This document shows positions 1 through 64,000 of a DNA stretch of 64,000 nucleotides, in pieces. This DNA comes from an uncultured Gemmatimonadaceae bacterium (GTDB lineage: Bacteria; Gemmatimonadota; Gemmatimonadetes; Longimicrobiales; RSA9): NCBI GenBank assembly GCA_964410055.1, contig CAYPGK010000004.1:2831-66830 (forward strand), in the 5' to 3' direction. Every line of letters starts with the position of its first letter. The stretch's first letter is position 1. Position numbers and translations under genes: made by a program. The notes beneath the pieces are model-generated. The model saw only the letters and a program-made list of their open reading frames with translations, did not search any database and was not told the DNA's origin.

Positions 1-689
1 GCCGCCCACGCGGGCGTGATCAGCGCGGCGGGCGGCTCTTGTTCGGGCGAGAGCGGCGGAAAGCCAATCTCGATGGCTATGATCCGCCCGCACGCCGGGC
101 GACCCGGCTGGAAGAAGAGTCCGAGCTTCGGCCAGCCGAAGGTCACCGTGACAGCTGCGGACACGACGTCGCCCGGGACCTGGCCCGTCGTCGAATCCAG
201 GCCGGACGGCAGGTCCAGCGCCACGACCGGGCGGCCGCTCGCGTTCAGCGCGCGGATCGCCTCCGCCGCCCGGCCACGGGGCGCGCCGGACGCACCGGTC
301 CCCAGGATGCCGTCGACCAGCACCTCCGCACCCGCGACCGCCGCGGTCAGCTCTTCGAAGGGAAGAAAGGGGACGTCGTGGCCATGGGTGAGACCGGGGT
401 CGGGCTCTCGCGAGCCCGCGGCGACTGCGGCGACTTCCCTGCCCCACGCCCGGAGCGTCCTGAGCAGGACGAGCCCGTCGCCTCCGTTGTTCCCGCTCCC
501 CACCACCGCCACCACCCGCCCCCGCGGGTACAGCCGGTCGAGGATCAGGGCGGCGGACCTGCCGGCATCCTCCATGAGCACCCGCTCGGGGACGCCGTGG
601 CGCTCGCGCGCCTCACGGTCGAGCGCCGCCGCCTGTGCGGCGGACCAGACGGCCACGTACTCGCGGCCGAAAACGTCGCGCTCCGTCAC
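1..689 (-). CDS. nnr: NAD(P)H-hydrate epimerase (YjeF N-terminal domain; probably bifunctional Nnr), C-terminal part beyond window edge
   Basis: Own translation of the minus strand from GTG at 689: VTERDVFGREYVAVWSAAQAAALDREARERHGVPERVLMEDAGRSAA...VVGSGNNGGDGLVLL...; GxGNNGGDG is the YjeF_N signature. The frame stays open to position 1, so it is absent from the ORF track. Confidence 0.8.
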   Translation of the reverse strand, partial: MTERDVFGREYVAVWSAAQAAALDREARERHGVPERVLMEDAGRSAALILDRLYPRGRVVAVVGSGNNGGDGLVLLRTLRAWGREVAAVAAGSREPDPGLTHGHDVPFLPFEELTAAVAGAEVLVDGILGTGASGAPRGRAAEAIRALNASGRPVVALDLPSGLDSTTGQVPGDVVSAAVTVTFGWPKLGLFFQPGRPACGRIIAIEIGFPPLSPEQEPPAALITPAWA

Positions 690-713
690 CAGAGGCCGGC
701 CGGTCCGTTGTGG

Positions 714-914
714 TTACTTGTAGCTCTGCCCGATCGTGCGGCCGAAGCTGATCTCGCCGTTGTCGATCCGGATGTTGAAGCCACACTCCGGATTGGAGCA
801 GACCCACGCCTTGAATGTGATCGGCGCTCCGTCGCGACCGTAGTCGGAGAGCGGGAGCATCGTCCCTTCACCACATTTGCGACACGTGGGGTACTGCGTC
901 TCTGCCGGCGTCAT
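714..914 (-). CDS. small zinc-ribbon protein (hypothetical)
   Basis: 66 aa ORF with two Cys pairs (C11-x2-C14 and C39-x4-C44). Composition is unlike the GC shadow ORFs. It lies 24 nt upstream of nnr on the same strand. Confidence 0.6.
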   Translation of the reverse strand: MTPAETQYPTCRKCGEGTMLPLSDYGRDGAPITFKAWVCSNPECGFNIRIDNGEISFGRTIGQSYK

Positions 915-997
915 TCAACCCCCTCCCTCAGTAGGGACACCGAGGGCCCGCAGCCCATCCCGGCCCGGCCCATCACCAACCACCACGAGTGCGGGCG

Positions 998-3019
998 CTA
1001 GCGCAAGGCACGTTCCACGGACGCCCTTGCAGCCCCACACGTCGGACACGATGCAAACGCCACCCTGCGAAGCAGATAGTCCTGGATCGCGGACACGAAT
1101 GCCGCGTGGCTCCAGGTCAGGGGACTGACGGAGAGCGGCGCGCCGGAGAACGGGTGGAGCTGCTCGGGGAGCAGCCCGCCCGAGGTCGCGTGGTTGGCGA
1201 CCCATTCGAGCGGCTCGAGCGCCGCGTCCAGCTCTTCCGGGGTTGCCGCGCGCGCCATGCGCCAGCGCGCGTGCCAGCATTGGGCGATGAACCAGGGGTT
1301 GCCGGGCACGCGCTCCCAGTCCCGACTGACGGCATGATAATAATCTCCGCGGTATCGGGCCAGTCCGCCGACCTCGGTCCGGACCGTGAGCGCGTCGACG
1401 ACGGCGTCGAGCGTGGCGACGAGTCGAGGGTCATCGGCCTCGAGGAAGCCGAGGAAGTGCAGGCCGAATAGGGAGCTGTCGGGCGTCGCATCGCGCCCGG
1501 GCGGGGCGCCCTCCTCCTCGGGCGGCACGAGCATGCGGAGGAACCGGCCCTCTTCCTCGTCCCAGAGATGGCAGAGCACGCCCTGCCGGACCTCCTCGGC
1601 GGCGCGCCCGTATTCGACGGCCCGGTCCACGTCGCCGAAGGCGTGGGCGAAGCGGGCGGCCGCATCCAGGCCGGCCCAGACCGTGGCGCAAGTGAAGGTC
1701 AGCACGCCACGGCGCTCCTCCCAGAGGTCCCAGGACGGGAGCGGCAGCCCTGTCTCCGGGTCGCGGTAGGCCGCCATGAAGTCCGCCGCGCGCACGATGA
1801 ACGATCGGTAGAGCGGCTGGATCTCCTCCACGCCGCGGTAGCGGTCGAAGTGGCGCCAGAGCGCCCAGAGCACGAGCGCCGTCTCGTCCTCCTGGATCGG
1901 CAGCACCTTCCTGCCTCGCGCGTCCACCCACGGGTGCCAGGAGGAGGCGAGCGAGCGGTCCGGGTTGTACTTGTGCAGGAAGTACCCCTCGCGCTTGACG
2001 AGGTGGCCCGCGAAGTCGAAAAACCGCTGCGCGAGAGACGGATAGCCGGCGCGGCTCAGCGCGTCGGCGATCAGCGCCCCATCTCGCGGCCACATGTACG
2101 CGTAGGTGTCGCGCGCCATGTGGGTAATGTCCGAGTCGGTCGCCGCGATGATCGCGCCGCCCTCGTCCACGTGCGTCCGCATGACGAGCAGGCTCGTCTT
2201 GTAGAGCGAGACGATCCGGTCGGGGAGCCCGCTGTCGACCTCGTGCTTCTCGACCCAGAGCCGCCAGTAGCTCGCGGTCCGCTCGAGCAGCGTGGCCGGC
2301 CCCTCGTGACGGACGATAGAGCACAGCTCGAGGACGTCGCCGTAACGCTCGCCGGCCGCAATCCAGTAGTAGGCGACGGTCTCGCCCGACGGCTCGACCT
2401 CCAGCTCGATCGAGACCGTCGAGTCGACCGAGCCCTGCGCGATGGGGTTGCCGCTCAGGATGCCGTCGCCTTCGGCGTCGCGCCACGTGCCCTCGGCTCC
2501 GCCGACCCGCTTCTTCCCCGTCGAAAATCGCGAGAGCCGGTAGTCGGGCGCAGAGCCGCCGCCGATCAGGAAGTAGCGGTCGCGCTTGTAGTGGATGATC
2601 GCGTCGACCTCGGGGTCGTAGAGCGCGGTGTCGCCCACGTCGGTCCCCGAGATGTGGAAGTCGTGGTGCAGGAAGATGCGGACCTGTCTCTTCGCGCCGC
2701 GCGTGTCGCGAACCCGGAACTCGCGGCAGAAGACGTCGGTCTCGAAGTCGACCGCGTCGCGGCAGCGTACCTCGATCCCGAGCCCGCGATGCCGCAGGAG
2801 GACGTTGCCGACCAGCGTGCCCTCGTGGTAGCCGATCTCGCGGTCCCACGTCTCGTCGATCCAGTGGGTCTCGCCGTCGACCCAGACGCCGAACCGGAAC
2901 ACGTGCCCATCGGTGTGATTCTCGATCCCGATGTGCGGGTAGTAGATGTCCCGGATCCGGTAGAATTCGTCGAGATTGATCAGGTACCGGCCGTTGCCGA
3001 AGACGAGGAACCTTGCCAT
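998..3019 (-). CDS. glycoside hydrolase family 15 protein (glucoamylase/trehalase-like)
   Basis: 673 aa ORF with an N-terminal beta-sandwich region followed by a long C-terminal region rich in W/Y/D/E, as in the alpha/alpha-barrel of GH15 enzymes. Assigned from overall resemblance to GH15 glucoamylase/trehalase-like proteins. Confidence 0.8.
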   Translation of the reverse strand: MARFLVFGNGRYLINLDEFYRIRDIYYPHIGIENHTDGHVFRFGVWVDGETHWIDETWDREIGYHEGTLVGNVLLRHRGLGIEVRCRDAVDFETDVFCREFRVRDTRGAKRQVRIFLHHDFHISGTDVGDTALYDPEVDAIIHYKRDRYFLIGGGSAPDYRLSRFSTGKKRVGGAEGTWRDAEGDGILSGNPIAQGSVDSTVSIELEVEPSGETVAYYWIAAGERYGDVLELCSIVRHEGPATLLERTASYWRLWVEKHEVDSGLPDRIVSLYKTSLLVMRTHVDEGGAIIAATDSDITHMARDTYAYMWPRDGALIADALSRAGYPSLAQRFFDFAGHLVKREGYFLHKYNPDRSLASSWHPWVDARGRKVLPIQEDETALVLWALWRHFDRYRGVEEIQPLYRSFIVRAADFMAAYRDPETGLPLPSWDLWEERRGVLTFTCATVWAGLDAAARFAHAFGDVDRAVEYGRAAEEVRQGVLCHLWDEEEGRFLRMLVPPEEEGAPPGRDATPDSSLFGLHFLGFLEADDPRLVATLDAVVDALTVRTEVGGLARYRGDYYHAVSRDWERVPGNPWFIAQCWHARWRMARAATPEELDAALEPLEWVANHATSGGLLPEQLHPFSGAPLSVSPLTWSHAAFVSAIQDYLLRRVAFASCPTCGAARASVERALR

Positions 3020-3142
3020 GCGGCTACCACCGGGACTTCACGGCGGGCGGCGCGTCGGACCGCGCGCCGCGGCGGGGCGGGTGCTGCAGAGGTTGGGAAG
3101 GCGCGCCGTCCGGCGCCGCGTCGCTCCCCGTCATCGTGCCGC

Positions 3143-3526
3143 TCATTTGAGGTCGGCTCCCCACGGGTAGTCCCGTTCGAAGGCCTGTTCGAAGTCGAAG
3201 ACGTCGGCGAAGTCCTCGGGCGAATCCTCGGGCTGCTTGATGAGGACTCCGCAATCGACGAGGGCGAAGACCATGTCGCCGAAGTCCCTCGTCGACTGTA
3301 TGCCCCAGTACTCCAGCACCGTTCGGGCCATGGGGCCGAAGCGCTCGATCGCGAGATCGCGGATCCCTTCGGCCAGCTCGCGCCCGCTGATGTGGCGCGG
3401 CTCCGGCAGCTTCTCGATCACGTGATGCAGCGCCGAGAGCACGAACAGATAGGCGGTCTCGTGGAATCGCGGATGCCGCTCCCGCAAGCGGTCCATCACC
3501 TCTTCATCGAAGATGGCGTTGCTCAT
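3143..3526 (-). CDS. conserved hypothetical protein (resembles the Minf_1886-type small protein family)
   Basis: 127 aa ORF with balanced composition (MSNAIFDEEVMDRLRERHPRFHETAYLFVLSALHHVIEKL...). It lies 15 nt downstream of lon. The family assignment is from memory only. Confidence 0.55.
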   Translation of the reverse strand: MSNAIFDEEVMDRLRERHPRFHETAYLFVLSALHHVIEKLPEPRHISGRELAEGIRDLAIERFGPMARTVLEYWGIQSTRDFGDMVFALVDCGVLIKQPEDSPEDFADVFDFEQAFERDYPWGADLK

Positions 3527-3541
3527 CGTCTCTCGAAGGGA

Positions 3542-5935
3542 TCAGGATGCGGCCAGTCGGACTCTGTCGTCTCCGCGGGCGGAGTCGCCCGCGAGCGCGG
3601 TGTCGATAGCTTGCGCAACATCTTCCAGGAGAACGAATTGCACGTGCTCTCTCACTTCGTCGGGTACCTCGGCGAGGTCCGGTTCGTTCCGCTTCGGCAG
3701 CAGCACGGTCCGGATCCCGGCCTGTGCGGCAGCGATCAGCTTTTCCTTCGCACCGCCGACCGGAAGGACGTGTCCGCGCAGCGTGACCTCGCCCGTCATC
3801 GCGACATCGCGGCGGACCGGCCGGCCGGAGAAGAGTGAGGCCAGGGCGACGACCATGGCCACTCCGGCCGAGGGTCCGTCCTTGGGCGTTGCGCCGGTCG
3901 GGACGTGGACGTGGACGTCACGTTCCGCGAAGCGGTCGGCGGCGATGCCGAGCCGGTCCGCGTGGGAGCGGACGTAGCTGTAGGCGGCCTGCGCGGACTC
4001 CTTCATCACGTCGCCGAGGTGGCCGGTCAGGCGGATGCGGCCCTCGCCCGGCACGGATACGGCCTCCACGAAGAGAATCTGGCCGCCCGCGGGCGTGAAC
4101 GCCAGAGCCGTCGCGGTTCCGACCTCGTCCTGGCGGCCGGCGAGCTCCTGCTCGAAGCGCCGCTTGCCGGCGAACTGCTCCAGATCGGCCTCGGTGATGC
4201 GGACCGTCTCGGCCGTGTTGGTCTCGACGCGGCGCAGCGCGATCTTGCGCATGATGCGCGCGATCTGGCGTTCGAGCTCGCGGACGCCGGCCTCGCGGGT
4301 GTAGCCGTCGATCAGGCGACGGAGCGCGTCGTCCTCGATCTCGACCGAGCCGGGCTCGAGTCCGGCGGCCGAGAGCTGGCGCGGGATCTGGTGGCGGCGT
4401 GCGATCTGGAACTTCTCGTTCGCGGTGTAGCCGGGCAGCTCGAGCACCTCGAGGCGGTCCTGGAGCGCGGGCGGCACCGAGGCGAGCGTGTTCGCGGTCG
4501 CGATGAAGAGCACCCTCGAGAGGTCGAAGGGGACCTCGAGGTAGTGGTCGGAGAAGGTGTGGTTCTGCGCCGGGTCGAGCACCTCGAGGAGCGCGGCGGT
4601 CGGATCGCCCCGGAAGTCGTGGCCGACCTTGTCGATCTCGTCGAGCATGAAGACGGGGTCGCGCACGCCGGCCTGGCGGATGCCGCGCACGATGCGCCCG
4701 GGCAGCGCGCCGATGTAGGTGCGCCTGTGGCCGCGGATCTCCGCCTCGTCCCGGATCCCGCCCAACGACATGCGGGTGAACTGCCGGCCCAGCGCCTCGG
4801 CGATGCTCCGGCCGAGCGACGTCTTCCCCACCCCCGGCGGCCCGACGAAGCACAGGATCGGCCCCTTCTGCTCCGGGTTCAGCTTGCGGACGGCCAGGAA
4901 CTCGACGAGCCGCTCCTTGATGTCGTCCAGGTCGTAGTGGTCGCGGTCGAGGACCTCTCTTGCGTGCTTGAGGTCGATCGTCCCGCCGCTCTCGCGCGAC
5001 CACGGCATCTCGACCAGCCACTCGAGGTAGCCGCGGATGATGTGGTAGTCCGGCGCCTGCTCGAGGGTGCGCTCGAGCCGACGCAGCTCGCGCTCGGCCT
5101 GTTCGCGCACGGCGTCGGGCATCCCCGCGGCTTCGATCCGGCGCCGGAACATATCGGCGTCGCTCTCGCCGTCCTCGCCCAGCTCCTGCTGGATGACCTT
5201 CATCTGCTCGCGCAGCCAGAACTCCTTCTGCGTCCGCTCGACCTCGTCTTTGAGCTTCTGCTGGAGCTCGGAGCCGTACTCGAGGACCTTCTGCTCCTCC
5301 TTGAGAATCGTGGCGAGCTGCTCGAGGCGGGCGGAAACGCTCGCTTCCTCCAGGAGCCGCTGCTTGCGCTCGACGTCGAGCGCGAGGTGCGCGCCGATGA
5401 AGTCGGCGAGCTGGCCCGCGTCCGAGATGTGCGCCAGGAGCTGCTTGATCTCGTCCGAGCCCTGGGGGAGCAGCGAGGCGATCTCCTCGAACTGCCCGAC
5501 CACGATGCGCTGGAGCGCCTGGACCCGGATCTGGTCCTCTTCGGCCGCGGGGACCTCCTCGACCGCGGCGGACCAGACGCCCTCCTCCTGGCGGAAGTCC
5601 GACAGGCGCAGCCGCGTGCGCCCCTGGATCAGGACGCGCAGGCTCGCGTCCGGCAGCGTGACGTGCTGGAGGATGAAGCCGAGCGTTCCTACGGAGTAGA
5701 AGGGCGGCTCGTCGCCCGGGCCCTCGGCCGGGTCGCGGCCGGGGCGGACCGTGACGAGCGCGATCCGCTTGCTCCCGACCGCGGCCGCGCCGACCACCTT
5801 GATCACCGGCGCTTCGGTCACCGCGAGCGGGATCAGGATGTGCGGGAAGACGACGGCGCCCACGAGAGGCAGGACCGGCAGCCGCTCCGGGATGCGTCCG
5901 TCTTCGGTGGTGCCCGTGAGCTGCTCGTTCGACAT
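3542..5935 (-). CDS. lon: ATP-dependent Lon protease
   Basis: Walker A GPPGVGKTS, LON substrate-binding N-domain (LPVLPLVGAVVFPH) and the protease Ser motif PKDGPSAGVAM. I place the start at ATG 5935 (MSNEQL...). The track start at 6004 is a TTG lying inside the glyA terminator hairpin. Confidence 0.95.
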   Translation of the reverse strand: MSNEQLTGTTEDGRIPERLPVLPLVGAVVFPHILIPLAVTEAPVIKVVGAAAVGSKRIALVTVRPGRDPAEGPGDEPPFYSVGTLGFILQHVTLPDASLRVLIQGRTRLRLSDFRQEEGVWSAAVEEVPAAEEDQIRVQALQRIVVGQFEEIASLLPQGSDEIKQLLAHISDAGQLADFIGAHLALDVERKQRLLEEASVSARLEQLATILKEEQKVLEYGSELQQKLKDEVERTQKEFWLREQMKVIQQELGEDGESDADMFRRRIEAAGMPDAVREQAERELRRLERTLEQAPDYHIIRGYLEWLVEMPWSRESGGTIDLKHAREVLDRDHYDLDDIKERLVEFLAVRKLNPEQKGPILCFVGPPGVGKTSLGRSIAEALGRQFTRMSLGGIRDEAEIRGHRRTYIGALPGRIVRGIRQAGVRDPVFMLDEIDKVGHDFRGDPTAALLEVLDPAQNHTFSDHYLEVPFDLSRVLFIATANTLASVPPALQDRLEVLELPGYTANEKFQIARRHQIPRQLSAAGLEPGSVEIEDDALRRLIDGYTREAGVRELERQIARIMRKIALRRVETNTAETVRITEADLEQFAGKRRFEQELAGRQDEVGTATALAFTPAGGQILFVEAVSVPGEGRIRLTGHLGDVMKESAQAAYSYVRSHADRLGIAADRFAERDVHVHVPTGATPKDGPSAGVAMVVALASLFSGRPVRRDVAMTGEVTLRGHVLPVGGAKEKLIAAAQAGIRTVLLPKRNEPDLAEVPDEVREHVQFVLLEDVAQAIDTALAGDSARGDDRVRLAAS

Positions 5936-5958
5936 CGTCCGCCTTCTCGACGGGGCGG

Positions 5959-5993
5959 TGGAAATGACAGAGCCGGCCACATGGCCGGCTCTG
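5959..5993 (-). terminator. hairpin downstream of glyA (probable intrinsic terminator)
   Basis: Perfect inverted repeat CAGAGCCGGCCA / TGGCCGGCTCTG (5968-5993) with a 2-nt centre. On the minus strand it is followed by TCATTTCC. It starts 33 nt after the glyA stop. Confidence 0.5.
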
Positions 5994-6025
5994 ATTTCAT
6001 GCAAGTTCCCCGCCGCGGGCGGTCT

Positions 6026-7294
<1,269 letters not shown>

Positions 7295-7345
7295 GGTCTT
7301 GGTCTCAATCCGATCGAAATTCAGCGGCGCGCGCGGCGCGCCGGG

Positions 7346-8401
7346 TCATACCCAGGTCCGCTGGACCTGCGCGACCTGCTCGATGCGCCGCTCGGCGACG
7401 CGGTCGGCGGCCTGATAGGTCGGGATTCCCTGCTCCTTGGCCAGCTCGAAGATCTGGCCGAGCGTGTCGTAGATCTCGCCCGCCTTGCGCTGCGCCCGCT
7501 CACGGGTCCAGCCGTTCAGCTCGCCGTAGACATTGATCAGCCCACCGGCGTTGATCACGTAGTCGGGCGCGTAGAGGATGCCGCGCTCCTCGATGGCGTC
7601 GCCGTGGCGCTCCTCGGCGAGCTGGTTGTTCGCCGAGCCGGCGATGATCTCGAACTTGAACTGCGGGATCGTCTCGTCGTTGATGACGGCGCCGAGCGCG
7701 CACGGCGCGAAGACCTGCGCCTCGACGCTGTAGATCCGCTCGGGGCCGACCGGCTCGGCGCCGAACTCGCGCACGACCTCCTGGACGCGCTCCTCGTCGA
7801 TGTCGGTGACGATCAGCTTGGCGCCCTCCTCGGCCAGCAGTTGGCAGAGGTGGTAGCCGACGTGGCCGAGCCCCTGGACGGCGATGCGCATCCCGTCGAG
7901 CGAGTCGCTGCCGTAGCGCTCTTTGGCGCACGCCTTGATGCCGCGGTAGGTGCCGTAGGCCGTCACGGGCGAGGGGTCGCCGCTCTTGTGGGCGATCCCG
8001 GTCACGTACTCCGTCTCCATGTGGACGTAGTCCATGTCGTCGGTGCTGGTGCCGACGTCCTCGGCGGTGATGTAGCGGCCCTTGAGCGACTCGACGAAGC
8101 GGCCGTGCGCGCGGAAGAGCGCCTCGCGGTTCGGCGTCTTGGGGTCGCCGATGATCACGGCCTTGCCGCCGCCCAGGTTGAGCCCGGTCACGGCGGCCTT
8201 GTAGGTCATGCCGCGGGAAAGACGGAGGGCATCGATGAGGGCTTCCTCATCCGACTTGTAGTTCCAGAAGCGCACCCCGCCCAGCGCCGGGCCGAGGGTC
8301 GTGTCGTGGATGGCGATGATCCCCTTGTAGCCGGCGGCCGGCTCGTAACAGAAGACGACCTGCTCGTGCTCGTATTCACCGATCCGCTCGAAAATCTCCA
8401 T
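7346..8401 (-). CDS. ldh: leucine dehydrogenase (Glu/Leu/Phe/Val dehydrogenase family)
   Basis: 351 aa; [36 protein letters not shown] and the Rossmann loop VQGLGHVG. Confidence 0.9.
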
Positions 8402-8431
8402 GATCTCTCCCGGTAAGTTGTCTCGCGCCGG

Positions 8432-9532
8432 TCACGAGCGGTACAGCTCGCGCGCGATCACGACGCGCAGAATCTCGTTGGTGCCCTCGTAGATCTCGGT
8501 GGCCTTGGCATCGCGCATGAGCTTCTCGACCGGGTAGTCGCGCATGTAGCCGTAGCCGCCGTACACCTGGACGGCCTGGGTCGTGACCCACATGGCCGTC
8601 TCGCTCGCGAAGAGCTTGGCCATGGCCGACATACGCGTCGACGGAGCCTGCGCCGCGCGTCCGGTCAGCGCGCGGGCGGCGTCGACGCGGGTGGCCATGT
8701 CCGCGAGTTTGAACTGGATCCCTTCGAAGGTGTGCAGCTTCTGCCCGAACTGCTCGCGCTCGCCCGCGTAGCGGATGGCGTGCTCGAGCGCGGCGCGGGC
8801 GATCCCGACCGCCTGCGAGGCGATGCCGAGGCGGCCGAGGTCGAGCGACTCCATCGCGTAGTGGAATCCACGCGTCGGGTCGCCGAGGAGCGCGTCGGCC
8901 GGGAGCCGGACGTCGCGCAGCTCGACGGTCGCGACCTCGATCGGGCGCAGCCCCATCGTCGTCTCGACGCCGGTGACCTCGTACCCCGCACTGTCGGTCG
9001 GGACGAGGAAGAGGCCGATCTTTTCGTCGACCCGCGCGGCGACTACGGCGAGCCCGGCCAGGCGCGCGTTCGTCACCCACTTCTTGGTCCCCGTGAGGAC
9101 CCAGCCGTCGCCATCGCGCGTGGCGCGCGTCTGGAGCGAGGCGGCATCCGATCCGGCCTGCGGTTCGGAGAGCGCGAAGCAGCCGATCACCTCACCGGCG
9201 GCCAGGGGCGTGAGCCAGCGCTGCTTCTGCTCTTCGCTGCCGTGGCGCACGATCGCCTCGACCGCGAATGCGCTGTGGATCGAGACCGTCAGCGCGACCG
9301 ACGGCTCGCCCCACGCCAGCTCCTCGAGGACCGCGGCGTAGGTGGGCAGGTCGAACTCCATCCCGCCGTACGCCTCGGGGACGCGCATCCCGAAGAAGCC
9401 GAGCTCGGCCATCTGCGCGAAGACCGCGGGATCGAGCCTGCGCTCGCGGTCCCACGTCTCGACGTGCGGGCGCAGCTCGGCCTCGGCGAACTCCCGCGCC
9501 AGCGATCGGACCTGCTCCAGCTCTTCGTTCAT
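8432..9532 (-). CDS. acyl-CoA dehydrogenase
   Basis: 366 aa; ALSEPQAGSDAASL, KKWVTNA, and C-terminal QVYGGYGYMRDYPVEKLMRDAKATEIYEGTNEI. Confidence 0.92.
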   Translation of the reverse strand: MNEELEQVRSLAREFAEAELRPHVETWDRERRLDPAVFAQMAELGFFGMRVPEAYGGMEFDLPTYAAVLEELAWGEPSVALTVSIHSAFAVEAIVRHGSEEQKQRWLTPLAAGEVIGCFALSEPQAGSDAASLQTRATRDGDGWVLTGTKKWVTNARLAGLAVVAARVDEKIGLFLVPTDSAGYEVTGVETTMGLRPIEVATVELRDVRLPADALLGDPTRGFHYAMESLDLGRLGIASQAVGIARAALEHAIRYAGEREQFGQKLHTFEGIQFKLADMATRVDAARALTGRAAQAPSTRMSAMAKLFASETAMWVTTQAVQVYGGYGYMRDYPVEKLMRDAKATEIYEGTNEILRVVIARELYRS

Positions 9533-9539
9533 CGCGCCG

Positions 9540-10391
9540 TCATCCGTAGGAGTAGAAGCCCCGCCCCGTCTTACGGCCCAGCCACCCCGCCGCGACGTAC
9601 TTCCTGAGCAGCGGGCACGGGCGGTACTTGGAGTCGCCCAGGTCCCGGTGCAACACTTCCATGATCGACAGGCAGGTGTCCAGCCCGATCAGGTCCGCCA
9701 GAGCGAGCGGGCCCATCGGGTGGTTCATCCCGAGCTTCATGACGGTGTCGATCGCCTCCGCCTCGGCCACGCCCTCCATCAGGCAGTAGACCGCCTCGTT
9801 GATCATGGGCATGAGGATGCGGTTCGAGACGAAGCCGGGGAAATCGTTCGCCTCGACCGGCGTCTTGCCGAGCGCGCGCGACAGCTCCATGACCGTCGCC
9901 GTCGTCTCGTCCGAGGTCTGCAGCCCGCGGATCACCTCGACGAGTTGCATGACGGGCACTGGGTTCATGAAGTGCATCCCGATGACCTGCTCGGGGCGCC
10001 GGGTCGTGCGCGCGAGCTCCGTGATCGAGATCGACGACGTATTCGACGCCAGGATTGCACCGGGCCCGGTCCGCTCGTCCAGCTCGCGGAAGATCTCGGC
10101 CTTCATCTCCAGCTTCTCGGGCACGGCCTCGACCACGAGGTCTGCGTCGGCCGCGGCATCGAGCCCCGTCGACGTGCGGAGCCGGCCCAGCGTCGCCTCC
10201 TTCGCCGCCGGCTCGAGCGTGCCCTTCTTGATCTGACGGTCCAGATTCGCGGCGATCGTCTGGACCGCGCGCTCGAGACGGTCCGCGGCCACGTCGACCA
10301 GGACCGTTTCGTATCCGTGCTGGGCGAAGACGTGGGCGATCCCGTTGCCCATCGTGCCTCCGCCGATCACCGCCACCCGACGAACATCCAC
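9540..10391 (-). CDS. hbd: 3-hydroxybutyryl-CoA / 3-hydroxyacyl-CoA dehydrogenase
   Basis: N-terminal [14 protein letters not shown] Rossmann motif and [15 protein letters not shown] trimmed the start to GTG 10391, which is preceded by GAGGAGG 9 nt upstream. The longer track ORF overlaps the upstream CPBP gene. Confidence 0.9.
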
Positions 10392-10419
10392 GATCGATTT
10401 CCTCCTCGTCTCCAGGTAC

Positions 10420-11334
10420 TCAGGCCGCCGCCTTTCGGTCCACGAGCGGCGCGAGCTCGCGCATCTCCGGCGCCTCGTCCAGCCCGGGCAGGCGGAGCAC
10501 CGCCAGGAGCGCGAGCGCAAGGGCGGCCGTCGCGGCGATCCCGCCCTCGGGCCCGAACGTGCCGCCGGTGATCCAGTCCGGCCCCGTCTCCACCGCGTCG
10601 TAGAGCGGCGTGTCGAAGAACGAAAGGCCGCTCACCGGCAGGGCGAAGACCGACGCCATCGTCCAGTTCCAACCGACGTGCACGGCGGTCGCGAACCAGA
10701 GGCTGCGCGTGCGCAGATACGCGGCCGAGAGCATGACGCCGGCGAGGAAGATGTTGACCAGGCCGAACACGTTCACGTTCGGGTTCCAGACGTGCGCAAG
10801 TGCGAAGGCCGCACTCGCGAGCAGCGTCGCGGTCAGCGGGCCGATCGCCTGCACCAGCACCTGGAACGGGTAGCCGCGGAACGCCGCCTCCTCGAACGCC
10901 GCCGCCACGGAGAACGCGGCCAGGTCGAAGAGCAGGGTCCGGACGTACAGCCCCGCGGTCCCATCGTCCGCGCTGAAGGTGACCCACCCCAGCGCGGTCT
11001 GGGCGCCAATGGCCACGGCGATGACGCCGCCCCCGATCAGTAGCCCCGCCCAGGCCTCGCGGATGGTGCGCGACGTCCAGGCGAAGCCGAGCGCGCCCGG
11101 CCGCCTGCGGTCGACCGCCGCGAGCAGGATCCACCCGGCGCCGAGCGAGGCGAAGAGCGGCACGGCCTGCCAGAAGAGCGCGTCCTTCCCGGCTCCCGGC
11201 GGACCGAGCACCGTCAGGGCGGCGAGGGCCGCCGCGACGTAGAGGACGAAGCCGAGCGCGAAGAAGAGGAGGATCCTCCAGGGCGCTCGCAGCGTTCCGT
11301 CCGTGAAGAGGGCCGACCGCCAGCCGGAACCCAT
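10420..11334 (-). CDS. CPBP family intramembrane glutamic endopeptidase (CAAX protease-like)
   Basis: Polytopic 304 aa protein with EEAAFRGY (the EExxxR motif) and FALAH (the FxxxH motif). Confidence 0.8.
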
Positions 11335-11356
11335 CGACGAAAAACCCTCGAGCCGG

Positions 11357-11959
11357 TTACACCAGCTCGAGGGTCCGGGTGCGCAGCCGCGCGGCGATGA
11401 GGAGCGCCGCGAGGATCTTGACGACGTCGCCTACGATGAACGGTACGACGCCGAGCGCGATCGCCGCAGCGGGATCGCCGGTAAGGATCGCGAGCTGCGC
11501 CGTGCCGCCGGCGAGGATCACGAGCGAGCCGGCCAGCAGCGCGAGGCCGAGCCGGGCCATGGAGGCGATGCGCCCGCCGTTCGACGCCGCGCGCCCCGCG
11601 AGCATGCCCGCGACCGCGGCCGCCGCCGGGAAGGCGAGCAGGTAGCCGCCCGTCGGGCCGAAGAGCCAGCCGATCCCCGCCGCGCCGCCGGAGAAGACGG
11701 GCGCGCCGAGCATCCCGGCCGCGAGGTACGTCGCCTGGGAGGCGGCGCCGAGGCGCGGGCCGAGGAGCGCACCTGCGAGCAGCACGACCATCGTCTGGAG
11801 CGTGACCGGCACCTGCGTCCCCGGGATCCACACGGCCACGTAGGCGCTGAGCGCGGTGAGCAGCGCGAAGGCGACCACCATCACGACGCGCCGAGCGGCG
11901 CGGTTCGCGATCACCTCGACCCCGGCGATCCTGCGGAGCTGTAGCACCAGATTCGTCAT
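11357..11959 (-). CDS. bioY: biotin transporter BioY
   Basis: About 200 aa hydrophobic protein resembling the BioY family (PVTLQTMVVLLAGALLGPRLG...GPTGGYLLAFP). The start is trimmed to ATG 11959, 2 nt after the thiolase stop. Confidence 0.8.
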   Translation of the reverse strand: MTNLVLQLRRIAGVEVIANRAARRVVMVVAFALLTALSAYVAVWIPGTQVPVTLQTMVVLLAGALLGPRLGAASQATYLAAGMLGAPVFSGGAAGIGWLFGPTGGYLLAFPAAAAVAGMLAGRAASNGGRIASMARLGLALLAGSLVILAGGTAQLAILTGDPAAAIALGVVPFIVGDVVKILAALLIAARLRTRTLELV

Positions 11960-11961
11960 CG

Positions 11962-13176
11962 TCACACCCTTTCCACCGAGAGAGCCACCGCATCGCCGCC
12001 ACCGAGGCACAGCGTGGCCAGGCCGCGGCTCGCATCACGATCCTTCAGAGCGTGGAGCAGCGTGGTCAGGATCCGGGCGCCGGACGCGCCGATCGGGTGG
12101 CCGAGCGCGACCGCGCCGCCGTGCACGTTGACCCGGTCCCAATCCCAGCCGAGCTCCTTGCCGTCGGCGAGCGCCTGGACGGCGAACGCCTCGTTCGCTT
12201 CGATCAGGTCATAGTCGCCGATCGAGGCACCTTCCTTCTCCATGACTCGCCGCACGGCGCGGACGGGCGCGAAGAACAGCTCGCGCGGCGCGACGGCGCC
12301 GGTCGAGTACGCGTTGATCCGCGCCAGGATCGGCAGCCCGTGCGCCTCGGCGTACGCCTGGCTCGCGACCACGAGCGCGGCGGCGCCGTCGTTCAGCCCG
12401 GGCGCATTCCCCGCCGTCACGACCGGATCGGTCACCTCCGGCGGCATGTCCGTGAGGAACGCCGGCTTCAGCTTGCCGAGCGCCTCGAGCGAGGTATCGC
12501 GGCGCGGCGGCTCGTCGGTGTCGATGACCGTCGTGCCCTTGCGCCCCGCGATCTCGACCGGGACGATCTCCTCGCGGAACTTGCCCGCGTCGATCGCGGC
12601 GATTGCCTTCTGGTGCGACTCGAGGGAGAAGCGGTCGGCCTCCTCCCGCGTGATCCCGGCCTTCCACGCCGTGTACTCCGCGTGCCCGCCCATGTGGCAC
12701 TGGCCGAAGGCGCACCACAGCCCGTCGTGGATCAGCCCATCGACGACCTGCTGCGTGCCGAACTTGATCCCGTCGCGGTAGCCGCGCAGGTAGTGCGGCG
12801 CGTTGGACATGGACTCCATCCCGCCCGCGACCATGAGGTGCGCATCGCCCGCGCGGATCGCCTGGGCGGCGAGCATGACCGCCATGAGCCCGGATCCGCA
12901 GACGCGGCTCACCGCCATGGCGCCGACGGACTCGGGCACGCCGCCGAGGATCGACGCCTGCCGGGCCGGCGCCTGTCCGAGCCCCGCAGAGACGACGTTG
13001 CCCATGATCACGTCCTCGATCTCGGCCGGGTCGATCCCCGCGCGCTCGATCGCCGCGCGGATCGCGATCCCGCCGAGCTCGGGCGCGGAGAGCGGGGCGA
13101 GCCCGCCGAGGAACCGACCGATCGGCGTACGCGCCGCGCCGACGATCACCGGTGTGCGTGCTGGATCTGCCATCAT
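11962..13176 (-). CDS. acetyl-CoA C-acetyltransferase (thiolase II)
   Basis: 404 aa; active-site region VSRVCGSGLMAV, NVHGGAVALGHPIGASGARIL and C-terminal CLGGGDAVAL. Confidence 0.95.
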   Translation of the reverse strand: MMADPARTPVIVGAARTPIGRFLGGLAPLSAPELGGIAIRAAIERAGIDPAEIEDVIMGNVVSAGLGQAPARQASILGGVPESVGAMAVSRVCGSGLMAVMLAAQAIRAGDAHLMVAGGMESMSNAPHYLRGYRDGIKFGTQQVVDGLIHDGLWCAFGQCHMGGHAEYTAWKAGITREEADRFSLESHQKAIAAIDAGKFREEIVPVEIAGRKGTTVIDTDEPPRRDTSLEALGKLKPAFLTDMPPEVTDPVVTAGNAPGLNDGAAALVVASQAYAEAHGLPILARINAYSTGAVAPRELFFAPVRAVRRVMEKEGASIGDYDLIEANEAFAVQALADGKELGWDWDRVNVHGGAVALGHPIGASGARILTTLLHALKDRDASRGLATLCLGGGDAVALSVERV

Positions 13177-13230
13177 CTATCTCCTGGGCTTCCCACGCCT
13201 TGGTCCATGGGCCCCGGTGCGGAGCCGCGG

Positions 13231-13259
13231 GAAAATACGGCCCCGTCCGCCGACGGGCC
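13231..13259 (-). terminator. probable intrinsic terminator after the rex-arcA-exonuclease-MBL operon
   Basis: Minus strand reads GGCCCGTC-GGCG-GACGGGGCC followed by GTATTTTC. It starts 12 nt after the MBL stop codon. Confidence 0.5.
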
Positions 13260-13270
13260 AGGGGCCGGGG

Positions 13271-14149
13271 CTACTCTTCGATCAACGTCGGCCGCTCCTC
13301 CTTCGGGTCGAGCCGGCCCCATGCCACGCGCGGGTCGTGCTCGAAGATGAGGAGCCAATCCTCCTCACGGGCGCGGCCGAGGAGCCACCGCTTGCTCTCC
13401 AGCGTGACGAGCGGCTCGACGTCGTACCCCATGATCCACGGGAGCGGCAGGTGCGCGGACGTCGGGACGACGTCGGCCAGGAAGCACGCCGTCTGCCCCT
13501 CCGAAGTCAGCACGACCGACTGGTGGTGCGGCGTGTGTCCCGGCGTCGGCACGAGCCGCACGCCGGGGAGCAGCTCGTGCTCGCCCTCGACGAAGTCGAA
13601 GAGGCCGGCCGCCTCGACCGGGTCGAAGTTGTGCGGCAGGTAGCTCGCGCGGATCCGCTCGTTCCTGACGTGCGCCCACTCCCACTCGCCGCGCTGGACC
13701 ACGTAACGCGCCTTCGGGAACGCGATCCGGACCTGTCCCTCCTCGTCGCGGTAGGTGTTGCCGCCCGCGTGGTCGAAGTGCAGGTGCGTGTCGATCACGT
13801 AGTCGACGTCGTCCGGCGAGAAGCCGGCGTCGCGGATCGCGTCCTCGAGACGCGTCGGCGAGCCGGCGTTCTCGATCCCGTAGATGCCGACGAACTTCTC
13901 GTCTTCCTTGTTCCCCGAGCCGTTGTCGATCAGGACGAGCGCATCCGGCGTCTCGACCAGGAGACAGCGCATGGCCAGCGGGATGCGGTTGCGCTCGTCG
14001 GCAGGGATGCGCCGCTCCCAGAGCGGCTTGGGCACCACGCCGAACATCGCACCGCCGTCCAGGCGCTGGAGCCCGGCCTCCAGTGCGTGCAGCCGGAATC
14101 GGCCCAGCTCGCGCGTGCGGCGCAGCGGCAGGTCGTCGACCGTCATCAT
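13271..14149 (-). CDS. MBL-fold metallo-hydrolase (AHL-lactonase-like HLHFDHAGG motif)
   Basis: 292 aa; DTHLHFDHAGGN metal-binding motif and downstream GHTPHH. Its start overlaps the stop of the upstream gene (ATGA, 14146-14149). Confidence 0.8.
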   Translation of the reverse strand: MMTVDDLPLRRTRELGRFRLHALEAGLQRLDGGAMFGVVPKPLWERRIPADERNRIPLAMRCLLVETPDALVLIDNGSGNKEDEKFVGIYGIENAGSPTRLEDAIRDAGFSPDDVDYVIDTHLHFDHAGGNTYRDEEGQVRIAFPKARYVVQRGEWEWAHVRNERIRASYLPHNFDPVEAAGLFDFVEGEHELLPGVRLVPTPGHTPHHQSVVLTSEGQTACFLADVVPTSAHLPLPWIMGYDVEPLVTLESKRWLLGRAREEDWLLIFEHDPRVAWGRLDPKEERPTLIEE

Positions 14150-14805
14150 ATACTCTCGATGGATCGGGGGAGCGCGCTCCGCTTGCGCCGGCGACGCCGG
14201 CTCGCCAGGAGCGTCTCCAGCTCGGCCCAGTTCGTGACTTCGTACCCCTCGGCCCGCTCCAGGAGCCGCATCAGGACCTCGACCGTGGCGCGCGCATCGC
14301 CGAAGGCGCGGTGCCGTGCGTCGTTGTCGATGCCGAAGTACTCGGAGAGCGAGCCCAGCGACCGGCTCGCGACCTCGGGGACCACGCGCCGGGCCAGCTT
14401 GACGGTGCAGAGGCGCCGCCCCGCCAGCCCCTCACCCGTTGCGCGCTCCAGTTCGTGGTGCAGGAAGCCCCAGTCGAAGGCGACGTTGTGCGCGACGAAC
14501 ACTCCGCCCGTGAGCAGTCGCCGGACCTCGCCGGCGATCTCGTCGAAGCGCGGCGCGTCACGCACCATCTCGTCCGTGATGTTGGTCAGTCGAGTGATGA
14601 AGGGGGGGATCGGCCGCTCGGGGTTCACCAGCGTCGTGAACTCCTCGAGGACCTCGCCGCTCCCACGCACGCGGATCGCGGCGACTTCGGTCACGCGGTC
14701 GCCGCGACCGGCACCGCCTCCCGTGGTCTCTACGTCGACGACGACGTACTCCAACGACCGGAGCGACTCCGCTCCGGCCGCACTCCCGTTCTCGGCTCCG
14801 TTCAC
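14146..14805 (-). CDS. DEDDh 3'-5' exonuclease (DnaQ/epsilon-like)
   Basis: ExoI VVVDVETTG, ExoII FVAHNVAFDWGFL, ExoIII HRAFGDARAT. GTGA overlap with the arcA stop at 14802-14805. Confidence 0.85.
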   Translation of the reverse strand: MNGAENGSAAGAESLRSLEYVVVDVETTGGGAGRGDRVTEVAAIRVRGSGEVLEEFTTLVNPERPIPPFITRLTNITDEMVRDAPRFDEIAGEVRRLLTGGVFVAHNVAFDWGFLHHELERATGEGLAGRRLCTVKLARRVVPEVASRSLGSLSEYFGIDNDARHRAFGDARATVEVLMRLLERAEGYEVTNWAELETLLASRRRRRKRSALPRSIESI

Positions 14806-16043
14806 CAGATGTCGTCTCGCATGATCGGTAGGGTCATGCAGCGTCCGCCGCCGCCGCCCCGCACCAGCTCCGCGCCCTCGAACGTGATGACCGCCTTCTC
14901 ATCCTCTTCGATCTCGACTTCCCCGGTCAGGAAGTCGATCGAGTTCACGATCCTGTAACCCGCTTCCCGCTCGAGCTCCGCGTACGTGTGCTCGTTGCGC
15001 GAGTAGCCCAGGACCAGCCCCGGCCGGACCGCAACGAAGTTGCACCCGCTCGACCACTGCTCCCGCTCCTGGAAGATGCGGCGGTTGCCGCCGCAGAACA
15101 CCGGCTCGAGCGGGAAGTCCACCTCACGCAGCGCCGCGAACAGGTTCGGCATCTCGCGCATCCCCCGGCGCCCCGCGCGGTAGTGCAGCACCGCGCACCG
15201 GTCCGGACCCACGAAGCTCGGCGGGAAGATCACGCAGCGGTCCCGGTCGATCATCGTGAAGATCATGTCCAGGTGGATCATCGCCCGGTCCGTCGGGAGC
15301 ACCACCACCAGGATGTCCGTCACGCCCGTCCGCACCAGGTTCTCCGCTATGGTGTCGAACGCGCCGGGGCTCGACCGCTGTGACAGACCCATCATCACCA
15401 GGTCCGGCCGCAGCACGTGCACATCGCCGCCTTCGATCGTGTACCCGGCCCGCCGCTCTTCGCTCCCGTCGTAGATCAGTCCGGCGTTCCCCAGCATCGG
15501 GTGATACGTGAAGAGCGCCTTCATTAGGATCTCCTCCGTCCACCGGACGGTGTACTTCATCGATCCGATGATGACGCCCTCGTTGACCACCATCGCCGCG
15601 TCGCGAGTGAAGAACAGGTTCGGCAGCGGCGGCAGGTCGTACGTCGCCGTGTTCAACACCTCCTGGAGCGGGCCCTCCTCCGCCTCCCGTCCCTCGATGA
15701 AGAGCGAAACCAGATCCGACGCCGGGATCTCCAGGAGCTGGCGCGCCAGCGGCTCCGAACGCGCCACGTCCATCACACGCTCGATCAGGAACGGCCGCAC
15801 CTCCGGCAGGTCTGCGATCTCTTCCAACAGGTCACGGACTTCGTAGACCTCACAGAACCGCGACAGGATCGCCTTGAACCGGTGATGCTCCTTGCGCCCG
15901 AGCTCGAGGTCGATGATGTCGTCGTAGAGGAAGTCCTGACGCGTCGACGGTGTGACCGCCAGCAGCTCCGCACCCGGCGAATGGCAGATCACGCCGCGGA
16001 GCCGACCGATCTCCGATGTCACCCGAACCCTCGAGGTCTCCAT
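14802..16043 (-). CDS. arcA: arginine deiminase family protein
   Basis: 413 aa with an ADI-like N-terminus (VTSEIGRLRGVICHSPG) and the C-terminal catalytic Cys motif GGGGGRCMTLPIMR. Confidence 0.8.
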   Translation of the reverse strand: METSRVRVTSEIGRLRGVICHSPGAELLAVTPSTRQDFLYDDIIDLELGRKEHHRFKAILSRFCEVYEVRDLLEEIADLPEVRPFLIERVMDVARSEPLARQLLEIPASDLVSLFIEGREAEEGPLQEVLNTATYDLPPLPNLFFTRDAAMVVNEGVIIGSMKYTVRWTEEILMKALFTYHPMLGNAGLIYDGSEERRAGYTIEGGDVHVLRPDLVMMGLSQRSSPGAFDTIAENLVRTGVTDILVVVLPTDRAMIHLDMIFTMIDRDRCVIFPPSFVGPDRCAVLHYRAGRRGMREMPNLFAALREVDFPLEPVFCGGNRRIFQEREQWSSGCNFVAVRPGLVLGYSRNEHTYAELEREAGYRIVNSIDFLTGEVEIEEDEKAVITFEGAELVRGGGGGRCMTLPIMRDDIW

Positions 16044-16052
16044 GCCACCCCC

Positions 16053-16718
16053 TCACTCTTCCGCTCTGCGACCCGTCGACGCCCCACGGCGCCGAACGGC
16101 ACCGCTCGCCAGGGCGTACGACAACCCCTCCATCTCTACTGCCATGTTCACGTTCTTCAGCGCCACACCGTCCGGGACCCGCAACTGCACTGGCGCGAAG
16201 TTCAGGATCCCGCGCACCCCCGCCCGCACGACACGATCCACCAGACCCTGCGCCGCCGACGCCGGAACCGCAAGGATCACGATGTCGATCGAGCGCTCCG
16301 AGAGCCCCGCCTCCAGCTCCCGCTCCGAGCGCACCTCGATACCGTCCCACCGCTGCCCGATCTTTGCCGGGTCCGCGTCGAAGACCGCCTCGATGTGAAA
16401 GCCCTGACGCCGGAAATCCTGGTAGCCGTACAACGCCTGGCCGATCTTCCCCGCACCCACCAGCGCCACGCGCCACGTACGGACCAGCCCCAGGATCGAG
16501 CGCAATTCCTCGACCAGCTCGGGTACCGAGTACCCCAATCCCCGCTTCCCGAACGTACCGAACTGCGACAGGTCCTTCCGCACCTGCGCCGCCGTCGTCC
16601 CCGACCTACGCGCGAGCTCCTCGCTCGAGATCGTCGCCACACCGCCATCGAGGCATTCTACGAGCACGCGCAGGTAGACCGAAAGCCGGCCAACCGTCGG
16701 TTCCGCCACCTTCTTCAT
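16053..16718 (-). CDS. rex: redox-sensing transcriptional repressor Rex
   Basis: 221 aa; winged-helix SSEELARRSGTTAAQVRKDLSQFGTFGKRGLGY and the NADH Rossmann loop VALVGAGKIGQAL. Confidence 0.93.
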   Translation of the reverse strand: MKKVAEPTVGRLSVYLRVLVECLDGGVATISSEELARRSGTTAAQVRKDLSQFGTFGKRGLGYSVPELVEELRSILGLVRTWRVALVGAGKIGQALYGYQDFRRQGFHIEAVFDADPAKIGQRWDGIEVRSERELEAGLSERSIDIVILAVPASAAQGLVDRVVRAGVRGILNFAPVQLRVPDGVALKNVNMAVEMEGLSYALASGAVRRRGASTGRRAEE

Positions 16719-16752
16719 CTCTGATGCAGGACAGACAAGACTCGGGGGGCAC

Positions 16753-16770
16753 TTGTGAAAGCATTCACAA
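16753..16770. promoter_or_regulatory. Rex operator (ROP box)
   Basis: TTGTGAAAGCATTCACAA is a perfect match to the palindromic Rex consensus TTGTGAA-N4-TTCACAA. It lies 35-52 nt upstream of the rex start codon in a locally AT-rich spacer. Confidence 0.85.
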
Positions 16771-16775
16771 ACAAA

Positions 16776-17570
16776 CTACGTGACGGCGACGATGGCGTCA
16801 ATGCGATTCGCGGATGGGATGTGGATCCGGAGCGCGGTCGACGGGCCGTCCGGCACGAAGACCAGCTCGGCGCCGAGGAGCCGGGCGAGGCGGGTGGCCA
16901 GGTCGATCCTGAGCCCGCGGCGAGTCGAGTCGTCCGGTCCGTAAGGCTCGAGCGGGCAGTCGGGGATGTCGAGGATGAAACCGCTGCCATCGGCGGGTCG
17001 GGCACGGATCCGGATCGGCTTTCCGCCGGCGGCGTGAGCGATGGCGTCGAGGGTGAGTCGGACGAGGAGACGCAGGCGGTCGGGATCGGCCTCGATCCGG
17101 CCGAGCTCGCCATCGACGTGGAGCTGGCAGGCGGAGGGGCGCTCGCTGCCCTCGGGCCGCGGCCGAGCGGCCAGCTGCTGCAGGATGTCGCCGGGATCGC
17201 AGGCCGCGGCGTGGAGCCGCTCCTCGCCGGATTCGAGGCGGGAGACGTCGACCACGGCGTCGATGAGGTAGAGGAGCTCTCTCGCGGCGCGGGCGATGCG
17301 CCCGAGCGCGTCCCTGCCCCGCTCGGGCACATCGCCGAAGATGCCATCGGCGAGGAGCTCCTGGTAGCCGATGATGATGCTGAGCGGGCTTCGCAGGTCG
17401 TGGCTCAGCGCCGAAAGGAGGCGGCGCCGTCCGTCCTCGGCGCATTGCGCCTGGAGACGTTCCTCTTCGAGGCGGCGGTGGAGCTCGGCCGTGCGGCGTC
17501 GGGCGCGTACGAGGGCGGCCGCGAGGACGAGCGTCGCGAGGAGCAGTGCCGTCGTCAGCAGGGATGTCAT
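16776..17570 (-). CDS. membrane-anchored histidine kinase-like protein with degenerate ATP-binding domain
   Basis: One N-terminal TM helix, a coiled segment and the H-box LSALSHDLRSPLS. The C-terminal domain lacks canonical N/G1/G2 boxes (LDAIAHA, ILDIPDCP, RRGLRIDLA). Confidence 0.7.
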   Translation of the reverse strand: MTSLLTTALLLATLVLAAALVRARRRTAELHRRLEEERLQAQCAEDGRRRLLSALSHDLRSPLSIIIGYQELLADGIFGDVPERGRDALGRIARAARELLYLIDAVVDVSRLESGEERLHAAACDPGDILQQLAARPRPEGSERPSACQLHVDGELGRIEADPDRLRLLVRLTLDAIAHAAGGKPIRIRARPADGSGFILDIPDCPLEPYGPDDSTRRGLRIDLATRLARLLGAELVFVPDGPSTALRIHIPSANRIDAIVAVT

Positions 17571-17581
17571 GTGGCCCTGGC

Positions 17582-18904
17582 TCAGAGGAGCTGAGGCGAG
17601 TGGTCGAGTCGACCCACCTCCTCGGCGGCCCAGTCGCGGCGCTCGTCGGAAACGGGGCGGAGGATGAAGTATGCGATGACGACGCCCCCGAGGAGCGTAG
17701 TGACGGCGGCGGGCCTGCCGAGCCCCAGCCCGTCGGCGACGAAGGCCCAGATGAGCGGCCCGGCGATGGCGGAGAAGCGTCCGACCATGCCGTAGAGGCC
17801 GTAGAACTCGCCGATGCGCGCGGGCGGCGTGAGGCGGAGCATGTAGGGCCGGTCGGCGGCCCAGGTCCCGCCGAGCGCGATCCCGGCGACGATCGGCACG
17901 GGCCAGAAGAAGACCGGCGGCAGGCCGAGGAAGCCGAAGGCGGCGGTGGCCGCGAAGACGGCCATCCAGGTGAAGAGTACGCGGTCGAGCGCGCGCTTCG
18001 GCCCGATCCGGTCGACCACCTTCCCCCAGATGAAGCCGCCGATGACTGCGGCGATCGTCGCGACGACGAGGACGAGCGACGCCTCATCGGTCGAGAAGCC
18101 GACGTCGTTGGTCACGTAGACGCCGAGGAAGGCGATCACGGTGTAGACGGCGTCGGCGTAGAAGACGCGCCCGACGAGGAAGCGGAGCAGCCCCGGGAAG
18201 CGGCGTCCGGTGCGGACGGTCTCCGCGACCTGCCGTGCGGCGGCGCCGACGGAGGCGATGGTGAACTTGCGGTCGCGGCGTCGCTCGCGCACGAAGAGGA
18301 AGCACGGCAGCGCGAAGAGGAGGAAGAGGATCGCGGTGACGCGGAAGACGAGTGCGTATCGCTCGGTCTGTGCCGCCTGGGGCAGCGTGTCCACGCCGGC
18401 CAGGATCGCGCGGCCGACCAGGATCCCGATCAGCCCGCCGAGGTAACCGACGCCGATGCCGATCCCGCCGATCCGCCCGCGGTTCTCCTCCGTGCTGACC
18501 TCGGGGAGGAGCGCGTCGTAGAACTGGAGCCCCGCCTGATAGCCGATGTTGGCGATCGCGAAGAAGACCAGCGAGCGGGCGAGGCTTTCGGTGCCGAGGA
18601 AGAAGGTCAGCCCGACGCAGATGAGGGTCGACGCGACGAGGAACGGCATGCGCCGGGGCGCCTGGTCGGTCAGCGCGCCGAGGAACGGCGAGGCGATGAA
18701 GATGACCGCCATCGACAGGCTGTTCGCCAGGCTCCACGCCGTGTCGCTCGCGCCCATGACGTTGATGACCCAGAGTGCGAGGAACATCGAGGCGATGTTC
18801 ATCGAGAAGATCGTGTTGGCCAGGTCGTAGAGGACCCAGCCCGTCACGGCCGCGCGGGAGGCGCGGGGCGCAGGGCCGGCAACGGCGTGTTCGGAGCTGT
18901 GCAT
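17582..18904 (-). CDS. MFS transporter (UMF1/Atg22-like)
   Basis: 440 aa polytopic protein; N-terminal WVLYDLANTIFSMNI is typical of the UMF1 family. Confidence 0.8.
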   Translation of the reverse strand: MHSSEHAVAGPAPRASRAAVTGWVLYDLANTIFSMNIASMFLALWVINVMGASDTAWSLANSLSMAVIFIASPFLGALTDQAPRRMPFLVASTLICVGLTFFLGTESLARSLVFFAIANIGYQAGLQFYDALLPEVSTEENRGRIGGIGIGVGYLGGLIGILVGRAILAGVDTLPQAAQTERYALVFRVTAILFLLFALPCFLFVRERRRDRKFTIASVGAAARQVAETVRTGRRFPGLLRFLVGRVFYADAVYTVIAFLGVYVTNDVGFSTDEASLVLVVATIAAVIGGFIWGKVVDRIGPKRALDRVLFTWMAVFAATAAFGFLGLPPVFFWPVPIVAGIALGGTWAADRPYMLRLTPPARIGEFYGLYGMVGRFSAIAGPLIWAFVADGLGLGRPAAVTTLLGGVVIAYFILRPVSDERRDWAAEEVGRLDHSPQLL

Positions 18905-18939
18905 GGGGTCTCGTCCCGTCTGGGTTGTCCAGGCGACGT

Positions 18940-19785
18940 CTACTCGGCCGCCGTGTCGGCCGCGGCGTGGTCCGTCGGGAATCCCGCGGCGCGGAGGGCG
19001 CGAGAGAGGCGGATGAACGCCTCCGGCTCGAGCGACTCGGGTCTGGCGGTCGGCTCGATCCCGGCCTCGCGGCCGACGGCGGCCACGGTCTCCGCGTCGA
19101 GGCCGTACCCGGGCGCGGAGCGGAGGATCTTCTGGAGCTGCTTCCTGCGCCAGGAGAACGCCGTGCGCGTGAGCGCGCGCAGGTCGCGCTCCTCCTCCAC
19201 GGAGAGCGGCGGCGGGTGGTACGGCGTGATCCGGATCACCGCCGAATCCACGTCCGGAACGGGGCGGAACGCGCCGCGCCCGACCGTGAAGAGCCGCTCG
19301 ACGGCCGCCACCGCGCGCACGCCCACGGAGAGTGCGCCGTAGGCCTTCCCGCCCGGCTCCGCCATGATCCGGTCGGCCACCTCCTTCTGGATCATGAGCA
19401 CGATGCGCGCGGGTCGGACCGGCCGCTCGAGCAGCCAGAAGATCAGCGGCGATGTGATGTTGTAGGGGATGTTGCCCACCACCTTGAGAGCGGACACATC
19501 CTCGGCCAGCGCTTCCAGATCCTGCTCCAGCGCGTTGCCGTGCACGATCTCCACGCCCGGCACGCCGTCGAATTCCCGGCGCAGGGCGACGACGAGCTCG
19601 TCATCGAGCTCGATGGCGATGAGGCGCCGCACGGCTCCGGCGAGGTGTCGCGTGAGCGCGCCGGTGCCGGGTCCGATCTCGAGCACTTCGTCGCCGGGGC
19701 CGGCGCCGACCGCCTCCACGATCTTGCGCTGGAGGTTGGGATCGATCAGGAAATTCTGACCTAACGAGCGCTTGGCCCGGGCCAT
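18940..19785 (-). CDS. rsmA: 16S rRNA (adenine1518/1519-N6)-dimethyltransferase
   Basis: Starts MARAKRSLGQNFLIDPN at ATG 19785; SAM motif VLEIGPGTGALT and NIPYNITSP. The longer track ORF N-terminus is a GC artefact overlapping the upstream gene. Confidence 0.92.
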   Translation of the reverse strand: MARAKRSLGQNFLIDPNLQRKIVEAVGAGPGDEVLEIGPGTGALTRHLAGAVRRLIAIELDDELVVALRREFDGVPGVEIVHGNALEQDLEALAEDVSALKVVGNIPYNITSPLIFWLLERPVRPARIVLMIQKEVADRIMAEPGGKAYGALSVGVRAVAAVERLFTVGRGAFRPVPDVDSAVIRITPYHPPPLSVEEERDLRALTRTAFSWRRKQLQKILRSAPGYGLDAETVAAVGREAGIEPTARPESLEPEAFIRLSRALRAAGFPTDHAAADTAAE

Positions 19786-19789
19786 CGGG

Positions 19790-21385
19790 TCAGGTCGTGA
19801 GCAGTACGGCGGTCCGGTCGTCCTGCGGAACGGCCGGCCGGGCCTGCCGCGCGATGCGGAACAGGTGGTCGAGGATCTCGCGGGGCGAGCGGCTGCGCAT
19901 GCGTGCGACTTCGGCGAGGAGCCGGTTCTCGCCGGCCACGCCGCCCGTCGGCGCGAAGGAGTCGGAGAGCCCGTCCGTGAAGAGGCAGAGCATGTCCGCA
20001 CCCGAGCGCCAGGCGACGACGCCCTCGTCGAACGTCTCGCCCGGCTGCGTGCCGAGCGGCGGACTCGTCGCGCCGAGCCGCTCGGCGCAGCCCTGCTCGT
20101 CGATCAGGAACGCGTGCGGGTGGCCCGCGTTCGCGTAGCGCAGCGTCCCCGCCTCCGGGTCGACGACGCCGTAGAAGAGCGAAAGGTGCATCTCCGTCGA
20201 CTCGAGCTCGTCGATCAGCGCCTCGTGCAGGCGCCGGAGCACCTCGCCCGGCGGCCCGGCGTCCTGGGCGTAGATCGCGGCGGCGCTCATGACCATGGCC
20301 ATGATGAGCGCTGCCGAGAAACCGTGGCTCGAGACATCGCCGATCATGACGCCGATGCGGTCGCCCGAGAGCCGGAAGAGGTGGTAGAAGTCGCCACCGA
20401 CGGACTCGGCGGGGACGCATCGCGCGGCCACGTCGATGCCATTGAAGCCGGAAGCGTCCGGGAGCAGCTTGAGCTGGAGGTGGTGGGCCAGCTCGAGCTC
20501 GCGCTCGAGCCGCTCGCGCCGGACGCTCTCGGCCATGAGCCGGTGCGTCTCGAGCGCGGCGCCGACCTGACTCGCGATCGCCGTGAGCAGCCGCGCATCG
20601 CCCGCCGTGAAGCGCACATTCGTCCTCCGGCCGACCAGCGTGATCACGCCGATCGTGCGCGACTGTCCATTGCGGGGCGTGAAGTTGATCGGGACCGAGA
20701 GGAACGCCTCCTGCCCCTGCGGGCGCGGATCCATCGTCGTGGTCCGGGGCAGCCGCTTGCCTCGCTCCACGTTGACCAGCTTCCGCTCGCGGAAGACGAG
20801 GGCCGTGACCGAATCCGGATCGTCGATCGGGATCGGCCCGCTGAGCCCTTGCTCGCCCACCGCGGCGGCCAGGTGCAGCGCGTTGTCGGTCGTGTCGAGG
20901 ACCCAGAGCGAAGCGCGCTTGGCCGCGAGCACGTCCGCGACGTCGCTCAGGATGCGGTGCGCCGCCGCGTCGAACGAGACCTCGGTGCCCAGCACCTCGC
21001 TGATCGAGTAGAGGAGGTTGATCTCCTCGTAGCGCTCGCTCAGCTCCCGCGCCGCCGACCGCGCCTCGCCCTCGTAGCGGAGCACGGCAGCGAGCGAGTC
21101 GACCAGGAACTCGGCCGTGGACGCGCTGCCGTCGAGGCCATCGATCTCGACCAGTAGGGACGGGCCGTCGTCGCCCGGGCCGAGCGCGCGGCAGATGGCG
21201 TGCTCGGACGGCTCACGGTTGCAGGGGCTTTCGGCCGGGTGAAGGCGCTCCGTGCGCTCGCCGTCGCGCTTCCAGACCCAGACCTCCACGCCCGGCTGCG
21301 CGCGACGGAACGAATCGAGGACGCCGAAAGCGGCACGAGGGAGCCGGACGGCTTCTTCGAGGGCGCGGTCGATCACTGCGCCCAC
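19790..21385 (-). CDS. GAF domain-containing PP2C/SpoIIE-family serine phosphatase (RsbU-like)
   Basis: 531 aa with a central GAF-like region and a C-terminal PP2C domain (VGGDFYHLF, GDVSSHG, LFTDGL, DDRTAVLL). Confidence 0.85.
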   Translation of the reverse strand: MGAVIDRALEEAVRLPRAAFGVLDSFRRAQPGVEVWVWKRDGERTERLHPAESPCNREPSEHAICRALGPGDDGPSLLVEIDGLDGSASTAEFLVDSLAAVLRYEGEARSAARELSERYEEINLLYSISEVLGTEVSFDAAAHRILSDVADVLAAKRASLWVLDTTDNALHLAAAVGEQGLSGPIPIDDPDSVTALVFRERKLVNVERGKRLPRTTTMDPRPQGQEAFLSVPINFTPRNGQSRTIGVITLVGRRTNVRFTAGDARLLTAIASQVGAALETHRLMAESVRRERLERELELAHHLQLKLLPDASGFNGIDVAARCVPAESVGGDFYHLFRLSGDRIGVMIGDVSSHGFSAALIMAMVMSAAAIYAQDAGPPGEVLRRLHEALIDELESTEMHLSLFYGVVDPEAGTLRYANAGHPHAFLIDEQGCAERLGATSPPLGTQPGETFDEGVVAWRSGADMLCLFTDGLSDSFAPTGGVAGENRLLAEVARMRSRSPREILDHLFRIARQARPAVPQDDRTAVLLTT

Positions 21386-21813
21386 GTCTTCTCCTCAGTC
21401 GATTCGGGTTCGCGATGGAGCACCATCGTGATGGAGTTGCCGCGCTCGTTGAACTCGACGCGGTCCATCAGGGTGCGGATGAGATAGATGCCGCGACCGC
21501 AGGGCCGCGTGAGGTTGCAAGGGAGCGTCGGGTCCGGGAGCGAGTCCGGGTCGAAGCCGCGGCCTTCGTCCGTCACCCGCACCACGACCGCTTCGGCGGC
21601 GACCTTCGCCTCGACGAGGACCCGCTTCCGCGGATCGCGCGCGTTGCCGTAGAGCATGGCGTTGGACAACGCCTCGGTGACGCCCACGCGGAGCTTGAGG
21701 CCGACGCGCTCGCAGTCGAAGCCGGCCTCGTTGCAGCGGGCCATCAGATACTCGACCGCGCGCTCGATCGCCTGCAGATCGTTGGGCAGCTCCAGTACGA
21801 AGTTGGCACGCAT
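21373..21813 (-). CDS. anti-sigma regulatory factor-type Ser/Thr kinase (RsbW/SpoIIAB-like, HATPase_c)
   Basis: 146 aa; EALSNAMLYG (N-box), VTDEGRGFD (G1) and GRGIYLI (G2). Confidence 0.85.
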   Translation of the reverse strand: MRANFVLELPNDLQAIERAVEYLMARCNEAGFDCERVGLKLRVGVTEALSNAMLYGNARDPRKRVLVEAKVAAEAVVVRVTDEGRGFDPDSLPDPTLPCNLTRPCGRGIYLIRTLMDRVEFNERGNSITMVLHREPESTEEKTWAQ

Positions 21814-21855
21814 GGGACTCGACAGGGGACCCGTCCGTCGGGGCGGTCGCTCGGG

Positions 21856-21919
21856 CCGGCCGCCCCGTCACGCCGCCGAATGCCGGCGGCCGGGCCGTGA
21901 CGGGCGGCCGGTGTTTTCC
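21856..21919 (+). other. long GC-rich imperfect hairpin with a T-run on the plus strand (terminator-like, orientation opposite to the flanking genes)
   Basis: CCGGCCGCCCCGTCAC-GCCGCC-gaatgcc-GGCGGC-cgggcc-GTGACGGGCGGCCGG followed by TGTTTTCC. It sits in the 143-bp spacer between the STAS gene and the RsbW-like gene. Confidence 0.4.
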
Positions 21920-21956
21920 TTGGGGAAGTTAACGCCCGTAGCGGAAAAACGGTAGG

Positions 21957-22289
21957 TCAGAACGAGGAAAGCGCCTCGTCGCGGCTCTTCGAGATCTGGA
22001 ACAGCGTGTCCAACTTGGTGAGTTCGAAGAGCGTGCGCAGGTCCTCGTTCAGGTTGGCCAGACGGAGCTCGCCGCCCTGTTCGCGGATCTTCTTCGACAG
22101 ACTGACGAGCACGCCGAGCCCCGAGGAATCGATGTAGCCGGTCTGTGCGAAGTCGATCAGGAACTTGCGCTCGCCGCCCTCCAGCTCCTGGAGCACCTTT
22201 TGTTTGAGCTCCTGCCGGTTGCCGACGATGAGCTGTCCTTCCACGTCGATGATGGTGACGTCGTTCTCTTTCTTCACAGCAAAGCTCAT
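21957..22289 (-). CDS. STAS-domain anti-sigma-factor antagonist (RsbV/SpoIIAA-like)
   Basis: 110 aa from ATG 22289 (MSFAVKKENDVTIIDVEGQLIV...), preceded by GGGGAG. The phosphorylatable-Ser region is YIDSSGLGVL. Confidence 0.88.
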   Translation of the reverse strand: MSFAVKKENDVTIIDVEGQLIVGNRQELKQKVLQELEGGERKFLIDFAQTGYIDSSGLGVLVSLSKKIREQGGELRLANLNEDLRTLFELTKLDTLFQISKSRDEALSSF

Positions 22290-22365
22290 GGCTCCCCCGT
22301 CGCACGAGTGTAGTCGCAGTTTGGCGCCCGGCCGCTCGGCGGGCAATTTCGGTGCCGGCCGCGGC

Positions 22366-23358
22366 CTAGGCCTGGAGCGCGGTAATGCACGCCACATCCA
22401 TAATGTCACCCGCGCTCGCTCCACGCGAGAGGTCGTTGAACGGCCGGGCGAGGCCCTGGACGATCGGCCCGAGCGCGGTGGCGCCGGCGAGCCGCTCGAC
22501 GAGCTTGTAGGCGATGTTGCCCGCGTCGAGATCCGGGAAGATCAGGACGTTGGCCCGGCCGTCCAGCGGCGAGTCGGGCGCCTTGCGGCGGGCGACGTCG
22601 CTGATCAGCGCCGCGTCGGCCTGGAGCTCGCCGTCGGCGGCGACGTCCGGCTCCAGTTCCCGGAACCGCGCGAGCGCCTCGCGCATCTTGGTCACGCTCG
22701 GCCCCTCGGCGCTGCCGCGCGTCGAGTACGAGAGGAACGCGACGCGCGGCTCGTCGCCTACGATGCGCCGCCGGTCGGCGACCGCCGCGCGAGCGATGTC
22801 GGCGAGGGTGGCCGCGTCCGGATCCGGGTTCACGCCCGCATCCGCGAAGGTGAGCACCTCCTCGTCGGGCCCGCGGAACGGCGGCACGACCATGTAGAAG
22901 GAGGACGACACCCGCTGGATCCCGGGCGCGGCGCCGATGCAGCGGAGCGCCGCGCGGAGCACGTCGGCGGTCGAATGCACGGCGCCCGCAACGGCGCCGT
23001 CGGCCTCACCGGATTGGACCAGTAGCGCACCGAAGAAGAGCGGGTCGGTCACGCGCTCGTCGGCTTCAGCGCGCGTCATCCCGCGTGCCGCGCAGAGCCG
23101 GTGGAGCAGTGCGCCCAGCTCGTCCCGGCGCGGGTCGCGGAAGGGATCGGCGATCTCGACGGCATCCGGGTCGCCGCCGGCGTCGGCCAGCCCCTGGCGA
23201 GTCTTGTCGACCGGACCGAGGAGGATCGGCCGGACCAGCTCGTCGCGCTGGAGTCGGGCGACGGCGGCCAGCGTGCGCTCGTCTGCGCCCTCGGGGAAGA
23301 CGATCCGCCTGCGGACGGCGCCCGCGCGGGCCCGCACGCCCTCGAGGAACGCGCTCAC
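22366..23358 (-). CDS. pta: phosphate acetyltransferase (PTA_PTB family, short form)
   Basis: 330 aa from GTG 23358, with a GTGA overlap on the coaD stop. Motifs: [12 protein letters not shown] and C-terminal [23 protein letters not shown]. The upstream part of the track ORF overlaps coaD. Confidence 0.88.
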
Positions 23359-23870
23359 GCCCCGCTCCGTTCCCGGTGCTTGGCGACCAGCCGGTCGCGC
23401 ACGATCGGCGAGACGAACTCCCCCACCTCGCCGCCGAGCAGCGCGATCTCGCGCACCAGAGAGGCGGAGAGGAAGGAGTATCTCACGTCCGGCGCGAGGA
23501 AGAGCGTCTCGATCCCGGGCATGAGCTGCCGGTTCATGAGCGCCATTTGGAACTCGTACTCGAAGTCGGAGACGGCGCGCAGCCCGCGCACGATGAGCGA
23601 GGCGCCGCGCTCGCGGGCGAAGTCGACCAGCAGCCCCTCGAACTCGGCGACCTCGACGCGCGGCTCGTCGGCGAAGACCTCGCGGATCATGGCGACGCGC
23701 TCGTCGATCGTGAAGAGTCCGCGCTTCACGTGCGTCGCACTGTGGGCCACGGCCACGATGAGCCGGTCGACGAAGCGCAGCGCGCGGTGCACGATGTCCT
23801 CGTGGCCGTTCGTGATCGGGTCGAACGAGCCCGGGTAGATCGCGGTCCGTCCGTGAGTGGCTGTCGTCAT
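23355..23870 (-). CDS. coaD: pantetheine-phosphate adenylyltransferase
   Basis: 171 aa; [18 protein letters not shown] and [15 protein letters not shown] overlap with the rsmD stop. Confidence 0.95.
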
Positions 23871-24394
23871 TCGGGTGCGGGGATGGAGGTGAGTGCCGTG
23901 TCGCCGTAGCGCCGGGTCCGCGCGCCCGGCAGCTCCGGCATGGGCTCGTTCGCCCGGTGTTCGATCCATAGCCAGCCGGCGAACGGCCGCGCCGCGAACG
24001 TTCGGGCCAGCGTCTCGGCGTAGCCGTGCCCGTACGGCGGGTCGGCGAGCGCCACGTCGAAGGAGAACGGCTCGAGCCGCTGCGCGTAGGCGATGGCATC
24101 TGCGCGCACGACGGTCGCCTGGTCCTCGGCGCCGAGCCGTTCGATGTTCGCGCGCAGCGCGCGCAGCGCGCCGCCCGCCCGTTCGACGAACGTCGCGTGC
24201 TCGGCGCCGCGGCTCAACGCTTCCAGGCCGAGCGCGCCCGAGCCGGCGAAGAGGTCCAGCACCCTCGCGCCGGGCAGCTCCGGCTGGAGCGCGCTCATCC
24301 ACGCCTCCCGGATCCGGTCGGTCGTGGGACGCGTGTCCCGCCCCGGCGGCGCCTCGATCCGCCGTCCGCGCCAGCGACCGGCGATGATCCTCAT
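23867..24394 (-). CDS. rsmD: 16S rRNA (guanine966-N2)-methyltransferase
   Basis: 175 aa; [33 protein letters not shown] and ADPPY. ATGA overlap with the recJ stop. Confidence 0.92.
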
Positions 24395-26148
24395 TCCGCC
24401 GGCCGCAAGTCGACCAGCTTCGCCTGCAGCTCGGTCCGCCCGTTCCAGCGGTTCTCCTGGAGCTGGAACGCCACGTCCAGCCGCTGACGGCCGAGGTCGA
24501 GGTCGCCGATGCGGTCGGCCATGCGGAAGCCGATCGCGCCGAGGCGCGTGCCGTCCTGTGCGAGCTCCAGCTTGAGGTGCCCGTCGCCGACGACGCGCGG
24601 CGAGCCGTTCACGCCGACACCTCGCGCCACCAGGACCGGCGTCGGGTTGCCCACACCGAACGGCCCGAAGTGGCGGAGCAGATGGTACAACTCCTCGTTC
24701 GCCGCCCGCAACGGCAGCTCGAGGTCGTACTTCACCTCCGGGATCAGGTCGTCCGGACCCAGGACCGTGTGGGCGTAGGCGTCGAACGCTTCGCGGAACG
24801 CGTCGACGCGGTCGGGGAGGATGTCGAGCCCGGCCGCGGCCGCGTGGCCGCCGTAGCGGAGCAGGTGCTCGCCGCACGCGTGCAGCGCTTCGTAGAGGTG
24901 GAAGCCCGGGATCGAGCGCGCGCTCCCTCGCGACGGGCCGCCCGCCGGATCGAGGGCAATCAGCACGACCGGCCTGTGGATCCGCTCGACGACCCGCGAG
25001 GCGACGATCCCGATCACGCCCGGGTGCCAGCCACCGGCGGCGAGGACGACGGCGCGGTCGCGCTCCGGGTCGTAGTCCGCCTCCAGCAGCTCGAGCGCCT
25101 CGGCGAGCATCTCGCGGTCGACCGCCTGCCTCCGCCGGTTCTCCTCATCGAGCATCTGCGCGATGCGGTCCGCCTCGACCTCGGACTCGGTGAGCAGCAG
25201 CTCTACGCCGAGCGACGCCTCGCCCATCCGCCCGACGGCATTGATCCGCGGCGCGACCACGTGCCCGACCTGGCCGGCGCTCAGGGGCGCGTCGTCCCCG
25301 GACGCGAGGCCGGCGCGCCGGAGCAGCGCCCGGAGCCCCGGGTTGCGCGTCTGCGGCATGAGCCGTAGCCCGTAGCGCACGAACGCCCGGTTCTCATCCA
25401 GGAGCGGCGCCAGGTCGGCCACCGTCGCCAGCGCGACGAGGTCGAGGTAGTAGAGCAACGCGTCCGGGTCCACGCCCCGCGCCGTATACAGCGCCTCGCA
25501 GAGCTTGTAGGCGACACCCGCGCCGGCGAGCCCCTTGTACGGGTATGCGCAGTCGGGTCGGTTCGGGTTGACCACCGCCGCCGCGGGGGGGAGCGTGTCG
25601 CCCGGCGTGTGATGGTCGGTCACGACGACGTCGATCCCGGCCGCCGCCGCATCGGCGATCGCGTCGTGCGCCAGGATCCCGCAGTCGCCCGTCACGATGA
25701 GGGTTGCGCCGACCTCGCGCGCGCGACGCACGCCCGCGGGGCCGAGGTCGTAGCCGTCTCTCATCCGGCTCGGCACGAACGGCTCGACGCGGCCGCCGAG
25801 CGCACGGAGCGCCCGGGTGAAGATCGAGGCCGCGCAGATCCCGTCGACGTCGTAGTCGCCGTGGACGAGGATCGTCTCACCGCGGCGAATGGCCGTGTCC
25901 AGGCGCTCGACCGCCTGCTCCATCCCGGCGAGCATGAATGGGTCGTGGAGCTGGTCGAGACGCGGACGCAGGAAGCGCTTGGCGGCATCTTCGTCGGCGT
26001 AGCCGCGCGAAACGAGGAGCCGGCACGCCTCTTCGGGCAGCCGGAGCGCGCGCCCGAGCGACGCCGCGGCCGCGTCGGAGGCGACGCCGCGCAGCACCCA
26101 GCGCCGGGGCGGATTCGTTACGTTCGTCGAGTGAGGCATCGGCGCCAA
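24391..26148 (-). CDS. recJ: single-stranded-DNA-specific exonuclease RecJ
   Basis: 585 aa; DHH motifs (ILVHGDYDVDG, IVTGDCG, VVVTDHH) and DHHA1 (GGHAAAAG). Confidence 0.95.
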   Translation of the reverse strand: MAPMPHSTNVTNPPRRWVLRGVASDAAAASLGRALRLPEEACRLLVSRGYADEDAAKRFLRPRLDQLHDPFMLAGMEQAVERLDTAIRRGETILVHGDYDVDGICAASIFTRALRALGGRVEPFVPSRMRDGYDLGPAGVRRAREVGATLIVTGDCGILAHDAIADAAAAGIDVVVTDHHTPGDTLPPAAAVVNPNRPDCAYPYKGLAGAGVAYKLCEALYTARGVDPDALLYYLDLVALATVADLAPLLDENRAFVRYGLRLMPQTRNPGLRALLRRAGLASGDDAPLSAGQVGHVVAPRINAVGRMGEASLGVELLLTESEVEADRIAQMLDEENRRRQAVDREMLAEALELLEADYDPERDRAVVLAAGGWHPGVIGIVASRVVERIHRPVVLIALDPAGGPSRGSARSIPGFHLYEALHACGEHLLRYGGHAAAAGLDILPDRVDAFREAFDAYAHTVLGPDDLIPEVKYDLELPLRAANEELYHLLRHFGPFGVGNPTPVLVARGVGVNGSPRVVGDGHLKLELAQDGTRLGAIGFRMADRIGDLDLGRQRLDVAFQLQENRWNGRTELQAKLVDLRPAE

Positions 26149-26212
26149 AGCTAGTGGCGCGCGCCGGGGCGAAGCAAGGCGACGACTGCCCGTACGCCGC
26201 GGCCCTGCGGCC

Positions 26213-26920
26213 TCACTGCGCGGGGGTCAGGATCACGCCGCACGCCTCGCAGCGCACCAGCGTCGTCGCCTGCTGGATCTCGACCTGCTGCTGGATCGGG
26301 ACCACGCCGAAGCAGTGGCCGCACGCCCCGTCCGCCGTGAGCGCCGTGATCACCACGCGCGTCTTTCCCGCGCGCACCCGCTCGTACAGCCGCGCCGCCA
26401 TCGGGTCGAGCCGCACCCGCTGGTTCTCCCGACGGTCCCGAAGCACCGCGAGCTCCCGTTCCAGTGCGCCGCGCGCCTCGAGCAGCTCCGCCCGCTTCGG
26501 CTCCATCTCCTCGCGCGCCTGGTCGAGCTTCTTCGCCAGCTCGTCCAGCTTCAGCTCCGTGCGCGTGAGCTCCTCCATCACCTGGATCGCCTCGGTCTCA
26601 TCCGCCTCGACCGCGGTCCGGATCAGGTGCAGCTCCGTCCGGATCGCCGCCTCCTCGCGCACGTTGCGAATCCGCTCGAGCCGCTCTTCGGTCCTCCGCA
26701 GGCGTTCCCGCTTGTCCTCCGCCGCGCGGTTCAGTCGGCGCGACGCCTCGCGCAGCTCCTCGAGACGGTTCCGCCCCGCGGCGATCTCACGCTCGAGCGC
26801 AACGACCGGCGCCTCGACTTCCTCGACCAGCGGATCGTACGCCGTCAGCTTGCCCTCGACTCCTACGATCTCCGCATCCAGCTCCTGGAGCGCCATCAGT
26901 GATCGGTAGAGTTCGTCCAT
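26213..26920 (-). CDS. coiled-coil protein with C-terminal C4 zinc ribbon (COG1579/DUF164-like)
   Basis: 235 aa; a long heptad-rich region followed by CGHC...CEAC. A strong GGGAAGGAG Shine-Dalgarno precedes the ATG. Confidence 0.8.
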   Translation of the reverse strand: MDELYRSLMALQELDAEIVGVEGKLTAYDPLVEEVEAPVVALEREIAAGRNRLEELREASRRLNRAAEDKRERLRRTEERLERIRNVREEAAIRTELHLIRTAVEADETEAIQVMEELTRTELKLDELAKKLDQAREEMEPKRAELLEARGALERELAVLRDRRENQRVRLDPMAARLYERVRAGKTRVVITALTADGACGHCFGVVPIQQQVEIQQATTLVRCEACGVILTPAQ

Positions 26921-26950
26921 GCTCCTTCCCTTGGTGGGGGTGGAAAAGGT

Positions 26951-28768
26951 TCAGGCATTCGCCCGTAAGTACCTTCTATATCTGGCACTTAGCTTAAACC
27001 CCATACCTTTGAGCTCAGATCCGAGCTCGTGCAGCGCGCGGTTCACGTCCGTAAGCTCGCGCAGCACGTCGACGGCGCCGTCGCCGGCGGACTGGAGCTG
27101 CCGACGCAGGGCGTCCTTCCGCTCGAAGAGCGTCTGGGCGCGGAGGTCGCCGACGAGCTCGGCGAAGATCCGGTCGGCATCGCCCAGCTCCTCGGGGTCG
27201 CCGATGAGCCGCTGGAGCGCGTCGAGAGCGGGACCGGTGAGGCCGAGGATGTCGGGCGAACGGCCCTGGAGCCCACCGGTCTGGACGAGCGCCTCGAAAA
27301 TGGCGCGGTAGGCGGGATCGGCCAGATCCGTGGGCTGGAGCGCCTCGGCCGCTTTCGGGATGCGGGATTCATCGCGGAGCAGGAGCAGGATCAACTTCTT
27401 TTGTGCGGCCAGGCCCGCGGGCATGGACCGGTGCGGCCGCTCCGGGCGCTCGACTCGCCGGGCCGCGCGGGGCCGCTCGCCCGGCGCGGCGAGCAGTTCG
27501 GCCTCGAGCGTCTCGCGGCGCACGCCGGTCCGTTCGGCCACTCGTGCGACGTAGATGTCGCGGAGCGCCGGGTCGACGGCGGCGCGCAGCGTGGGGAGCA
27601 GGCCGTCGAGCGCCTTGCGTGTGCCCTCTGCGCCCTCGAAGTACCCACGCGAGTCGAGGATCTGGAGTTTGCGGTCGAGGACGTCGACGGCGGCGTCGAG
27701 GAACGGCTTCAGCGCCTTCGCGCCGCCCGCCCGGACCAGCGAGTCGGGGTCCTCGCCCGGCGGGAGGGTGACGACGAGGGGGTGGATGCGGGCCGTGAGC
27801 AGCGCGTCCGCGGTCCGGAACGTCGCGCGCAGCCCTGCGGCGTCGCTGTCGTAGAGGAGCAGCGCCTGGCGCGTGTAGCGCCCCAGGAGCGCGGCCTGCT
27901 CGGCGGTCATCGCGGTGCCCAGCCCAGCCACCACGTTCTCGACGCCGTGCGCGGCGAGGGAAACGTAGTCCATGTACCCTTCGACGACGAGCGCCGCGCC
28001 CTCCCGCCGGATCGCGCCCTTCGACCAGGCGATCCCGTAGAGGTGGCGCCCCTTGTTGTAGACCGGCGTCTCGGGCGAGTTGAGGTACTTGGGCGCGCCC
28101 TCCCGCGCGCGCCCGAGGATGCGCCCGCCGAAGGCGATGATCCGCCCGCCCGGATCGGCGATCGGGAAGATCAGCCGGTCACGCAGCCGGTCGTAGGGCT
28201 CGTCGACTCGCTCGCTCGTCTTGACGAGCCCGGCCTCCAGGAGCACGTCGTCGGTGATTCCGTGCCTGGCCGCCGCATCGCGCAGCGCGCGCCAGTCGTC
28301 GGGAGCGTAACCCAGACGGAAGCGGCGTGCCACCTCCTCGGAAACGCCACGCCGCTCGAGGTACTCGCGCGCCTTCCGGCCCGCCGATTCCCAGAGGCGC
28401 TCCTCGTAGAAATCGACGGCGAACGCGATCGCCTCGTACAGAACGCGGTAGGGGTCCTCGGTCGGACGCGACGCGGATGTGTCCGGGATCTCGATCCCCA
28501 CGCGCTCGGCCACCTTGCGGACCGCGTCCTGGAAGCCGAGCCCGGCGTGTTTCATCAGGAAGGTGTAGACGTCGCCCGCCTCGCCGCAACCGAAGCATTT
28601 GTAGAAGCCCCGCGCGGGCACGACGTGGAAGGAAGGGGTCTTCTCCTTGTGGAACGGGCAGTTCGCCCAGTAGCTGCTCCCCTTCTTCTTGAGCGGGACG
28701 TACTCCCCGACGATCTCGACGATGTCGGCGCGTTCGCGCACCTCTTCGACGATCGTCTCCGGGATCAT
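26951..28768 (-). CDS. dnaG: DNA primase
   Basis: Zinc finger CPFHKEKTPSFHV...CFGCG and TOPRIM region LVVEGYMDY...LLYDSDAAG. ATGA overlap with the mutS2 stop. Confidence 0.96.
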   Translation of the reverse strand: MIPETIVEEVRERADIVEIVGEYVPLKKKGSSYWANCPFHKEKTPSFHVVPARGFYKCFGCGEAGDVYTFLMKHAGLGFQDAVRKVAERVGIEIPDTSASRPTEDPYRVLYEAIAFAVDFYEERLWESAGRKAREYLERRGVSEEVARRFRLGYAPDDWRALRDAAARHGITDDVLLEAGLVKTSERVDEPYDRLRDRLIFPIADPGGRIIAFGGRILGRAREGAPKYLNSPETPVYNKGRHLYGIAWSKGAIRREGAALVVEGYMDYVSLAAHGVENVVAGLGTAMTAEQAALLGRYTRQALLLYDSDAAGLRATFRTADALLTARIHPLVVTLPPGEDPDSLVRAGGAKALKPFLDAAVDVLDRKLQILDSRGYFEGAEGTRKALDGLLPTLRAAVDPALRDIYVARVAERTGVRRETLEAELLAAPGERPRAARRVERPERPHRSMPAGLAAQKKLILLLLRDESRIPKAAEALQPTDLADPAYRAIFEALVQTGGLQGRSPDILGLTGPALDALQRLIGDPEELGDADRIFAELVGDLRAQTLFERKDALRRQLQSAGDGAVDVLRELTDVNRALHELGSELKGMGFKLSARYRRYLRANA

Positions 28769-31140
28769 TCGAGCTCCGCAATGGTGACGCCGGCGCCGCC
28801 CTCACGGGGCTCGCCCAGGCGATAGGACCGGACCTGTGGGTAATCGCGCAGCAGCTCCGTCACGCGCTCGCGCACCGCGCCGGTGCCCTTGCCGTGGATG
28901 ATGCGCAGCCAGGGCAGGTCGGCCAGGATCGCGGCGTCGAGCGCGGAGACGAGGCGGCCCTCGACCTCCTCGACGCGCAGCCCGCGCAGGTCGACCTCGG
29001 GGCTGGCCTGCACCTCGGGCGCGGACCACGCTCTCTGGCGCGGCTTCGGCTTTTCGCTCTCCTTCTCCTCGGGCAGCACCTCGAGCCCCGCCGCTGGGAC
29101 CTGGAGGCGGAGCCCGCCGGTCTCGACGGTCGCGCGGCCGTCGCGCAGCTCGACGACGCGGCCCGTCGCGCCCGTTGCGACGATGCGGACGCGCCGCCCG
29201 ATGGCCGGCGGCTCGGTCTGCGCGGCCGCCCGGCCGACCAGCTCGGCCTCGGGCGTGCGCTCGGCCTGCCGCCGCGCGGCCTCCTCGACCCGGCGGCGGG
29301 CACGGCGCGCGGCCTCGTCCAGCTCGGCCGTGTCCACCTCGGCCGCCTCGCGGACCTCCCGGATCGCGGCCTCGACCTGTTCGCGCGCCTGGAGCAGGAG
29401 GTCGCGCGCCTGCTGACGCGCGCGCCGCTCCGCGTCCTTCTCGCGCTTGCGGATCTGGTGCTCGCGCTCCTCCACGCGGCGGCGCAGGTCGAGCGCTTCG
29501 GCGCGCGCGGCCTCGGCCGCGGCGAGCGCTTCCGCCATCGCGCGCTCCTTTTCCTCCAGCTCGAGGAGCAGCTGCCCGACCTCGCGTTCGCCCTGCGGCA
29601 CGAACGACTCAGCCAGCGCGAGCAGGTCATCCGGGAACCCGAGCCGCCGTGCGATGGCCAGACCGTAGCTCCGGCCCGGCACGCCCTTGATCAGGCGGTA
29701 GGTCGGGCGCAGCTCCCGCGAGTCGAACTGGAGCGACGCGTTGACCACGCCCGGCTCCGTACTCGCCAGCATCTTGAGCTGCCCCAGGTGCGTCGTCGCG
29801 ACGGTGAAGGTGCCGCGCCGCGTCAGGTCGACCAGGATCGCCTGTGCGAGTGCGCCGCCCTCTGCGGGGTCGGTCCCGCTCCCGATCTCGTCGATCAGGA
29901 CCAGCGACTCCGCGTCCGCCTCGTCGACGATCTCGCGCAGGTTCTTCAGGTGCGCCGAGAAGGTCGACAGGCTCGCCTCGATCGACTGCTCGTCGCCGAT
30001 GTCGGCGAAGATATCGCGGAAGATCGGGAGCCGGCTCCCCTGCCCGATCGGCGGGATGATCCCGGCCTGCGCCATCGCGCTGATCAGGCCGATCGCCTTG
30101 AGGAGCACCGTCTTGCCGCCGGTGTTCGGCCCGGAGATCAGGAGGGTGCGCTCACCCGGCTCGAGCGCCAGGTCGAAGGGGACGACGGGGTCCGGCCCCG
30201 CGAGGAGCAGCGGATGACGGCCCTTCACCACCACGTACTCGCGCGAGCCGGGTGGGAGCAGCGTGGGGCGGCGGCCGTCGTACTCCAGCGCGTAGCGCGC
30301 CCGGGCGTAGAGCGAGTCCAGCGCGACCAGCGCCTCGAGTGCGACCTCCAGCGCCTCGCGGTGCGGGCGCAGCCGGTCCGTCAGCTCGCGGAGGATGCGC
30401 TGGACCTCGCGGGCCTCGGCCAGCTCCAGCTCGCGCAGGCGGTTCATCATCTCGATCGCGACCGGCGGCTCGACGAAGAGCGTGCCGCCGGTCGCGGACT
30501 CGTCGTGGACGATCCCGCCGACCTCGGAGCGCCCCTCGCGGCGCACCGGGATCACGTACCGCCCATCGCGGATGCTGATCGACGCATCGGCCACGCGCAC
30601 GCGCTCGGGCAGCGAGGCGATGTACGCCTCGAGCTTTTCGACGATGCGTGACCTCGCACCGCGGATCTCTCGCCGCAGCCGGGCGAGCTCCTTCGACGCC
30701 TCGTCGCGGACCTCGCCCGCGTCGTCGATCGCGCGGCGGATCGCCTTCTCTTCGTCCTCCAGCTTGAGCAGACGGCCCGCGATCTCCGCCAGGAGCGGGT
30801 AGTCGTCCGTGTGCTGCAGCAGCGCGCGGCGGCTCGTGCGCGAGGTGTGCATGAGCTTTTCCGCATCGCGCAGCATCGCGCCCTCCCAGACCGAGCCGGG
30901 GATCGCGAGGCGCCGCAGCGGCTCGCGCAGGTCGGGGATCGGCGACGCGAGCCACCCCTCGCTGCGGAGCAGGAAGCCGATCATCTGGTCGACGCGCCGC
31001 AGCTCGGGCTCGACCCACGCCGGCGCGTCCGACGGCTCGAGCGCGCGCACGGCCTCGGCGCCGAGCGGCGTGGCGGCGTACCCCGCCACGAGGTCCAGCG
31101 CCTCTGAAAACTGAAGGACTCGAAGCGCGTGACGATTCAT
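28765..31140 (-). CDS. mutS2: endonuclease MutS2 (MutS ATPase + Smr domain)
   Basis: 791 aa; Walker A GPNTGGKT, DEIGSGTDP and the C-terminal Smr domain (LRIIHGKGTGAVR). Confidence 0.95.
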   Translation of the reverse strand: MNRHALRVLQFSEALDLVAGYAATPLGAEAVRALEPSDAPAWVEPELRRVDQMIGFLLRSEGWLASPIPDLREPLRRLAIPGSVWEGAMLRDAEKLMHTSRTSRRALLQHTDDYPLLAEIAGRLLKLEDEEKAIRRAIDDAGEVRDEASKELARLRREIRGARSRIVEKLEAYIASLPERVRVADASISIRDGRYVIPVRREGRSEVGGIVHDESATGGTLFVEPPVAIEMMNRLRELELAEAREVQRILRELTDRLRPHREALEVALEALVALDSLYARARYALEYDGRRPTLLPPGSREYVVVKGRHPLLLAGPDPVVPFDLALEPGERTLLISGPNTGGKTVLLKAIGLISAMAQAGIIPPIGQGSRLPIFRDIFADIGDEQSIEASLSTFSAHLKNLREIVDEADAESLVLIDEIGSGTDPAEGGALAQAILVDLTRRGTFTVATTHLGQLKMLASTEPGVVNASLQFDSRELRPTYRLIKGVPGRSYGLAIARRLGFPDDLLALAESFVPQGEREVGQLLLELEEKERAMAEALAAAEAARAEALDLRRRVEEREHQIRKREKDAERRARQQARDLLLQAREQVEAAIREVREAAEVDTAELDEAARRARRRVEEAARRQAERTPEAELVGRAAAQTEPPAIGRRVRIVATGATGRVVELRDGRATVETGGLRLQVPAAGLEVLPEEKESEKPKPRQRAWSAPEVQASPEVDLRGLRVEEVEGRLVSALDAAILADLPWLRIIHGKGTGAVRERVTELLRDYPQVRSYRLGEPREGGAGVTIAELE

Positions 31141-31180
31141 GGATCCAGGTACCCCACAACCACCTCGGCGAGCCGCGACC

Positions 31181-31624
31181 TCACGCCTGCCCGAGCTCCT
31201 CCCGCGCGATCCGATTCGCCTCCCGGCCCTCGAATCGGCCCTTGATCCGCGGCGCGATCCGGCCCATCACCGCGCCGATGTTGTTCGCGCCCCCGGCGAT
31301 CGCCTCGCGGACCATCTCCCGCACCTCCGCCTCCGAAAGCTGCGCCGGCAGGTACTTGCGCAGGATCTCCGCCTCCTGCTCCTCCTTCTCCGCGAGCTCG
31401 GTCCGCCCGCCGGCCCGCATCTGTTCGGCCGACTCGCGCCGGCGCTTGATCGCGCTCGAGAGGACCTCGATCACCTCGGCGTCCGACAGCTCGTGCCCCA
31501 CCTCGATCTCCCGGTTGCGCACCTCCGAGATCGTCATCGTGAGCAGCGACGTCGCCAGCTTGTCACGCCCGCGCCGCGCCTCGTTCAGGTCCTCGCGCAG
31601 CCGGTCCTTCAGCGATTCCGCCAT
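31181..31624 (-). CDS. GatB/YqeY domain-containing protein
   Basis: 147 aa from ATG 31624 (MAESLKDRLREDLNEARRGRD...), preceded by GGGGGGAGAGG. It has the typical YqeY layout (ISEVRNREIE..., ILRKYLP). Confidence 0.85.
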   Translation of the reverse strand: MAESLKDRLREDLNEARRGRDKLATSLLTMTISEVRNREIEVGHELSDAEVIEVLSSAIKRRRESAEQMRAGGRTELAEKEEQEAEILRKYLPAQLSEAEVREMVREAIAGGANNIGAVMGRIAPRIKGRFEGREANRIAREELGQA

Positions 31625-31734
31625 GCCTCTCCCCCCTCTCTCGGGCGACGGTCGATCCGCCGGATTGCGACGCCGGTCCGCCCGCTCGCCCCTCCTCATT
31701 TGCCACGCCGGCGTCGGGGCCGGCGAGCCGGGCC

Positions 31735-32082
31735 TCAACCCGGAGGCCACTCCAGCGCGCGGCCGCCCAGCACGTGCAGGTGGATGTGGTCCACCGACTG
31801 CCCCGCGTCCGGCCCCGTGTTCATGACCAGCCGGTACCCGCCGTCGGCCACGCCCTCCGACTTCGCGACCTCCTTGGCCGCCAGGTAGAGCCGGCCGACC
31901 AGCTCGGCGTCCGACGCCTCGAGCGCGTTGACCGAGGCGATGTGCCGCCGCGGGATCACCAGCACGTGTACGGGCGCCTTCGGGTCGATGTCCCGGAACG
32001 CGACCGTCTCCTCGTCCTCGCGCACGATCTTCGCCGGGATCTCGCCGGCGACGATCTTACAGAAGATGCAGTTGTCCGCCAT
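31735..32082 (-). CDS. HIT family (histidine triad) nucleotide hydrolase
   Basis: 115 aa; CIFCKI and the triad motif DHIHLHVLGG. Confidence 0.92.
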   Translation of the reverse strand: MADNCIFCKIVAGEIPAKIVREDEETVAFRDIDPKAPVHVLVIPRRHIASVNALEASDAELVGRLYLAAKEVAKSEGVADGGYRLVMNTGPDAGQSVDHIHLHVLGGRALEWPPG

Positions 32083-32180
32083 CTGGCTCCTCCTTCGCTG
32101 GCCCGCACGTCCCTCGCGGCTATGGCAGCGCCCCGCCGCGCGACGAAAGCTTCGTCCCCCAAAATTTACAAGGAGGCCCC

Positions 32181-32531
32181 ATGTCCGACCCCGTCGTCCG
32201 GGGCGCCCGCCCCGGCGCCCCCGCGCATCCCGAGTGGGTCGCGCCGCCGACGCTGCCGTGGGACGTCGACACGTGGTCCGAGGAAGCGCGTCGGTCGTAC
32301 CGTGTGGCGCTGCGCCGCCTCGGCCTGGTCGCCGAGCCGCGCCTCGCCGTCTACGACGCCGGCGCGCCGGCCGAGGCCGGACCCGGCCTGGCCCCTCTCT
32401 TCGAGCGCGCCGACGAGGTGCTGGTCGCGCTGTGGTCCGCCGGTGACCCGGAAAGTCGCGTGCCGGTCGCCGAAGCGCTGGCGCACGTGGACGCGATGCG
32501 CGGCGTCGACCCCGACGTCAACGGGCCGTGA
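32181..32531 (+). CDS. hypothetical protein
   Basis: 116 aa. A textbook AAGGAGG lies 4 nt upstream of the ATG in an AT-richer leader (AAAATTTACAAGGAGGCCCCATG). I recognise no family. The 3' end overlaps the prmA 3' end convergently by 14 nt. Confidence 0.55.
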   Translation: MSDPVVRGARPGAPAHPEWVAPPTLPWDVDTWSEEARRSYRVALRRLGLVAEPRLAVYDAGAPAEAGPGLAPLFERADEVLVALWSAGDPESRVPVAEALAHVDAMRGVDPDVNGP

Positions 32532-33399
32532 GGAGCACGGACCACCACTCGTGCTCGACGTCCTCGCGGGTGACGTCGAAGCCCGCCGCCTCTGCCGCGG
32601 CGACGACGCGGTCGGTCTCCGTCGTGAGGATCCCGCCGAGGATGGCGCGCCCCGGCGCACCGTCGCCCGCGGACAGCACGCGGCGGAACGCGGGGAGGAG
32701 CGGGATCAGCACGCCACTCAGCACGTTGGCCACGATGAGGTCGATGCGCCCCGGGCCGAGCGCGTCGAGGTACGCGTCGTCGACGAGCGCCGTCTCCAGC
32801 GCGACCGCGTCGGTCACGCCGTTGCGCTCGACGTTCTCGCGTGCATTCGGGATCGCGACCGGGTCGCTCTCGACGGCCAGGACGTCCGCGGCGCCCAGCT
32901 TGACGGCGGCGATCGCCAGGATCCCCGATCCGGTCCCCACGTCGAGGACGCTGTCGCCGGGGCGGATGGCCGCCTCGAGGAGGCGCAGCACGCCGCGCGT
33001 CGAGGCGTGCTCGCCCGTGCCGAACGCCATCTGCGGATCGATCCAGAGGACGATGTCCTCCGGGCCGGCCTCGGGCTCGGTCCAAGTCGGCGCGACGATG
33101 AGCCGCTCGCCCACGCGCCTGGGCTGCAGCCCGCGCCGCCACGTGACCGCCCAGTCTTCATTGGGCTGCCAGCGCCACGACAGCTCGAGCTCCGCACCGG
33201 GCGCGTAGGAGCGGAGCGTCTCGCGCGCTTCTTCGACGAAGGTTTCGGGGTCGTCCGGCGGCGGGAGGTATGTGCTCCACCCGTCCGCCTCTTCGACGAT
33301 CGCCGTGCCGCCCAGCGCGATCAACCCTTCCGCGATCGCGCCGCCCGCCTCATCCGAGGGGGCGTGCACCGTCAGCACCAGCCATCGATCCGGGACCAT
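32518..33399 (-). CDS. prmA: ribosomal protein L11 methyltransferase
   Basis: PrmA layout: N-terminal WLVLTVHAP..., FGTGEHASTR and SAM loop VLDVGTGSGILAIAA. The start could be ATG 33399 (preferred) or 33468. Confidence 0.88.
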   Translation of the reverse strand: MVPDRWLVLTVHAPSDEAGGAIAEGLIALGGTAIVEEADGWSTYLPPPDDPETFVEEARETLRSYAPGAELELSWRWQPNEDWAVTWRRGLQPRRVGERLIVAPTWTEPEAGPEDIVLWIDPQMAFGTGEHASTRGVLRLLEAAIRPGDSVLDVGTGSGILAIAAVKLGAADVLAVESDPVAIPNARENVERNGVTDAVALETALVDDAYLDALGPGRIDLIVANVLSGVLIPLLPAFRRVLSAGDGAPGRAILGGILTTETDRVVAAAEAAGFDVTREDVEHEWWSVLLTAR

Positions 33400-33603
33400 C
33401 GACCCGCAGCGTTCGGGGGGAAAGCTCGTCACCGCCCGGAAGGTACCGCGGCGAACGGTCGACTTCAAGCGCGCGGGCGCTCGAATTGCATTCGCGTGCC
33501 GGCGGCCGGGCCCGGCCGGGCCTTGCGACCCGGCAGGACCGGGAGCGGCGGCCGGGGATCGCCGGGACAGCGCGCGGAAATCACGGGGATCGAGGAGGGG
33601 GCA

Positions 33604-34353
33604 ATGACGAACGCGACGCGGGAGCGGGTCCGGGAGAACGTTTCAACGGAGGTGCGGCGGCGGCTGCGCCGCTGGAGGCACTGGCCGCCCGTCGGCCTCG
33701 TGCGGTTCGGCAGCCTCCGCCGTACCCGGCCCATCTGCCCGAACTGGGGCTTCGGCCGCGGCCGTCCGGTCGACCGGTACTACATCGAACGCTTCCTTGC
33801 CGCCCACGCGGCCGACATCCGCGGGCGCGTCCTCGAGATCGGCTCGGACGCCTACACCCGCGCCTTCGGCGGCGACCGCGTCACGCGGCGCGACGTGCTG
33901 CACGTCGCCGACGCCGCGCCGGGCACCACCATCGTCGCCGACCTGGCCGATGGCCGCGGCATCGAAAGCGATGCCTTCGACTGCGCGATCATCACCCAGA
34001 CGCTCCAGTGCATCTACGACGTGGCGGCCGCCGCGCGCACGATCCACCGCATCCTCCGCCCCGGCGGGACCGCCCTCGTCACGGTCCCGGGGATCAGCAA
34101 GATCAGCCGGCACGACATGGACCGCTGGGGCTACTTCTGGAGCTTCACCACGGCCTCCGCCCGGCGGCTCTTCGAGGACGCGTTCCCCCGCGGTGACGTC
34201 CACGTCGAAGCCCACGGCAACGTGCTGGCCGCCGCCGCGTTCCTCTACGGCATCGCGGCCGAGGAGCTGCGCACCCGCGAGCTCGACCACGTCGACCCGG
34301 ACTACGAGCTCCTCATCACGATCCGCGCACGGAAGGCGGGGCGGCGGAAGTGA
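33604..34353 (+). CDS. class I SAM-dependent methyltransferase (first gene of the EPS locus)
   Basis: Only the last 249 aa of the 859-aa track ORF look genuine. ATG 33604 is preceded by GAGGAGGGGG. Motifs: VLEIGSDAY (motif I-like) and ILRPGGTALVTVPG. Confidence 0.75.
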   Translation: MTNATRERVRENVSTEVRRRLRRWRHWPPVGLVRFGSLRRTRPICPNWGFGRGRPVDRYYIERFLAAHAADIRGRVLEIGSDAYTRAFGGDRVTRRDVLHVADAAPGTTIVADLADGRGIESDAFDCAIITQTLQCIYDVAAAARTIHRILRPGGTALVTVPGISKISRHDMDRWGYFWSFTTASARRLFEDAFPRGDVHVEAHGNVLAAAAFLYGIAAEELRTRELDHVDPDYELLITIRARKAGRRK

Positions 34354-35174
34354 GGCGGCCGCGGGCGCGGCGCGCCCGGATGTGGCTGCGCCGCACGCGC
34401 GCCCGCCTCCTGCCGGGCGCCGCCATACTCGGCTACCACAGCATCTCGGAAGGCGACGACCCCCTCGGCCTCGCCGTCTCGCCCGCCCGCTTCGCCGAGC
34501 ACCTCGAGGTCCTCGCCCGACGCACGCGCCCCATGCGCCTCGACGCCCTCACCCGCGCGCTCCGCGACCGACGGGTCCCGCCCCGCGCCGTCGTCGTGAC
34601 CTTCGACGACGGTTACGCCGACCTCCTCCACGCCGCGGCGCCCCTCCTCGAACGCCACGACGTCCCCGCGACGGCGTTCGTGACCACCGGCTCGCCCGGC
34701 CAGGTGTTCCCGTGGGATGCCCGCACCGCGAGCGCCCCGGCCCGGCTCCAGGACAACGCCCCTGGCTCCGGACGCAGCGACGGATCGGCGCCAATGACGC
34801 GTCGCGCACTCACCATCGCCGAGCTCGCGACGCTGGCCGGGAAGGAATGGATCGAGGTGGGCGCGCACACCATATCGCACCCGCGCCTTGCCGACCTCGA
34901 GCCGGAAGCGCAACGCAGGGAGATCCAGGGCGGCAAGGCCGCGCTCGAAGAAGTGCTGGGGCGGCGGGTGGAGAGCTTTTCCTACCCGCACGGATCGGTG
35001 GGCCGAAAGACGGTCACGCTGGTCCGGCAGGCCGGCTACGAGCGCGCGTGCACCAGCGTCTTCGACGTCGCACACGCCGGGAGCGACCGCTGGCGTCTGC
35101 CGCGCATCTGGCCGCGGGACGTGGACGGCGACGTCTTCGCCCGCTGGCTGGATGGCTGGCTGCCGCCGCGCTGA
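34350..35174 (+). CDS. polysaccharide deacetylase family protein
   Basis: 274 aa; NodB-type motifs VVTFDDGYAD and HTISHP. GTG start overlaps the previous stop (GTGA at 34350-34353). Confidence 0.85.
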   Translation: MRRPRARRARMWLRRTRARLLPGAAILGYHSISEGDDPLGLAVSPARFAEHLEVLARRTRPMRLDALTRALRDRRVPPRAVVVTFDDGYADLLHAAAPLLERHDVPATAFVTTGSPGQVFPWDARTASAPARLQDNAPGSGRSDGSAPMTRRALTIAELATLAGKEWIEVGAHTISHPRLADLEPEAQRREIQGGKAALEEVLGRRVESFSYPHGSVGRKTVTLVRQAGYERACTSVFDVAHAGSDRWRLPRIWPRDVDGDVFARWLDGWLPPR

Positions 35175-35267
35175 ACGGAGCGGCCACCGGCGCCACGACG
35201 CCGACCATGGCTCGGCGCCGGGACCGCGGCCGAGATGCGGATCAGGGTTCTGCCTGCGCCGGGCGAT

Positions 35268-35498
35268 CTACCCCCGGTGCACATCCGTGTGCGGCACCGG
35301 CGGCGGCTCGGTCACCGGCCGCTCGCCGTGCTCGATCGCCGACGGGTCGATGGGCGCCAACTCCCCTCGACGCACCGCCTCCGCCACCCGGTCCAGCGCC
35401 TCGTCGCTGCGCGATGCGACCGCGCACATCGCAATGACCAGCACGTTCACCCCCACGACGACGCCGGCGAACGCGAGCAGGATCCCCCAAACGGACAC
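35268..35498 (-). CDS. small membrane protein (hypothetical)
   Basis: 76 aa. GTG 35498 is preceded by a perfect AGGAGG 5 nt upstream. The N-terminal TM helix is VWGILLAFAGVVVGVNVLVIAMCAV. Confidence 0.6.
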   Translation of the reverse strand: MSVWGILLAFAGVVVGVNVLVIAMCAVASRSDEALDRVAEAVRRGELAPIDPSAIEHGERPVTEPPPVPHTDVHRG

Positions 35499-35721
35499 GA
35501 CTGCCTCCTGCCACTCCTTGTGGGAGCGCTCCGTGCCTCGGTTGCACGGAGCGGGTCCGCGCCCGGGAGTACCCGGACGGCCCGGATCGCGGACCGGCCG
35601 TGCGCTCGCAATTCCTGCGCCCCATCAGGAGACCCGCCCGCGGCGGGATGGGCTCCGAAATTGCATTTCCCCGCCTCCGTGTCAGGACCGAACGAGACCT
35701 CGTAGCACCGCGGTGCATGAA

Positions 35722-36411
35722 ATGATTTCCTGGATTGCGGAGGGCCCGCGCCGGCCCGACGTTCGAATCGATCAATGGCCCCGCCGCCGGGGCGCACGGA
35801 TCCTCACCGCAGCCCTCGCGGGCGCCGCACTCTTCGGACCGACCGTCGCGGCCGCACAACACCCCGTCGAGACCGAACCACAGGCGGTGCTCCTCCAGCC
35901 CGGCGACATCGTGCGCCTCAGCATCTGGCGCGAGCCCGACCTCTCCGGCGACTTCATCGTCGACGAGAAAGGGGTCGTCGTCTTCCCCAAGATCGGCCCG
36001 CGCCAGGTCACGCGGCAGTCGCCGGAAGTCCTCGAGGAGCAGCTCATCAATGCGTACCGCGAGTACCTGCGCAATCCGTCGATCGACGTCACCCTGCTCC
36101 GTCGCATCAACGTGCTCGGCGCGGTTCACTCGCCCAACGTCTACTCGGTCGACCCGACCATGACGCTGGCCGAGGTGATCGCCATGGCGGGCGGCATCAC
36201 CGATGCGGGCAACCCCGAGAAGATCGAGGTCTACCGCAACGGCGAGAAGGTCCCGCTCCGGTTCAACCCGCGCACCCGCATAGGCGACACGCCGATCCGG
36301 TCCGGCGACCACGTCTACGTCCCACAACGAAACTGGCTGCTGCGCAACTCCGGGATCGCCACCCTGATCTCGACGAGCGTCACCCTCTTCATCGCGCTTT
36401 TCACGCGGTAA
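35722..36411 (+). CDS. polysaccharide export protein (Wza-like: Poly_export + SLBB)
   Basis: Signal-like N-terminus (RRRGARILTAALAGAALFGPTVAAAQ), LQPGDIVRLSIW, VDEKGVVVFPKIG, SLBB-like GAVHSPNVY...GGI, and a C-terminal hydrophobic helix. The start at ATG 35722 is tentative. Confidence 0.8.
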   Translation: MISWIAEGPRRPDVRIDQWPRRRGARILTAALAGAALFGPTVAAAQHPVETEPQAVLLQPGDIVRLSIWREPDLSGDFIVDEKGVVVFPKIGPRQVTRQSPEVLEEQLINAYREYLRNPSIDVTLLRRINVLGAVHSPNVYSVDPTMTLAEVIAMAGGITDAGNPEKIEVYRNGEKVPLRFNPRTRIGDTPIRSGDHVYVPQRNWLLRNSGIATLISTSVTLFIALFTR

Positions 36412-36418
36412 GGCGCCC

Positions 36419-38833
36419 ATGGCCGAGAATGCGTCCGACAACGGCGGCAGGGAAGACCGCGTCGACCTGCTGGGCTACTGGCACCTGCTGAACCGCAACC
36501 GGGGGCTGATCCTCTCCGCGCTCGCCCTCACCATCGCGGTCAGCTGGCTGATCACGACGTTGACCACGCCGATCTACCGCTCGGCCGCGTCGCTGCGCAT
36601 CGACGACGTCCGCACCGACGGCCTCCCCGCCGGCGGACTGCTCAGCACCCTGCGCGGCGACAGCGAGATCGCGACCGAGATGGAGGTCCTGCGCAGCCGG
36701 ACGCTCGCCGAGGAGGTCGTCGACTCGCTCGACCTGAACCTCGTCGTGCGCGAGCCCCGCACGATCCCCCGGCAGGAGCTATTGACGGGGATCGCCGTCT
36801 CCAGGGACGCCGTCCCCGGGGAGTACCGATTGACCGCCGAGGGAAGCGGACGATTCCGCCTCGAGGACCGCCGAAGCGGCGCGCTCATCGGGTCGGTCGC
36901 CGTCGGCGAGCCGGTCCGCGTACCGGGCGCCACCTTCACCCTGCTCCCGGGTGCGAGCGAGCACGACGAGATCGTCCTCGAGATCCAGAGCTTCACCGAG
37001 GCCGTCTCCGAGCTGCGCGCCAGCCTCGAGGTCGACCGGCCGAACCGCGAGGCCAGCATCGTGACCGTCGCCTACGAGGGGCCGGACCCGCTCCTCGTAC
37101 GCGACGTCGCCAATGCCATCACGCGTCACTTCATCCGCCAGCGTACCGCGATCCAGAAGACGGAGGCTCGCAGCACCGTCGACTTCCTGCGCGAGCAGAT
37201 CGACACCATCGCCGTCCAGCTCGCCGCCGCGGAGCACGCGCTGCAGGCGTTCCGCGAGGGCGAGCTCGTCGTCAGCCTCAAGGCAGAGGCCGACGCCCGC
37301 GTCGACCACCTGGCCAGCTTCGAGGCCGAACGCGACGCCCGGGACGCCGAACGATCCGCACTCGCCAGCCTCCTGGCCGAGATCCGCGAAAGCAGCGCCA
37401 ACGGCGCCGCCGGCCCCTCGCCGTACCGACGACTGATCGGCTTCCCGACGCTCTTCCGCAACTCCAACGCGACGCACCTCCTGGCCGCGTTGACCGAGCT
37501 CGAGAACCAGCGCGCACAGCTCCTCAACCGGCGCACGGACAGAGACCCGGACGTCCAGGTCCTCTCCGAGCGGATCCGCGAGATCGAGGAGCAGCTCCGT
37601 TCTCTCACGACCGCGTATCTCCAGGGGCTCACGAACCATGTCGCCGCCCTGGATGCGACGCTCGAGCGCATCGGCGTCCAGCTCGAGCAGATCCCTGCCC
37701 GGGAGATCCAGCACGCGCGACTCCAGCGCCAGACCCACGTCCTCGAGCAGATCTACACGCTCCTCCAGACGCGCCTGAAGGAGGCCGAGATCGTCCAGGC
37801 CGTCGAGGACGCTTCCATCCGCATCGTCGACGTCGCGCTGCCCTCCACGAAGCCCATCCGGCCGCGGCCGATGCTCAACTTCGCGCTCGCCGCCTTCTTC
37901 GGCCTGATCCTCGGCATCGGCGGCGCCTTCACGCGCGAGCGACTCGACGACACCGTCAACACCCGCGACGACATCCAGTCCGCGACGGGCGTGACCGTCC
38001 TCGGGCTGATCCCGCGCATCCGCCGCGCCCACATCGCCGCCGGCGGCGCGACCGGGCACCATACTCGCCTCATCACCGGCTACGACCCCCAGAGCCCGGT
38101 CTCCGAGGCGTACCGCAGCCTGCGCACGAACATCACCTTCGCGCGGCCCGACGCCACGCCCCGCACGCTCGTGGTCACCAGCCCGACCCCGGGCGACGGC
38201 AAGACGACCAGCGCCGCCAACCTCGCCGTCACCTTCGCGCTCCAGGACCGCCGCGTCCTCCTCATCGACGCCGACATGCGGCGCGGCGTGCTGAACCTGG
38301 TCTTTCAGACCCCGCGCGACCCCGGCCTCTCCGACGTCCTCATGGGCACCGCCTCCCTCGAGGACGCCGTCCGGAAGGTCCAGGCCGGGGACGACTCGAC
38401 GCTCGACTTCCTGAGCACCGGCACCATACCGCCCAATCCCGCCGAGCTCCTCGCCTCGACGCGAATGGGCGCCCTCGTCGAGCGCCTCAACGATGAGTAC
38501 GACGCCGTCATCATCGACTCGCCGCCGCTCAACATGGTGACCGACGCCGCCGTCGTCGGACGCATCGCCGACGGCGTGCTCCTCGTCATCCGCGCCGGGA
38601 AGACCGAGCGCGACGGCCTCGCCATCGCGATGGACCAGCTCCGGCACGCCCACGTATCGGTCCTCGGCGCCGTGCTCAACGACGCCAGCGCGCTGCGCGA
38701 AGGGCGGTACTACAACCGCTACGGATACTACCAGTACGCCTTCACCGCGACCGACGGCGATGGCGGCGTGATCTCCGTCCGTCCACTCCTGCGCTGGGTC
38801 AGCCAGTTCCAGCGGCGGACGCCGAAACAGTAG
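36419..38833 (+). CDS. polysaccharide co-polymerase / BY-family tyrosine autokinase (Wzc/GumC/ExoP-like)
   Basis: 804 aa with a Wzz-type N-terminus and a long periplasmic coiled region. Walker A SPTPGDGKTT, Walker A' LLIDADMRRG, Walker B VIIDSPP, and a C-terminal Tyr cluster RYYNRYGYYQY. Confidence 0.92.
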   Translation: MAENASDNGGREDRVDLLGYWHLLNRNRGLILSALALTIAVSWLITTLTTPIYRSAASLRIDDVRTDGLPAGGLLSTLRGDSEIATEMEVLRSRTLAEEVVDSLDLNLVVREPRTIPRQELLTGIAVSRDAVPGEYRLTAEGSGRFRLEDRRSGALIGSVAVGEPVRVPGATFTLLPGASEHDEIVLEIQSFTEAVSELRASLEVDRPNREASIVTVAYEGPDPLLVRDVANAITRHFIRQRTAIQKTEARSTVDFLREQIDTIAVQLAAAEHALQAFREGELVVSLKAEADARVDHLASFEAERDARDAERSALASLLAEIRESSANGAAGPSPYRRLIGFPTLFRNSNATHLLAALTELENQRAQLLNRRTDRDPDVQVLSERIREIEEQLRSLTTAYLQGLTNHVAALDATLERIGVQLEQIPAREIQHARLQRQTHVLEQIYTLLQTRLKEAEIVQAVEDASIRIVDVALPSTKPIRPRPMLNFALAAFFGLILGIGGAFTRERLDDTVNTRDDIQSATGVTVLGLIPRIRRAHIAAGGATGHHTRLITGYDPQSPVSEAYRSLRTNITFARPDATPRTLVVTSPTPGDGKTTSAANLAVTFALQDRRVLLIDADMRRGVLNLVFQTPRDPGLSDVLMGTASLEDAVRKVQAGDDSTLDFLSTGTIPPNPAELLASTRMGALVERLNDEYDAVIIDSPPLNMVTDAAVVGRIADGVLLVIRAGKTERDGLAIAMDQLRHAHVSVLGAVLNDASALREGRYYNRYGYYQYAFTATDGDGGVISVRPLLRWVSQFQRRTPKQ

Positions 38834-38845
38834 ATCGAGACCGTT

Positions 38846-38878
38846 CCGGACGCGGCGCGGGCATCGCGCCGCGTCCGG
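38846..38878 (+). terminator. strong hairpin after the Wzc-like gene
   Basis: Perfect 14-bp stem CCGGACGCGGCGCG / CGCGCCGCGTCCGG with loop GGCAT, starting 13 nt after the TAG. There is no U-tract. Confidence 0.55.
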
Positions 38879-39159
38879 CGTGCCCGGTCCCCGGCGCCCC
38901 ACTCTGGTCCCTTCACCGCCCGCCCGCCCCGCATCCCATTGCCACCACACGACTTGGAACACACCGACCCCGAGGCTGTAGGATCCCGTCGTCCGTGACG
39001 TCCCCGCGAGTCCAGTCCTGCTGAGAGAGGTAGTTCCGAGAGATGCGACGGAGCATCGAACCCGCGACCGATGACGCGCGGGGCACCCTGCTTGCACCCC
39101 ATGCCACGCCGAGTGGCGCGCCTGCGGGCGGCCGAACCTCGATCCGGTCCCGACGGCGC

Positions 39160-40644
39160 ATGAGCGGTACGCTCTTCATCCTGGCCCTGATCGGCATCGC
39201 GTGCGAAGACTCGGGTTCCGGCACGCTGGCCACGTGCGACCCGGTGGGGAGCGAGCCACTCGCGGCGGAGGTCGCCGAGCCAGCGGTCGTGCCCGACCAT
39301 CTCCTCGACCCGCCCGCGGGGCGCCTCGCGGCGCTCGGGCCCTTCGCCTTCCGCGACACCATCTCGGTGCTGACGCTCGGACTCCGGGCGGACGGGGCGA
39401 CGGACAACACCGCGGCGCTCCAGCGGGCAATCGATGCAGCCGCGCCGGGCACCGCGCTCCACTTCCCCAGGTCGTCGCAACCGTACGTGCTCCGCGGAAC
39501 CGTCAAGCTCCGCTCAAACATCGGGCTGATCTCGGACGGCGCATCCATCGACACGCGCGCCAACCTGGGGACGGCGCTCCAGTTGAACGGCGTGACGGGC
39601 GTCGAGATCGCGGGGCTGCACTTCATCGGGCCGACGACGCCGGACACCTACTCGCGCGCCGTCACGATCGGGAAGGGCTCGAGCGGCAACCTCATCCGCG
39701 ACTCCCGCTTCCGCCACTACTACGGCGGCGCGGTCGTCGTGCAGGGGACGGAGAACACGATCCGCGGCAACACCTTCGTCGAGGTCAACAACTCGCCGCC
39801 GGAGTCGGGTGCGCACTACGGCTCGGTCCACCTCCTCTTCGGGCACAGCAACGTCATCGTCGACAACACGATCGTCGACTTCGACTGGAGCGGGATCTCG
39901 CTCTACGGCTCCAACGACAACCGCATCGCCGGCAACGTGGTCCGCACGCGGGAGGGCTTCCCCGGCCATTCGATGGGGATCTACGTCCTGGCCGGCTCGT
40001 CCGGGAACCTGATCGAGGAGAACGATGTCTCCCTCGCCCGCCACGAGTGCATCGTCCTGATCTCGAACAGCGACGTCGGGCCCGTCGAGCGGAACGTCGT
40101 CCGCAACAACCGCGCGGCGGACTGCCCGTACGCGGGGATCAGCCTCCAGAAGAACGGCAGCCACGACGTGCGCGACAACCTGATCGAAAAGAACCGCGTC
40201 GAGGCGTTCGGCCTGGGCGACCGCCACATCGATCACGCGATCCTGCTCGTCGGCGCGCGTGACAACATCGTGCGCGAGAACGACGTCCGCTCCGACGGCC
40301 GCCAGATCGAGACCGGGATCCGGACCATGCAGTCGCCCGATGGCAACGTCGTCGAAGCGAACACGATCGAGGGCGTCTCCGGCAACGGGATCATCGCGAG
40401 CGGCGCGGGGAGCCGCTACGTCGGCAACACGATCCGCCACGTGGACACCGGGATCTTCCTCTCGGACGCACGCAATGCGGTCGTGACGGGCAACGCGATC
40501 TCCGGGACGAGGCGCGGCTCGATCCGGATCGGCTCGAACGTGCGCGGCGCCCGTGTGGTCGACAACCGGCTCGACCGCCCCGTGACCGGCTCCTCCGGCG
40601 CCGGGGCGACCGTGGAGGGGAACGTCGTGGCCGGGTGCCGCTGA
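39160..40644 (+). CDS. right-handed parallel beta-helix protein (pectate-lyase-3 / glycanase-like), probable lipoprotein
   Basis: MSGTLFILALIGIAC is a lipobox-like signal. DNTAALQRAIDAAAPGTALHFP is the pectate_lyase_3-type N-terminus. Many repeats of the type N-x-I-x-x-N follow (IRGNTF, VDNTIV, IAGNVV, IEENDV, VRNNRA). The ATG 39160 start is preferred over the track start at 39043. Confidence 0.75.
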   Translation: MSGTLFILALIGIACEDSGSGTLATCDPVGSEPLAAEVAEPAVVPDHLLDPPAGRLAALGPFAFRDTISVLTLGLRADGATDNTAALQRAIDAAAPGTALHFPRSSQPYVLRGTVKLRSNIGLISDGASIDTRANLGTALQLNGVTGVEIAGLHFIGPTTPDTYSRAVTIGKGSSGNLIRDSRFRHYYGGAVVVQGTENTIRGNTFVEVNNSPPESGAHYGSVHLLFGHSNVIVDNTIVDFDWSGISLYGSNDNRIAGNVVRTREGFPGHSMGIYVLAGSSGNLIEENDVSLARHECIVLISNSDVGPVERNVVRNNRAADCPYAGISLQKNGSHDVRDNLIEKNRVEAFGLGDRHIDHAILLVGARDNIVRENDVRSDGRQIETGIRTMQSPDGNVVEANTIEGVSGNGIIASGAGSRYVGNTIRHVDTGIFLSDARNAVVTGNAISGTRRGSIRIGSNVRGARVVDNRLDRPVTGSSGAGATVEGNVVAGCR

Positions 40645-40651
40645 GCGGGAG

Positions 40652-42175
40652 CTAGAAGAACATCCGGACCCCGAGCACCATCGCGCTCTCGACCCAGTCG
40701 CCCTCCCCGGCTTCGGTGCCCGCCTCGAAGATGATGTCGAAGGGCGGGCGCGGTCGGAACGCCGCGTGCGCGAGGAACCCCGTGCTCCGCCCCTCGCGGT
40801 CCGGCGCGAAAAGGTTCTCCGCGCCCCGGTCGCGGAAGAGGAGCGTCGCGCCGATGCGGAGGCGCGCGTCCAGCACGTCGGCGCGCGCCCAGGTGCGCCA
40901 CTCGGAGCCGTGGCCGCCGAGCGGGTGGCCGAGGGGGACGCCGTCGTTCGTCCAGCCGCCGAGGAACTGCCAGTGGCGGTACCAGATCGGGTTGCCACAG
41001 CAGCGCGGGCTGAATGAGGCGCGCTCGATGCCCAGCGCGGCAGCCGGCGCGCCGGGGAGCGCGGGGATCTCCACCCCGGCTACGACGCCCGGTACGTCCG
41101 ACCACGCGCCCGCGCTGTCTTCCAGCCCCCACTCCAGATAAACGATCAGGGGCAGCTCCTGGATCGGCGGACGGAACCAGGCGTCGAGGGACAGGATCTG
41201 GTTGTCGAACCCGCTCCCCGCGCCGCCGTGCTTGCCGACCATGAGGAAGGCCAGGTTCTTCAGACTGAGCGCGTTCTTCCCCTCGCCCCCGAACATGGCC
41301 GTGCGGGTCAGCCCCAACCCGAAGCGCCGGTGCGGTTCGATCGTCGCGCGCATCCCCCAGATCCATGGCCGCCCGATCGGCGCGTCGTGTTCGACGCGGG
41401 AGAGGAACGTCTCGAAGAGGACCGGCCCGAGCGCCTCGAGGAACGACGGGAGCAGGACGGGGTCCGTGAGGAAGATCCCGCCGCCATCGAAGGAGGCCAC
41501 CGGGTTGAGGACGACGCCGCCGCCCGCACCCGTCACGTAGCCGAGCGTGCGTCGGCCGACCCAGACCCCGGCGTCACGCCAGACGGCGGTCGCGTAGCCG
41601 CCGCCGAAGCGCCACTCGCCCCCGGTCCGAAGCGGCGTGAACCCGACCGCGGCCGCGGGGAAGAGCTGGGCGGCCCAGTCGCCCGCGCCCATGGCGGTGG
41701 ACACGTCCTCCGCATCTTCCGGCCCGGTCCAGTCCACGTCGTTCTCGTAGCCGATCCCCGGGAGGAGGCGGCCACTCCGCAGCTCGTAGCCCGCGGCAAC
41801 GGCGCCGTCGTCGAGACCGAGCCCGGAAGAATCCTGCCCGGCCAGCTCCGCCATCGTCGTCGGATACTCTTCGCCGAAGCGGTCGCGGTAGGTGCGGGCC
41901 AGGGAGAGGAGGTCGGGTTGGGTCCGTTCGGCGAGTCGCGTCGCGGCGTCGAAGATCCGCCCGACCTCCCGGCGCGTGAGCGGCCGCCGCGCCCGGTCGA
42001 AGCCGTGTTCGACGAGCCCGAGCGCGTGGAGCCGGCTCGCCGCCTCGATCGCCCAGTGGCCGGGCGGCAGGAACGCCGAGGCGAAGTCCGGCGTCCGCTG
42101 CTGCGCCGGCGCAACACCCGCCGCGAGCACGAGCGACGCCGCGATGATGGCGATGCGATGCACCCGTCCCTCCAT
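40652..42175 (-). CDS. outer-membrane beta-barrel protein, possibly capsule-assembly Wzi-like
   Basis: 507 aa from ATG 42175. Signal peptide MEGRVHRIAIIAASLVLAAGVAPAQQ, alternating beta-strand pattern, and a C-terminus ...VLGVRMFF ending in an aromatic residue as in OMPs. The Wzi assignment is from memory of similarly annotated proteins. Confidence 0.6.
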   Translation of the reverse strand: MEGRVHRIAIIAASLVLAAGVAPAQQRTPDFASAFLPPGHWAIEAASRLHALGLVEHGFDRARRPLTRREVGRIFDAATRLAERTQPDLLSLARTYRDRFGEEYPTTMAELAGQDSSGLGLDDGAVAAGYELRSGRLLPGIGYENDVDWTGPEDAEDVSTAMGAGDWAAQLFPAAAVGFTPLRTGGEWRFGGGYATAVWRDAGVWVGRRTLGYVTGAGGGVVLNPVASFDGGGIFLTDPVLLPSFLEALGPVLFETFLSRVEHDAPIGRPWIWGMRATIEPHRRFGLGLTRTAMFGGEGKNALSLKNLAFLMVGKHGGAGSGFDNQILSLDAWFRPPIQELPLIVYLEWGLEDSAGAWSDVPGVVAGVEIPALPGAPAAALGIERASFSPRCCGNPIWYRHWQFLGGWTNDGVPLGHPLGGHGSEWRTWARADVLDARLRIGATLLFRDRGAENLFAPDREGRSTGFLAHAAFRPRPPFDIIFEAGTEAGEGDWVESAMVLGVRMFF

Positions 42176-42316
42176 GGCTTCCGTCCGACACCCGGGCGAC
42201 GGGAGCTGCAAGTCCCGGGCACGACGTCTGCGCCCGTAAGGGACGGTCGAGGGGACGCCTCTCGCGCCCTGCCTGGCACGCGATGAACCGGTCATCGCGT
42301 GCCGGCCGGCCACCCC

Positions 42317-43606
42317 ATGCCATCCGGGAACCGCGTGCGCGTCGTCTACTACACCCACACGGCGTTCTTCGAGGTCGCCGCCTCGATCGTGCGCGAGCTC
42401 GCGCGCAGCGCCGAAGTGCACCTGCTCCTCGAAGTCGCGCCATCGGCGTGGCGGCTCGCGGGCTTCGATGCGACAGCGCGGCGCCTGCCCGCCGGGCTCG
42501 CCCCGGCGGACGACGTCCTGGGCGACGCCTTCCCGCCCGCCGTGCGCGCCTACTGGTCGGGCGCCGCCTCGTTCCACCTCGTCGCGCACGCGGAACGGCG
42601 GAGCCTGCACCCCTCCACAGTGCGGATCGGCCGACGGGTCCTGGACTTCGTCCGCGCGACCCGCGCCGACGTGCTCCACATCGACGACGTCGACGTCTCG
42701 CCCCGCCTCTCGCTCGCGCTCCCCTTCGCGCGCAGCTTGCCGATCGTCCTCAGCGTCCACGACCCGGTCCCGCACTCCGGTGAGCACGGCTGGCGCAAGC
42801 GACTCGCGCGGCGGCTCGCCTACCCCCGCGCGCGACGGTTCGTCCTCCACAACAGGTCGATGGTCGATGCGTTCCGCCGCGCCCACGGCGTCGCCCCCGA
42901 CGATGTTTCAGTCGCGCCGCTCGGGCTGCTCGAGATCTTCCGCGAATGGCGGAGCGCTGCGCCCGCCGCCGCACGGCCGCCCGTGCCTCCACCGCTCGTG
43001 GGCGAATCGCGCCCCGCGCCGGCGCCGCAACCGCCGGGCGCGCCGCCCGCGACGTCGCACCCTCCCACGATCCTCTTCTTCGGCCGGATCTCGCCCTACA
43101 AAGGGCTCGACGTGTTGTACCGCGCGCTCCCGCAGGTGGCCGAGCGGGTCCCGGGCGTTCGGGTCGTGGTCGCCGGGCAGCCGATCGACGGCTACACGCC
43201 GCCCACCCCACCGCTTCTCCCGCCGCCCGCACGGGTGGCGACGCACTTCGACTACCTCCCCAACGCACACCTCGCCCGCCTGCTCGAGGAAGCGACGGTC
43301 GTCGCCTGCCCGTACCGCGACGCCACTCAGAGCGGTGTGGTCCTGACCGCGTACGCGTTCGACCGGCCCGTCGTCGCCTCCGCCGTGGGCGGGCTGCCGG
43401 AGTACGTGGTCGACGGCGAGACCGGCGTGCTCGTCCCGCCCGGCGACGACGCGGCGCTCGCCGACGCCCTCGTCGGTACGTTGGAGCGCGCAACCCGCGC
43501 CCGCGACGGCGGCATGGGCGTTCTCGACCGCGCACGGCGAGCGTGGAGCTGGGACCGCACGGCGGCGACGCTCATGGATGCGTACCGCGAAGTATCGCGT
43601 CGATGA
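42317..43606 (+). CDS. glycosyltransferase family 4
   Basis: The GT-B C-terminal half carries the EX7E-type motif (PYRDATQSGVVLTAYAFDRPVVASAVGGLPEYVVDGETG). The start is ATG 42317 or GTG 42299. Confidence 0.85.
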   Translation: MPSGNRVRVVYYTHTAFFEVAASIVRELARSAEVHLLLEVAPSAWRLAGFDATARRLPAGLAPADDVLGDAFPPAVRAYWSGAASFHLVAHAERRSLHPSTVRIGRRVLDFVRATRADVLHIDDVDVSPRLSLALPFARSLPIVLSVHDPVPHSGEHGWRKRLARRLAYPRARRFVLHNRSMVDAFRRAHGVAPDDVSVAPLGLLEIFREWRSAAPAAARPPVPPPLVGESRPAPAPQPPGAPPATSHPPTILFFGRISPYKGLDVLYRALPQVAERVPGVRVVVAGQPIDGYTPPTPPLLPPPARVATHFDYLPNAHLARLLEEATVVACPYRDATQSGVVLTAYAFDRPVVASAVGGLPEYVVDGETGVLVPPGDDAALADALVGTLERATRARDGGMGVLDRARRAWSWDRTAATLMDAYREVSRR

Positions 43607-43619
43607 TCCGGGTGCCCTC

Positions 43620-45146
43620 TCACTCCGTCGCCCACACCCTCCCCGCCGCCCGCCGCAATCCCCGCCCCACCGCCGCCCGCTCCGCCCTCGCGGCCGGCAT
43701 CGCCAGGTACGCCGCCACATACGCTGCCCCGCCGGCCAGCGCTGCCACCGCCGCGCTCCCTATTGCCGTCGCGCCGATGAGCCGTTCAACGGCGAAGAGC
43801 GCCGCGCCCATGGGCAGCGCGGGGACCAGCGCAGGCGCCCATGTCTCGCGGACCACGTCTCCTGCGGGGATACGCAGCGTGCGGAGCGTGTACGGCAGCG
43901 CGACGCCGAGCGCGGCGATGGCGTTCGCGACGAGCGTCGCGAGCGCGACGCCCGCGAGTCCGAGCGGGCGGACCAGCGCAATCGAGAGCGCGACGTTGAG
44001 GATCCCGGCGCCCATCGCCGTCACGGCCAGGACGCGCTGCCGTGCGATCCCCTCGAGGACCGCGCCGGCCGCCCACTGGCTCGTCTCGAGCAGACACGCG
44101 ACGGCCAGGATCGCGGCGAGTCCCGCGGCGCCGGCGAAGGCCGGGCCGACCCACGCGGTCAGCACCGCCTCCGCGTAGCGGACGAGGAGCACGGCCGCGG
44201 GGACCACGATCCCGAGCGTGATCCGCGAGCCGTGGAGGTAGAGCGCGCGCAGCCGCTCGGCCTCACCCAGCGCCTCCAGCTCGGATGCGAGCGGGATGAT
44301 GACCTTGAGGAACTGGTCCGCCACGATCTGCGCCGCCTCGGCCAGTCGCCGCGCGATGGCGTACGGTGCGATCGCGCCGACCGGGAGGAACGCCGCGATC
44401 ACGAACTCGTCGCTCCGCGTACCCAGCCGGCTCCCCAGCCGGTAGGCGAAGGACGCCGCCCCGAACGTGAGCAGTCGCCGCGCCGCCGGCCGGCTCGCGC
44501 CGCGCCAGCCGAAGCGAAGCCCCGGCGCGGCCCGGCGCGCGAGCCGGTGGTACGCCCACCGCGTCGCCGCGGTCACGACGATCGCGGTGCACGCCATCCC
44601 CACCACGCCACCGCCCGCGAGCACGACGAGCACCATCCCGCCCGCCGTCGCGATCGTGCCCACGACGCCGACCGCGTTGTACAGGTCGTAGCGCTGGAGC
44701 CCCTGGAGCGCGACGGCCACCGGCGTGAGCGCCAGCGTAGCGCCGATGTGCAGGCCGGTGAGCACGACCAGCGGCGCGACGAGCGGCCCGAGTGCGGCGG
44801 GCGCGTCGACCCACCGCGGCACGACGTGCGCTGCCGCGACGCCCGCCGCCGCGACGAGCGCACCGAGCGCGAGGAAGATCCGCAGCGACGTCGCCAGCAG
44901 CGCGTTCGCCCCCGCATCCTCGCCTCGCGCCCGGTCCTCGGCCACGTACTTCACGACCGCGCCGCCGATCCCGAGGTCCAGGAGCGTGCCGTAAGCGAAC
45001 GCCGAGCCGACCAGGACCCACAGCCCGTAGGCGTCCGCGCCGAGCGCGTGCACGAGGAACGGGGTGAGCAGGAACGACGTCGCGAGCGCGACGAACTTGC
45101 CGGCCAGGTTGCTCGCCGCGCCGCGGAGCAGCCGCCGCCCGATCAC
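43620..45146 (-). CDS. oligosaccharide flippase (Wzx / polysaccharide biosynthesis protein family) no. 1
   Basis: 508 aa polytopic protein from GTG 45146, with a GTGA overlap on the upstream GT2 stop. N-terminus LLRGAASNLAGKFVALATSFLLTPFLVHALGADAYGLW is typical of Wzx/MOP proteins. Confidence 0.8.
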   Translation of the reverse strand: MIGRRLLRGAASNLAGKFVALATSFLLTPFLVHALGADAYGLWVLVGSAFAYGTLLDLGIGGAVVKYVAEDRARGEDAGANALLATSLRIFLALGALVAAAGVAAAHVVPRWVDAPAALGPLVAPLVVLTGLHIGATLALTPVAVALQGLQRYDLYNAVGVVGTIATAGGMVLVVLAGGGVVGMACTAIVVTAATRWAYHRLARRAAPGLRFGWRGASRPAARRLLTFGAASFAYRLGSRLGTRSDEFVIAAFLPVGAIAPYAIARRLAEAAQIVADQFLKVIIPLASELEALGEAERLRALYLHGSRITLGIVVPAAVLLVRYAEAVLTAWVGPAFAGAAGLAAILAVACLLETSQWAAGAVLEGIARQRVLAVTAMGAGILNVALSIALVRPLGLAGVALATLVANAIAALGVALPYTLRTLRIPAGDVVRETWAPALVPALPMGAALFAVERLIGATAIGSAAVAALAGGAAYVAAYLAMPAARAERAAVGRGLRRAAGRVWATE

Positions 45147-46054
45147 CGGCCGCCGGGCCCGGCGCGGAGCCACGCCGCGCCGCCGACCACGACCCCCGCC
45201 AGGTATGCGACGTCGCCGAGCGCGGCCCGCGGGCGTGTGAGCGCCCGCCGCGGCAGCCGCAGCGCGATCTGCCCCACGCGCCGCGCCGCGAGCGAGAGCA
45301 CCGCCCGCTCCCCGCCGGCGACGTGCTTCGCGTAGAACGCGCCCTGGCCGTACCCGTAGCGCCAGCGCTGCGGCACCAACTCCCGCCCCTCGCGCCACGC
45401 CCGGTGCCAGACGAACGCCGCCGGCTCGAAGTGGACGCGGCCGCCCGCGCGGAGCAGGCGGAAGCCGAAGTCGTTGTCCTCCGCGCCCGGGAAGGGGGCG
45501 CCGGCGCCGAGTCGCTCGTCGTAGCCGCCCAGCGCCTCGTAGTCCTCCCGGTGGATCGCCAGGTTCCCGGCGACGAGCGCGTCGCGCGGATTGCCCGCGT
45601 CGTAGACGGCGGGCTCCGAGTCGAGGCGCAGCGCGGGGACGTACCCGCCGGGCCGCTCCTCGAGCGGGAGCACACGCCCGCTCACCGCCGCGCCCGGCCC
45701 GGCGGCGCGGAGCGCGCCGACCAGCGTGCGCAGCCACGCGCGGTCGACGATGCAGTCGTCGTCGGTGAAGGTCAGGACCGGGTGGGCGGCGGCGCGCACG
45801 CCTTCGTTCCGGGCGCGGCTCAGCCCACGGGACGTGGTGTGGAGGTAGCGGAGCGTGCACCCGTTCGGAACCGGCGTCACGGCGAGGGTGCGGTGAGGAG
45901 CGTCGCTCTGGTCGACGACCACGATCTCGGCGGGGACCGCATCACCGGCCAGGACCGAGGTGATGGCGTCCTCGATCATCCGCGGCCGGTCCCGCGTGCA
46001 AAGGATGAGCGACGTCGCCTCGAGGACCGGCGGCGTCGGCCCGCGTGCGTCCAT
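45143..46054 (-). CDS. glycosyltransferase family 2 (paralog A)
   Basis: 303 aa; SLILCTRDRP, VVVDQS, FTDDDC (DxD) and GAEDNDFGFRL. Confidence 0.85.
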   Translation of the reverse strand: MDARGPTPPVLEATSLILCTRDRPRMIEDAITSVLAGDAVPAEIVVVDQSDAPHRTLAVTPVPNGCTLRYLHTTSRGLSRARNEGVRAAAHPVLTFTDDDCIVDRAWLRTLVGALRAAGPGAAVSGRVLPLEERPGGYVPALRLDSEPAVYDAGNPRDALVAGNLAIHREDYEALGGYDERLGAGAPFPGAEDNDFGFRLLRAGGRVHFEPAAFVWHRAWREGRELVPQRWRYGYGQGAFYAKHVAGGERAVLSLAARRVGQIALRLPRRALTRPRAALGDVAYLAGVVVGGAAWLRAGPGGR

Positions 46055-46060
46055 GGCGCC

Positions 46061-46972
46061 TCACCCGCCGTCGGGGCCCGGCACGCGCAGCCCGTAGAGC
46101 AGCCCCGTGCCCGCGCCCCGCAGCATGAGCGCCTCCTCGTGCACGCGGCGCCACCGGCCGAGCGCGCACGCGCCGGCCAGGACGCGGCCGCGGTCGAAGC
46201 ACCAGCGTGCGAGGACCGCGAGGGCGTACGGGTCGCCGCGTCGCAGCCAGAGCGCGCAGAAGGCGCCCATCCCGTGGCCGTAGCGGGGCCGGCTCGCCAG
46301 CCGCCGGGCCGTGCTCTGGCGCTGGTGATAGACCCGTGCGTCCGGCTCGTAGCGGATCGACCCGCCTGCGCGCAGCAGCTTGTAGAGCAGGTCCATGTCC
46401 TCGCCCGCGTGCCCGGGCGAGCCGGCGCCGAGCCGCTCGTCGAAGCCGCCGACCCGCTCGAACCGCTTCCGGCGCACGGCCGTGTTCCCGCCCGTGCCCA
46501 CCCGCCACGGCAGCGCACGCACCCGGTACTCCACGCGCTCCTCGCTCGTCCGGCCGGACACGGCGTGCGTCCCCGGGCGCGCCGGACCGAGCGGGAGGAC
46601 CGGCCCCGTGACCGCGGCCAGATCCGGGGCCTCCGTGAACGTGCGCGCCACCGCGGCGACCCACCCGCGCGACGGCACGCAGTCGTCGTCGGTGAACGCC
46701 AGGATCGGGTGGCGGGTTGCGGCTGCAGCGGCGTTGCGGGCGGCCGAGAGCCCGCGCGGTTCCGCGCGGACGTAGGTGAGGTGCACGCCGGCCGCGCGCC
46801 GCGCCTCGACCTCGCGGCGCGCGTCGTCGCCCGGACCCTGGTCGACCACGACGACCGCGCCCGGCACGACGTCGCCCGCCAGGATCCCGTCCAGGCAGCG
46901 CGCGAGCGCCTCCGGCCGGTCCAGCGTCGGCACGGCTACGGCCACCTCCTCCGCCACGCGCGTCCCGCTCAC
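46061..46972 (-). CDS. glycosyltransferase family 2 (paralog B)
   Basis: 303 aa from GTG 46972 (GTGA overlap). AVAVPTLDRP, VVVDQG, FTDDDC and AGEDMDLLYKL. It aligns with paralog A along the full length. Confidence 0.85.
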   Translation of the reverse strand: MSGTRVAEEVAVAVPTLDRPEALARCLDGILAGDVVPGAVVVVDQGPGDDARREVEARRAAGVHLTYVRAEPRGLSAARNAAAAATRHPILAFTDDDCVPSRGWVAAVARTFTEAPDLAAVTGPVLPLGPARPGTHAVSGRTSEERVEYRVRALPWRVGTGGNTAVRRKRFERVGGFDERLGAGSPGHAGEDMDLLYKLLRAGGSIRYEPDARVYHQRQSTARRLASRPRYGHGMGAFCALWLRRGDPYALAVLARWCFDRGRVLAGACALGRWRRVHEEALMLRGAGTGLLYGLRVPGPDGG

Positions 46973-48642
46973 GGCCACGTCCTCTCGAAGACCCGCGCCG
47001 GACGCTCCGCCAGGACGCCGATGTAGGCGACGTACGGGTTCCCCTCCCTCCCCGGCGCGACCCCGCCCGCGCGCAACCGAAGTGCCCGGTCGAGAGCCTG
47101 TTCGAGGAGCAGGTTGAGGAGGAAGAGCGGCGCGAGCCGCCGGTCCAGCTCCAGACGACCCATGTAGCGGGCATGGGCGCGACGGCAGGCGCGAGAGGCG
47201 CCATCGCCGCACTCGGGCTCGAGGAAGAGCCGCTCGAAGTCGCGCAGCCGTTCGGCCGGGCGGCGAGCGCCGTGCACCAGCCACGACCAGTGCAGCGTAA
47301 AATAGAAGAGGTCGCAGAGCGGCGGGCCCGGCCGCGCGACCTCCCAGTCGATCACCGCGACCCTCTTGCCTTCGACGTGCACGTTCCAGGGGCCGAAGTC
47401 CCTGTGCTGCCAGACGACCGGGAAGATGCACCCCGCCGCGCCCTCGGCCCACTGCCGCGCCCGCTCGAAGAGACGCCGCTCGTCGTCCGTGCAACCGAAC
47501 ACGGCCGCGTACCGCGCGACCGGCCGCTCGAGCAGCCGGTCGATCCGCCGTCCGTCCAGGATCGTCTGGGCCAGCACGCTCCGGAGGTGGAACGACGCCA
47601 GCCACGTCGTCGCCCCCCGCAACGCGGCGATCGCCTCACGCCCACCACCCGCACACGCCGCGTACACCGACCGCCCGGCCACGCTCCGCTCCACGCTCAC
47701 CGCGAGCCCGCGCCACCGCCCCGCCCGCGCCGGCGCCGGGAGCGTTGCCCGCAGCCGCGGGCCCACACGCGCCCGGATCCGCTCCAGCATCGCGTGCTCG
47801 TGCATCGTGGCATCGTTGTACCGACGCAGACGCGGGTGCTTGATCACGGCCGCCGGCCGCGCCGAACGCTCCTGGAATGGCAGCACCACTACCCGGCTCC
47901 ACGCCCCCTCCCCGCCCAGCAGCACCACCGGCCGCGCGCGCGGCGGTCGGAGCGTTGCCGGGACACCGCGGCCGCCGAGGACGCCCGGCGCAACTCCGGC
48001 ACCGCGCGGCACCCCCACGCTCGCCTCCGCACGCCCCCCCACCCGCGCCGTCACGACGTACGCCGGCACCAGCGTGCCGAAGCGCCAGGCACGCCCGCCG
48101 GTGACCAGACGGGCCGCCGCCCCCAGCACCCGACCGATCCATCCGCGCGGCGCGTGGTGCCGCGTCCCGTACCACGTCAGCGCGGCGTCCGACTCGAGGG
48201 GCAGGTACATCGCGCACCGATCGTGATCCGGCTTCGCCCACCAGCACCCCAGCGCCTCGAACCCCGCCCGCGCGAGCGCCCGGCCGAGCCGGGCGGGTGT
48301 CCACGCCGCGCCGGAGAGCGAGCGCCGATCGACCTCGACGAGCAGGACGCCGCCCTCACGGAGCCAGCGCCGCGCCTCTGCCGGCCGGACTCTCGCACCC
48401 CGGAGTAACACGACCGCGTCCGCAGCGCACTCGTCCGGCGGCGCCGACGACGCCGTTTGCGCGAGCCCGAGCCGCACCACGTCCTCCGCCGCGCCCGGCG
48501 GGCCGCCCAGCACGACCATGTGCCGGAACCTGGCCCCAGGCGGCATGGGCAGGAGGAAACGCCAGTCATACCTGCGCAGCCGGTCCGCGTCGATGGCGGC
48601 GCCCCGCGCCCGTGCCGCTCCGGTCCTCTGTGCCTTGCTCAC
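46969..48642 (-). CDS. two-domain protein: N-terminal methyltransferase-like Rossmann domain + C-terminal APH/choline-kinase-type phosphotransferase
   Basis: 557 aa from GTG 48642 (GTGA overlap). The kinase catalytic loop HRDFGPWNVHVEGKRVAVIDWE is encoded at 47341-47406, verified by translation. The N-terminal domain has VVLGGPPG...DAVVLL...WLREGGVLLVEV (MTase motif I/III-like, with a degenerate glycine loop). Confidence 0.75.
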   Translation of the reverse strand: MSKAQRTGAARARGAAIDADRLRRYDWRFLLPMPPGARFRHMVVLGGPPGAAEDVVRLGLAQTASSAPPDECAADAVVLLRGARVRPAEARRWLREGGVLLVEVDRRSLSGAAWTPARLGRALARAGFEALGCWWAKPDHDRCAMYLPLESDAALTWYGTRHHAPRGWIGRVLGAAARLVTGGRAWRFGTLVPAYVVTARVGGRAEASVGVPRGAGVAPGVLGGRGVPATLRPPRARPVVLLGGEGAWSRVVVLPFQERSARPAAVIKHPRLRRYNDATMHEHAMLERIRARVGPRLRATLPAPARAGRWRGLAVSVERSVAGRSVYAACAGGGREAIAALRGATTWLASFHLRSVLAQTILDGRRIDRLLERPVARYAAVFGCTDDERRLFERARQWAEGAAGCIFPVVWQHRDFGPWNVHVEGKRVAVIDWEVARPGPPLCDLFYFTLHWSWLVHGARRPAERLRDFERLFLEPECGDGASRACRRAHARYMGRLELDRRLAPLFLLNLLLEQALDRALRLRAGGVAPGREGNPYVAYIGVLAERPARVFERTWP

Positions 48643-49844
48643 GCCGCCTCCGCACTGCGGGCGGTGACCGGTTCGAGCCCGACGACCGTCCGCAGCAGCC
48701 TGGGCGCCACCGATTCCGGCGTAAACTCGCGCTCGTAGCGACGTCGCGCCGCCGCGGCTGCGGCCTCCAGGCGTGCCGGCGCCTCGAGCACCTCGATCAG
48801 TGCAGCCGCCGCGCCCTCCGGGTCGTCCAGGCTCCAGAACCGACCTTCGACGCCGTCCGCGAGCACCTCCGGTATCCCGCCGACCGGCGGCGCGAAGACG
48901 GGGCACCCGGCCGCCATCGCCTCGAGCAGCGCGATCGGGCAGTTCTCCATCGTCGCCGCGTGGACGTACGCCCGGTGCCTCGGCATGAGCGACGCCGCGT
49001 CCCGCACGTAACCCGGCAGCGCGACGTGCCCGGCCACGCCCAGCTCCTCGGCCAGCGCCCGCAGCCGCGACCGCAGCGGACCCTCACCGACGATCGTGAG
49101 CCGGTAGCGCCGCCCCAGCCGATGACACACCGCCAGCACCTCGAGGAGGAATGCATGGTTCTTCCGGACGTCCAGCGTGCCGACGCTGATCAGGTCGCCC
49201 GCGGGCACGTCACGCGCCGCCTCATCGCGCGTCCCCGCCGGCACGAAGTTCGGGATGCACCAGCGCGGCACCGAGGCGACTCCTTCGATCCGCTCCATGA
49301 CGCGACGCATCATGAAGCGCGACGGGAAGATCAGGCGGTCGACCCGCGGGAGCACCTCCTGCTCCAGCGCGGCGATGCGCCGGTATAGCGCGCCGCCGCG
49401 CGTGATGTAGCCGTGGTCCGCCCACTCGTCCGCCTGCGATTCGTTGAAGTGGACCATCAGCACGACCTCGACCGGCAAACCCCGCTCACGCGCGTCCAGT
49501 GCGGCCCGTGCCGCGAGCGGGTCCTGTGCGTAGACCACGGCCGGCGCGCCCGGCGCGAGCGCGCGCACGAGCGCCTGCCGCAGCAGGGTGTAGTGCAGCC
49601 GGCGATACCACCAGACCCAGAAGCCCTTGTGGAACGGCTTGGCCAGACGCCCGACGGCGAAGCTGGGATACACGACCGCGGGACCCATGTCGAACGGCGT
49701 GATCAGCCGGACGCCCCAACCGACCTCGCGCGCCGCACCCAGGAACATCCGGCAGTGCGTCTGAACGCCCGTCTCGCCCTCCGGCCGCAGGATCGTGGCC
49801 ACGTAGACGTCTCGCACCACGGGCGTGGACACCGCTCGCTCCAT
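48639..49844 (-). CDS. glycosyltransferase family 4
   Basis: 401 aa; GT-B C-terminal motif HAATMENCPIALLEAMAAGCPVFAPPVGGIPEVLADGVEG. Confidence 0.88.
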   Translation of the reverse strand: MERAVSTPVVRDVYVATILRPEGETGVQTHCRMFLGAAREVGWGVRLITPFDMGPAVVYPSFAVGRLAKPFHKGFWVWWYRRLHYTLLRQALVRALAPGAPAVVYAQDPLAARAALDARERGLPVEVVLMVHFNESQADEWADHGYITRGGALYRRIAALEQEVLPRVDRLIFPSRFMMRRVMERIEGVASVPRWCIPNFVPAGTRDEAARDVPAGDLISVGTLDVRKNHAFLLEVLAVCHRLGRRYRLTIVGEGPLRSRLRALAEELGVAGHVALPGYVRDAASLMPRHRAYVHAATMENCPIALLEAMAAGCPVFAPPVGGIPEVLADGVEGRFWSLDDPEGAAAALIEVLEAPARLEAAAAAARRRYEREFTPESVAPRLLRTVVGLEPVTARSAEAA

Positions 49845-49889
49845 GCTCCCGATTGATTCGGCCGCGCCAATGAGCGGCCGGTGTAAGCC

Positions 49890-52800
49890 TCAATCCAGGG
49901 CATTCGCCGTGCCGCCGTCCGCCGCCGCGTAGTCGGTCGCGGCGTCCGGGCAAACGTCGAGCTCGAGGGCTTCCGCGATGCTGCGCCACGAGAACGCAGC
50001 GACGTTGCCGTCGTCGTGGACGGCGAAGAAGGCGCCGCCCGCGAGCGGGCCTACATCGCCCTCGATCACCGCGATGCCGTCCGTGTTGCGCGTCTCGCGT
50101 CCCCGGAACGCGCCGAGGTAGTCCAGCTCCACTCGCTCGAAGACGTGGAACGTGTTGTCGACGGCGTGCTGGTCGGCCAGGATCCAGTACCCGTCGGCGC
50201 CGCAGCGGAAGAGCGCGATCCCTTCCGGCTCGCCGCTGAAGTAGCCCGTGATCTCCGTGCCCGTGAACTCGCCGTCGAGCGTGTAGACGTTGATGTCCTT
50301 CGAGCGCTCGTCCGCGATCAGCAGCCGCCCGTGTTCGGGATCGGCCGCGATCGATTCGACGACGCGGAGCGAGCCGGCGCCCGAGACGTCGCCGAACGCA
50401 CGGACCAGCTCCGCCTCCACCGAATGGCCCGTGCGCCTCACACGGAAGTGCTTCACTCGCGTCGCCAGCTGCTCCGCCACGCCCGGATCACCCTCCGGCT
50501 GGTCCGTGACGTAGACGTCGAGCGCCCCGTCGCGCTCGACGATCGTGATCCCGTAGGGTCGTATCAACACATCCCTGCCGAAGCTGCCCAGCGGCTCGAG
50601 CGCCGGGAGCGTAAAGGCCTGCACGCGACGGTTGTCTCGCTCTACCACCAGGAGCACGTCGCGCGTGGCGGCGATCCCGTTCGGGCGGTCGAACTCGCCG
50701 GCGCCGTCCCCTTCCCTCCCCAGCCGCCGCAGAAGCGCCCCGGTCGCGGCATCGTGGATCAGGACGGCGTCCCCCTGCTTCGCGGTGACGAGGAGCCACA
50801 CCGAACCATCGGGCGCGCGCCACGCGATGGGAGAATCGATGTCGAGCGCCCCGTCGCGCACGGTCATGTAGGCCTCGGCGAGCGTCACCGTGTCCGGCCC
50901 GGCGCCCGTCGTGTCGTCGGGCGGGAGGCCGACCCGGCCGCCGGTCGGCGCGTCGTCGCACCCGGCCGCGGCGAAGGGGAGCACGGCCGCGAGGACGAGC
51001 GCGCGGAGCTTGCGGATCGGCGCGTGGACCGCGCGGTAGCGCCACTGCTTCAACTGCTGGAGCCAGGGCGGGTCGCGGAGCAGGCTCTTCAGCTCGAGCC
51101 CGACCCGGTGCCGCCAGAGGGCGTCCCAGCCGCCCCGGTCGGTCGCGCCCCAGTCGGGACGATCGCCGTCGAAGTCCTCTGGCAATCCGGCCAGTTCGTA
51201 GCACCGCTCCAGCACGGGCGGCCGCTCGCGATACCGGTGCATGAACTCGAAATCGATGATCTTCACTTCGCCCCCGGGGCCGAGGAGCAGGTTGGACGGC
51301 GAGAGGTCGACGTGTGCGAAGCCGTGCTCGTGGAACGTGCGCACCGCGCGCAGCACGCGATGGACCACGGAGAGCGGGAGGATCGCTTCCGGGTCCGGCG
51401 TCCTCGCGTCCGCGTAATAGGGGTAGATCACGTAGTCGTCGCCGGCCTCGAGGAGCGGCGGCACCTCCGGCACGACGCCGCCGAAGGTGCGCAGCGCCAG
51501 GACCTCGCGCTCGAGGAACCGCTCGCACCCCGGCCGGAACGTCTTCTTCACCGCGAGTCCGTCGCCGTACGCGACGACCTCTACCTTCGCCCGCCGTCCG
51601 ATCCGCGTCAGCGTCGCGCGCACGGGCTCCGCCGTCCGGAACCGCTCGCGCAGCGCCTCGAGCTCCTGCCGCACCGCATCGACCTCCGCCGGGAGCGCCG
51701 TTTCCAGGTAGCGCAGGGCTTCCACGTGATTGTCGCTCGAGTGCAGCATGTTGCAGCGCATCTCTGGCGGAAGGCCGTCGTTCAGCGCCTCCCGGATCGC
51801 GGACTTCACCAGGAGCCGCGCGTTGTCGAGCGTCGGGAAGCGACGTCGCTGCGCCGCATCCGGCGCGATGGGGATCAGGTCGCAGGCGACGACGACGCTC
51901 GCCGGCCCGCCGCCCGAGACCGGCCACGGCCCGCGCCCCCAGTTCCCGCCGCGCACGCGCGCCGCAACCCGCTCGGCGGCCTCCGCATCCAGGACCTGGT
52001 GGCGCAGCACGTGGAACCCTTCGGCACGCAGCCGCCGCACGACCTCGCCCTCCAGCCCCAGCTCCACCGCACGTTCGCGGATGAAGAAGACCGCAAGGCC
52101 GTCCCACTCGTCGAGCTTCGCCGGGACCGTCCGCGCGAGTCGGTCGCGGAGCCAGTCGTTCCTCGCCACGAGGCGGGTGAGCATGTCCTCGGGCGGGCGC
52201 CAGCCGGCCCTAGCCAGGTGCGCGTCGAGCGCGTCCAGCGTGATCTCGACGTCGATTCCGCACGTGTGGGCCAGGCGAGTGAGGACGCCGGCGTAATCGT
52301 GCTCGGGCTTGCCGCCCCACGGCGCCGCGCCCTTCCGGGCCGGGATCCCGGACCGCTCGCCTTTGTGGTAGAGGGCGTGGTAGGCCAGACTGTGGAAGTG
52401 GTCCTCCGGACACGGCGCCCACACACCCGCCGGCGTGCGGACCGCGCGCTCGAGGAGCCGGCGCGCCAGCGCGGGCGGGTAGTACGCCATCTCCTCGTAC
52501 GCACTCCCGGGCAGCCCCGAGACGCTGTAGAGGTCGACCGGGATCGTCCCCGGCTCCGCGCCCAGGATCTCTTCGACCCGCTCCAGCGACGCGTCGTCGA
52601 CCAGCAGGTCCAGATCCTCGCCCGCCGCCACCTCCGGCAGCCCCTCGAACCAGCGCAGCACGCAGTATCGCACACCCGCCACGTCCAGTGCCTCGAAGAA
52701 GCCACGTACGCCCAGGGATGGCGAGATGTACCGGCGCGCCGGCAGGGCGGCAGGCGGCCGCACATCGGCCACGACGCACCACAGGGACCCGCCGTCGTCG

Positions 52801-53216
52801 CCCCGCATCCGAGCCGCGCCCCGGACGCGGAGGCGGCGCCGGAGCGCGTGGCGGGCGAGCCCGAGCGCCCCGAGCGCCGCCCCCCGCCCCGCCCCCGGCG
52901 CCCACGCGACCCGACGCGCCCACCAGTAGTCCCCGAAGCGCCAGAGGTGCCGCCCCGCCGCCCCCGTGAGTACCAGCAGCTCCGCGCGGCTCGGCGGCAC
53001 GCCCCCCTCCACCACGCCCATGCACCGCATCCTGCCGTGAGACCGGAGCACCCGCACGAGCCACGGCGAGTGCGCGCCAACGGCAAGGACGCGCGCCTCC
53101 TCCGGGCAGAGGTCCAGGAACGCCTCCCGCGACGCCGCGCCGAACGCGAGCGCGACCGCCCGGGCGAACGCTGCCTGGAGCACGGCCGTGATGCGCCCCG
53201 GCGCCCGCTCCATCAC
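49890..53216 (-). CDS. multidomain membrane protein: NTase-like + NDK-like + protein-kinase-like + TM/lipobox + beta-propeller-phytase-like domain
   Basis: Uninterrupted 3.3 kb frame. Verified motifs: NMLHSSDN (51729-51752), HVDLSPSNLLLGPGGEVKIIDFE (51246-51314) and GYWILADQHAVDNTFHVFER (50133-50192). The start may be GTG 53219, GTG 53216 (GTGA overlap) or ATG 53213. See findings. Confidence 0.7.
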   Translation of the reverse strand: MMERAPGRITAVLQAAFARAVALAFGAASREAFLDLCPEEARVLAVGAHSPWLVRVLRSHGRMRCMGVVEGGVPPSRAELLVLTGAAGRHLWRFGDYWWARRVAWAPGAGRGAALGALGLARHALRRRLRVRGAARMRGDDGGSLWCVVADVRPPAALPARRYISPSLGVRGFFEALDVAGVRYCVLRWFEGLPEVAAGEDLDLLVDDASLERVEEILGAEPGTIPVDLYSVSGLPGSAYEEMAYYPPALARRLLERAVRTPAGVWAPCPEDHFHSLAYHALYHKGERSGIPARKGAAPWGGKPEHDYAGVLTRLAHTCGIDVEITLDALDAHLARAGWRPPEDMLTRLVARNDWLRDRLARTVPAKLDEWDGLAVFFIRERAVELGLEGEVVRRLRAEGFHVLRHQVLDAEAAERVAARVRGGNWGRGPWPVSGGGPASVVVACDLIPIAPDAAQRRRFPTLDNARLLVKSAIREALNDGLPPEMRCNMLHSSDNHVEALRYLETALPAEVDAVRQELEALRERFRTAEPVRATLTRIGRRAKVEVVAYGDGLAVKKTFRPGCERFLEREVLALRTFGGVVPEVPPLLEAGDDYVIYPYYADARTPDPEAILPLSVVHRVLRAVRTFHEHGFAHVDLSPSNLLLGPGGEVKIIDFEFMHRYRERPPVLERCYELAGLPEDFDGDRPDWGATDRGGWDALWRHRVGLELKSLLRDPPWLQQLKQWRYRAVHAPIRKLRALVLAAVLPFAAAGCDDAPTGGRVGLPPDDTTGAGPDTVTLAEAYMTVRDGALDIDSPIAWRAPDGSVWLLVTAKQGDAVLIHDAATGALLRRLGREGDGAGEFDRPNGIAATRDVLLVVERDNRRVQAFTLPALEPLGSFGRDVLIRPYGITIVERDGALDVYVTDQPEGDPGVAEQLATRVKHFRVRRTGHSVEAELVRAFGDVSGAGSLRVVESIAADPEHGRLLIADERSKDINVYTLDGEFTGTEITGYFSGEPEGIALFRCGADGYWILADQHAVDNTFHVFERVELDYLGAFRGRETRNTDGIAVIEGDVGPLAGGAFFAVHDDGNVAAFSWRSIAEALELDVCPDAATDYAAADGGTANALD

Positions 53217-54133
53217 CACCCCGCCCGCACACGCTCGCGCGCCCGCAGCCGCAGCGCCTCACGTGCGAAGACCACCGGCTCGATCCAGGCGAGCGGCGCG
53301 GCCCGGAGCGAGATCCTCGCCGCCCGCAGCCACGACACCCGGAGTCCGGCCGCGCCAAGCCGGTCACTCAGCCATCCGGGCCGCGAGGGAAGGTAGTGAC
53401 GCGGCGAGAGGAAGCTCCGCCCGATGTGGCCGAAGCGCGTAGGGTGGTAGTGCGCGAGCTGCGCCGCGCCGCGCGCGAGCCGCCGCTGCTTCACCAGGAG
53501 CGCGCCCCAGCTCGCCCGGGCGGGGTGCCGGAGCACGATCTCCCCGCCGTACACCTGCCGGTAGCCCGCCGCGTGGACCCGCTGGCCAAACTCCAGGTCG
53601 CCGCCGGACTCGAGCCGCGCATCGAACACTCCCACCGCATCGACCACCTCGCGTCGCACGCACATCGCACACGTCGGCGCGAAGTGCAGCCGCTCGAGGT
53701 ACTCTCGCACCGGGAATCCGACCGCGCGGTTGTACCACGCCGCGAGCGTCGGCGGCTCGGGCACGATCTCGACCCGGCACCCCAGGTAGTCCGCACCACC
53801 CTCGAACGCCTCCGCGACCCTCGCCAGGTAGTCCGGCGGCGCCCACATGTCCGCGTCGACGAAGCAGAGGATCCGGCCTCCCGCGAGCCGGATCCCCTCG
53901 TTCCGCGCCGCGTACGACGTCCGCACAGCGACCTCGCGGCCGACCACCACCCGCTCACCGTGCACCTCGCGCAGCCGCTCCGCCACGCGCGGAGTCTCGT
54001 CCGTCGAGCCGTTGTCGACGACGACCACCTCGTACGCCCGTGCGCCCTCCTGCCGCATCAATGAAGCGACCGTCGTTGCCAGCCCCCGTGCATCGTTGCG
54101 CACGGGCACGATCACCGAGATTTCTGGTTCCAT
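53213..54133 (-). CDS. glycosyltransferase family 2
   Basis: 306 aa from ATG 54133 (MEPEISVIVPVRNDARGL...VVVDNGSTDETP...FVDADM). The upstream 640 aa of the track ORF is a GC artefact overlapping the flippase gene. Confidence 0.88.
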   Translation of the reverse strand: MEPEISVIVPVRNDARGLATTVASLMRQEGARAYEVVVVDNGSTDETPRVAERLREVHGERVVVGREVAVRTSYAARNEGIRLAGGRILCFVDADMWAPPDYLARVAEAFEGGADYLGCRVEIVPEPPTLAAWYNRAVGFPVREYLERLHFAPTCAMCVRREVVDAVGVFDARLESGGDLEFGQRVHAAGYRQVYGGEIVLRHPARASWGALLVKQRRLARGAAQLAHYHPTRFGHIGRSFLSPRHYLPSRPGWLSDRLGAAGLRVSWLRAARISLRAAPLAWIEPVVFAREALRLRARERVRAGW

Positions 54134-54219
54134 CGCTCCCCGCACCGGCGCCCTGCTCGCCCGCGGCGCCCGCCGCGGCATCCGGCACGAGAGCATTCGC
54201 ACACCGCGCGCCACGCCCA

Positions 54220-55698
54220 CTAGCCCGCCCGCGCCAGCCGGGGCCGCAGCTCCTGCCACGCCCCGCGCAGCTCCGTGCGCATGAGCGCCGCACCGGCGAG
54301 CGCGTACACCGCCCCGCTCGCCGCCGCCTCGACCACGACGCCCACCGGCCCGCCCGGCGGCCACGCCGAAAGGAGCAGCACGCCCGTGCCCGCGAGCGCC
54401 AGACTCGCCACGACCGCGGGCGCTACTGCGGCGAGCACGTCCCGCTCCGTCACGCCAATGAAGCGACGCATGTAGTGCTGGAAGATCATCCGCGACGCCG
54501 CCAGGTGCGCGACCACCGCGAGCGCCGCGCCGTTGATCCCGCCCAGCCGAATCCCGACGACCAGCGCCGGGACCGTGATCAGCAGCGTCTTCGCCACGTA
54601 GATGCGGAAGTGCAGGTCCGGCCGGCCGATCCCCCGCAGCACCGACGCCGACGTACCGCCCACGCAATAGACCATCGCGGATAGGGCGAGGATGCGGAGC
54701 GGAGTCTCGGCCGCGGCCCACTTCGGGCCCACGACGTGGTCGATGAACGCGCCCGCGAACACGATCAGCAGCGCCATCAGCGGAAAGACGACCGCCGAGC
54801 TGAACCGGATCGACTTCAGGTAGTAGCGCTTCAGGTGCGCCGGCTCGTCCTGCATGCGGCTGTAGGCCGGGTACAACACCCCGTCGAGGACGCGAATCAG
54901 ACGGTTGCGAAGCGTCTCGACCAGCACGAACGCGAGCGAGTACGCGCCGAGCGCGCTCGAGCCCAGCAGCTTGCCGATCAGCAGGTAGTCGATGTTCCCG
55001 GCCAGGAAGGTGAAGACGTTGTTCCCGGCCACGTACACGCCGAACCCGGCGATCTCGCGCAACGCCTTCCACGAGTAGCGCAGCCGCGGCGACCACGGCC
55101 GCGCCCGCCGCAGCAGCGGGATCGACGCCGCCGTGCTCACGATGCTCTGACACGCGATGCTCCACACACCGCCGCCCGCCAGCGCCACCGCCACGGCGAC
55201 GCTCCCGGAGATCGCGACCGACACCGCCTCCACCCGCGCGATCGCGCGGAAGTCCAGCTCGCGCATGAGCTGGATCCGGTAGATCAGCGCAAATGGCTGG
55301 AGCAGCAGCGGGATGCTGAGGACTGCGGTGAGCGGCGCGAGCAGCGGCTCGTCGTAGAACGCCGCCACGAACGGCGCGACCGCGAGCGCCATGATGACGA
55401 ACGTCACCGCACCGCTCGCCAGCGTCGTCCAGAACGCGACGTCGTAGTGGACCGGCTCGAGGCGGTCCTCCCTTCGCTGGATCAGCGCCGCGCCGAGCCC
55501 CAACTCGTTCAGCGTGGTGACGAAGCCGGTGAAGACCGTCGCCATCCCGACCAGCCCGAAGTGCTCCGGCAGGAGCAGGCGAGCCAGGATCAGCTTGACG
55601 ACGAGCCCCGTCCCGCCCCGGGCGAGGGTCGCTACGAGGTTCCAGACGGCCCCACGCAGTACGCGGCCCCGGAGCGACGCGGCCGCGCCCGCGTTCAT
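54220..55698 (-). CDS. oligosaccharide flippase (Wzx / polysaccharide biosynthesis protein family) no. 2
   Basis: 492 aa from ATG 55698 (ATGA overlap). N-terminus LRGAVWNLVATLARGGTGLVVKLILARLLLPEHFGLVGMA...GLGAALIQR is typical of Wzx/MOP proteins. Polytopic. Confidence 0.82.
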   Translation of the reverse strand: MNAGAAASLRGRVLRGAVWNLVATLARGGTGLVVKLILARLLLPEHFGLVGMATVFTGFVTTLNELGLGAALIQRREDRLEPVHYDVAFWTTLASGAVTFVIMALAVAPFVAAFYDEPLLAPLTAVLSIPLLLQPFALIYRIQLMRELDFRAIARVEAVSVAISGSVAVAVALAGGGVWSIACQSIVSTAASIPLLRRARPWSPRLRYSWKALREIAGFGVYVAGNNVFTFLAGNIDYLLIGKLLGSSALGAYSLAFVLVETLRNRLIRVLDGVLYPAYSRMQDEPAHLKRYYLKSIRFSSAVVFPLMALLIVFAGAFIDHVVGPKWAAAETPLRILALSAMVYCVGGTSASVLRGIGRPDLHFRIYVAKTLLITVPALVVGIRLGGINGAALAVVAHLAASRMIFQHYMRRFIGVTERDVLAAVAPAVVASLALAGTGVLLLSAWPPGGPVGVVVEAAASGAVYALAGAALMRTELRGAWQELRPRLARAG

Positions 55699-56771
55699 CG
55701 TGCGGCGTGCCGCTCGGCCGAGTTGCCGCCCGCGCCGCCGACGGCCGCGACGCCTGCATCGCCGGTCGTGACGTGGCCCGAATACCTTGGCAGGAACGAC
55801 CGCCGGACCCGGCGCCCGAGGCGAAGCGCCCCCGTCCGCCGCACCGCCCGCGCGAACCTGCGCTCCCGGTCGAGCCCGACCAGCCGGCACAACGTCCTGT
55901 GCGCCCGGTGCCCCGTGATCGCGTCGCGACCCGCGAGCCGCGCGCCCTCCCTGTGGCACTCCAGAGCGAAGTCGCGGTCCCCGTCGTAAGCCATCTTCGC
56001 GAGCCGGTGGTACGCCCGCGCGATGGACAGCCGGTAGCGCTCGAAACGCCCATCCTCGCGCAGCCGCGCCGCCGCCCGGTCGATCACCTCGCGCCGCGAG
56101 CGCAGCGCCGCCGCCGAGATGTTCTTGCTCACGGAGAGGCGCGCCGTTCCGTGGTCCCGGTAGTACGCATGCCCGCCGGCCGCGGCCGCGATCCTCATCC
56201 CGCCGATCAGCGCCCGCAGCATGAGGTCGCCGTCCTGGTCGGCGAGGACCATCTCGTCCCACCCGCCCGTCGCCTCGAATGCCTCGCGCGGCCACAGGAC
56301 GGCGCACGGCGGGACGTACCACCCCTCGAGCCATCCGGCGATGGCGTCGCCCTGAGGCGGCTCGAGGCCCGGGCCCGGCCGTACGCGCCACCACCGCCCC
56401 ACGCGTACGAGCCACGACCAGCCGCACGCAGCCACCCGGTCCGTCCGCCCCTCCAGCGCATCCACGAGCGCGACAAGCGCCCCCGCGCCGAGCACGTCGT
56501 CTGCGTCCAGGAACATCAGGTGCGTCCCCGTCGCGAGCCGCGCGCCGCTGTTGCGGGCGTGGCACGCCCCGCGCCCCTCCTGCCTCACGGCGACGATGCG
56601 CCCGCCGTACGACCGCGCGATCCGCCAGCTCCCGTCCGTCGAGCCGTCGTCGACCACGACCGTCTCGACCTCCACGCCGCGCTGCGCCAGGACCGACTCG
56701 ATCGCCTCGGCCAGGAACTGTTCCGCGTTCCTGCACGGGATCACGACAGAGACCCGGACGTCATGCCGCAC
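55695..56771 (-). CDS. glycosyltransferase family 2
   Basis: 358 aa; VSVVIPCRNAEQFL, VVVDDGSTDGS and FLDADD. GTG start at 56771. Confidence 0.88.
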   Translation of the reverse strand: MRHDVRVSVVIPCRNAEQFLAEAIESVLAQRGVEVETVVVDDGSTDGSWRIARSYGGRIVAVRQEGRGACHARNSGARLATGTHLMFLDADDVLGAGALVALVDALEGRTDRVAACGWSWLVRVGRWWRVRPGPGLEPPQGDAIAGWLEGWYVPPCAVLWPREAFEATGGWDEMVLADQDGDLMLRALIGGMRIAAAAGGHAYYRDHGTARLSVSKNISAAALRSRREVIDRAAARLREDGRFERYRLSIARAYHRLAKMAYDGDRDFALECHREGARLAGRDAITGHRAHRTLCRLVGLDRERRFARAVRRTGALRLGRRVRRSFLPRYSGHVTTGDAGVAAVGGAGGNSAERHAAR

Positions 56772-57963
56772 GGCGCGCCTCCGCCGGCACCTCCCCGCCC
56801 TCCACCGCCGCGAGCGCCGCGCGATAGATCTCCATCAGCAGCGCGTGGTTGCGCTCCGCCGTGTAGCGCGCCTCGTACACGGCCCGCGCCGCGCGCCCCA
56901 TCTCGGCGAGCGCTGCGGCGTCCTCGAACGCGCGCCGAACCTGCGCCGCAAGGTCGTCCGCATCGCCTGCGGTGAAGTGCAGCCCGGTGCGGCCGTGCTC
57001 GACGACCTCGGCCATCGCGCCCAGTCGGCTCGCCACCACGGGCAACCCGGTCGCGTACGCCTCGGCCAGCGCAAGCCCGAACGATTCGTAGCACTGCGAC
57101 GGGAAGACGAGGAGAGCCGCATCCTGCATGAGTGCGAGCACCTCCTCCCGCGGTCGCCACCCCAGGAACTCGACGCGCGGCCCGGCCCGCTTCTCGGCCA
57201 TCGTCTCGAGCGGCCCCGCGCCCACCACCCGGAGCGGCGGCGCATCGGCGCCGAGACGGCGCCACGCCTCGACGAGCGTTTCGATCCCCTTCTCCGGCGA
57301 GAGCCGCCCCGCGTACAGTGCGTAGCCGCCGTCGTGGCGACCCGTCCCCGGGTCCGGCCACACGAAGTTCGGCTTGACCCGGATCCGGTCGGCCGGGAGC
57401 CCGCCCTCGACGAACTTGCTCCGCGCGAACTCCGTCGGCGTCACGAAGACGTCCACCAGCCGCGTCCACGTCCGCGCGGTCCGGTGCACGGTCAGCATCG
57501 CGGACACCGTCGCCGTCGCCGCGAAGCTGTTGCGGTAGCAGCGATGTGCGACGGCCGGCCACGGCAGGTCTTGCCGCATGCATTCCTCGCACGGACGGCC
57601 GCTCCGCACGAAGTTCGCGCCCGGGCACAGCAACCGGTAGTTCGAGAGCGTCTGCACGACGGGCACGCCCGCTTCACGGCACGCAGCGTACGCCGAGGGC
57701 GAGATCAGCGGGAACGTGTTGTGGAAGTGGACCACGTCCGGGCGGACAGTGCGCAGGAGCGCGGAGAGTTGCTTGCGGGCCTTGGGCGACCAGATCGTGC
57801 CCGCCGCGAGGCGCAGTCGCCCGATCCGGTCGATCCGGTCGTTGTGCTCGCGCAGTTCGAAGACCTCGTGGCCGTGCCGCCTGAGCAGCGCGCACTCCGC
57901 CGCGAACGCCACGTCCTCGCCGCCCGGCTCGCGGTAATGGTTATGGACCAGCAGTACGCGCAT
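56761..57963 (-). CDS. glycosyltransferase family 4
   Basis: 400 aa from ATG 57963 (MRVLLVHNHYREPGGED...). C-terminal motif FPSQCYESFGLALAEAYATGLPVVASRLGAMAEVVEHGRTG. Confidence 0.88.
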   Translation of the reverse strand: MRVLLVHNHYREPGGEDVAFAAECALLRRHGHEVFELREHNDRIDRIGRLRLAAGTIWSPKARKQLSALLRTVRPDVVHFHNTFPLISPSAYAACREAGVPVVQTLSNYRLLCPGANFVRSGRPCEECMRQDLPWPAVAHRCYRNSFAATATVSAMLTVHRTARTWTRLVDVFVTPTEFARSKFVEGGLPADRIRVKPNFVWPDPGTGRHDGGYALYAGRLSPEKGIETLVEAWRRLGADAPPLRVVGAGPLETMAEKRAGPRVEFLGWRPREEVLALMQDAALLVFPSQCYESFGLALAEAYATGLPVVASRLGAMAEVVEHGRTGLHFTAGDADDLAAQVRRAFEDAAALAEMGRAARAVYEARYTAERNHALLMEIYRAALAAVEGGEVPAEARRAA

Positions 57964-59419
57964 CGCGACTCGCCTCCCCAATCTCATCGCGGCGCCGGCC
58001 GGTGCACGCCAGTGCGACCCACGCCGCCGCGACGAGCATGAGCCCGGGCTCCTCGAGGTAGCTGAAGACCACACCCAGCCCGGCGGTGAAGAGCACCGTG
58101 AGCCGTATCATGTGCCCCGCGCGAGGCTCGACCCGCCGGGCCGCGCGCCAGAGCGCGAGGCCAGAAAGCACGTACCCCAGCAGGCCGAGCACCCCGAGGT
58201 CGCCCCAGATCCCGACCCACGAGGAGATCAAGGACCACGCCGAAGAGCCGCGCCGGCCGCTCAGTTCGCCGACCGAGTTCTCGTACCAGACCTGCTGCGC
58301 GATGATCGAGGCCTTCAGGTCGAACGGCAGCCCCGACGTCCCCTCGGAGCGGTAGCCCGGCAGCGCCATCAGCGCTACGCGGGTCACCGTCGTCCCCGGC
58401 CCCGCGCCGAGGAGCCAGTCCGTCGGGGCATCGAAGTGCGAGGCGACGAGCGGCACGACCGAGAACTTGCTGCGCAGCCCCCTCTCCAGCAGTGTCCGGT
58501 TCGTGAACTGGCGGAGCGGCTCGTGGTAGCTCGCGGCGAGGTAGACGAGGCCGATGATCCCGCCGAGCGCAACGACGTAGCGCGGCCAGTGGCGCGGCGA
58601 GTTCATGACGCCGACCGCCATCACTGCGAGTATGAACATCCCGATCGCCTGCTTCGCATCGGCCAGGATGTTCAGGGAGAGCGCGAGCACCGCGATCGCG
58701 ACGATCCAGAAGCGGCTGCGGACGTGGCCCGTCAGGATCGCGCCGGACGCGCTGGCCAGCGCCATCGCTCCCATCACGTGCGCGCCCGCGCCCTGGTCGA
58801 AGAACGTGCCGCGGACCGAGTCGCTGAACCCGTGCTGGAGGAACTTCCAGATCGCGAACGGGAGCTGGGCGACCAGCAGCGCGACGAAGAGGTGGCCGAT
58901 CCGCCGTCGCGCAGCGGGCGACGGCGGGTCGCGCACGAGGCCGAACGCGACCAGGAACGGCTCCATCAGGAGTAGCCACGTGAGCCCGGGCTCCAGGAGG
59001 CCGACTCCGTTCGCCGCCGCAGAGATGTACGCCACCACCAGCACCATCCCGCCCGCCAGCGCCATCTGCCGGGCGAGCGGCGTCCACGGTCGGTTCGAGA
59101 TCAACCCCCGCGCTGCCGCGACCAGCGCCATCCCGAAGTGGAGGTGGTTGACCAGCCCGGGCGCGCCGACCTCGACGAACACCCGGCTCAGCACCACGGC
59201 GCACACCGCGCCCACGGCCCAGAGCGACGAGGAGACGGGGAACACCAGCGCCAGCGGCCCGAAGATCATCGCGAGCGTGACCAGGTCGTATCCGCGGCTC
59301 GAGCCCGTGCCGAGCCCCACGCCGATCAGCACGCTAAGCACCACGACGCCGACCGTCACCGGATTCGGCATGATCGCCGCAAGCCATGCTGGCCGCACGC
59401 CTACCGCGCCACCCTTCAC
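57941..59419 (-). CDS. O-antigen ligase/polymerase family membrane protein (Wzy-like)
   Basis: About 490 aa polytopic protein with a large loop region, of the Wzy_C type. The preferred start is GTG 59419 (GTGA overlap with the upstream stop); the alternative is ATG 59371. Confidence 0.7.
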   Translation of the reverse strand: MKGGAVGVRPAWLAAIMPNPVTVGVVVLSVLIGVGLGTGSSRGYDLVTLAMIFGPLALVFPVSSSLWAVGAVCAVVLSRVFVEVGAPGLVNHLHFGMALVAAARGLISNRPWTPLARQMALAGGMVLVVAYISAAANGVGLLEPGLTWLLLMEPFLVAFGLVRDPPSPAARRRIGHLFVALLVAQLPFAIWKFLQHGFSDSVRGTFFDQGAGAHVMGAMALASASGAILTGHVRSRFWIVAIAVLALSLNILADAKQAIGMFILAVMAVGVMNSPRHWPRYVVALGGIIGLVYLAASYHEPLRQFTNRTLLERGLRSKFSVVPLVASHFDAPTDWLLGAGPGTTVTRVALMALPGYRSEGTSGLPFDLKASIIAQQVWYENSVGELSGRRGSSAWSLISSWVGIWGDLGVLGLLGYVLSGLALWRAARRVEPRAGHMIRLTVLFTAGLGVVFSYLEEPGLMLVAAAWVALACTGRRRDEIGEASRDARTAGP

Positions 59420-60441
59420 GCCGCCCCTCCCCCCGCGCCCACCGTGCGACGCGGCTTCCGCCCGTACTCCTCGTACCTCAGCCCCCAGAGCGCCGAGAGC
59501 GCACCCGCGCCCCGGAGCACCCGGCACACCGCATCCACCACGCCGGCACGCCCTCGCAGCGCGAGCAGCGGGAGCAGCACCACGCCCTGCCCGATCCGGC
59601 CGACCGCCTTGGCGATGCGGACCGGCACCCACGCGCGGTCGGGCCGCACCGCGCGCTCACACCACACCATCGAGTTGCCTTCCCGGAAATGCCGCTGGAA
59701 CAGCCAGCGCGCCGTCGCCCGCTGGCGCGGCACCGCGTCCTCGACCACGGCACGGTCCGCCCACACCATCCGCGCGCCGCACTGCCGCGCCCGCATGAAG
59801 AAGTGGGTGTCCTCTCCGCCCGTGAGCGAGAACCGCTCGTCGAACACGCCGCCGGGTGCGCACAGCAGCCGCGCCGCGATGAGCACGTTGTTCGTCGCCG
59901 CGAAATCGACCGCCGTGCCCGTTGCGTGCCGGGGATGCTCGAAGAACCGGCCTCGCTCGACCCAGCGCGGCGTCCCCGGCGCGTACCGCGGAAGCACCGG
60001 CCCGGCAACGATCTCCGCACCGTAGCGCGCCTGCACCGCGAGCAGCTCATCCAGCCACCGCTCCGCAACGACCTCGTCGTCGTCCACGAAGGCGATGAAG
60101 TCCACGTCCCGCTCCAGTGCCACCGAGACCGCACGGTTGCGCGCGTGCGATATCCCCTGCACCGCCTCGACCACGTACGTCACCGGCCACCGCAGTGTGG
60201 GACGCGCGCGCTCGACGACGTCGAGCGCAGACCCGCTCGCGTCGTTGTCGACGACGACGACCAGCACCTCCGGCGTCCGGCCCCGGTCGAACGCCAGCCG
60301 ACCGAGGCTCTCGAGCAGCCCCGCGAGCTGCGTGGGCCGCCGAAACGTCGCGACGCACACGGCCACGCGAGGCCAATGCCGCTCCCGCAGCTCTCGGAGC
60401 TCTCCCCGCTCCCAGCCCGTCCGGCCCTCGTCCACGCTCAC
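59416..60441 (-). CDS. glycosyltransferase family 2
   Basis: 341 aa; VAVCVATFRRP, VVVVDNDASGS and FVDDDE. GTG start overlaps the WbaP-like stop (GTGA). Confidence 0.85.
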   Translation of the reverse strand: MSVDEGRTGWERGELRELRERHWPRVAVCVATFRRPTQLAGLLESLGRLAFDRGRTPEVLVVVVDNDASGSALDVVERARPTLRWPVTYVVEAVQGISHARNRAVSVALERDVDFIAFVDDDEVVAERWLDELLAVQARYGAEIVAGPVLPRYAPGTPRWVERGRFFEHPRHATGTAVDFAATNNVLIAARLLCAPGGVFDERFSLTGGEDTHFFMRARQCGARMVWADRAVVEDAVPRQRATARWLFQRHFREGNSMVWCERAVRPDRAWVPVRIAKAVGRIGQGVVLLPLLALRGRAGVVDAVCRVLRGAGALSALWGLRYEEYGRKPRRTVGAGGGAA

Positions 60442-61856
60442 ACCGCACCGTCCCGCCGCAAGACCGCCGGGATCGTCTTCAGCAGGATCTCGAGGTCCAG
60501 CCGGAGCGACCAGCGGCGGATGTACTCGCGGTCCAGGCTCACGACCGTCTCGAAGTCACGCACGTCGCTGCGCCCGCTGATCTGCCACAATCCCGTGATC
60601 CCCGGCAGCACCGTGAGCCGCTCCATGTGATGCGGCTCGTAATGGACCACGTCCCCCGGGAAGAAGGGCCTCGGCCCGACGAGGGACATCTCGCCCCGGA
60701 TCACGTTCAGGAGCTGCGGCAGTTCGTCCAGGCTCGTGCGACGCAGCCACCGGCCGAACCTCGTGACCCGCGGGTCGTATGCGATCTTGAACAGCCGCGG
60801 ATCCCCGCTCTCGTTGAGTGCGGCCAGCGCCGGCTTGAGCTGCTCCGCCTCCGGGATCATCGTCCGGAACTTCCACATCCGGAACGGCCGCCCGCCCACC
60901 CCGACGCGGAGCTGGCCGAACAGGACGGGTCCCGGCGAATCCAGGCGGATCGCCACCGCGATGAAAACCAGCAGCGGCGCGACGAGCAGCAACGCGGCGG
61001 CGGAGATCGTCACGTCCAGTGCCCGCTTGATCGCCATGCGCGGGAGCCCGATCCGCGTCGGGCGCCACTCGACCACCGGCTCGCCGTGCTCGACACGCAC
61101 TCGGGCGCCGAGATCCGCCCACCCCGGCACGGACCACGCCTCCACCCGCGCACCGCGCAGGAACGCCGCCCGGGCGAGCGCATCCAGCGACCCGCCCGGA
61201 GCCGATCCGACGACGATCACCCTGTCGACCGGCTCCCGGTCGAGGAGCTCGCCCAGCGCCTCCAACCACCGATCCCGTCCCTCCTCGCCCGCCGCACCGA
61301 CGACGCCATGCACGACCAGCCCGTGGTCCGCCGCACGCGCCCGGGCGCGCTCGATCTCGGCCGCCTCTCCGACGAGCACGACTCGCCGGCGCCACCCCCA
61401 GCGGTGGCGCGCCAGGCGCTCGACCGTCTCGCCGAGGAGGCGCGCCTCGAGCACGGCCGCAATTCCGGCGCCCGTCAGGAAGAGCGCTTGTGTCCACGGC
61501 GCCGATCGCCCGAGCGCCTGCAGCAATACCACAAACCCGGCACCGCCCAGGCAGACGGCGACCGCGATCCGGCGCGGGCTCCGCCGGCCATCCCCAGCGC
61601 GGTAGCCGCCGCACGCCGCGATGCTCAACACCACCGCGTATGCGAACGGGCCGAGCACGGCCGGGTCCGGCGACAGGCGCGGGAGCAGACCGAGCCGCGC
61701 CACCCAGACCGTCGCCACGACCGCGACCGTCAGCGCGACCACGTCCAACGACATAAGCATCGCGCACCTTGCGACGTCGCTCGCCACCGCACGCAGCGTG
61801 AGGTAGAACGCGGCATCAGCGCCGTGCCGGATGTCCGCCGATCCGATCCCCATCAC
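60438..61856 (-). CDS. exopolysaccharide polyprenyl-phosphate glycosyl-1-phosphate transferase (WbaP/priming sugar transferase family)
   Basis: 472 aa with N-terminal TM helices and a central Rossmann-like region. The C-terminal bacterial sugar transferase domain has RMAIKRALD..., FRMWKFRTM, DELPQLLNVIRGEMSLVGPRP and ITGLWQISGRS. Confidence 0.92.
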   Translation of the reverse strand: MMGIGSADIRHGADAAFYLTLRAVASDVARCAMLMSLDVVALTVAVVATVWVARLGLLPRLSPDPAVLGPFAYAVVLSIAACGGYRAGDGRRSPRRIAVAVCLGGAGFVVLLQALGRSAPWTQALFLTGAGIAAVLEARLLGETVERLARHRWGWRRRVVLVGEAAEIERARARAADHGLVVHGVVGAAGEEGRDRWLEALGELLDREPVDRVIVVGSAPGGSLDALARAAFLRGARVEAWSVPGWADLGARVRVEHGEPVVEWRPTRIGLPRMAIKRALDVTISAAALLLVAPLLVFIAVAIRLDSPGPVLFGQLRVGVGGRPFRMWKFRTMIPEAEQLKPALAALNESGDPRLFKIAYDPRVTRFGRWLRRTSLDELPQLLNVIRGEMSLVGPRPFFPGDVVHYEPHHMERLTVLPGITGLWQISGRSDVRDFETVVSLDREYIRRWSLRLDLEILLKTIPAVLRRDGAV

Positions 61857-61958
61857 ACCCGCTCACCTGGCACGTCTCACGGGCCGGCGCGCGACAGGCG
61901 CCGGCCCGCGTGCCCAACGGGACAATCCGTGCCGATGTCTCACACCCGGGCTTCTCCC

Positions 61959-61996
61959 GAAAACGACGTGGGGCGGCAACCCCGTTGCCGCCCCAC
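61959..61996 (-). terminator. intrinsic terminator downstream of dnaJ
   Basis: Perfect 13-bp stem GTGGGGCGGCAAC / GTTGCCGCCCCAC (61968-61996) with a 3-nt loop. On the minus strand it is followed by GTCGTTTTC. Confidence 0.7.
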
Positions 61997-62057
61997 TTTC
62001 CGACCCATTCGGATCGACAAGTTCTATGCCACGTGACGACGCGTAGTCGTCCCCGGA

Positions 62058-63206
62058 TTACGCAGTGAACGCCTCCCGGATCCGGCTCCAGATCCCTCGC
62101 TCTCGCTCCGCACCCGCCCCGGTCGGCGGCGGATCCTCGATCTCCGCAAGCCGCCTCAGCAGCTCCGTCTGCTCCGGCGATAGCTCCGTCGGCACCCAGA
62201 CGTGCACCCGGACGATCAGGTCGCCGCGACCGCCGCCCCGGAGATGCGGCAGGCCCTTCCCCTTGAGCCGAAGCAGCCGGCCCGGCTGTGTGCCCGCCGG
62301 GATCGACACCCGCGCCGTCCCCTCGACCGTCGGGATCTCGACCTCCGCGCCCAGCGCCGCTTGCGTGAACGTGACCGGGAATTCGTGGATCAGGTCCGCG
62401 CCTTCACGGATGAAGCGCGGGTCTTCCTCCACCTCGAGCACGACGATGATGTCGCCGCGAGGCGCGCCGCGTACGCCGCTGTTGCCCTGACCCCGCAGCG
62501 TGATGTAGTCGCCGGACGACACACCCGGCGGGACCTCGACCTGGACCTCACGCTCGGCGCGCATCACGCCCTCGCCGTCGCACCGATCGCACAGATCCAC
62601 GATCTCGGTCCCCTCGCCACGGCACGTGGGGCACGTCGTCACGCTCACGATCTGGCCGAGCAGCGAGCGCTGGACGCGCCGGACCTCGCCACCGCCGCCG
62701 CACGTGCTGCACGTGCGCGGAGCCGCGCCGCCCGCCGAGCCCGTGCCCGAGCACGCATCGCACGGATCGAGCACCTTGACCCGCAGCGTCTTCTTCGTGC
62801 CCGACGCCACATCGGCGAGGGTGAGCGGCAGCCGGAGCTGCATGTCCGGCCCCTTCCGGCGCGCGCCACGGCTCCGGTGGCCGCCCCCGAACAGATCGTC
62901 CAGGCCGAAGCCGCCGAAGTCGCGCATGAAGATGTTCAGCGCCTCGGCGAAGTCGAAGCCGCTGAAGCCCGCGCCCCCTGCCGCGCCGCCCACGCCCGCG
63001 TGGCCGTACCGGTCGTAGGCGGCCCGCTTCTGCGGGTCGCGCAGGACCTCGTACGCCTCGGTCGCTTCCTTGAACTTCTCCTCGGCTTCCTTCGACCCGC
63101 CGTTCCGGTCCGGATGGTACTTCAGCGCTAGCTTGCGGTACGCCTTCTTGATCGCGTCCGCGTCCGCATCCCGCGCTACGCCGAGGACCTCATAGTAGTC
63201 GCGCAT
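62058..63206 (-). CDS. dnaJ: molecular chaperone DnaJ
   Basis: J-domain YYEVLGV...KYHPDRN, a G/F region and four CxxCxGxG zinc motifs ([32 protein letters not shown]). Confidence 0.97.
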
Positions 63207-63282
63207 TCCACTCCAATACGGCGAAGGCGGAGGCCATCCTGTCGGGTGGCCATCCGCCGGGTGAACGTCCGACCGCTCGCCT

Positions 63283-64000
63283 TCAGGACTCGCGCCCGGG
63301 GCCCCGAGGCCCGGACGCGTCGAACGAACCGGGATCGCTCAGGAATTGTGTGAGCAGCGAACTGGCCGAATCCACGATCGTGACCACCTTCTCGTACGGC
63401 ATCCGTGTCGGCCCGATCACGCCGAGCACGCCCGTCAGGTTGCCGACCCTGTACTCCGACGTGATCAACGTGAAAGTGCTCAGCTCCGGATGCTCGTGCT
63501 CTTCGCCGATCGTGATCTTCAGCGTCGAATCGTGCTCGCGCATGACCAGCACGTCGCTCAGGAGATCGCGCCGCTCGGTCAGCTCGATCAGGTTCTTCAG
63601 ACTCTCCCCCGAGGCGAACTCCGGCTGATTCGCCAGCACGCTGGTCCGGCCCAGGTGCACGTCCTCGCCTGTCAGCTCCGTTCCGTCGAAGAGATCTTCG
63701 GCCGACTGGAGGAAGATGTTGAGCAGCTCGGTCGTCGCCTCATCGTCCGAAGGCGCCGCATCCCTAAGCCGCTCCGGCAGCGTGCGCCGGATCTCGCTCA
63801 GCGTCCGACCCGCGAGCCGCTCGTTCAGCACCAGCGCCACCGGGACCAGCGTGTCCGTCGGCACCGACATCGGCAGGTCCACGTAAACCGTCCGAACGAC
63901 GCCGCTCCGCAGCGCCAGGACCATCAGCACCTTGTCGCTCGAGACCGCGATCAGCTCGAGCTTCTCCAGCACCGACTCACTCAGCCGCGGCGCCGAGGCC
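63283..64000 (-). CDS. hrcA: heat-inducible transcription repressor HrcA (N-terminus beyond window edge)
   Basis: The frame is open to the window end. The C-terminal part has the HrcA layout (...[19 protein letters not shown]...). Confidence 0.85.

Follow-up and report, generated by a model that had tools for sequence, protein, structure and literature searches.

The long open reading frame on the reverse strand of the window analyzed here, a 64,000 nt stretch of DNA from an uncultured Gemmatimonadota bacterium, consists of two adjacent polysaccharide-locus genes joined by an in-frame deletion of approximately 260-440 nt, and the fusion has become fixed in a single natural Longimicrobiales-like (Gemmatimonadota) population. 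The first of the parent genes codes for a cytoplasmic multi-enzyme in which an N-terminal domain is followed by a Pol-beta-type nucleotidyltransferase (NTase), a nucleoside-diphosphate kinase (NDK) fold and an ePK/WaaP-like kinase, with a basic tail at the end; the second encodes a lipoprotein with Asp at position +2 after the lipid-modified Cys and a body of the divergent beta-propeller-phytase (BPP) family. The fusion is a recent, lineage-specific accident; the more important result is that the front part of the fused protein belongs to a widespread, undescribed family combining three enzymes, an NTase, a hidden NDK-like domain and a kinase.

The fused ORF (49890..53219, minus strand) comprises 1109 codons when read from a GTG, but the start is likely the ATG two codons downstream, at 53213, as in public assemblies, which yields 1107 aa. 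This ATG shares nucleotides with the TGA stop codon of the GT2 glycosyltransferase gene upstream (53213..54130, minus strand; Pfam GT2, 2.6e-26), giving TGATG, and because of this overlap the GT2 gene is regarded as a conserved partner of the fused ORF. The sequence-only reading of this DNA had described 49890-53219 as a single unbroken ORF in a Wzx/Wzy context, and both points were confirmed. The protein is real. A single frame keeps a GC3 of 0.92 over the full length, with no sign of a frameshift, and the identical junction occurs on more than 25 contigs, in four sequence variants that differ by single residues. The surrounding island also contains a second flippase, extra glycosyltransferases and another kinase-like gene.

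What was not borne out is the view that the novel combination of modules evolved as a single-protein architecture. Approximately 100 close homologues span aa 1-735 only and end in Arg-rich tails, and neither a transmembrane segment nor a propeller was detected in any of them or among the 150 representatives listed. At syntenic loci of three related Gemmatimonadota (L002, L003 and L008), the enzyme (~810-850 aa, with a basic tail) and the lipoprotein (~370 aa, with its own Met, signal peptide and lipobox) are separate genes; the C-terminal part of the fused protein is 64-69% identical to these lipoproteins (E 2e-163 for L002). Comparison with the relatives maps the junction to A740/L741 (nt 51000/50999, within 50996..51003, minus strand), where the kinase-gene tail '...IRKLRA' leads straight into the h-region of the lipoprotein signal peptide. 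The relatives hold 258-441 nt at this site, namely, the basic tail, a stop codon, a spacer of 84-264 nt, a start codon and the n-region. Because the homologues stop at aa 735, the loci of the relatives are unfused and the junction can be mapped, the ORF is identified as a fusion of two genes.

The hydrophobic segment ending in AAAGC, originally placed at aa ~738-754, does exist, at aa 741-754 (50958..50999, minus strand), but it forms the h-region and lipobox of a lipoprotein signal peptide (LVLAAVLPFAAAG-C754, with Asp-Asp immediately after); it aligns with MARPN...ALRLALGATAAAALALGC-DD of the separate L002 lipoprotein and with the L003 counterpart. A designed transmembrane helix was rejected; the apolar stretch is only 13-14 residues long. 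This finding bears on the proposal of a PknD-type receptor kinase, with cytoplasmic modules, a transmembrane segment and an exported sensor or phosphatase; the propeller would sense a periplasmic ligand, control the kinase and phosphotransfer modules, and so regulate EPS synthesis. The order kinase-hydrophobic segment-propeller is formally PknD-like, the NCBIfam PknD profile matches at E 0.004, in the catalytic loop only, and the propeller contains an NHL-like blade, as does the PknD sensor. However, this architecture is confined to one population and is the product of a deletion, the propeller is an independent lipoprotein in all relatives, including the three syntenic loci, the short hydrophobic segment carries a lipobox, the kinase lies within an enzyme family tied to glycosyltransferases, and an extracellular domain is present in none of the ~100 close homologues or 150 listed representatives. 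The receptor-kinase proposal therefore fails; it is largely refuted by the comparison with relatives and highly improbable.

The deletion removed the start codon, the ribosome-binding region and the n-region of the lipoprotein, and left an internal signal peptide 740 residues into a folded cytoplasmic protein. These features would be compatible with a tolerated lesion that inactivated one or both partners, through an unexported propeller or a mislocalized enzyme, the ORF persisting only because the event is recent. The single-residue differences among the variants, which imply a young population, are consistent with this explanation, and the second flippase, the extra glycosyltransferases and the other kinase-like gene of the island might compensate for the loss. 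Against it, the 3.3 kb frame is intact with normal codon bias, both halves retain all conserved residues of catalytic type, the junction keeps a complete positive-hydrophobic-lipobox signal, and many assemblies contain the fused form, so that we consider a lesion improbable.

The N-terminal region of the fused protein (aa 1-149; 52773..53219, minus strand) is variable and of unassigned fold, with no Pfam match and no PDB match to the family profile at E<=10, and is missing from the proteobacterial and spirochaete members of the family. The next domain (aa 150-372; 52104..52772, minus strand), including a helical C-terminal part, is predicted to adopt the Pol-beta nucleotidyltransferase fold. 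In searches with its AlphaFold model (pLDDT 93.9), every meaningful Foldseek match in the PDB was a Pol-beta NTase: ANT(2'')-Ia, the best match (probability 0.90), MenT1 (0.92), TM1012, CCA-adding enzymes and TUTases. The call of an NTase-like domain at aa ~170-290 thus holds at the level of fold, whereas the suggested family PF14907 (NTP_transf_5) is matched at E 0.19 only. The GEDxD motif (G200, E201, D202, D204) and D229 are conserved, and the carboxylate triad pattern (here D202, D204 and D229) is shared with ANT(2'')-Ia and other small Pol-beta NTases. Structural similarity to that group is weak (E 0.017, TM 0.44), and the helical part differs in having invariant motifs of its own, SLAYHAxYHKG, HDY and GWRPP.

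Residues 373-530 (51630..52103, minus strand) appear to form an NDK fold missed by Pfam. All 50 of the top 50 PDB matches of the AlphaFold model (pLDDT 94.9) are NDKs (E 2e-4, probability 1.0, TM 0.5-0.58), which upholds the earlier NDK-like assignment (aa ~374-510) at the fold level, although NDK (PF00334) was not matched in the Pfam search and the hhalign signal is weak. The characteristic features of the domain are R381, an RGGNWGRGPW insert (423-432), SGGxP (435-439), K472 and R476, together with N490-x-x-H493-S-S-D496, which lies on the counterpart of NDK strand beta4. Across 96 homologues, H493 and D496 do not vary, so the predicted conservation of the phospho-His position was correct. 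Genuine NDKs share the fold, the strand order and the N-x-x-H-[GS]-S-D motif with its invariant His on the equivalent strand, and their Lys12 corresponds to R381 as the basic residue closing strand 1. Unlike NDKs, to which it is 12-18% identical, this putative enzyme has the conserved RGGNWGRGPW insert and is never free-standing, being always preceded by the NTase domain.

The kinase domain and the start of the family C-terminal tail occupy aa 531-740 (51000..51629, minus strand), with the kinase proper at aa 531-735 and its catalytic residues intact (G541-R-R, K559, E572, D638, N643, D656, E658). The earlier kinase-like call (aa ~535-700) was confirmed: searched alone, the domain scores 35.1 bits against Pkinase (cutoff 31.7), and ePK structures in the PDB are matched by the family profile at E 1e-8. 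The domain shares the superfamily, a similar GRR...K N-lobe and the HxDxxxxN/D catalytic pattern with the WaaP/Kdo kinases (PF06293), but falls just under the Kdo cutoff (20.2 vs 21.3 bits) and is not associated with an LPS core context.

The C-terminal body (aa ~786-1100; 49920..50864, minus strand) is a six-bladed beta-propeller, apparently a divergent BPP relative with one NHL-like blade (aa ~830-870). The phytase resemblance seen earlier (aa ~775-1100) was recovered through intermediate sequences, BLASTP linking the propeller to bona fide PF02333 neighbours of homologues (E 7e-14 for L084, E 8e-9 for L004), but the Pfam Phytase score itself is below the cutoff (17.5 vs 21 bits). Pfam NHL matches one repeat above its cutoff (21.3 bits), and TRIM71 NHL matches were found. 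Phosphatase activity is uncertain because the BPP motifs deviate (DDPAIW to DIDSPIAW, NNVD to NGIA) and the profile of query-type propellers by itself fails to reach solved phytases. Like Bacillus PhyC, the propeller has six blades, and it keeps a DxDxPxxW motif, but it is a lipoprotein within a polysaccharide locus; phytate is an implausible substrate.

The NTase and NDK-like domains are the constant core of the uncharacterized family, which has 259 relatives in GTDB species representatives of at least 9 phyla and forms 487-982 (roughly 500-1000) clusters at 50% identity. Whether fused to them or encoded next to them, the core invariably accompanies glycosyltransferases, chiefly GT2, and in many cases a WaaP-type kinase as well. 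Among the neighbours, GT2 is the most frequent (57/216; 33/106 first and 24/110 second neighbours), and in other proteins the module is fused to GT41, GT4, GT25 or Wzx. Kinase-less members adjoin fusions of genuine PF06293 (WaaP/Kdo) kinases with GT2; the split kinases of Planctomycetota, whose similarity to the fused kinase domain is weak, are putative orthologues. A BPP-family propeller is encoded nearby in each of the four distinct Gemmatimonadota loci that have enough flanking sequence, and in one spirochaete locus, but is not an obligate partner because it is missing from most phyla that carry the family.

Wherever a Gemmatimonadota locus has sufficient flank, the two genes neighbour each other, and for this reason we prefer the reading that the cytoplasmic phosphotransfer enzyme and the periplasmic phosphatase-like protein may act on one polysaccharide, so that the softer hypothesis of the sequence-only reading stays viable; the family core, we infer, installs a phosphate-containing decoration on a lipid-linked glycan, and the propeller processes the product. 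At the inner face of the membrane, the enzyme would use NTPs to place a phosphate-containing group onto the undecaprenyl-linked sugar unit that the coupled GT2 produces. Phosphorylation of a sugar hydroxyl would fall to the kinase, as with WaaP and WbdD, and another nucleotide-dependent step would be performed or fuelled by the NTase/NDK pair. Once the unit has been flipped, the propeller would trim or process the phospho-group from its place at the outer face of the inner membrane. The fusion may be tolerated because the signal peptide substitutes for the lost basic tail as a membrane tether while still sending the propeller to the periplasm; the peptide would either stay uncleaved as an anchor or be processed by Lgt/LspA, with cleavage at Cys754 regenerating two proteins. 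The residues of catalytic type in the core domains are invariant or nearly so, and glycan-directed ePK-like kinases joined to other modules have precedents in WbdD (PMC3482155) and Klebsiella O7 ORF6 (PMC11231755). Taken as a whole, deletion, decorating enzyme and processing propeller, this explanation is favored only tentatively: the NTase fold is matched only modestly (best E 0.017), 13-14 apolar residues are short for a stable anchor, and the four glycosyltransferase families linked to the module share an NDP-sugar donor. To our knowledge, the sole established chemistry of NDKs is NDP/NTP interconversion, which fits donor supply better than acceptor modification.

The main rival, which we consider unlikely, is a nucleotide-sugar regeneration module that would run a closed donor cycle of its own at the membrane. 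The kinase would convert free sugar to sugar-1-phosphate, the NTase would combine it with NTP into NDP-sugar, the adjacent glycosyltransferase would consume this donor and free NDP, and the NDK-like domain would restore NTP with ATP; the propeller would be an unrelated neighbour or act on undecaprenyl pyrophosphate. Such a cycle gives a necessary role to each of the three domains and to the glycosyltransferase partner; it accommodates the NDK fold with its conserved His, and the fused or adjacent GT2, GT4, GT25 and GT41 have in common the NDP-sugar donor and the NDP product. Genes for nucleotide-sugar synthesis were found neither in the island of the window nor among the commonest family neighbours. 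Anomeric sugar kinases of the APH/ePK fold coupled to nucleotidyltransferases exist (AmgK-MurU, NahK). Bifunctional kinase/pyrophosphorylases are also known, namely, FKP (PMC11982464) and HldE (PMC10948575). However, the closest structural neighbours of the NTase move NMP to hydroxyl groups, and WaaP/ePK-like kinases in glycan loci phosphorylate assembled glycans. We know of no sugar-1-phosphate nucleotidyltransferase with a Pol-beta fold. Furthermore, a soluble pathway needs no basic tail or membrane tether, and regeneration leaves the periplasmic propeller, a conserved partner in Gemmatimonadota, without a role.

Among known systems, FKP, HldE and the AmgK-MurU pair likewise combine a kinase and a nucleotidyltransferase in one glycan-precursor pathway, but both activities have other folds there, and an NDK-like domain or a membrane tether is absent from all of them. 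PknD-type receptor Ser/Thr kinases place kinase, hydrophobic segment and six-bladed propeller in the same linear order, which in the window results from a gene-fusing deletion, the segment being a lipoprotein signal peptide and the kinase part of a glycosyltransferase-linked three-enzyme family. WbdD is held at the membrane through its C-terminal region. WbdD of E. coli O9a/Klebsiella O3 and ORF6 of Klebsiella O7, the glycan chain-terminating methyltransferase-kinases, are multi-domain cytoplasmic enzymes of polysaccharide assembly in which a eukaryotic-type kinase, joined to other catalytic modules (GT2 modules in ORF6), phosphorylates a sugar of the polyprenol-linked glycan (PMC3482155, PMC11231755). 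They lack NTase and NDK-like domains and belong to ABC-transporter pathways that use a coiled-coil ruler, whereas the locus in the window is of the Wzx/Wzy type. Like them, the parent enzyme is multi-domain, cytoplasmic and kinase-bearing, the relatedness by sequence being at the level of the kinase superfamily.

The open reading frame (ORF) at window positions 49890-53219 (minus strand) encodes 1109 amino acids when counted from its GTG at 53219, the numbering used here, and 1107 in the public gene calls, which start at an ATG two codons downstream. In the sequence TGATG, this ATG shares bases with the stop codon (TGA) of the GT2 glycosyltransferase gene upstream, an arrangement that suggests translational coupling of the two genes. 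The window has a G+C content of 72%, and because a GC3 of about 0.9 is held in a single frame throughout the ORF, both ends included, there is no sign of a frameshift. The same protein was found in four variants with single-residue differences between them; in ENA, NCBI and Logan assemblies, more than 25 contigs carry it, with an identical junction in every case. Thus, the long uninterrupted frame described in the sequence-only reading is present as such, and a frameshift or an assembly artefact joining separate genes can be rejected, given the uniform coding frame and the recurrent junction. That reading was largely correct in what it observed, but not in its headline interpretation.

None of the approximately 100 homologues reaches past aa ~735, and all of them end in an Arg-rich tail. 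In a Longimicrobiales MAG (locus L002), where the gene order is as in the window (dnaJ, priming transferase, GT2, Wzy-like, GT4, GT2, Wzx, GT2, homologue), the 811-aa homologue is followed by a 264-nt spacer and then by a separate gene for a 371-aa protein, which starts with MARPNRSRRHRRSAPTRALRLALGATAAAALALGC-DD and is 66% identical to aa 733-1100 of the window protein (E 2e-163). Two other related Gemmatimonadota loci, L003 and L008, share this two-gene arrangement. In the window, the enzyme tail runs to ...IRKLRA740 and continues directly into the h-region and lipobox of the lipoprotein, L741-VLAAVLPFAAAG-C754-DD, with the crossover at Arg-Ala codons found in both parental sequences; the basic tail, stop codon, spacer, start codon and n-region are missing (258 nt compared with L003, 441 nt compared with L002). 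The fused form is confined to one cluster at 90% identity, and the enzyme and the propeller are encoded by separate genes in all relatives. Because one and the same junction recurs in all four variants and on all those contigs, the gene fusion is real, fixed and lineage-specific, which makes it neither artefactual nor ancestral; the view of a single evolved multidomain protein, conserved among related genomes, has to be abandoned. Striking as it is, the 1109-aa architecture came about by evolutionary accident.

The unfused lipoprotein orthologues fully satisfy the definition of a lipoprotein, namely, a positive n-region, an h-region and the lipobox [LVI][ASTVI][GAS]C at the N-terminus; the fused protein falls outside this definition, as it carries an h-region and a lipobox, LVLAAVLPFAAAG-C754, at an internal site, 740 residues after the start. 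The apolar stretch before C754 spans 13-14 residues, a length usual for signal peptides and not for transmembrane helices; what had been taken for a membrane segment corresponds to the predicted signal peptide of a separate lipoprotein in the relatives. In E. coli, an Asp at position +2 after the lipidated Cys leads to retention in the inner membrane, a rule that may not be that of this phylum. An internal start for the lipoprotein part is unlikely, judging from the codons around the junction: there is no in-frame ATG or GTG nearby, and the nearest alternative, a TTG 30 codons upstream of Cys754, lacks an obvious ribosome-binding site. The analogy with PknD-like receptor kinases, in which a kinase and an external sensor are joined by a transmembrane segment, appeals to the layout of the fused protein, but is essentially refuted by the orthologues, which carry the two parts as separate genes.

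A neutral effect of the fusion is plausible. With its basic tail gone, the enzyme could be tethered to the membrane by the captured signal peptide, which could also still export the propeller, and cleavage by Lgt/LspA at the lipobox would yield two proteins again. That the fusion is instead a loss-of-function lesion seems improbable. The fusion shows, in a clean natural case, how the signal peptide of a lipoprotein can be captured as a membrane segment inside a protein, and it is direct genetic evidence hinting that cytoplasmic enzyme and periplasmic propeller act on one and the same product.

The assignment of the propeller to the beta-propeller phytases (BPP; PF02333) stood at the level of homology although the Pfam profile did not reach its cutoff: in a search with the isolated propeller, a single NHL repeat exceeded the threshold, and Phytase scored 17.5 bits against the required 21 (E 0.0023). 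A profile of four propellers of the query type (A10, non-circular) retrieved only NHL proteins from the PDB and no solved phytase, and its match to TRIM71 consisted of a single blade aligning with every TRIM71 blade. Two other profiles, A2 and A7, matched PDB phytases over their full length and were discarded as circular because both included bona fide BPP sequences. Elsewhere, bona fide PF02333 members are encoded beside the family enzyme, for example in L004 (Gemmatimonadetes, 7e-47), L084 (Spirochaetaceae, 3e-37) and a partial ORF of L045 (1e-20), and BLASTP aligned the query propeller with those of L084, over nearly its full length (E 7e-14), and L004 (E 8e-9). Calcium binding and catalysis in BPP involve the motifs DA[ATE]DDPA[ILV]W and NN[VI]D[ILV]R. 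The query has DIDSPIAW and RPNGIA where L004 and L084 have DDPAIW and NNVD, which amounts to partial retention. Given the alignments to bona fide PF02333 neighbours, the propeller is a divergent member of the BPP lineage with altered motifs, and in Gemmatimonadota a periplasmic BPP-like lipoprotein is paired with the family enzyme. Nothing supports phytate as its substrate.

Of the domains proposed for the full-length protein, Pfam found the kinase alone, at threshold (31.8 bits). There was no match to PF00334 (NDK) at E<=1 and none to phytase, and PF14907 (NTP_transf_5) scored 11.7 bits (E 0.19), far from the 31.2 required for membership. Since Pfam is blind to these three domains in the full-length sequence, structure prediction, with a family alignment of 96 sequences as input, was decisive. 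AlphaFold models covering the nucleoside-diphosphate kinase (NDK)-like part and the nucleotidyltransferase (NTase)-like part were compared with the PDB by Foldseek. For aa 150-530 (pLDDT 94.9, pTM 0.90), the best 50 matches in the PDB were all nucleoside-diphosphate kinases (prob 1.0, E from 2e-4), with TM of about 0.5-0.58 relative to the target, and the model contains the NDK fold, that is, the beta-alpha-beta-beta-alpha-beta core with a His on strand 4. The NDK-type N-x-x-H-G-S-D pattern appears as N490-M-L-H493-S-S-D496; among the 96 sequences, H493 and D496 never change, and N490 and S494 rarely do. The equivalence of H493 to the catalytic His of NDK is deduced from the order of the strands in the model rather than from a printed structural alignment. 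Hence, the NDK-like call, conserved His included, holds at the level of the fold, but the profile signal is weak: hhalign of this domain with NME1 and E. coli Ndk aligned 34 columns at a probability of 57%.

When aa 150-372 were modelled alone (pLDDT 93.9), Foldseek retrieved only Pol-beta nucleotidyltransferases, including ANT(2'')-Ia, MenT1, TM1012, CCA-adding enzymes and TUTases, with modest scores (best E 0.017, prob 0.9), which makes the NTase-like fold a tentative assignment. The carboxylates E201/D202-x-D204 and D229 form the DxD plus third carboxylate pattern predicted to bind metal; in the same 96 sequences, D204 and D229 never vary, and E201 and D202 hardly do. The kinase-like call was borne out: taken alone, aa 531-735 scored 35.1 bits with Pkinase (cutoff 31.7) and 20.2 bits with Kdo, under the cutoff of 21.3, and the family profile matched both lobes of eukaryotic-type protein kinase (ePK) structures (E 1e-8). 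K559, E572, D638 and E658 do not vary, and conservation reaches 90% or more at N643 and D656. The domain is an ePK/WaaP-like kinase in which the catalytic Lys and Glu, the HxD...N loop and the metal-binding Asp are all retained.

The N-terminal aa 1-149 had no Pfam match and no PDB profile match, and contain a motif that looks like one of a degenerate methyltransferase. An apolar stretch, TAVLQAAFARAVALAFGAAS, at aa 10-28 (window 53192-53141; KD 1.65 over 19 residues) has counterparts in the closest homologues, P0002-P0004 and P0006, and none in P0005 or the remoter members; this stretch may form a helix that associates with the membrane.

Among GTDB species representatives, 259 relatives were identified by a pattern scan; they come from Gemmatimonadota, Cyanobacteria, Planctomycetota, Actinomycetota, Alpha- and Gammaproteobacteria, Myxococcales, Rhodothermales, Kiritimatiellia and Spirochaetota. 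When aa 150-530 served as query in an exhaustive HMMER search, the yield was 982 clusters at 50% identity, 487 of these at E<=1e-30, and the NTase and NDK-like parts always co-occur. Many members have all four parts and the basic tail; at about 25 loci, mostly of Planctomycetota, the protein stops after the NDK-like domain; the proteobacterial members are without the N-terminal region; and stand-alone NTase+NDK proteins of 360-420 aa are present too. On a Bythopirellula MAG chromosome, two genes of the N-terminal, NTase and NDK-like type lie in tandem (L071:9446-11152 and 11059-12813, plus strand).

Neighbouring genes were counted with profile HMMs and bulk Pfam scans, a single-sequence phmmer census having been dropped as insensitive. 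Most commonly, the neighbour is a GT2 gene (33/106 first neighbours and 24/110 second neighbours), and ABC transporters, WaaP/Kdo kinases, GT4, GT61, LicD and sulfotransferases recur as well. At eight kinase-less Planctomycetota loci, the adjoining gene encodes an N-terminal WaaP/Kdo-type kinase fused to a C-terminal GT2; such fusions of 540-610 aa, all on the minus strand beside kinase-less NTase/NDK genes, include L051:7509-9251, L053:7488-9326, L069:1939-3669, L071:6419-8047 and L083:6445-8058. This architecture seems to be undescribed, and the protein is a candidate glycan-phosphorylating glycosyltransferase. At many other loci, the family gene is abutted by a GT2 homologous to the GT2 half of these fusions. 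In five large proteins, P0213 (1812 aa), P0197 (1328), P0169 (898), P0097 (922) and P0084 (1182), the NTase/NDK-like module is C-terminal, and the partners are TPR+GT41 (in P0213 also an FkbM methyltransferase), GT4, GT25 with a DUF120/CTP-dependent riboflavin-kinase-like domain, and a Wzx flippase. Because the module, the kinase and the glycosyltransferase are fused or adjacent in varying combinations, the functional unit comprises all three, divided among genes differently in different phyla. This is a real, widespread, uncharacterised three-enzyme family in glycan biosynthesis, whose NDK-like domain is missed by standard annotation; we found no description of this combination in the searchable literature.

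The genes around the fused ORF confirm the Wzx/Wzy-type context assigned to it. They form a polysaccharide island of about 28 kb (33541-62000) between prmA (32518-33468) and dnaJ-hrcA (62058-63972), with the same flanks in L002. As heat-shock genes and prmA are contiguous in many bacteria, the island looks like an insertion into this conserved neighbourhood. It encodes Wza, a Wzc BY-kinase, a NosD-like beta-helix protein, Wzi, two Wzx-like flippases, an 8-TM Wzy candidate, a Bac_transf priming enzyme, nine GT2/GT4 proteins, a methyltransferase and a second kinase-like (APH) protein. The NosD/right-handed beta-helix protein (39043-40644, plus strand) lies between Wzc and the Wzi homologue (40652-42244, minus strand), an arrangement kept in L002, and may act on glycans as a lyase, hydrolase or epimerase. 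The best-known setting of Wzi is the group 1 capsule of enterobacteria, and its occurrence in a Gemmatimonadota-like genome is notable.

Compared with L002, the window (42299-49844) and L003 have an extra block between the family gene and Wzi, made up of a GT4, the APH-like gene, two GT2, the second Wzx-like flippase and a divergently oriented GT4. The presence of two flippases in one island suggests two different repeat units or a side-branch pathway. The APH gene (46969-48600, minus strand; 543 aa, with an APH phosphotransferase domain at aa ~250-440 after a 250-aa N-terminus) occupies the same position in L003 (544 aa, APH 2.9e-18), has phmmer relatives in L008 and L009, and is absent from the L002 locus; a relationship of its N-terminus to the N-terminal domain of the family was rejected (hhalign probability 0.5%). 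Upstream of pta, an ordinary partner-switching set on the minus strand (19790-22424), consisting of a GAF-SpoIIE phosphatase (19790-21385), a 146-aa ORF (21373-21813) and a STAS protein (21957-22424), is unrelated to the fused ORF.

The NTase/NDK-like module and the kinase might constitute an unrecognised nucleotide-handling machine that docks onto several Leloir glycosyltransferase families, a possibility we regard as doubtful. Such a machine could provide private NDP-sugar regeneration (sugar to sugar-1-P to NDP-sugar; NDP to NTP), with folds not known to serve that role, or a new route by which lipid-linked glycans receive a nucleotide-activated phosphate decoration; the periplasmic phytase-like lipoprotein would be its counterpart in Gemmatimonadota, and the window fusion a natural 'Rosetta stone' that ties a cytoplasmic writer to a periplasmic processor. 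The main rival to the reading that we prefer, a closed nucleotide-sugar regeneration cycle, accounts better for the NDK-like domain and for the promiscuous association with glycosyltransferase families, but leaves the propeller unexplained and demands of a Pol-beta NTase a chemistry foreign to that fold, which, to our knowledge, has never been seen there; we consider it rather unlikely. If the core family works as proposed, polysaccharide loci of nine or more bacterial phyla encode an enzyme that has escaped annotation and has three NTP-using active sites, of which one is NDK-like and missed by profile libraries, and its carriers include culturable species of Georgenia, Cellulosimicrobium, Cellulomonas, Janibacter and Lacipirellula. 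This would mean either a new pathway of phosphate- or nucleotide-derived glycan decoration or a new mechanism of donor supply for glycosyltransferases, and both outcomes bear on the prediction of polysaccharide structure from genomes and on glycoengineering.

The analysis has shown the conserved catalytic-type residues, the glycosyltransferase link, the paired lipoprotein in Gemmatimonadota and the fusion event, together with the domain folds, that of the NTase more tentatively. Our preference, held with somewhat less than even confidence for these parts and the mechanism together, is for a cytoplasmic glycan-modifying enzyme and a periplasmic processing propeller. The GT2 partner would make a lipid-linked glycan, on which the enzyme would act from the cytoplasmic side, and a further step that depends on nucleotides would be carried out or fuelled by the NTase/NDK pair; the glycan would then be flipped and its phospho-group processed by the propeller. 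That phospho-group would come from the kinase, which would phosphorylate a sugar in the manner of WaaP and of two kinases that phosphorylate a glycan sugar, WbdD (PMC3482155) and the Klebsiella O7 ORF6 terminator (PMC11231755).
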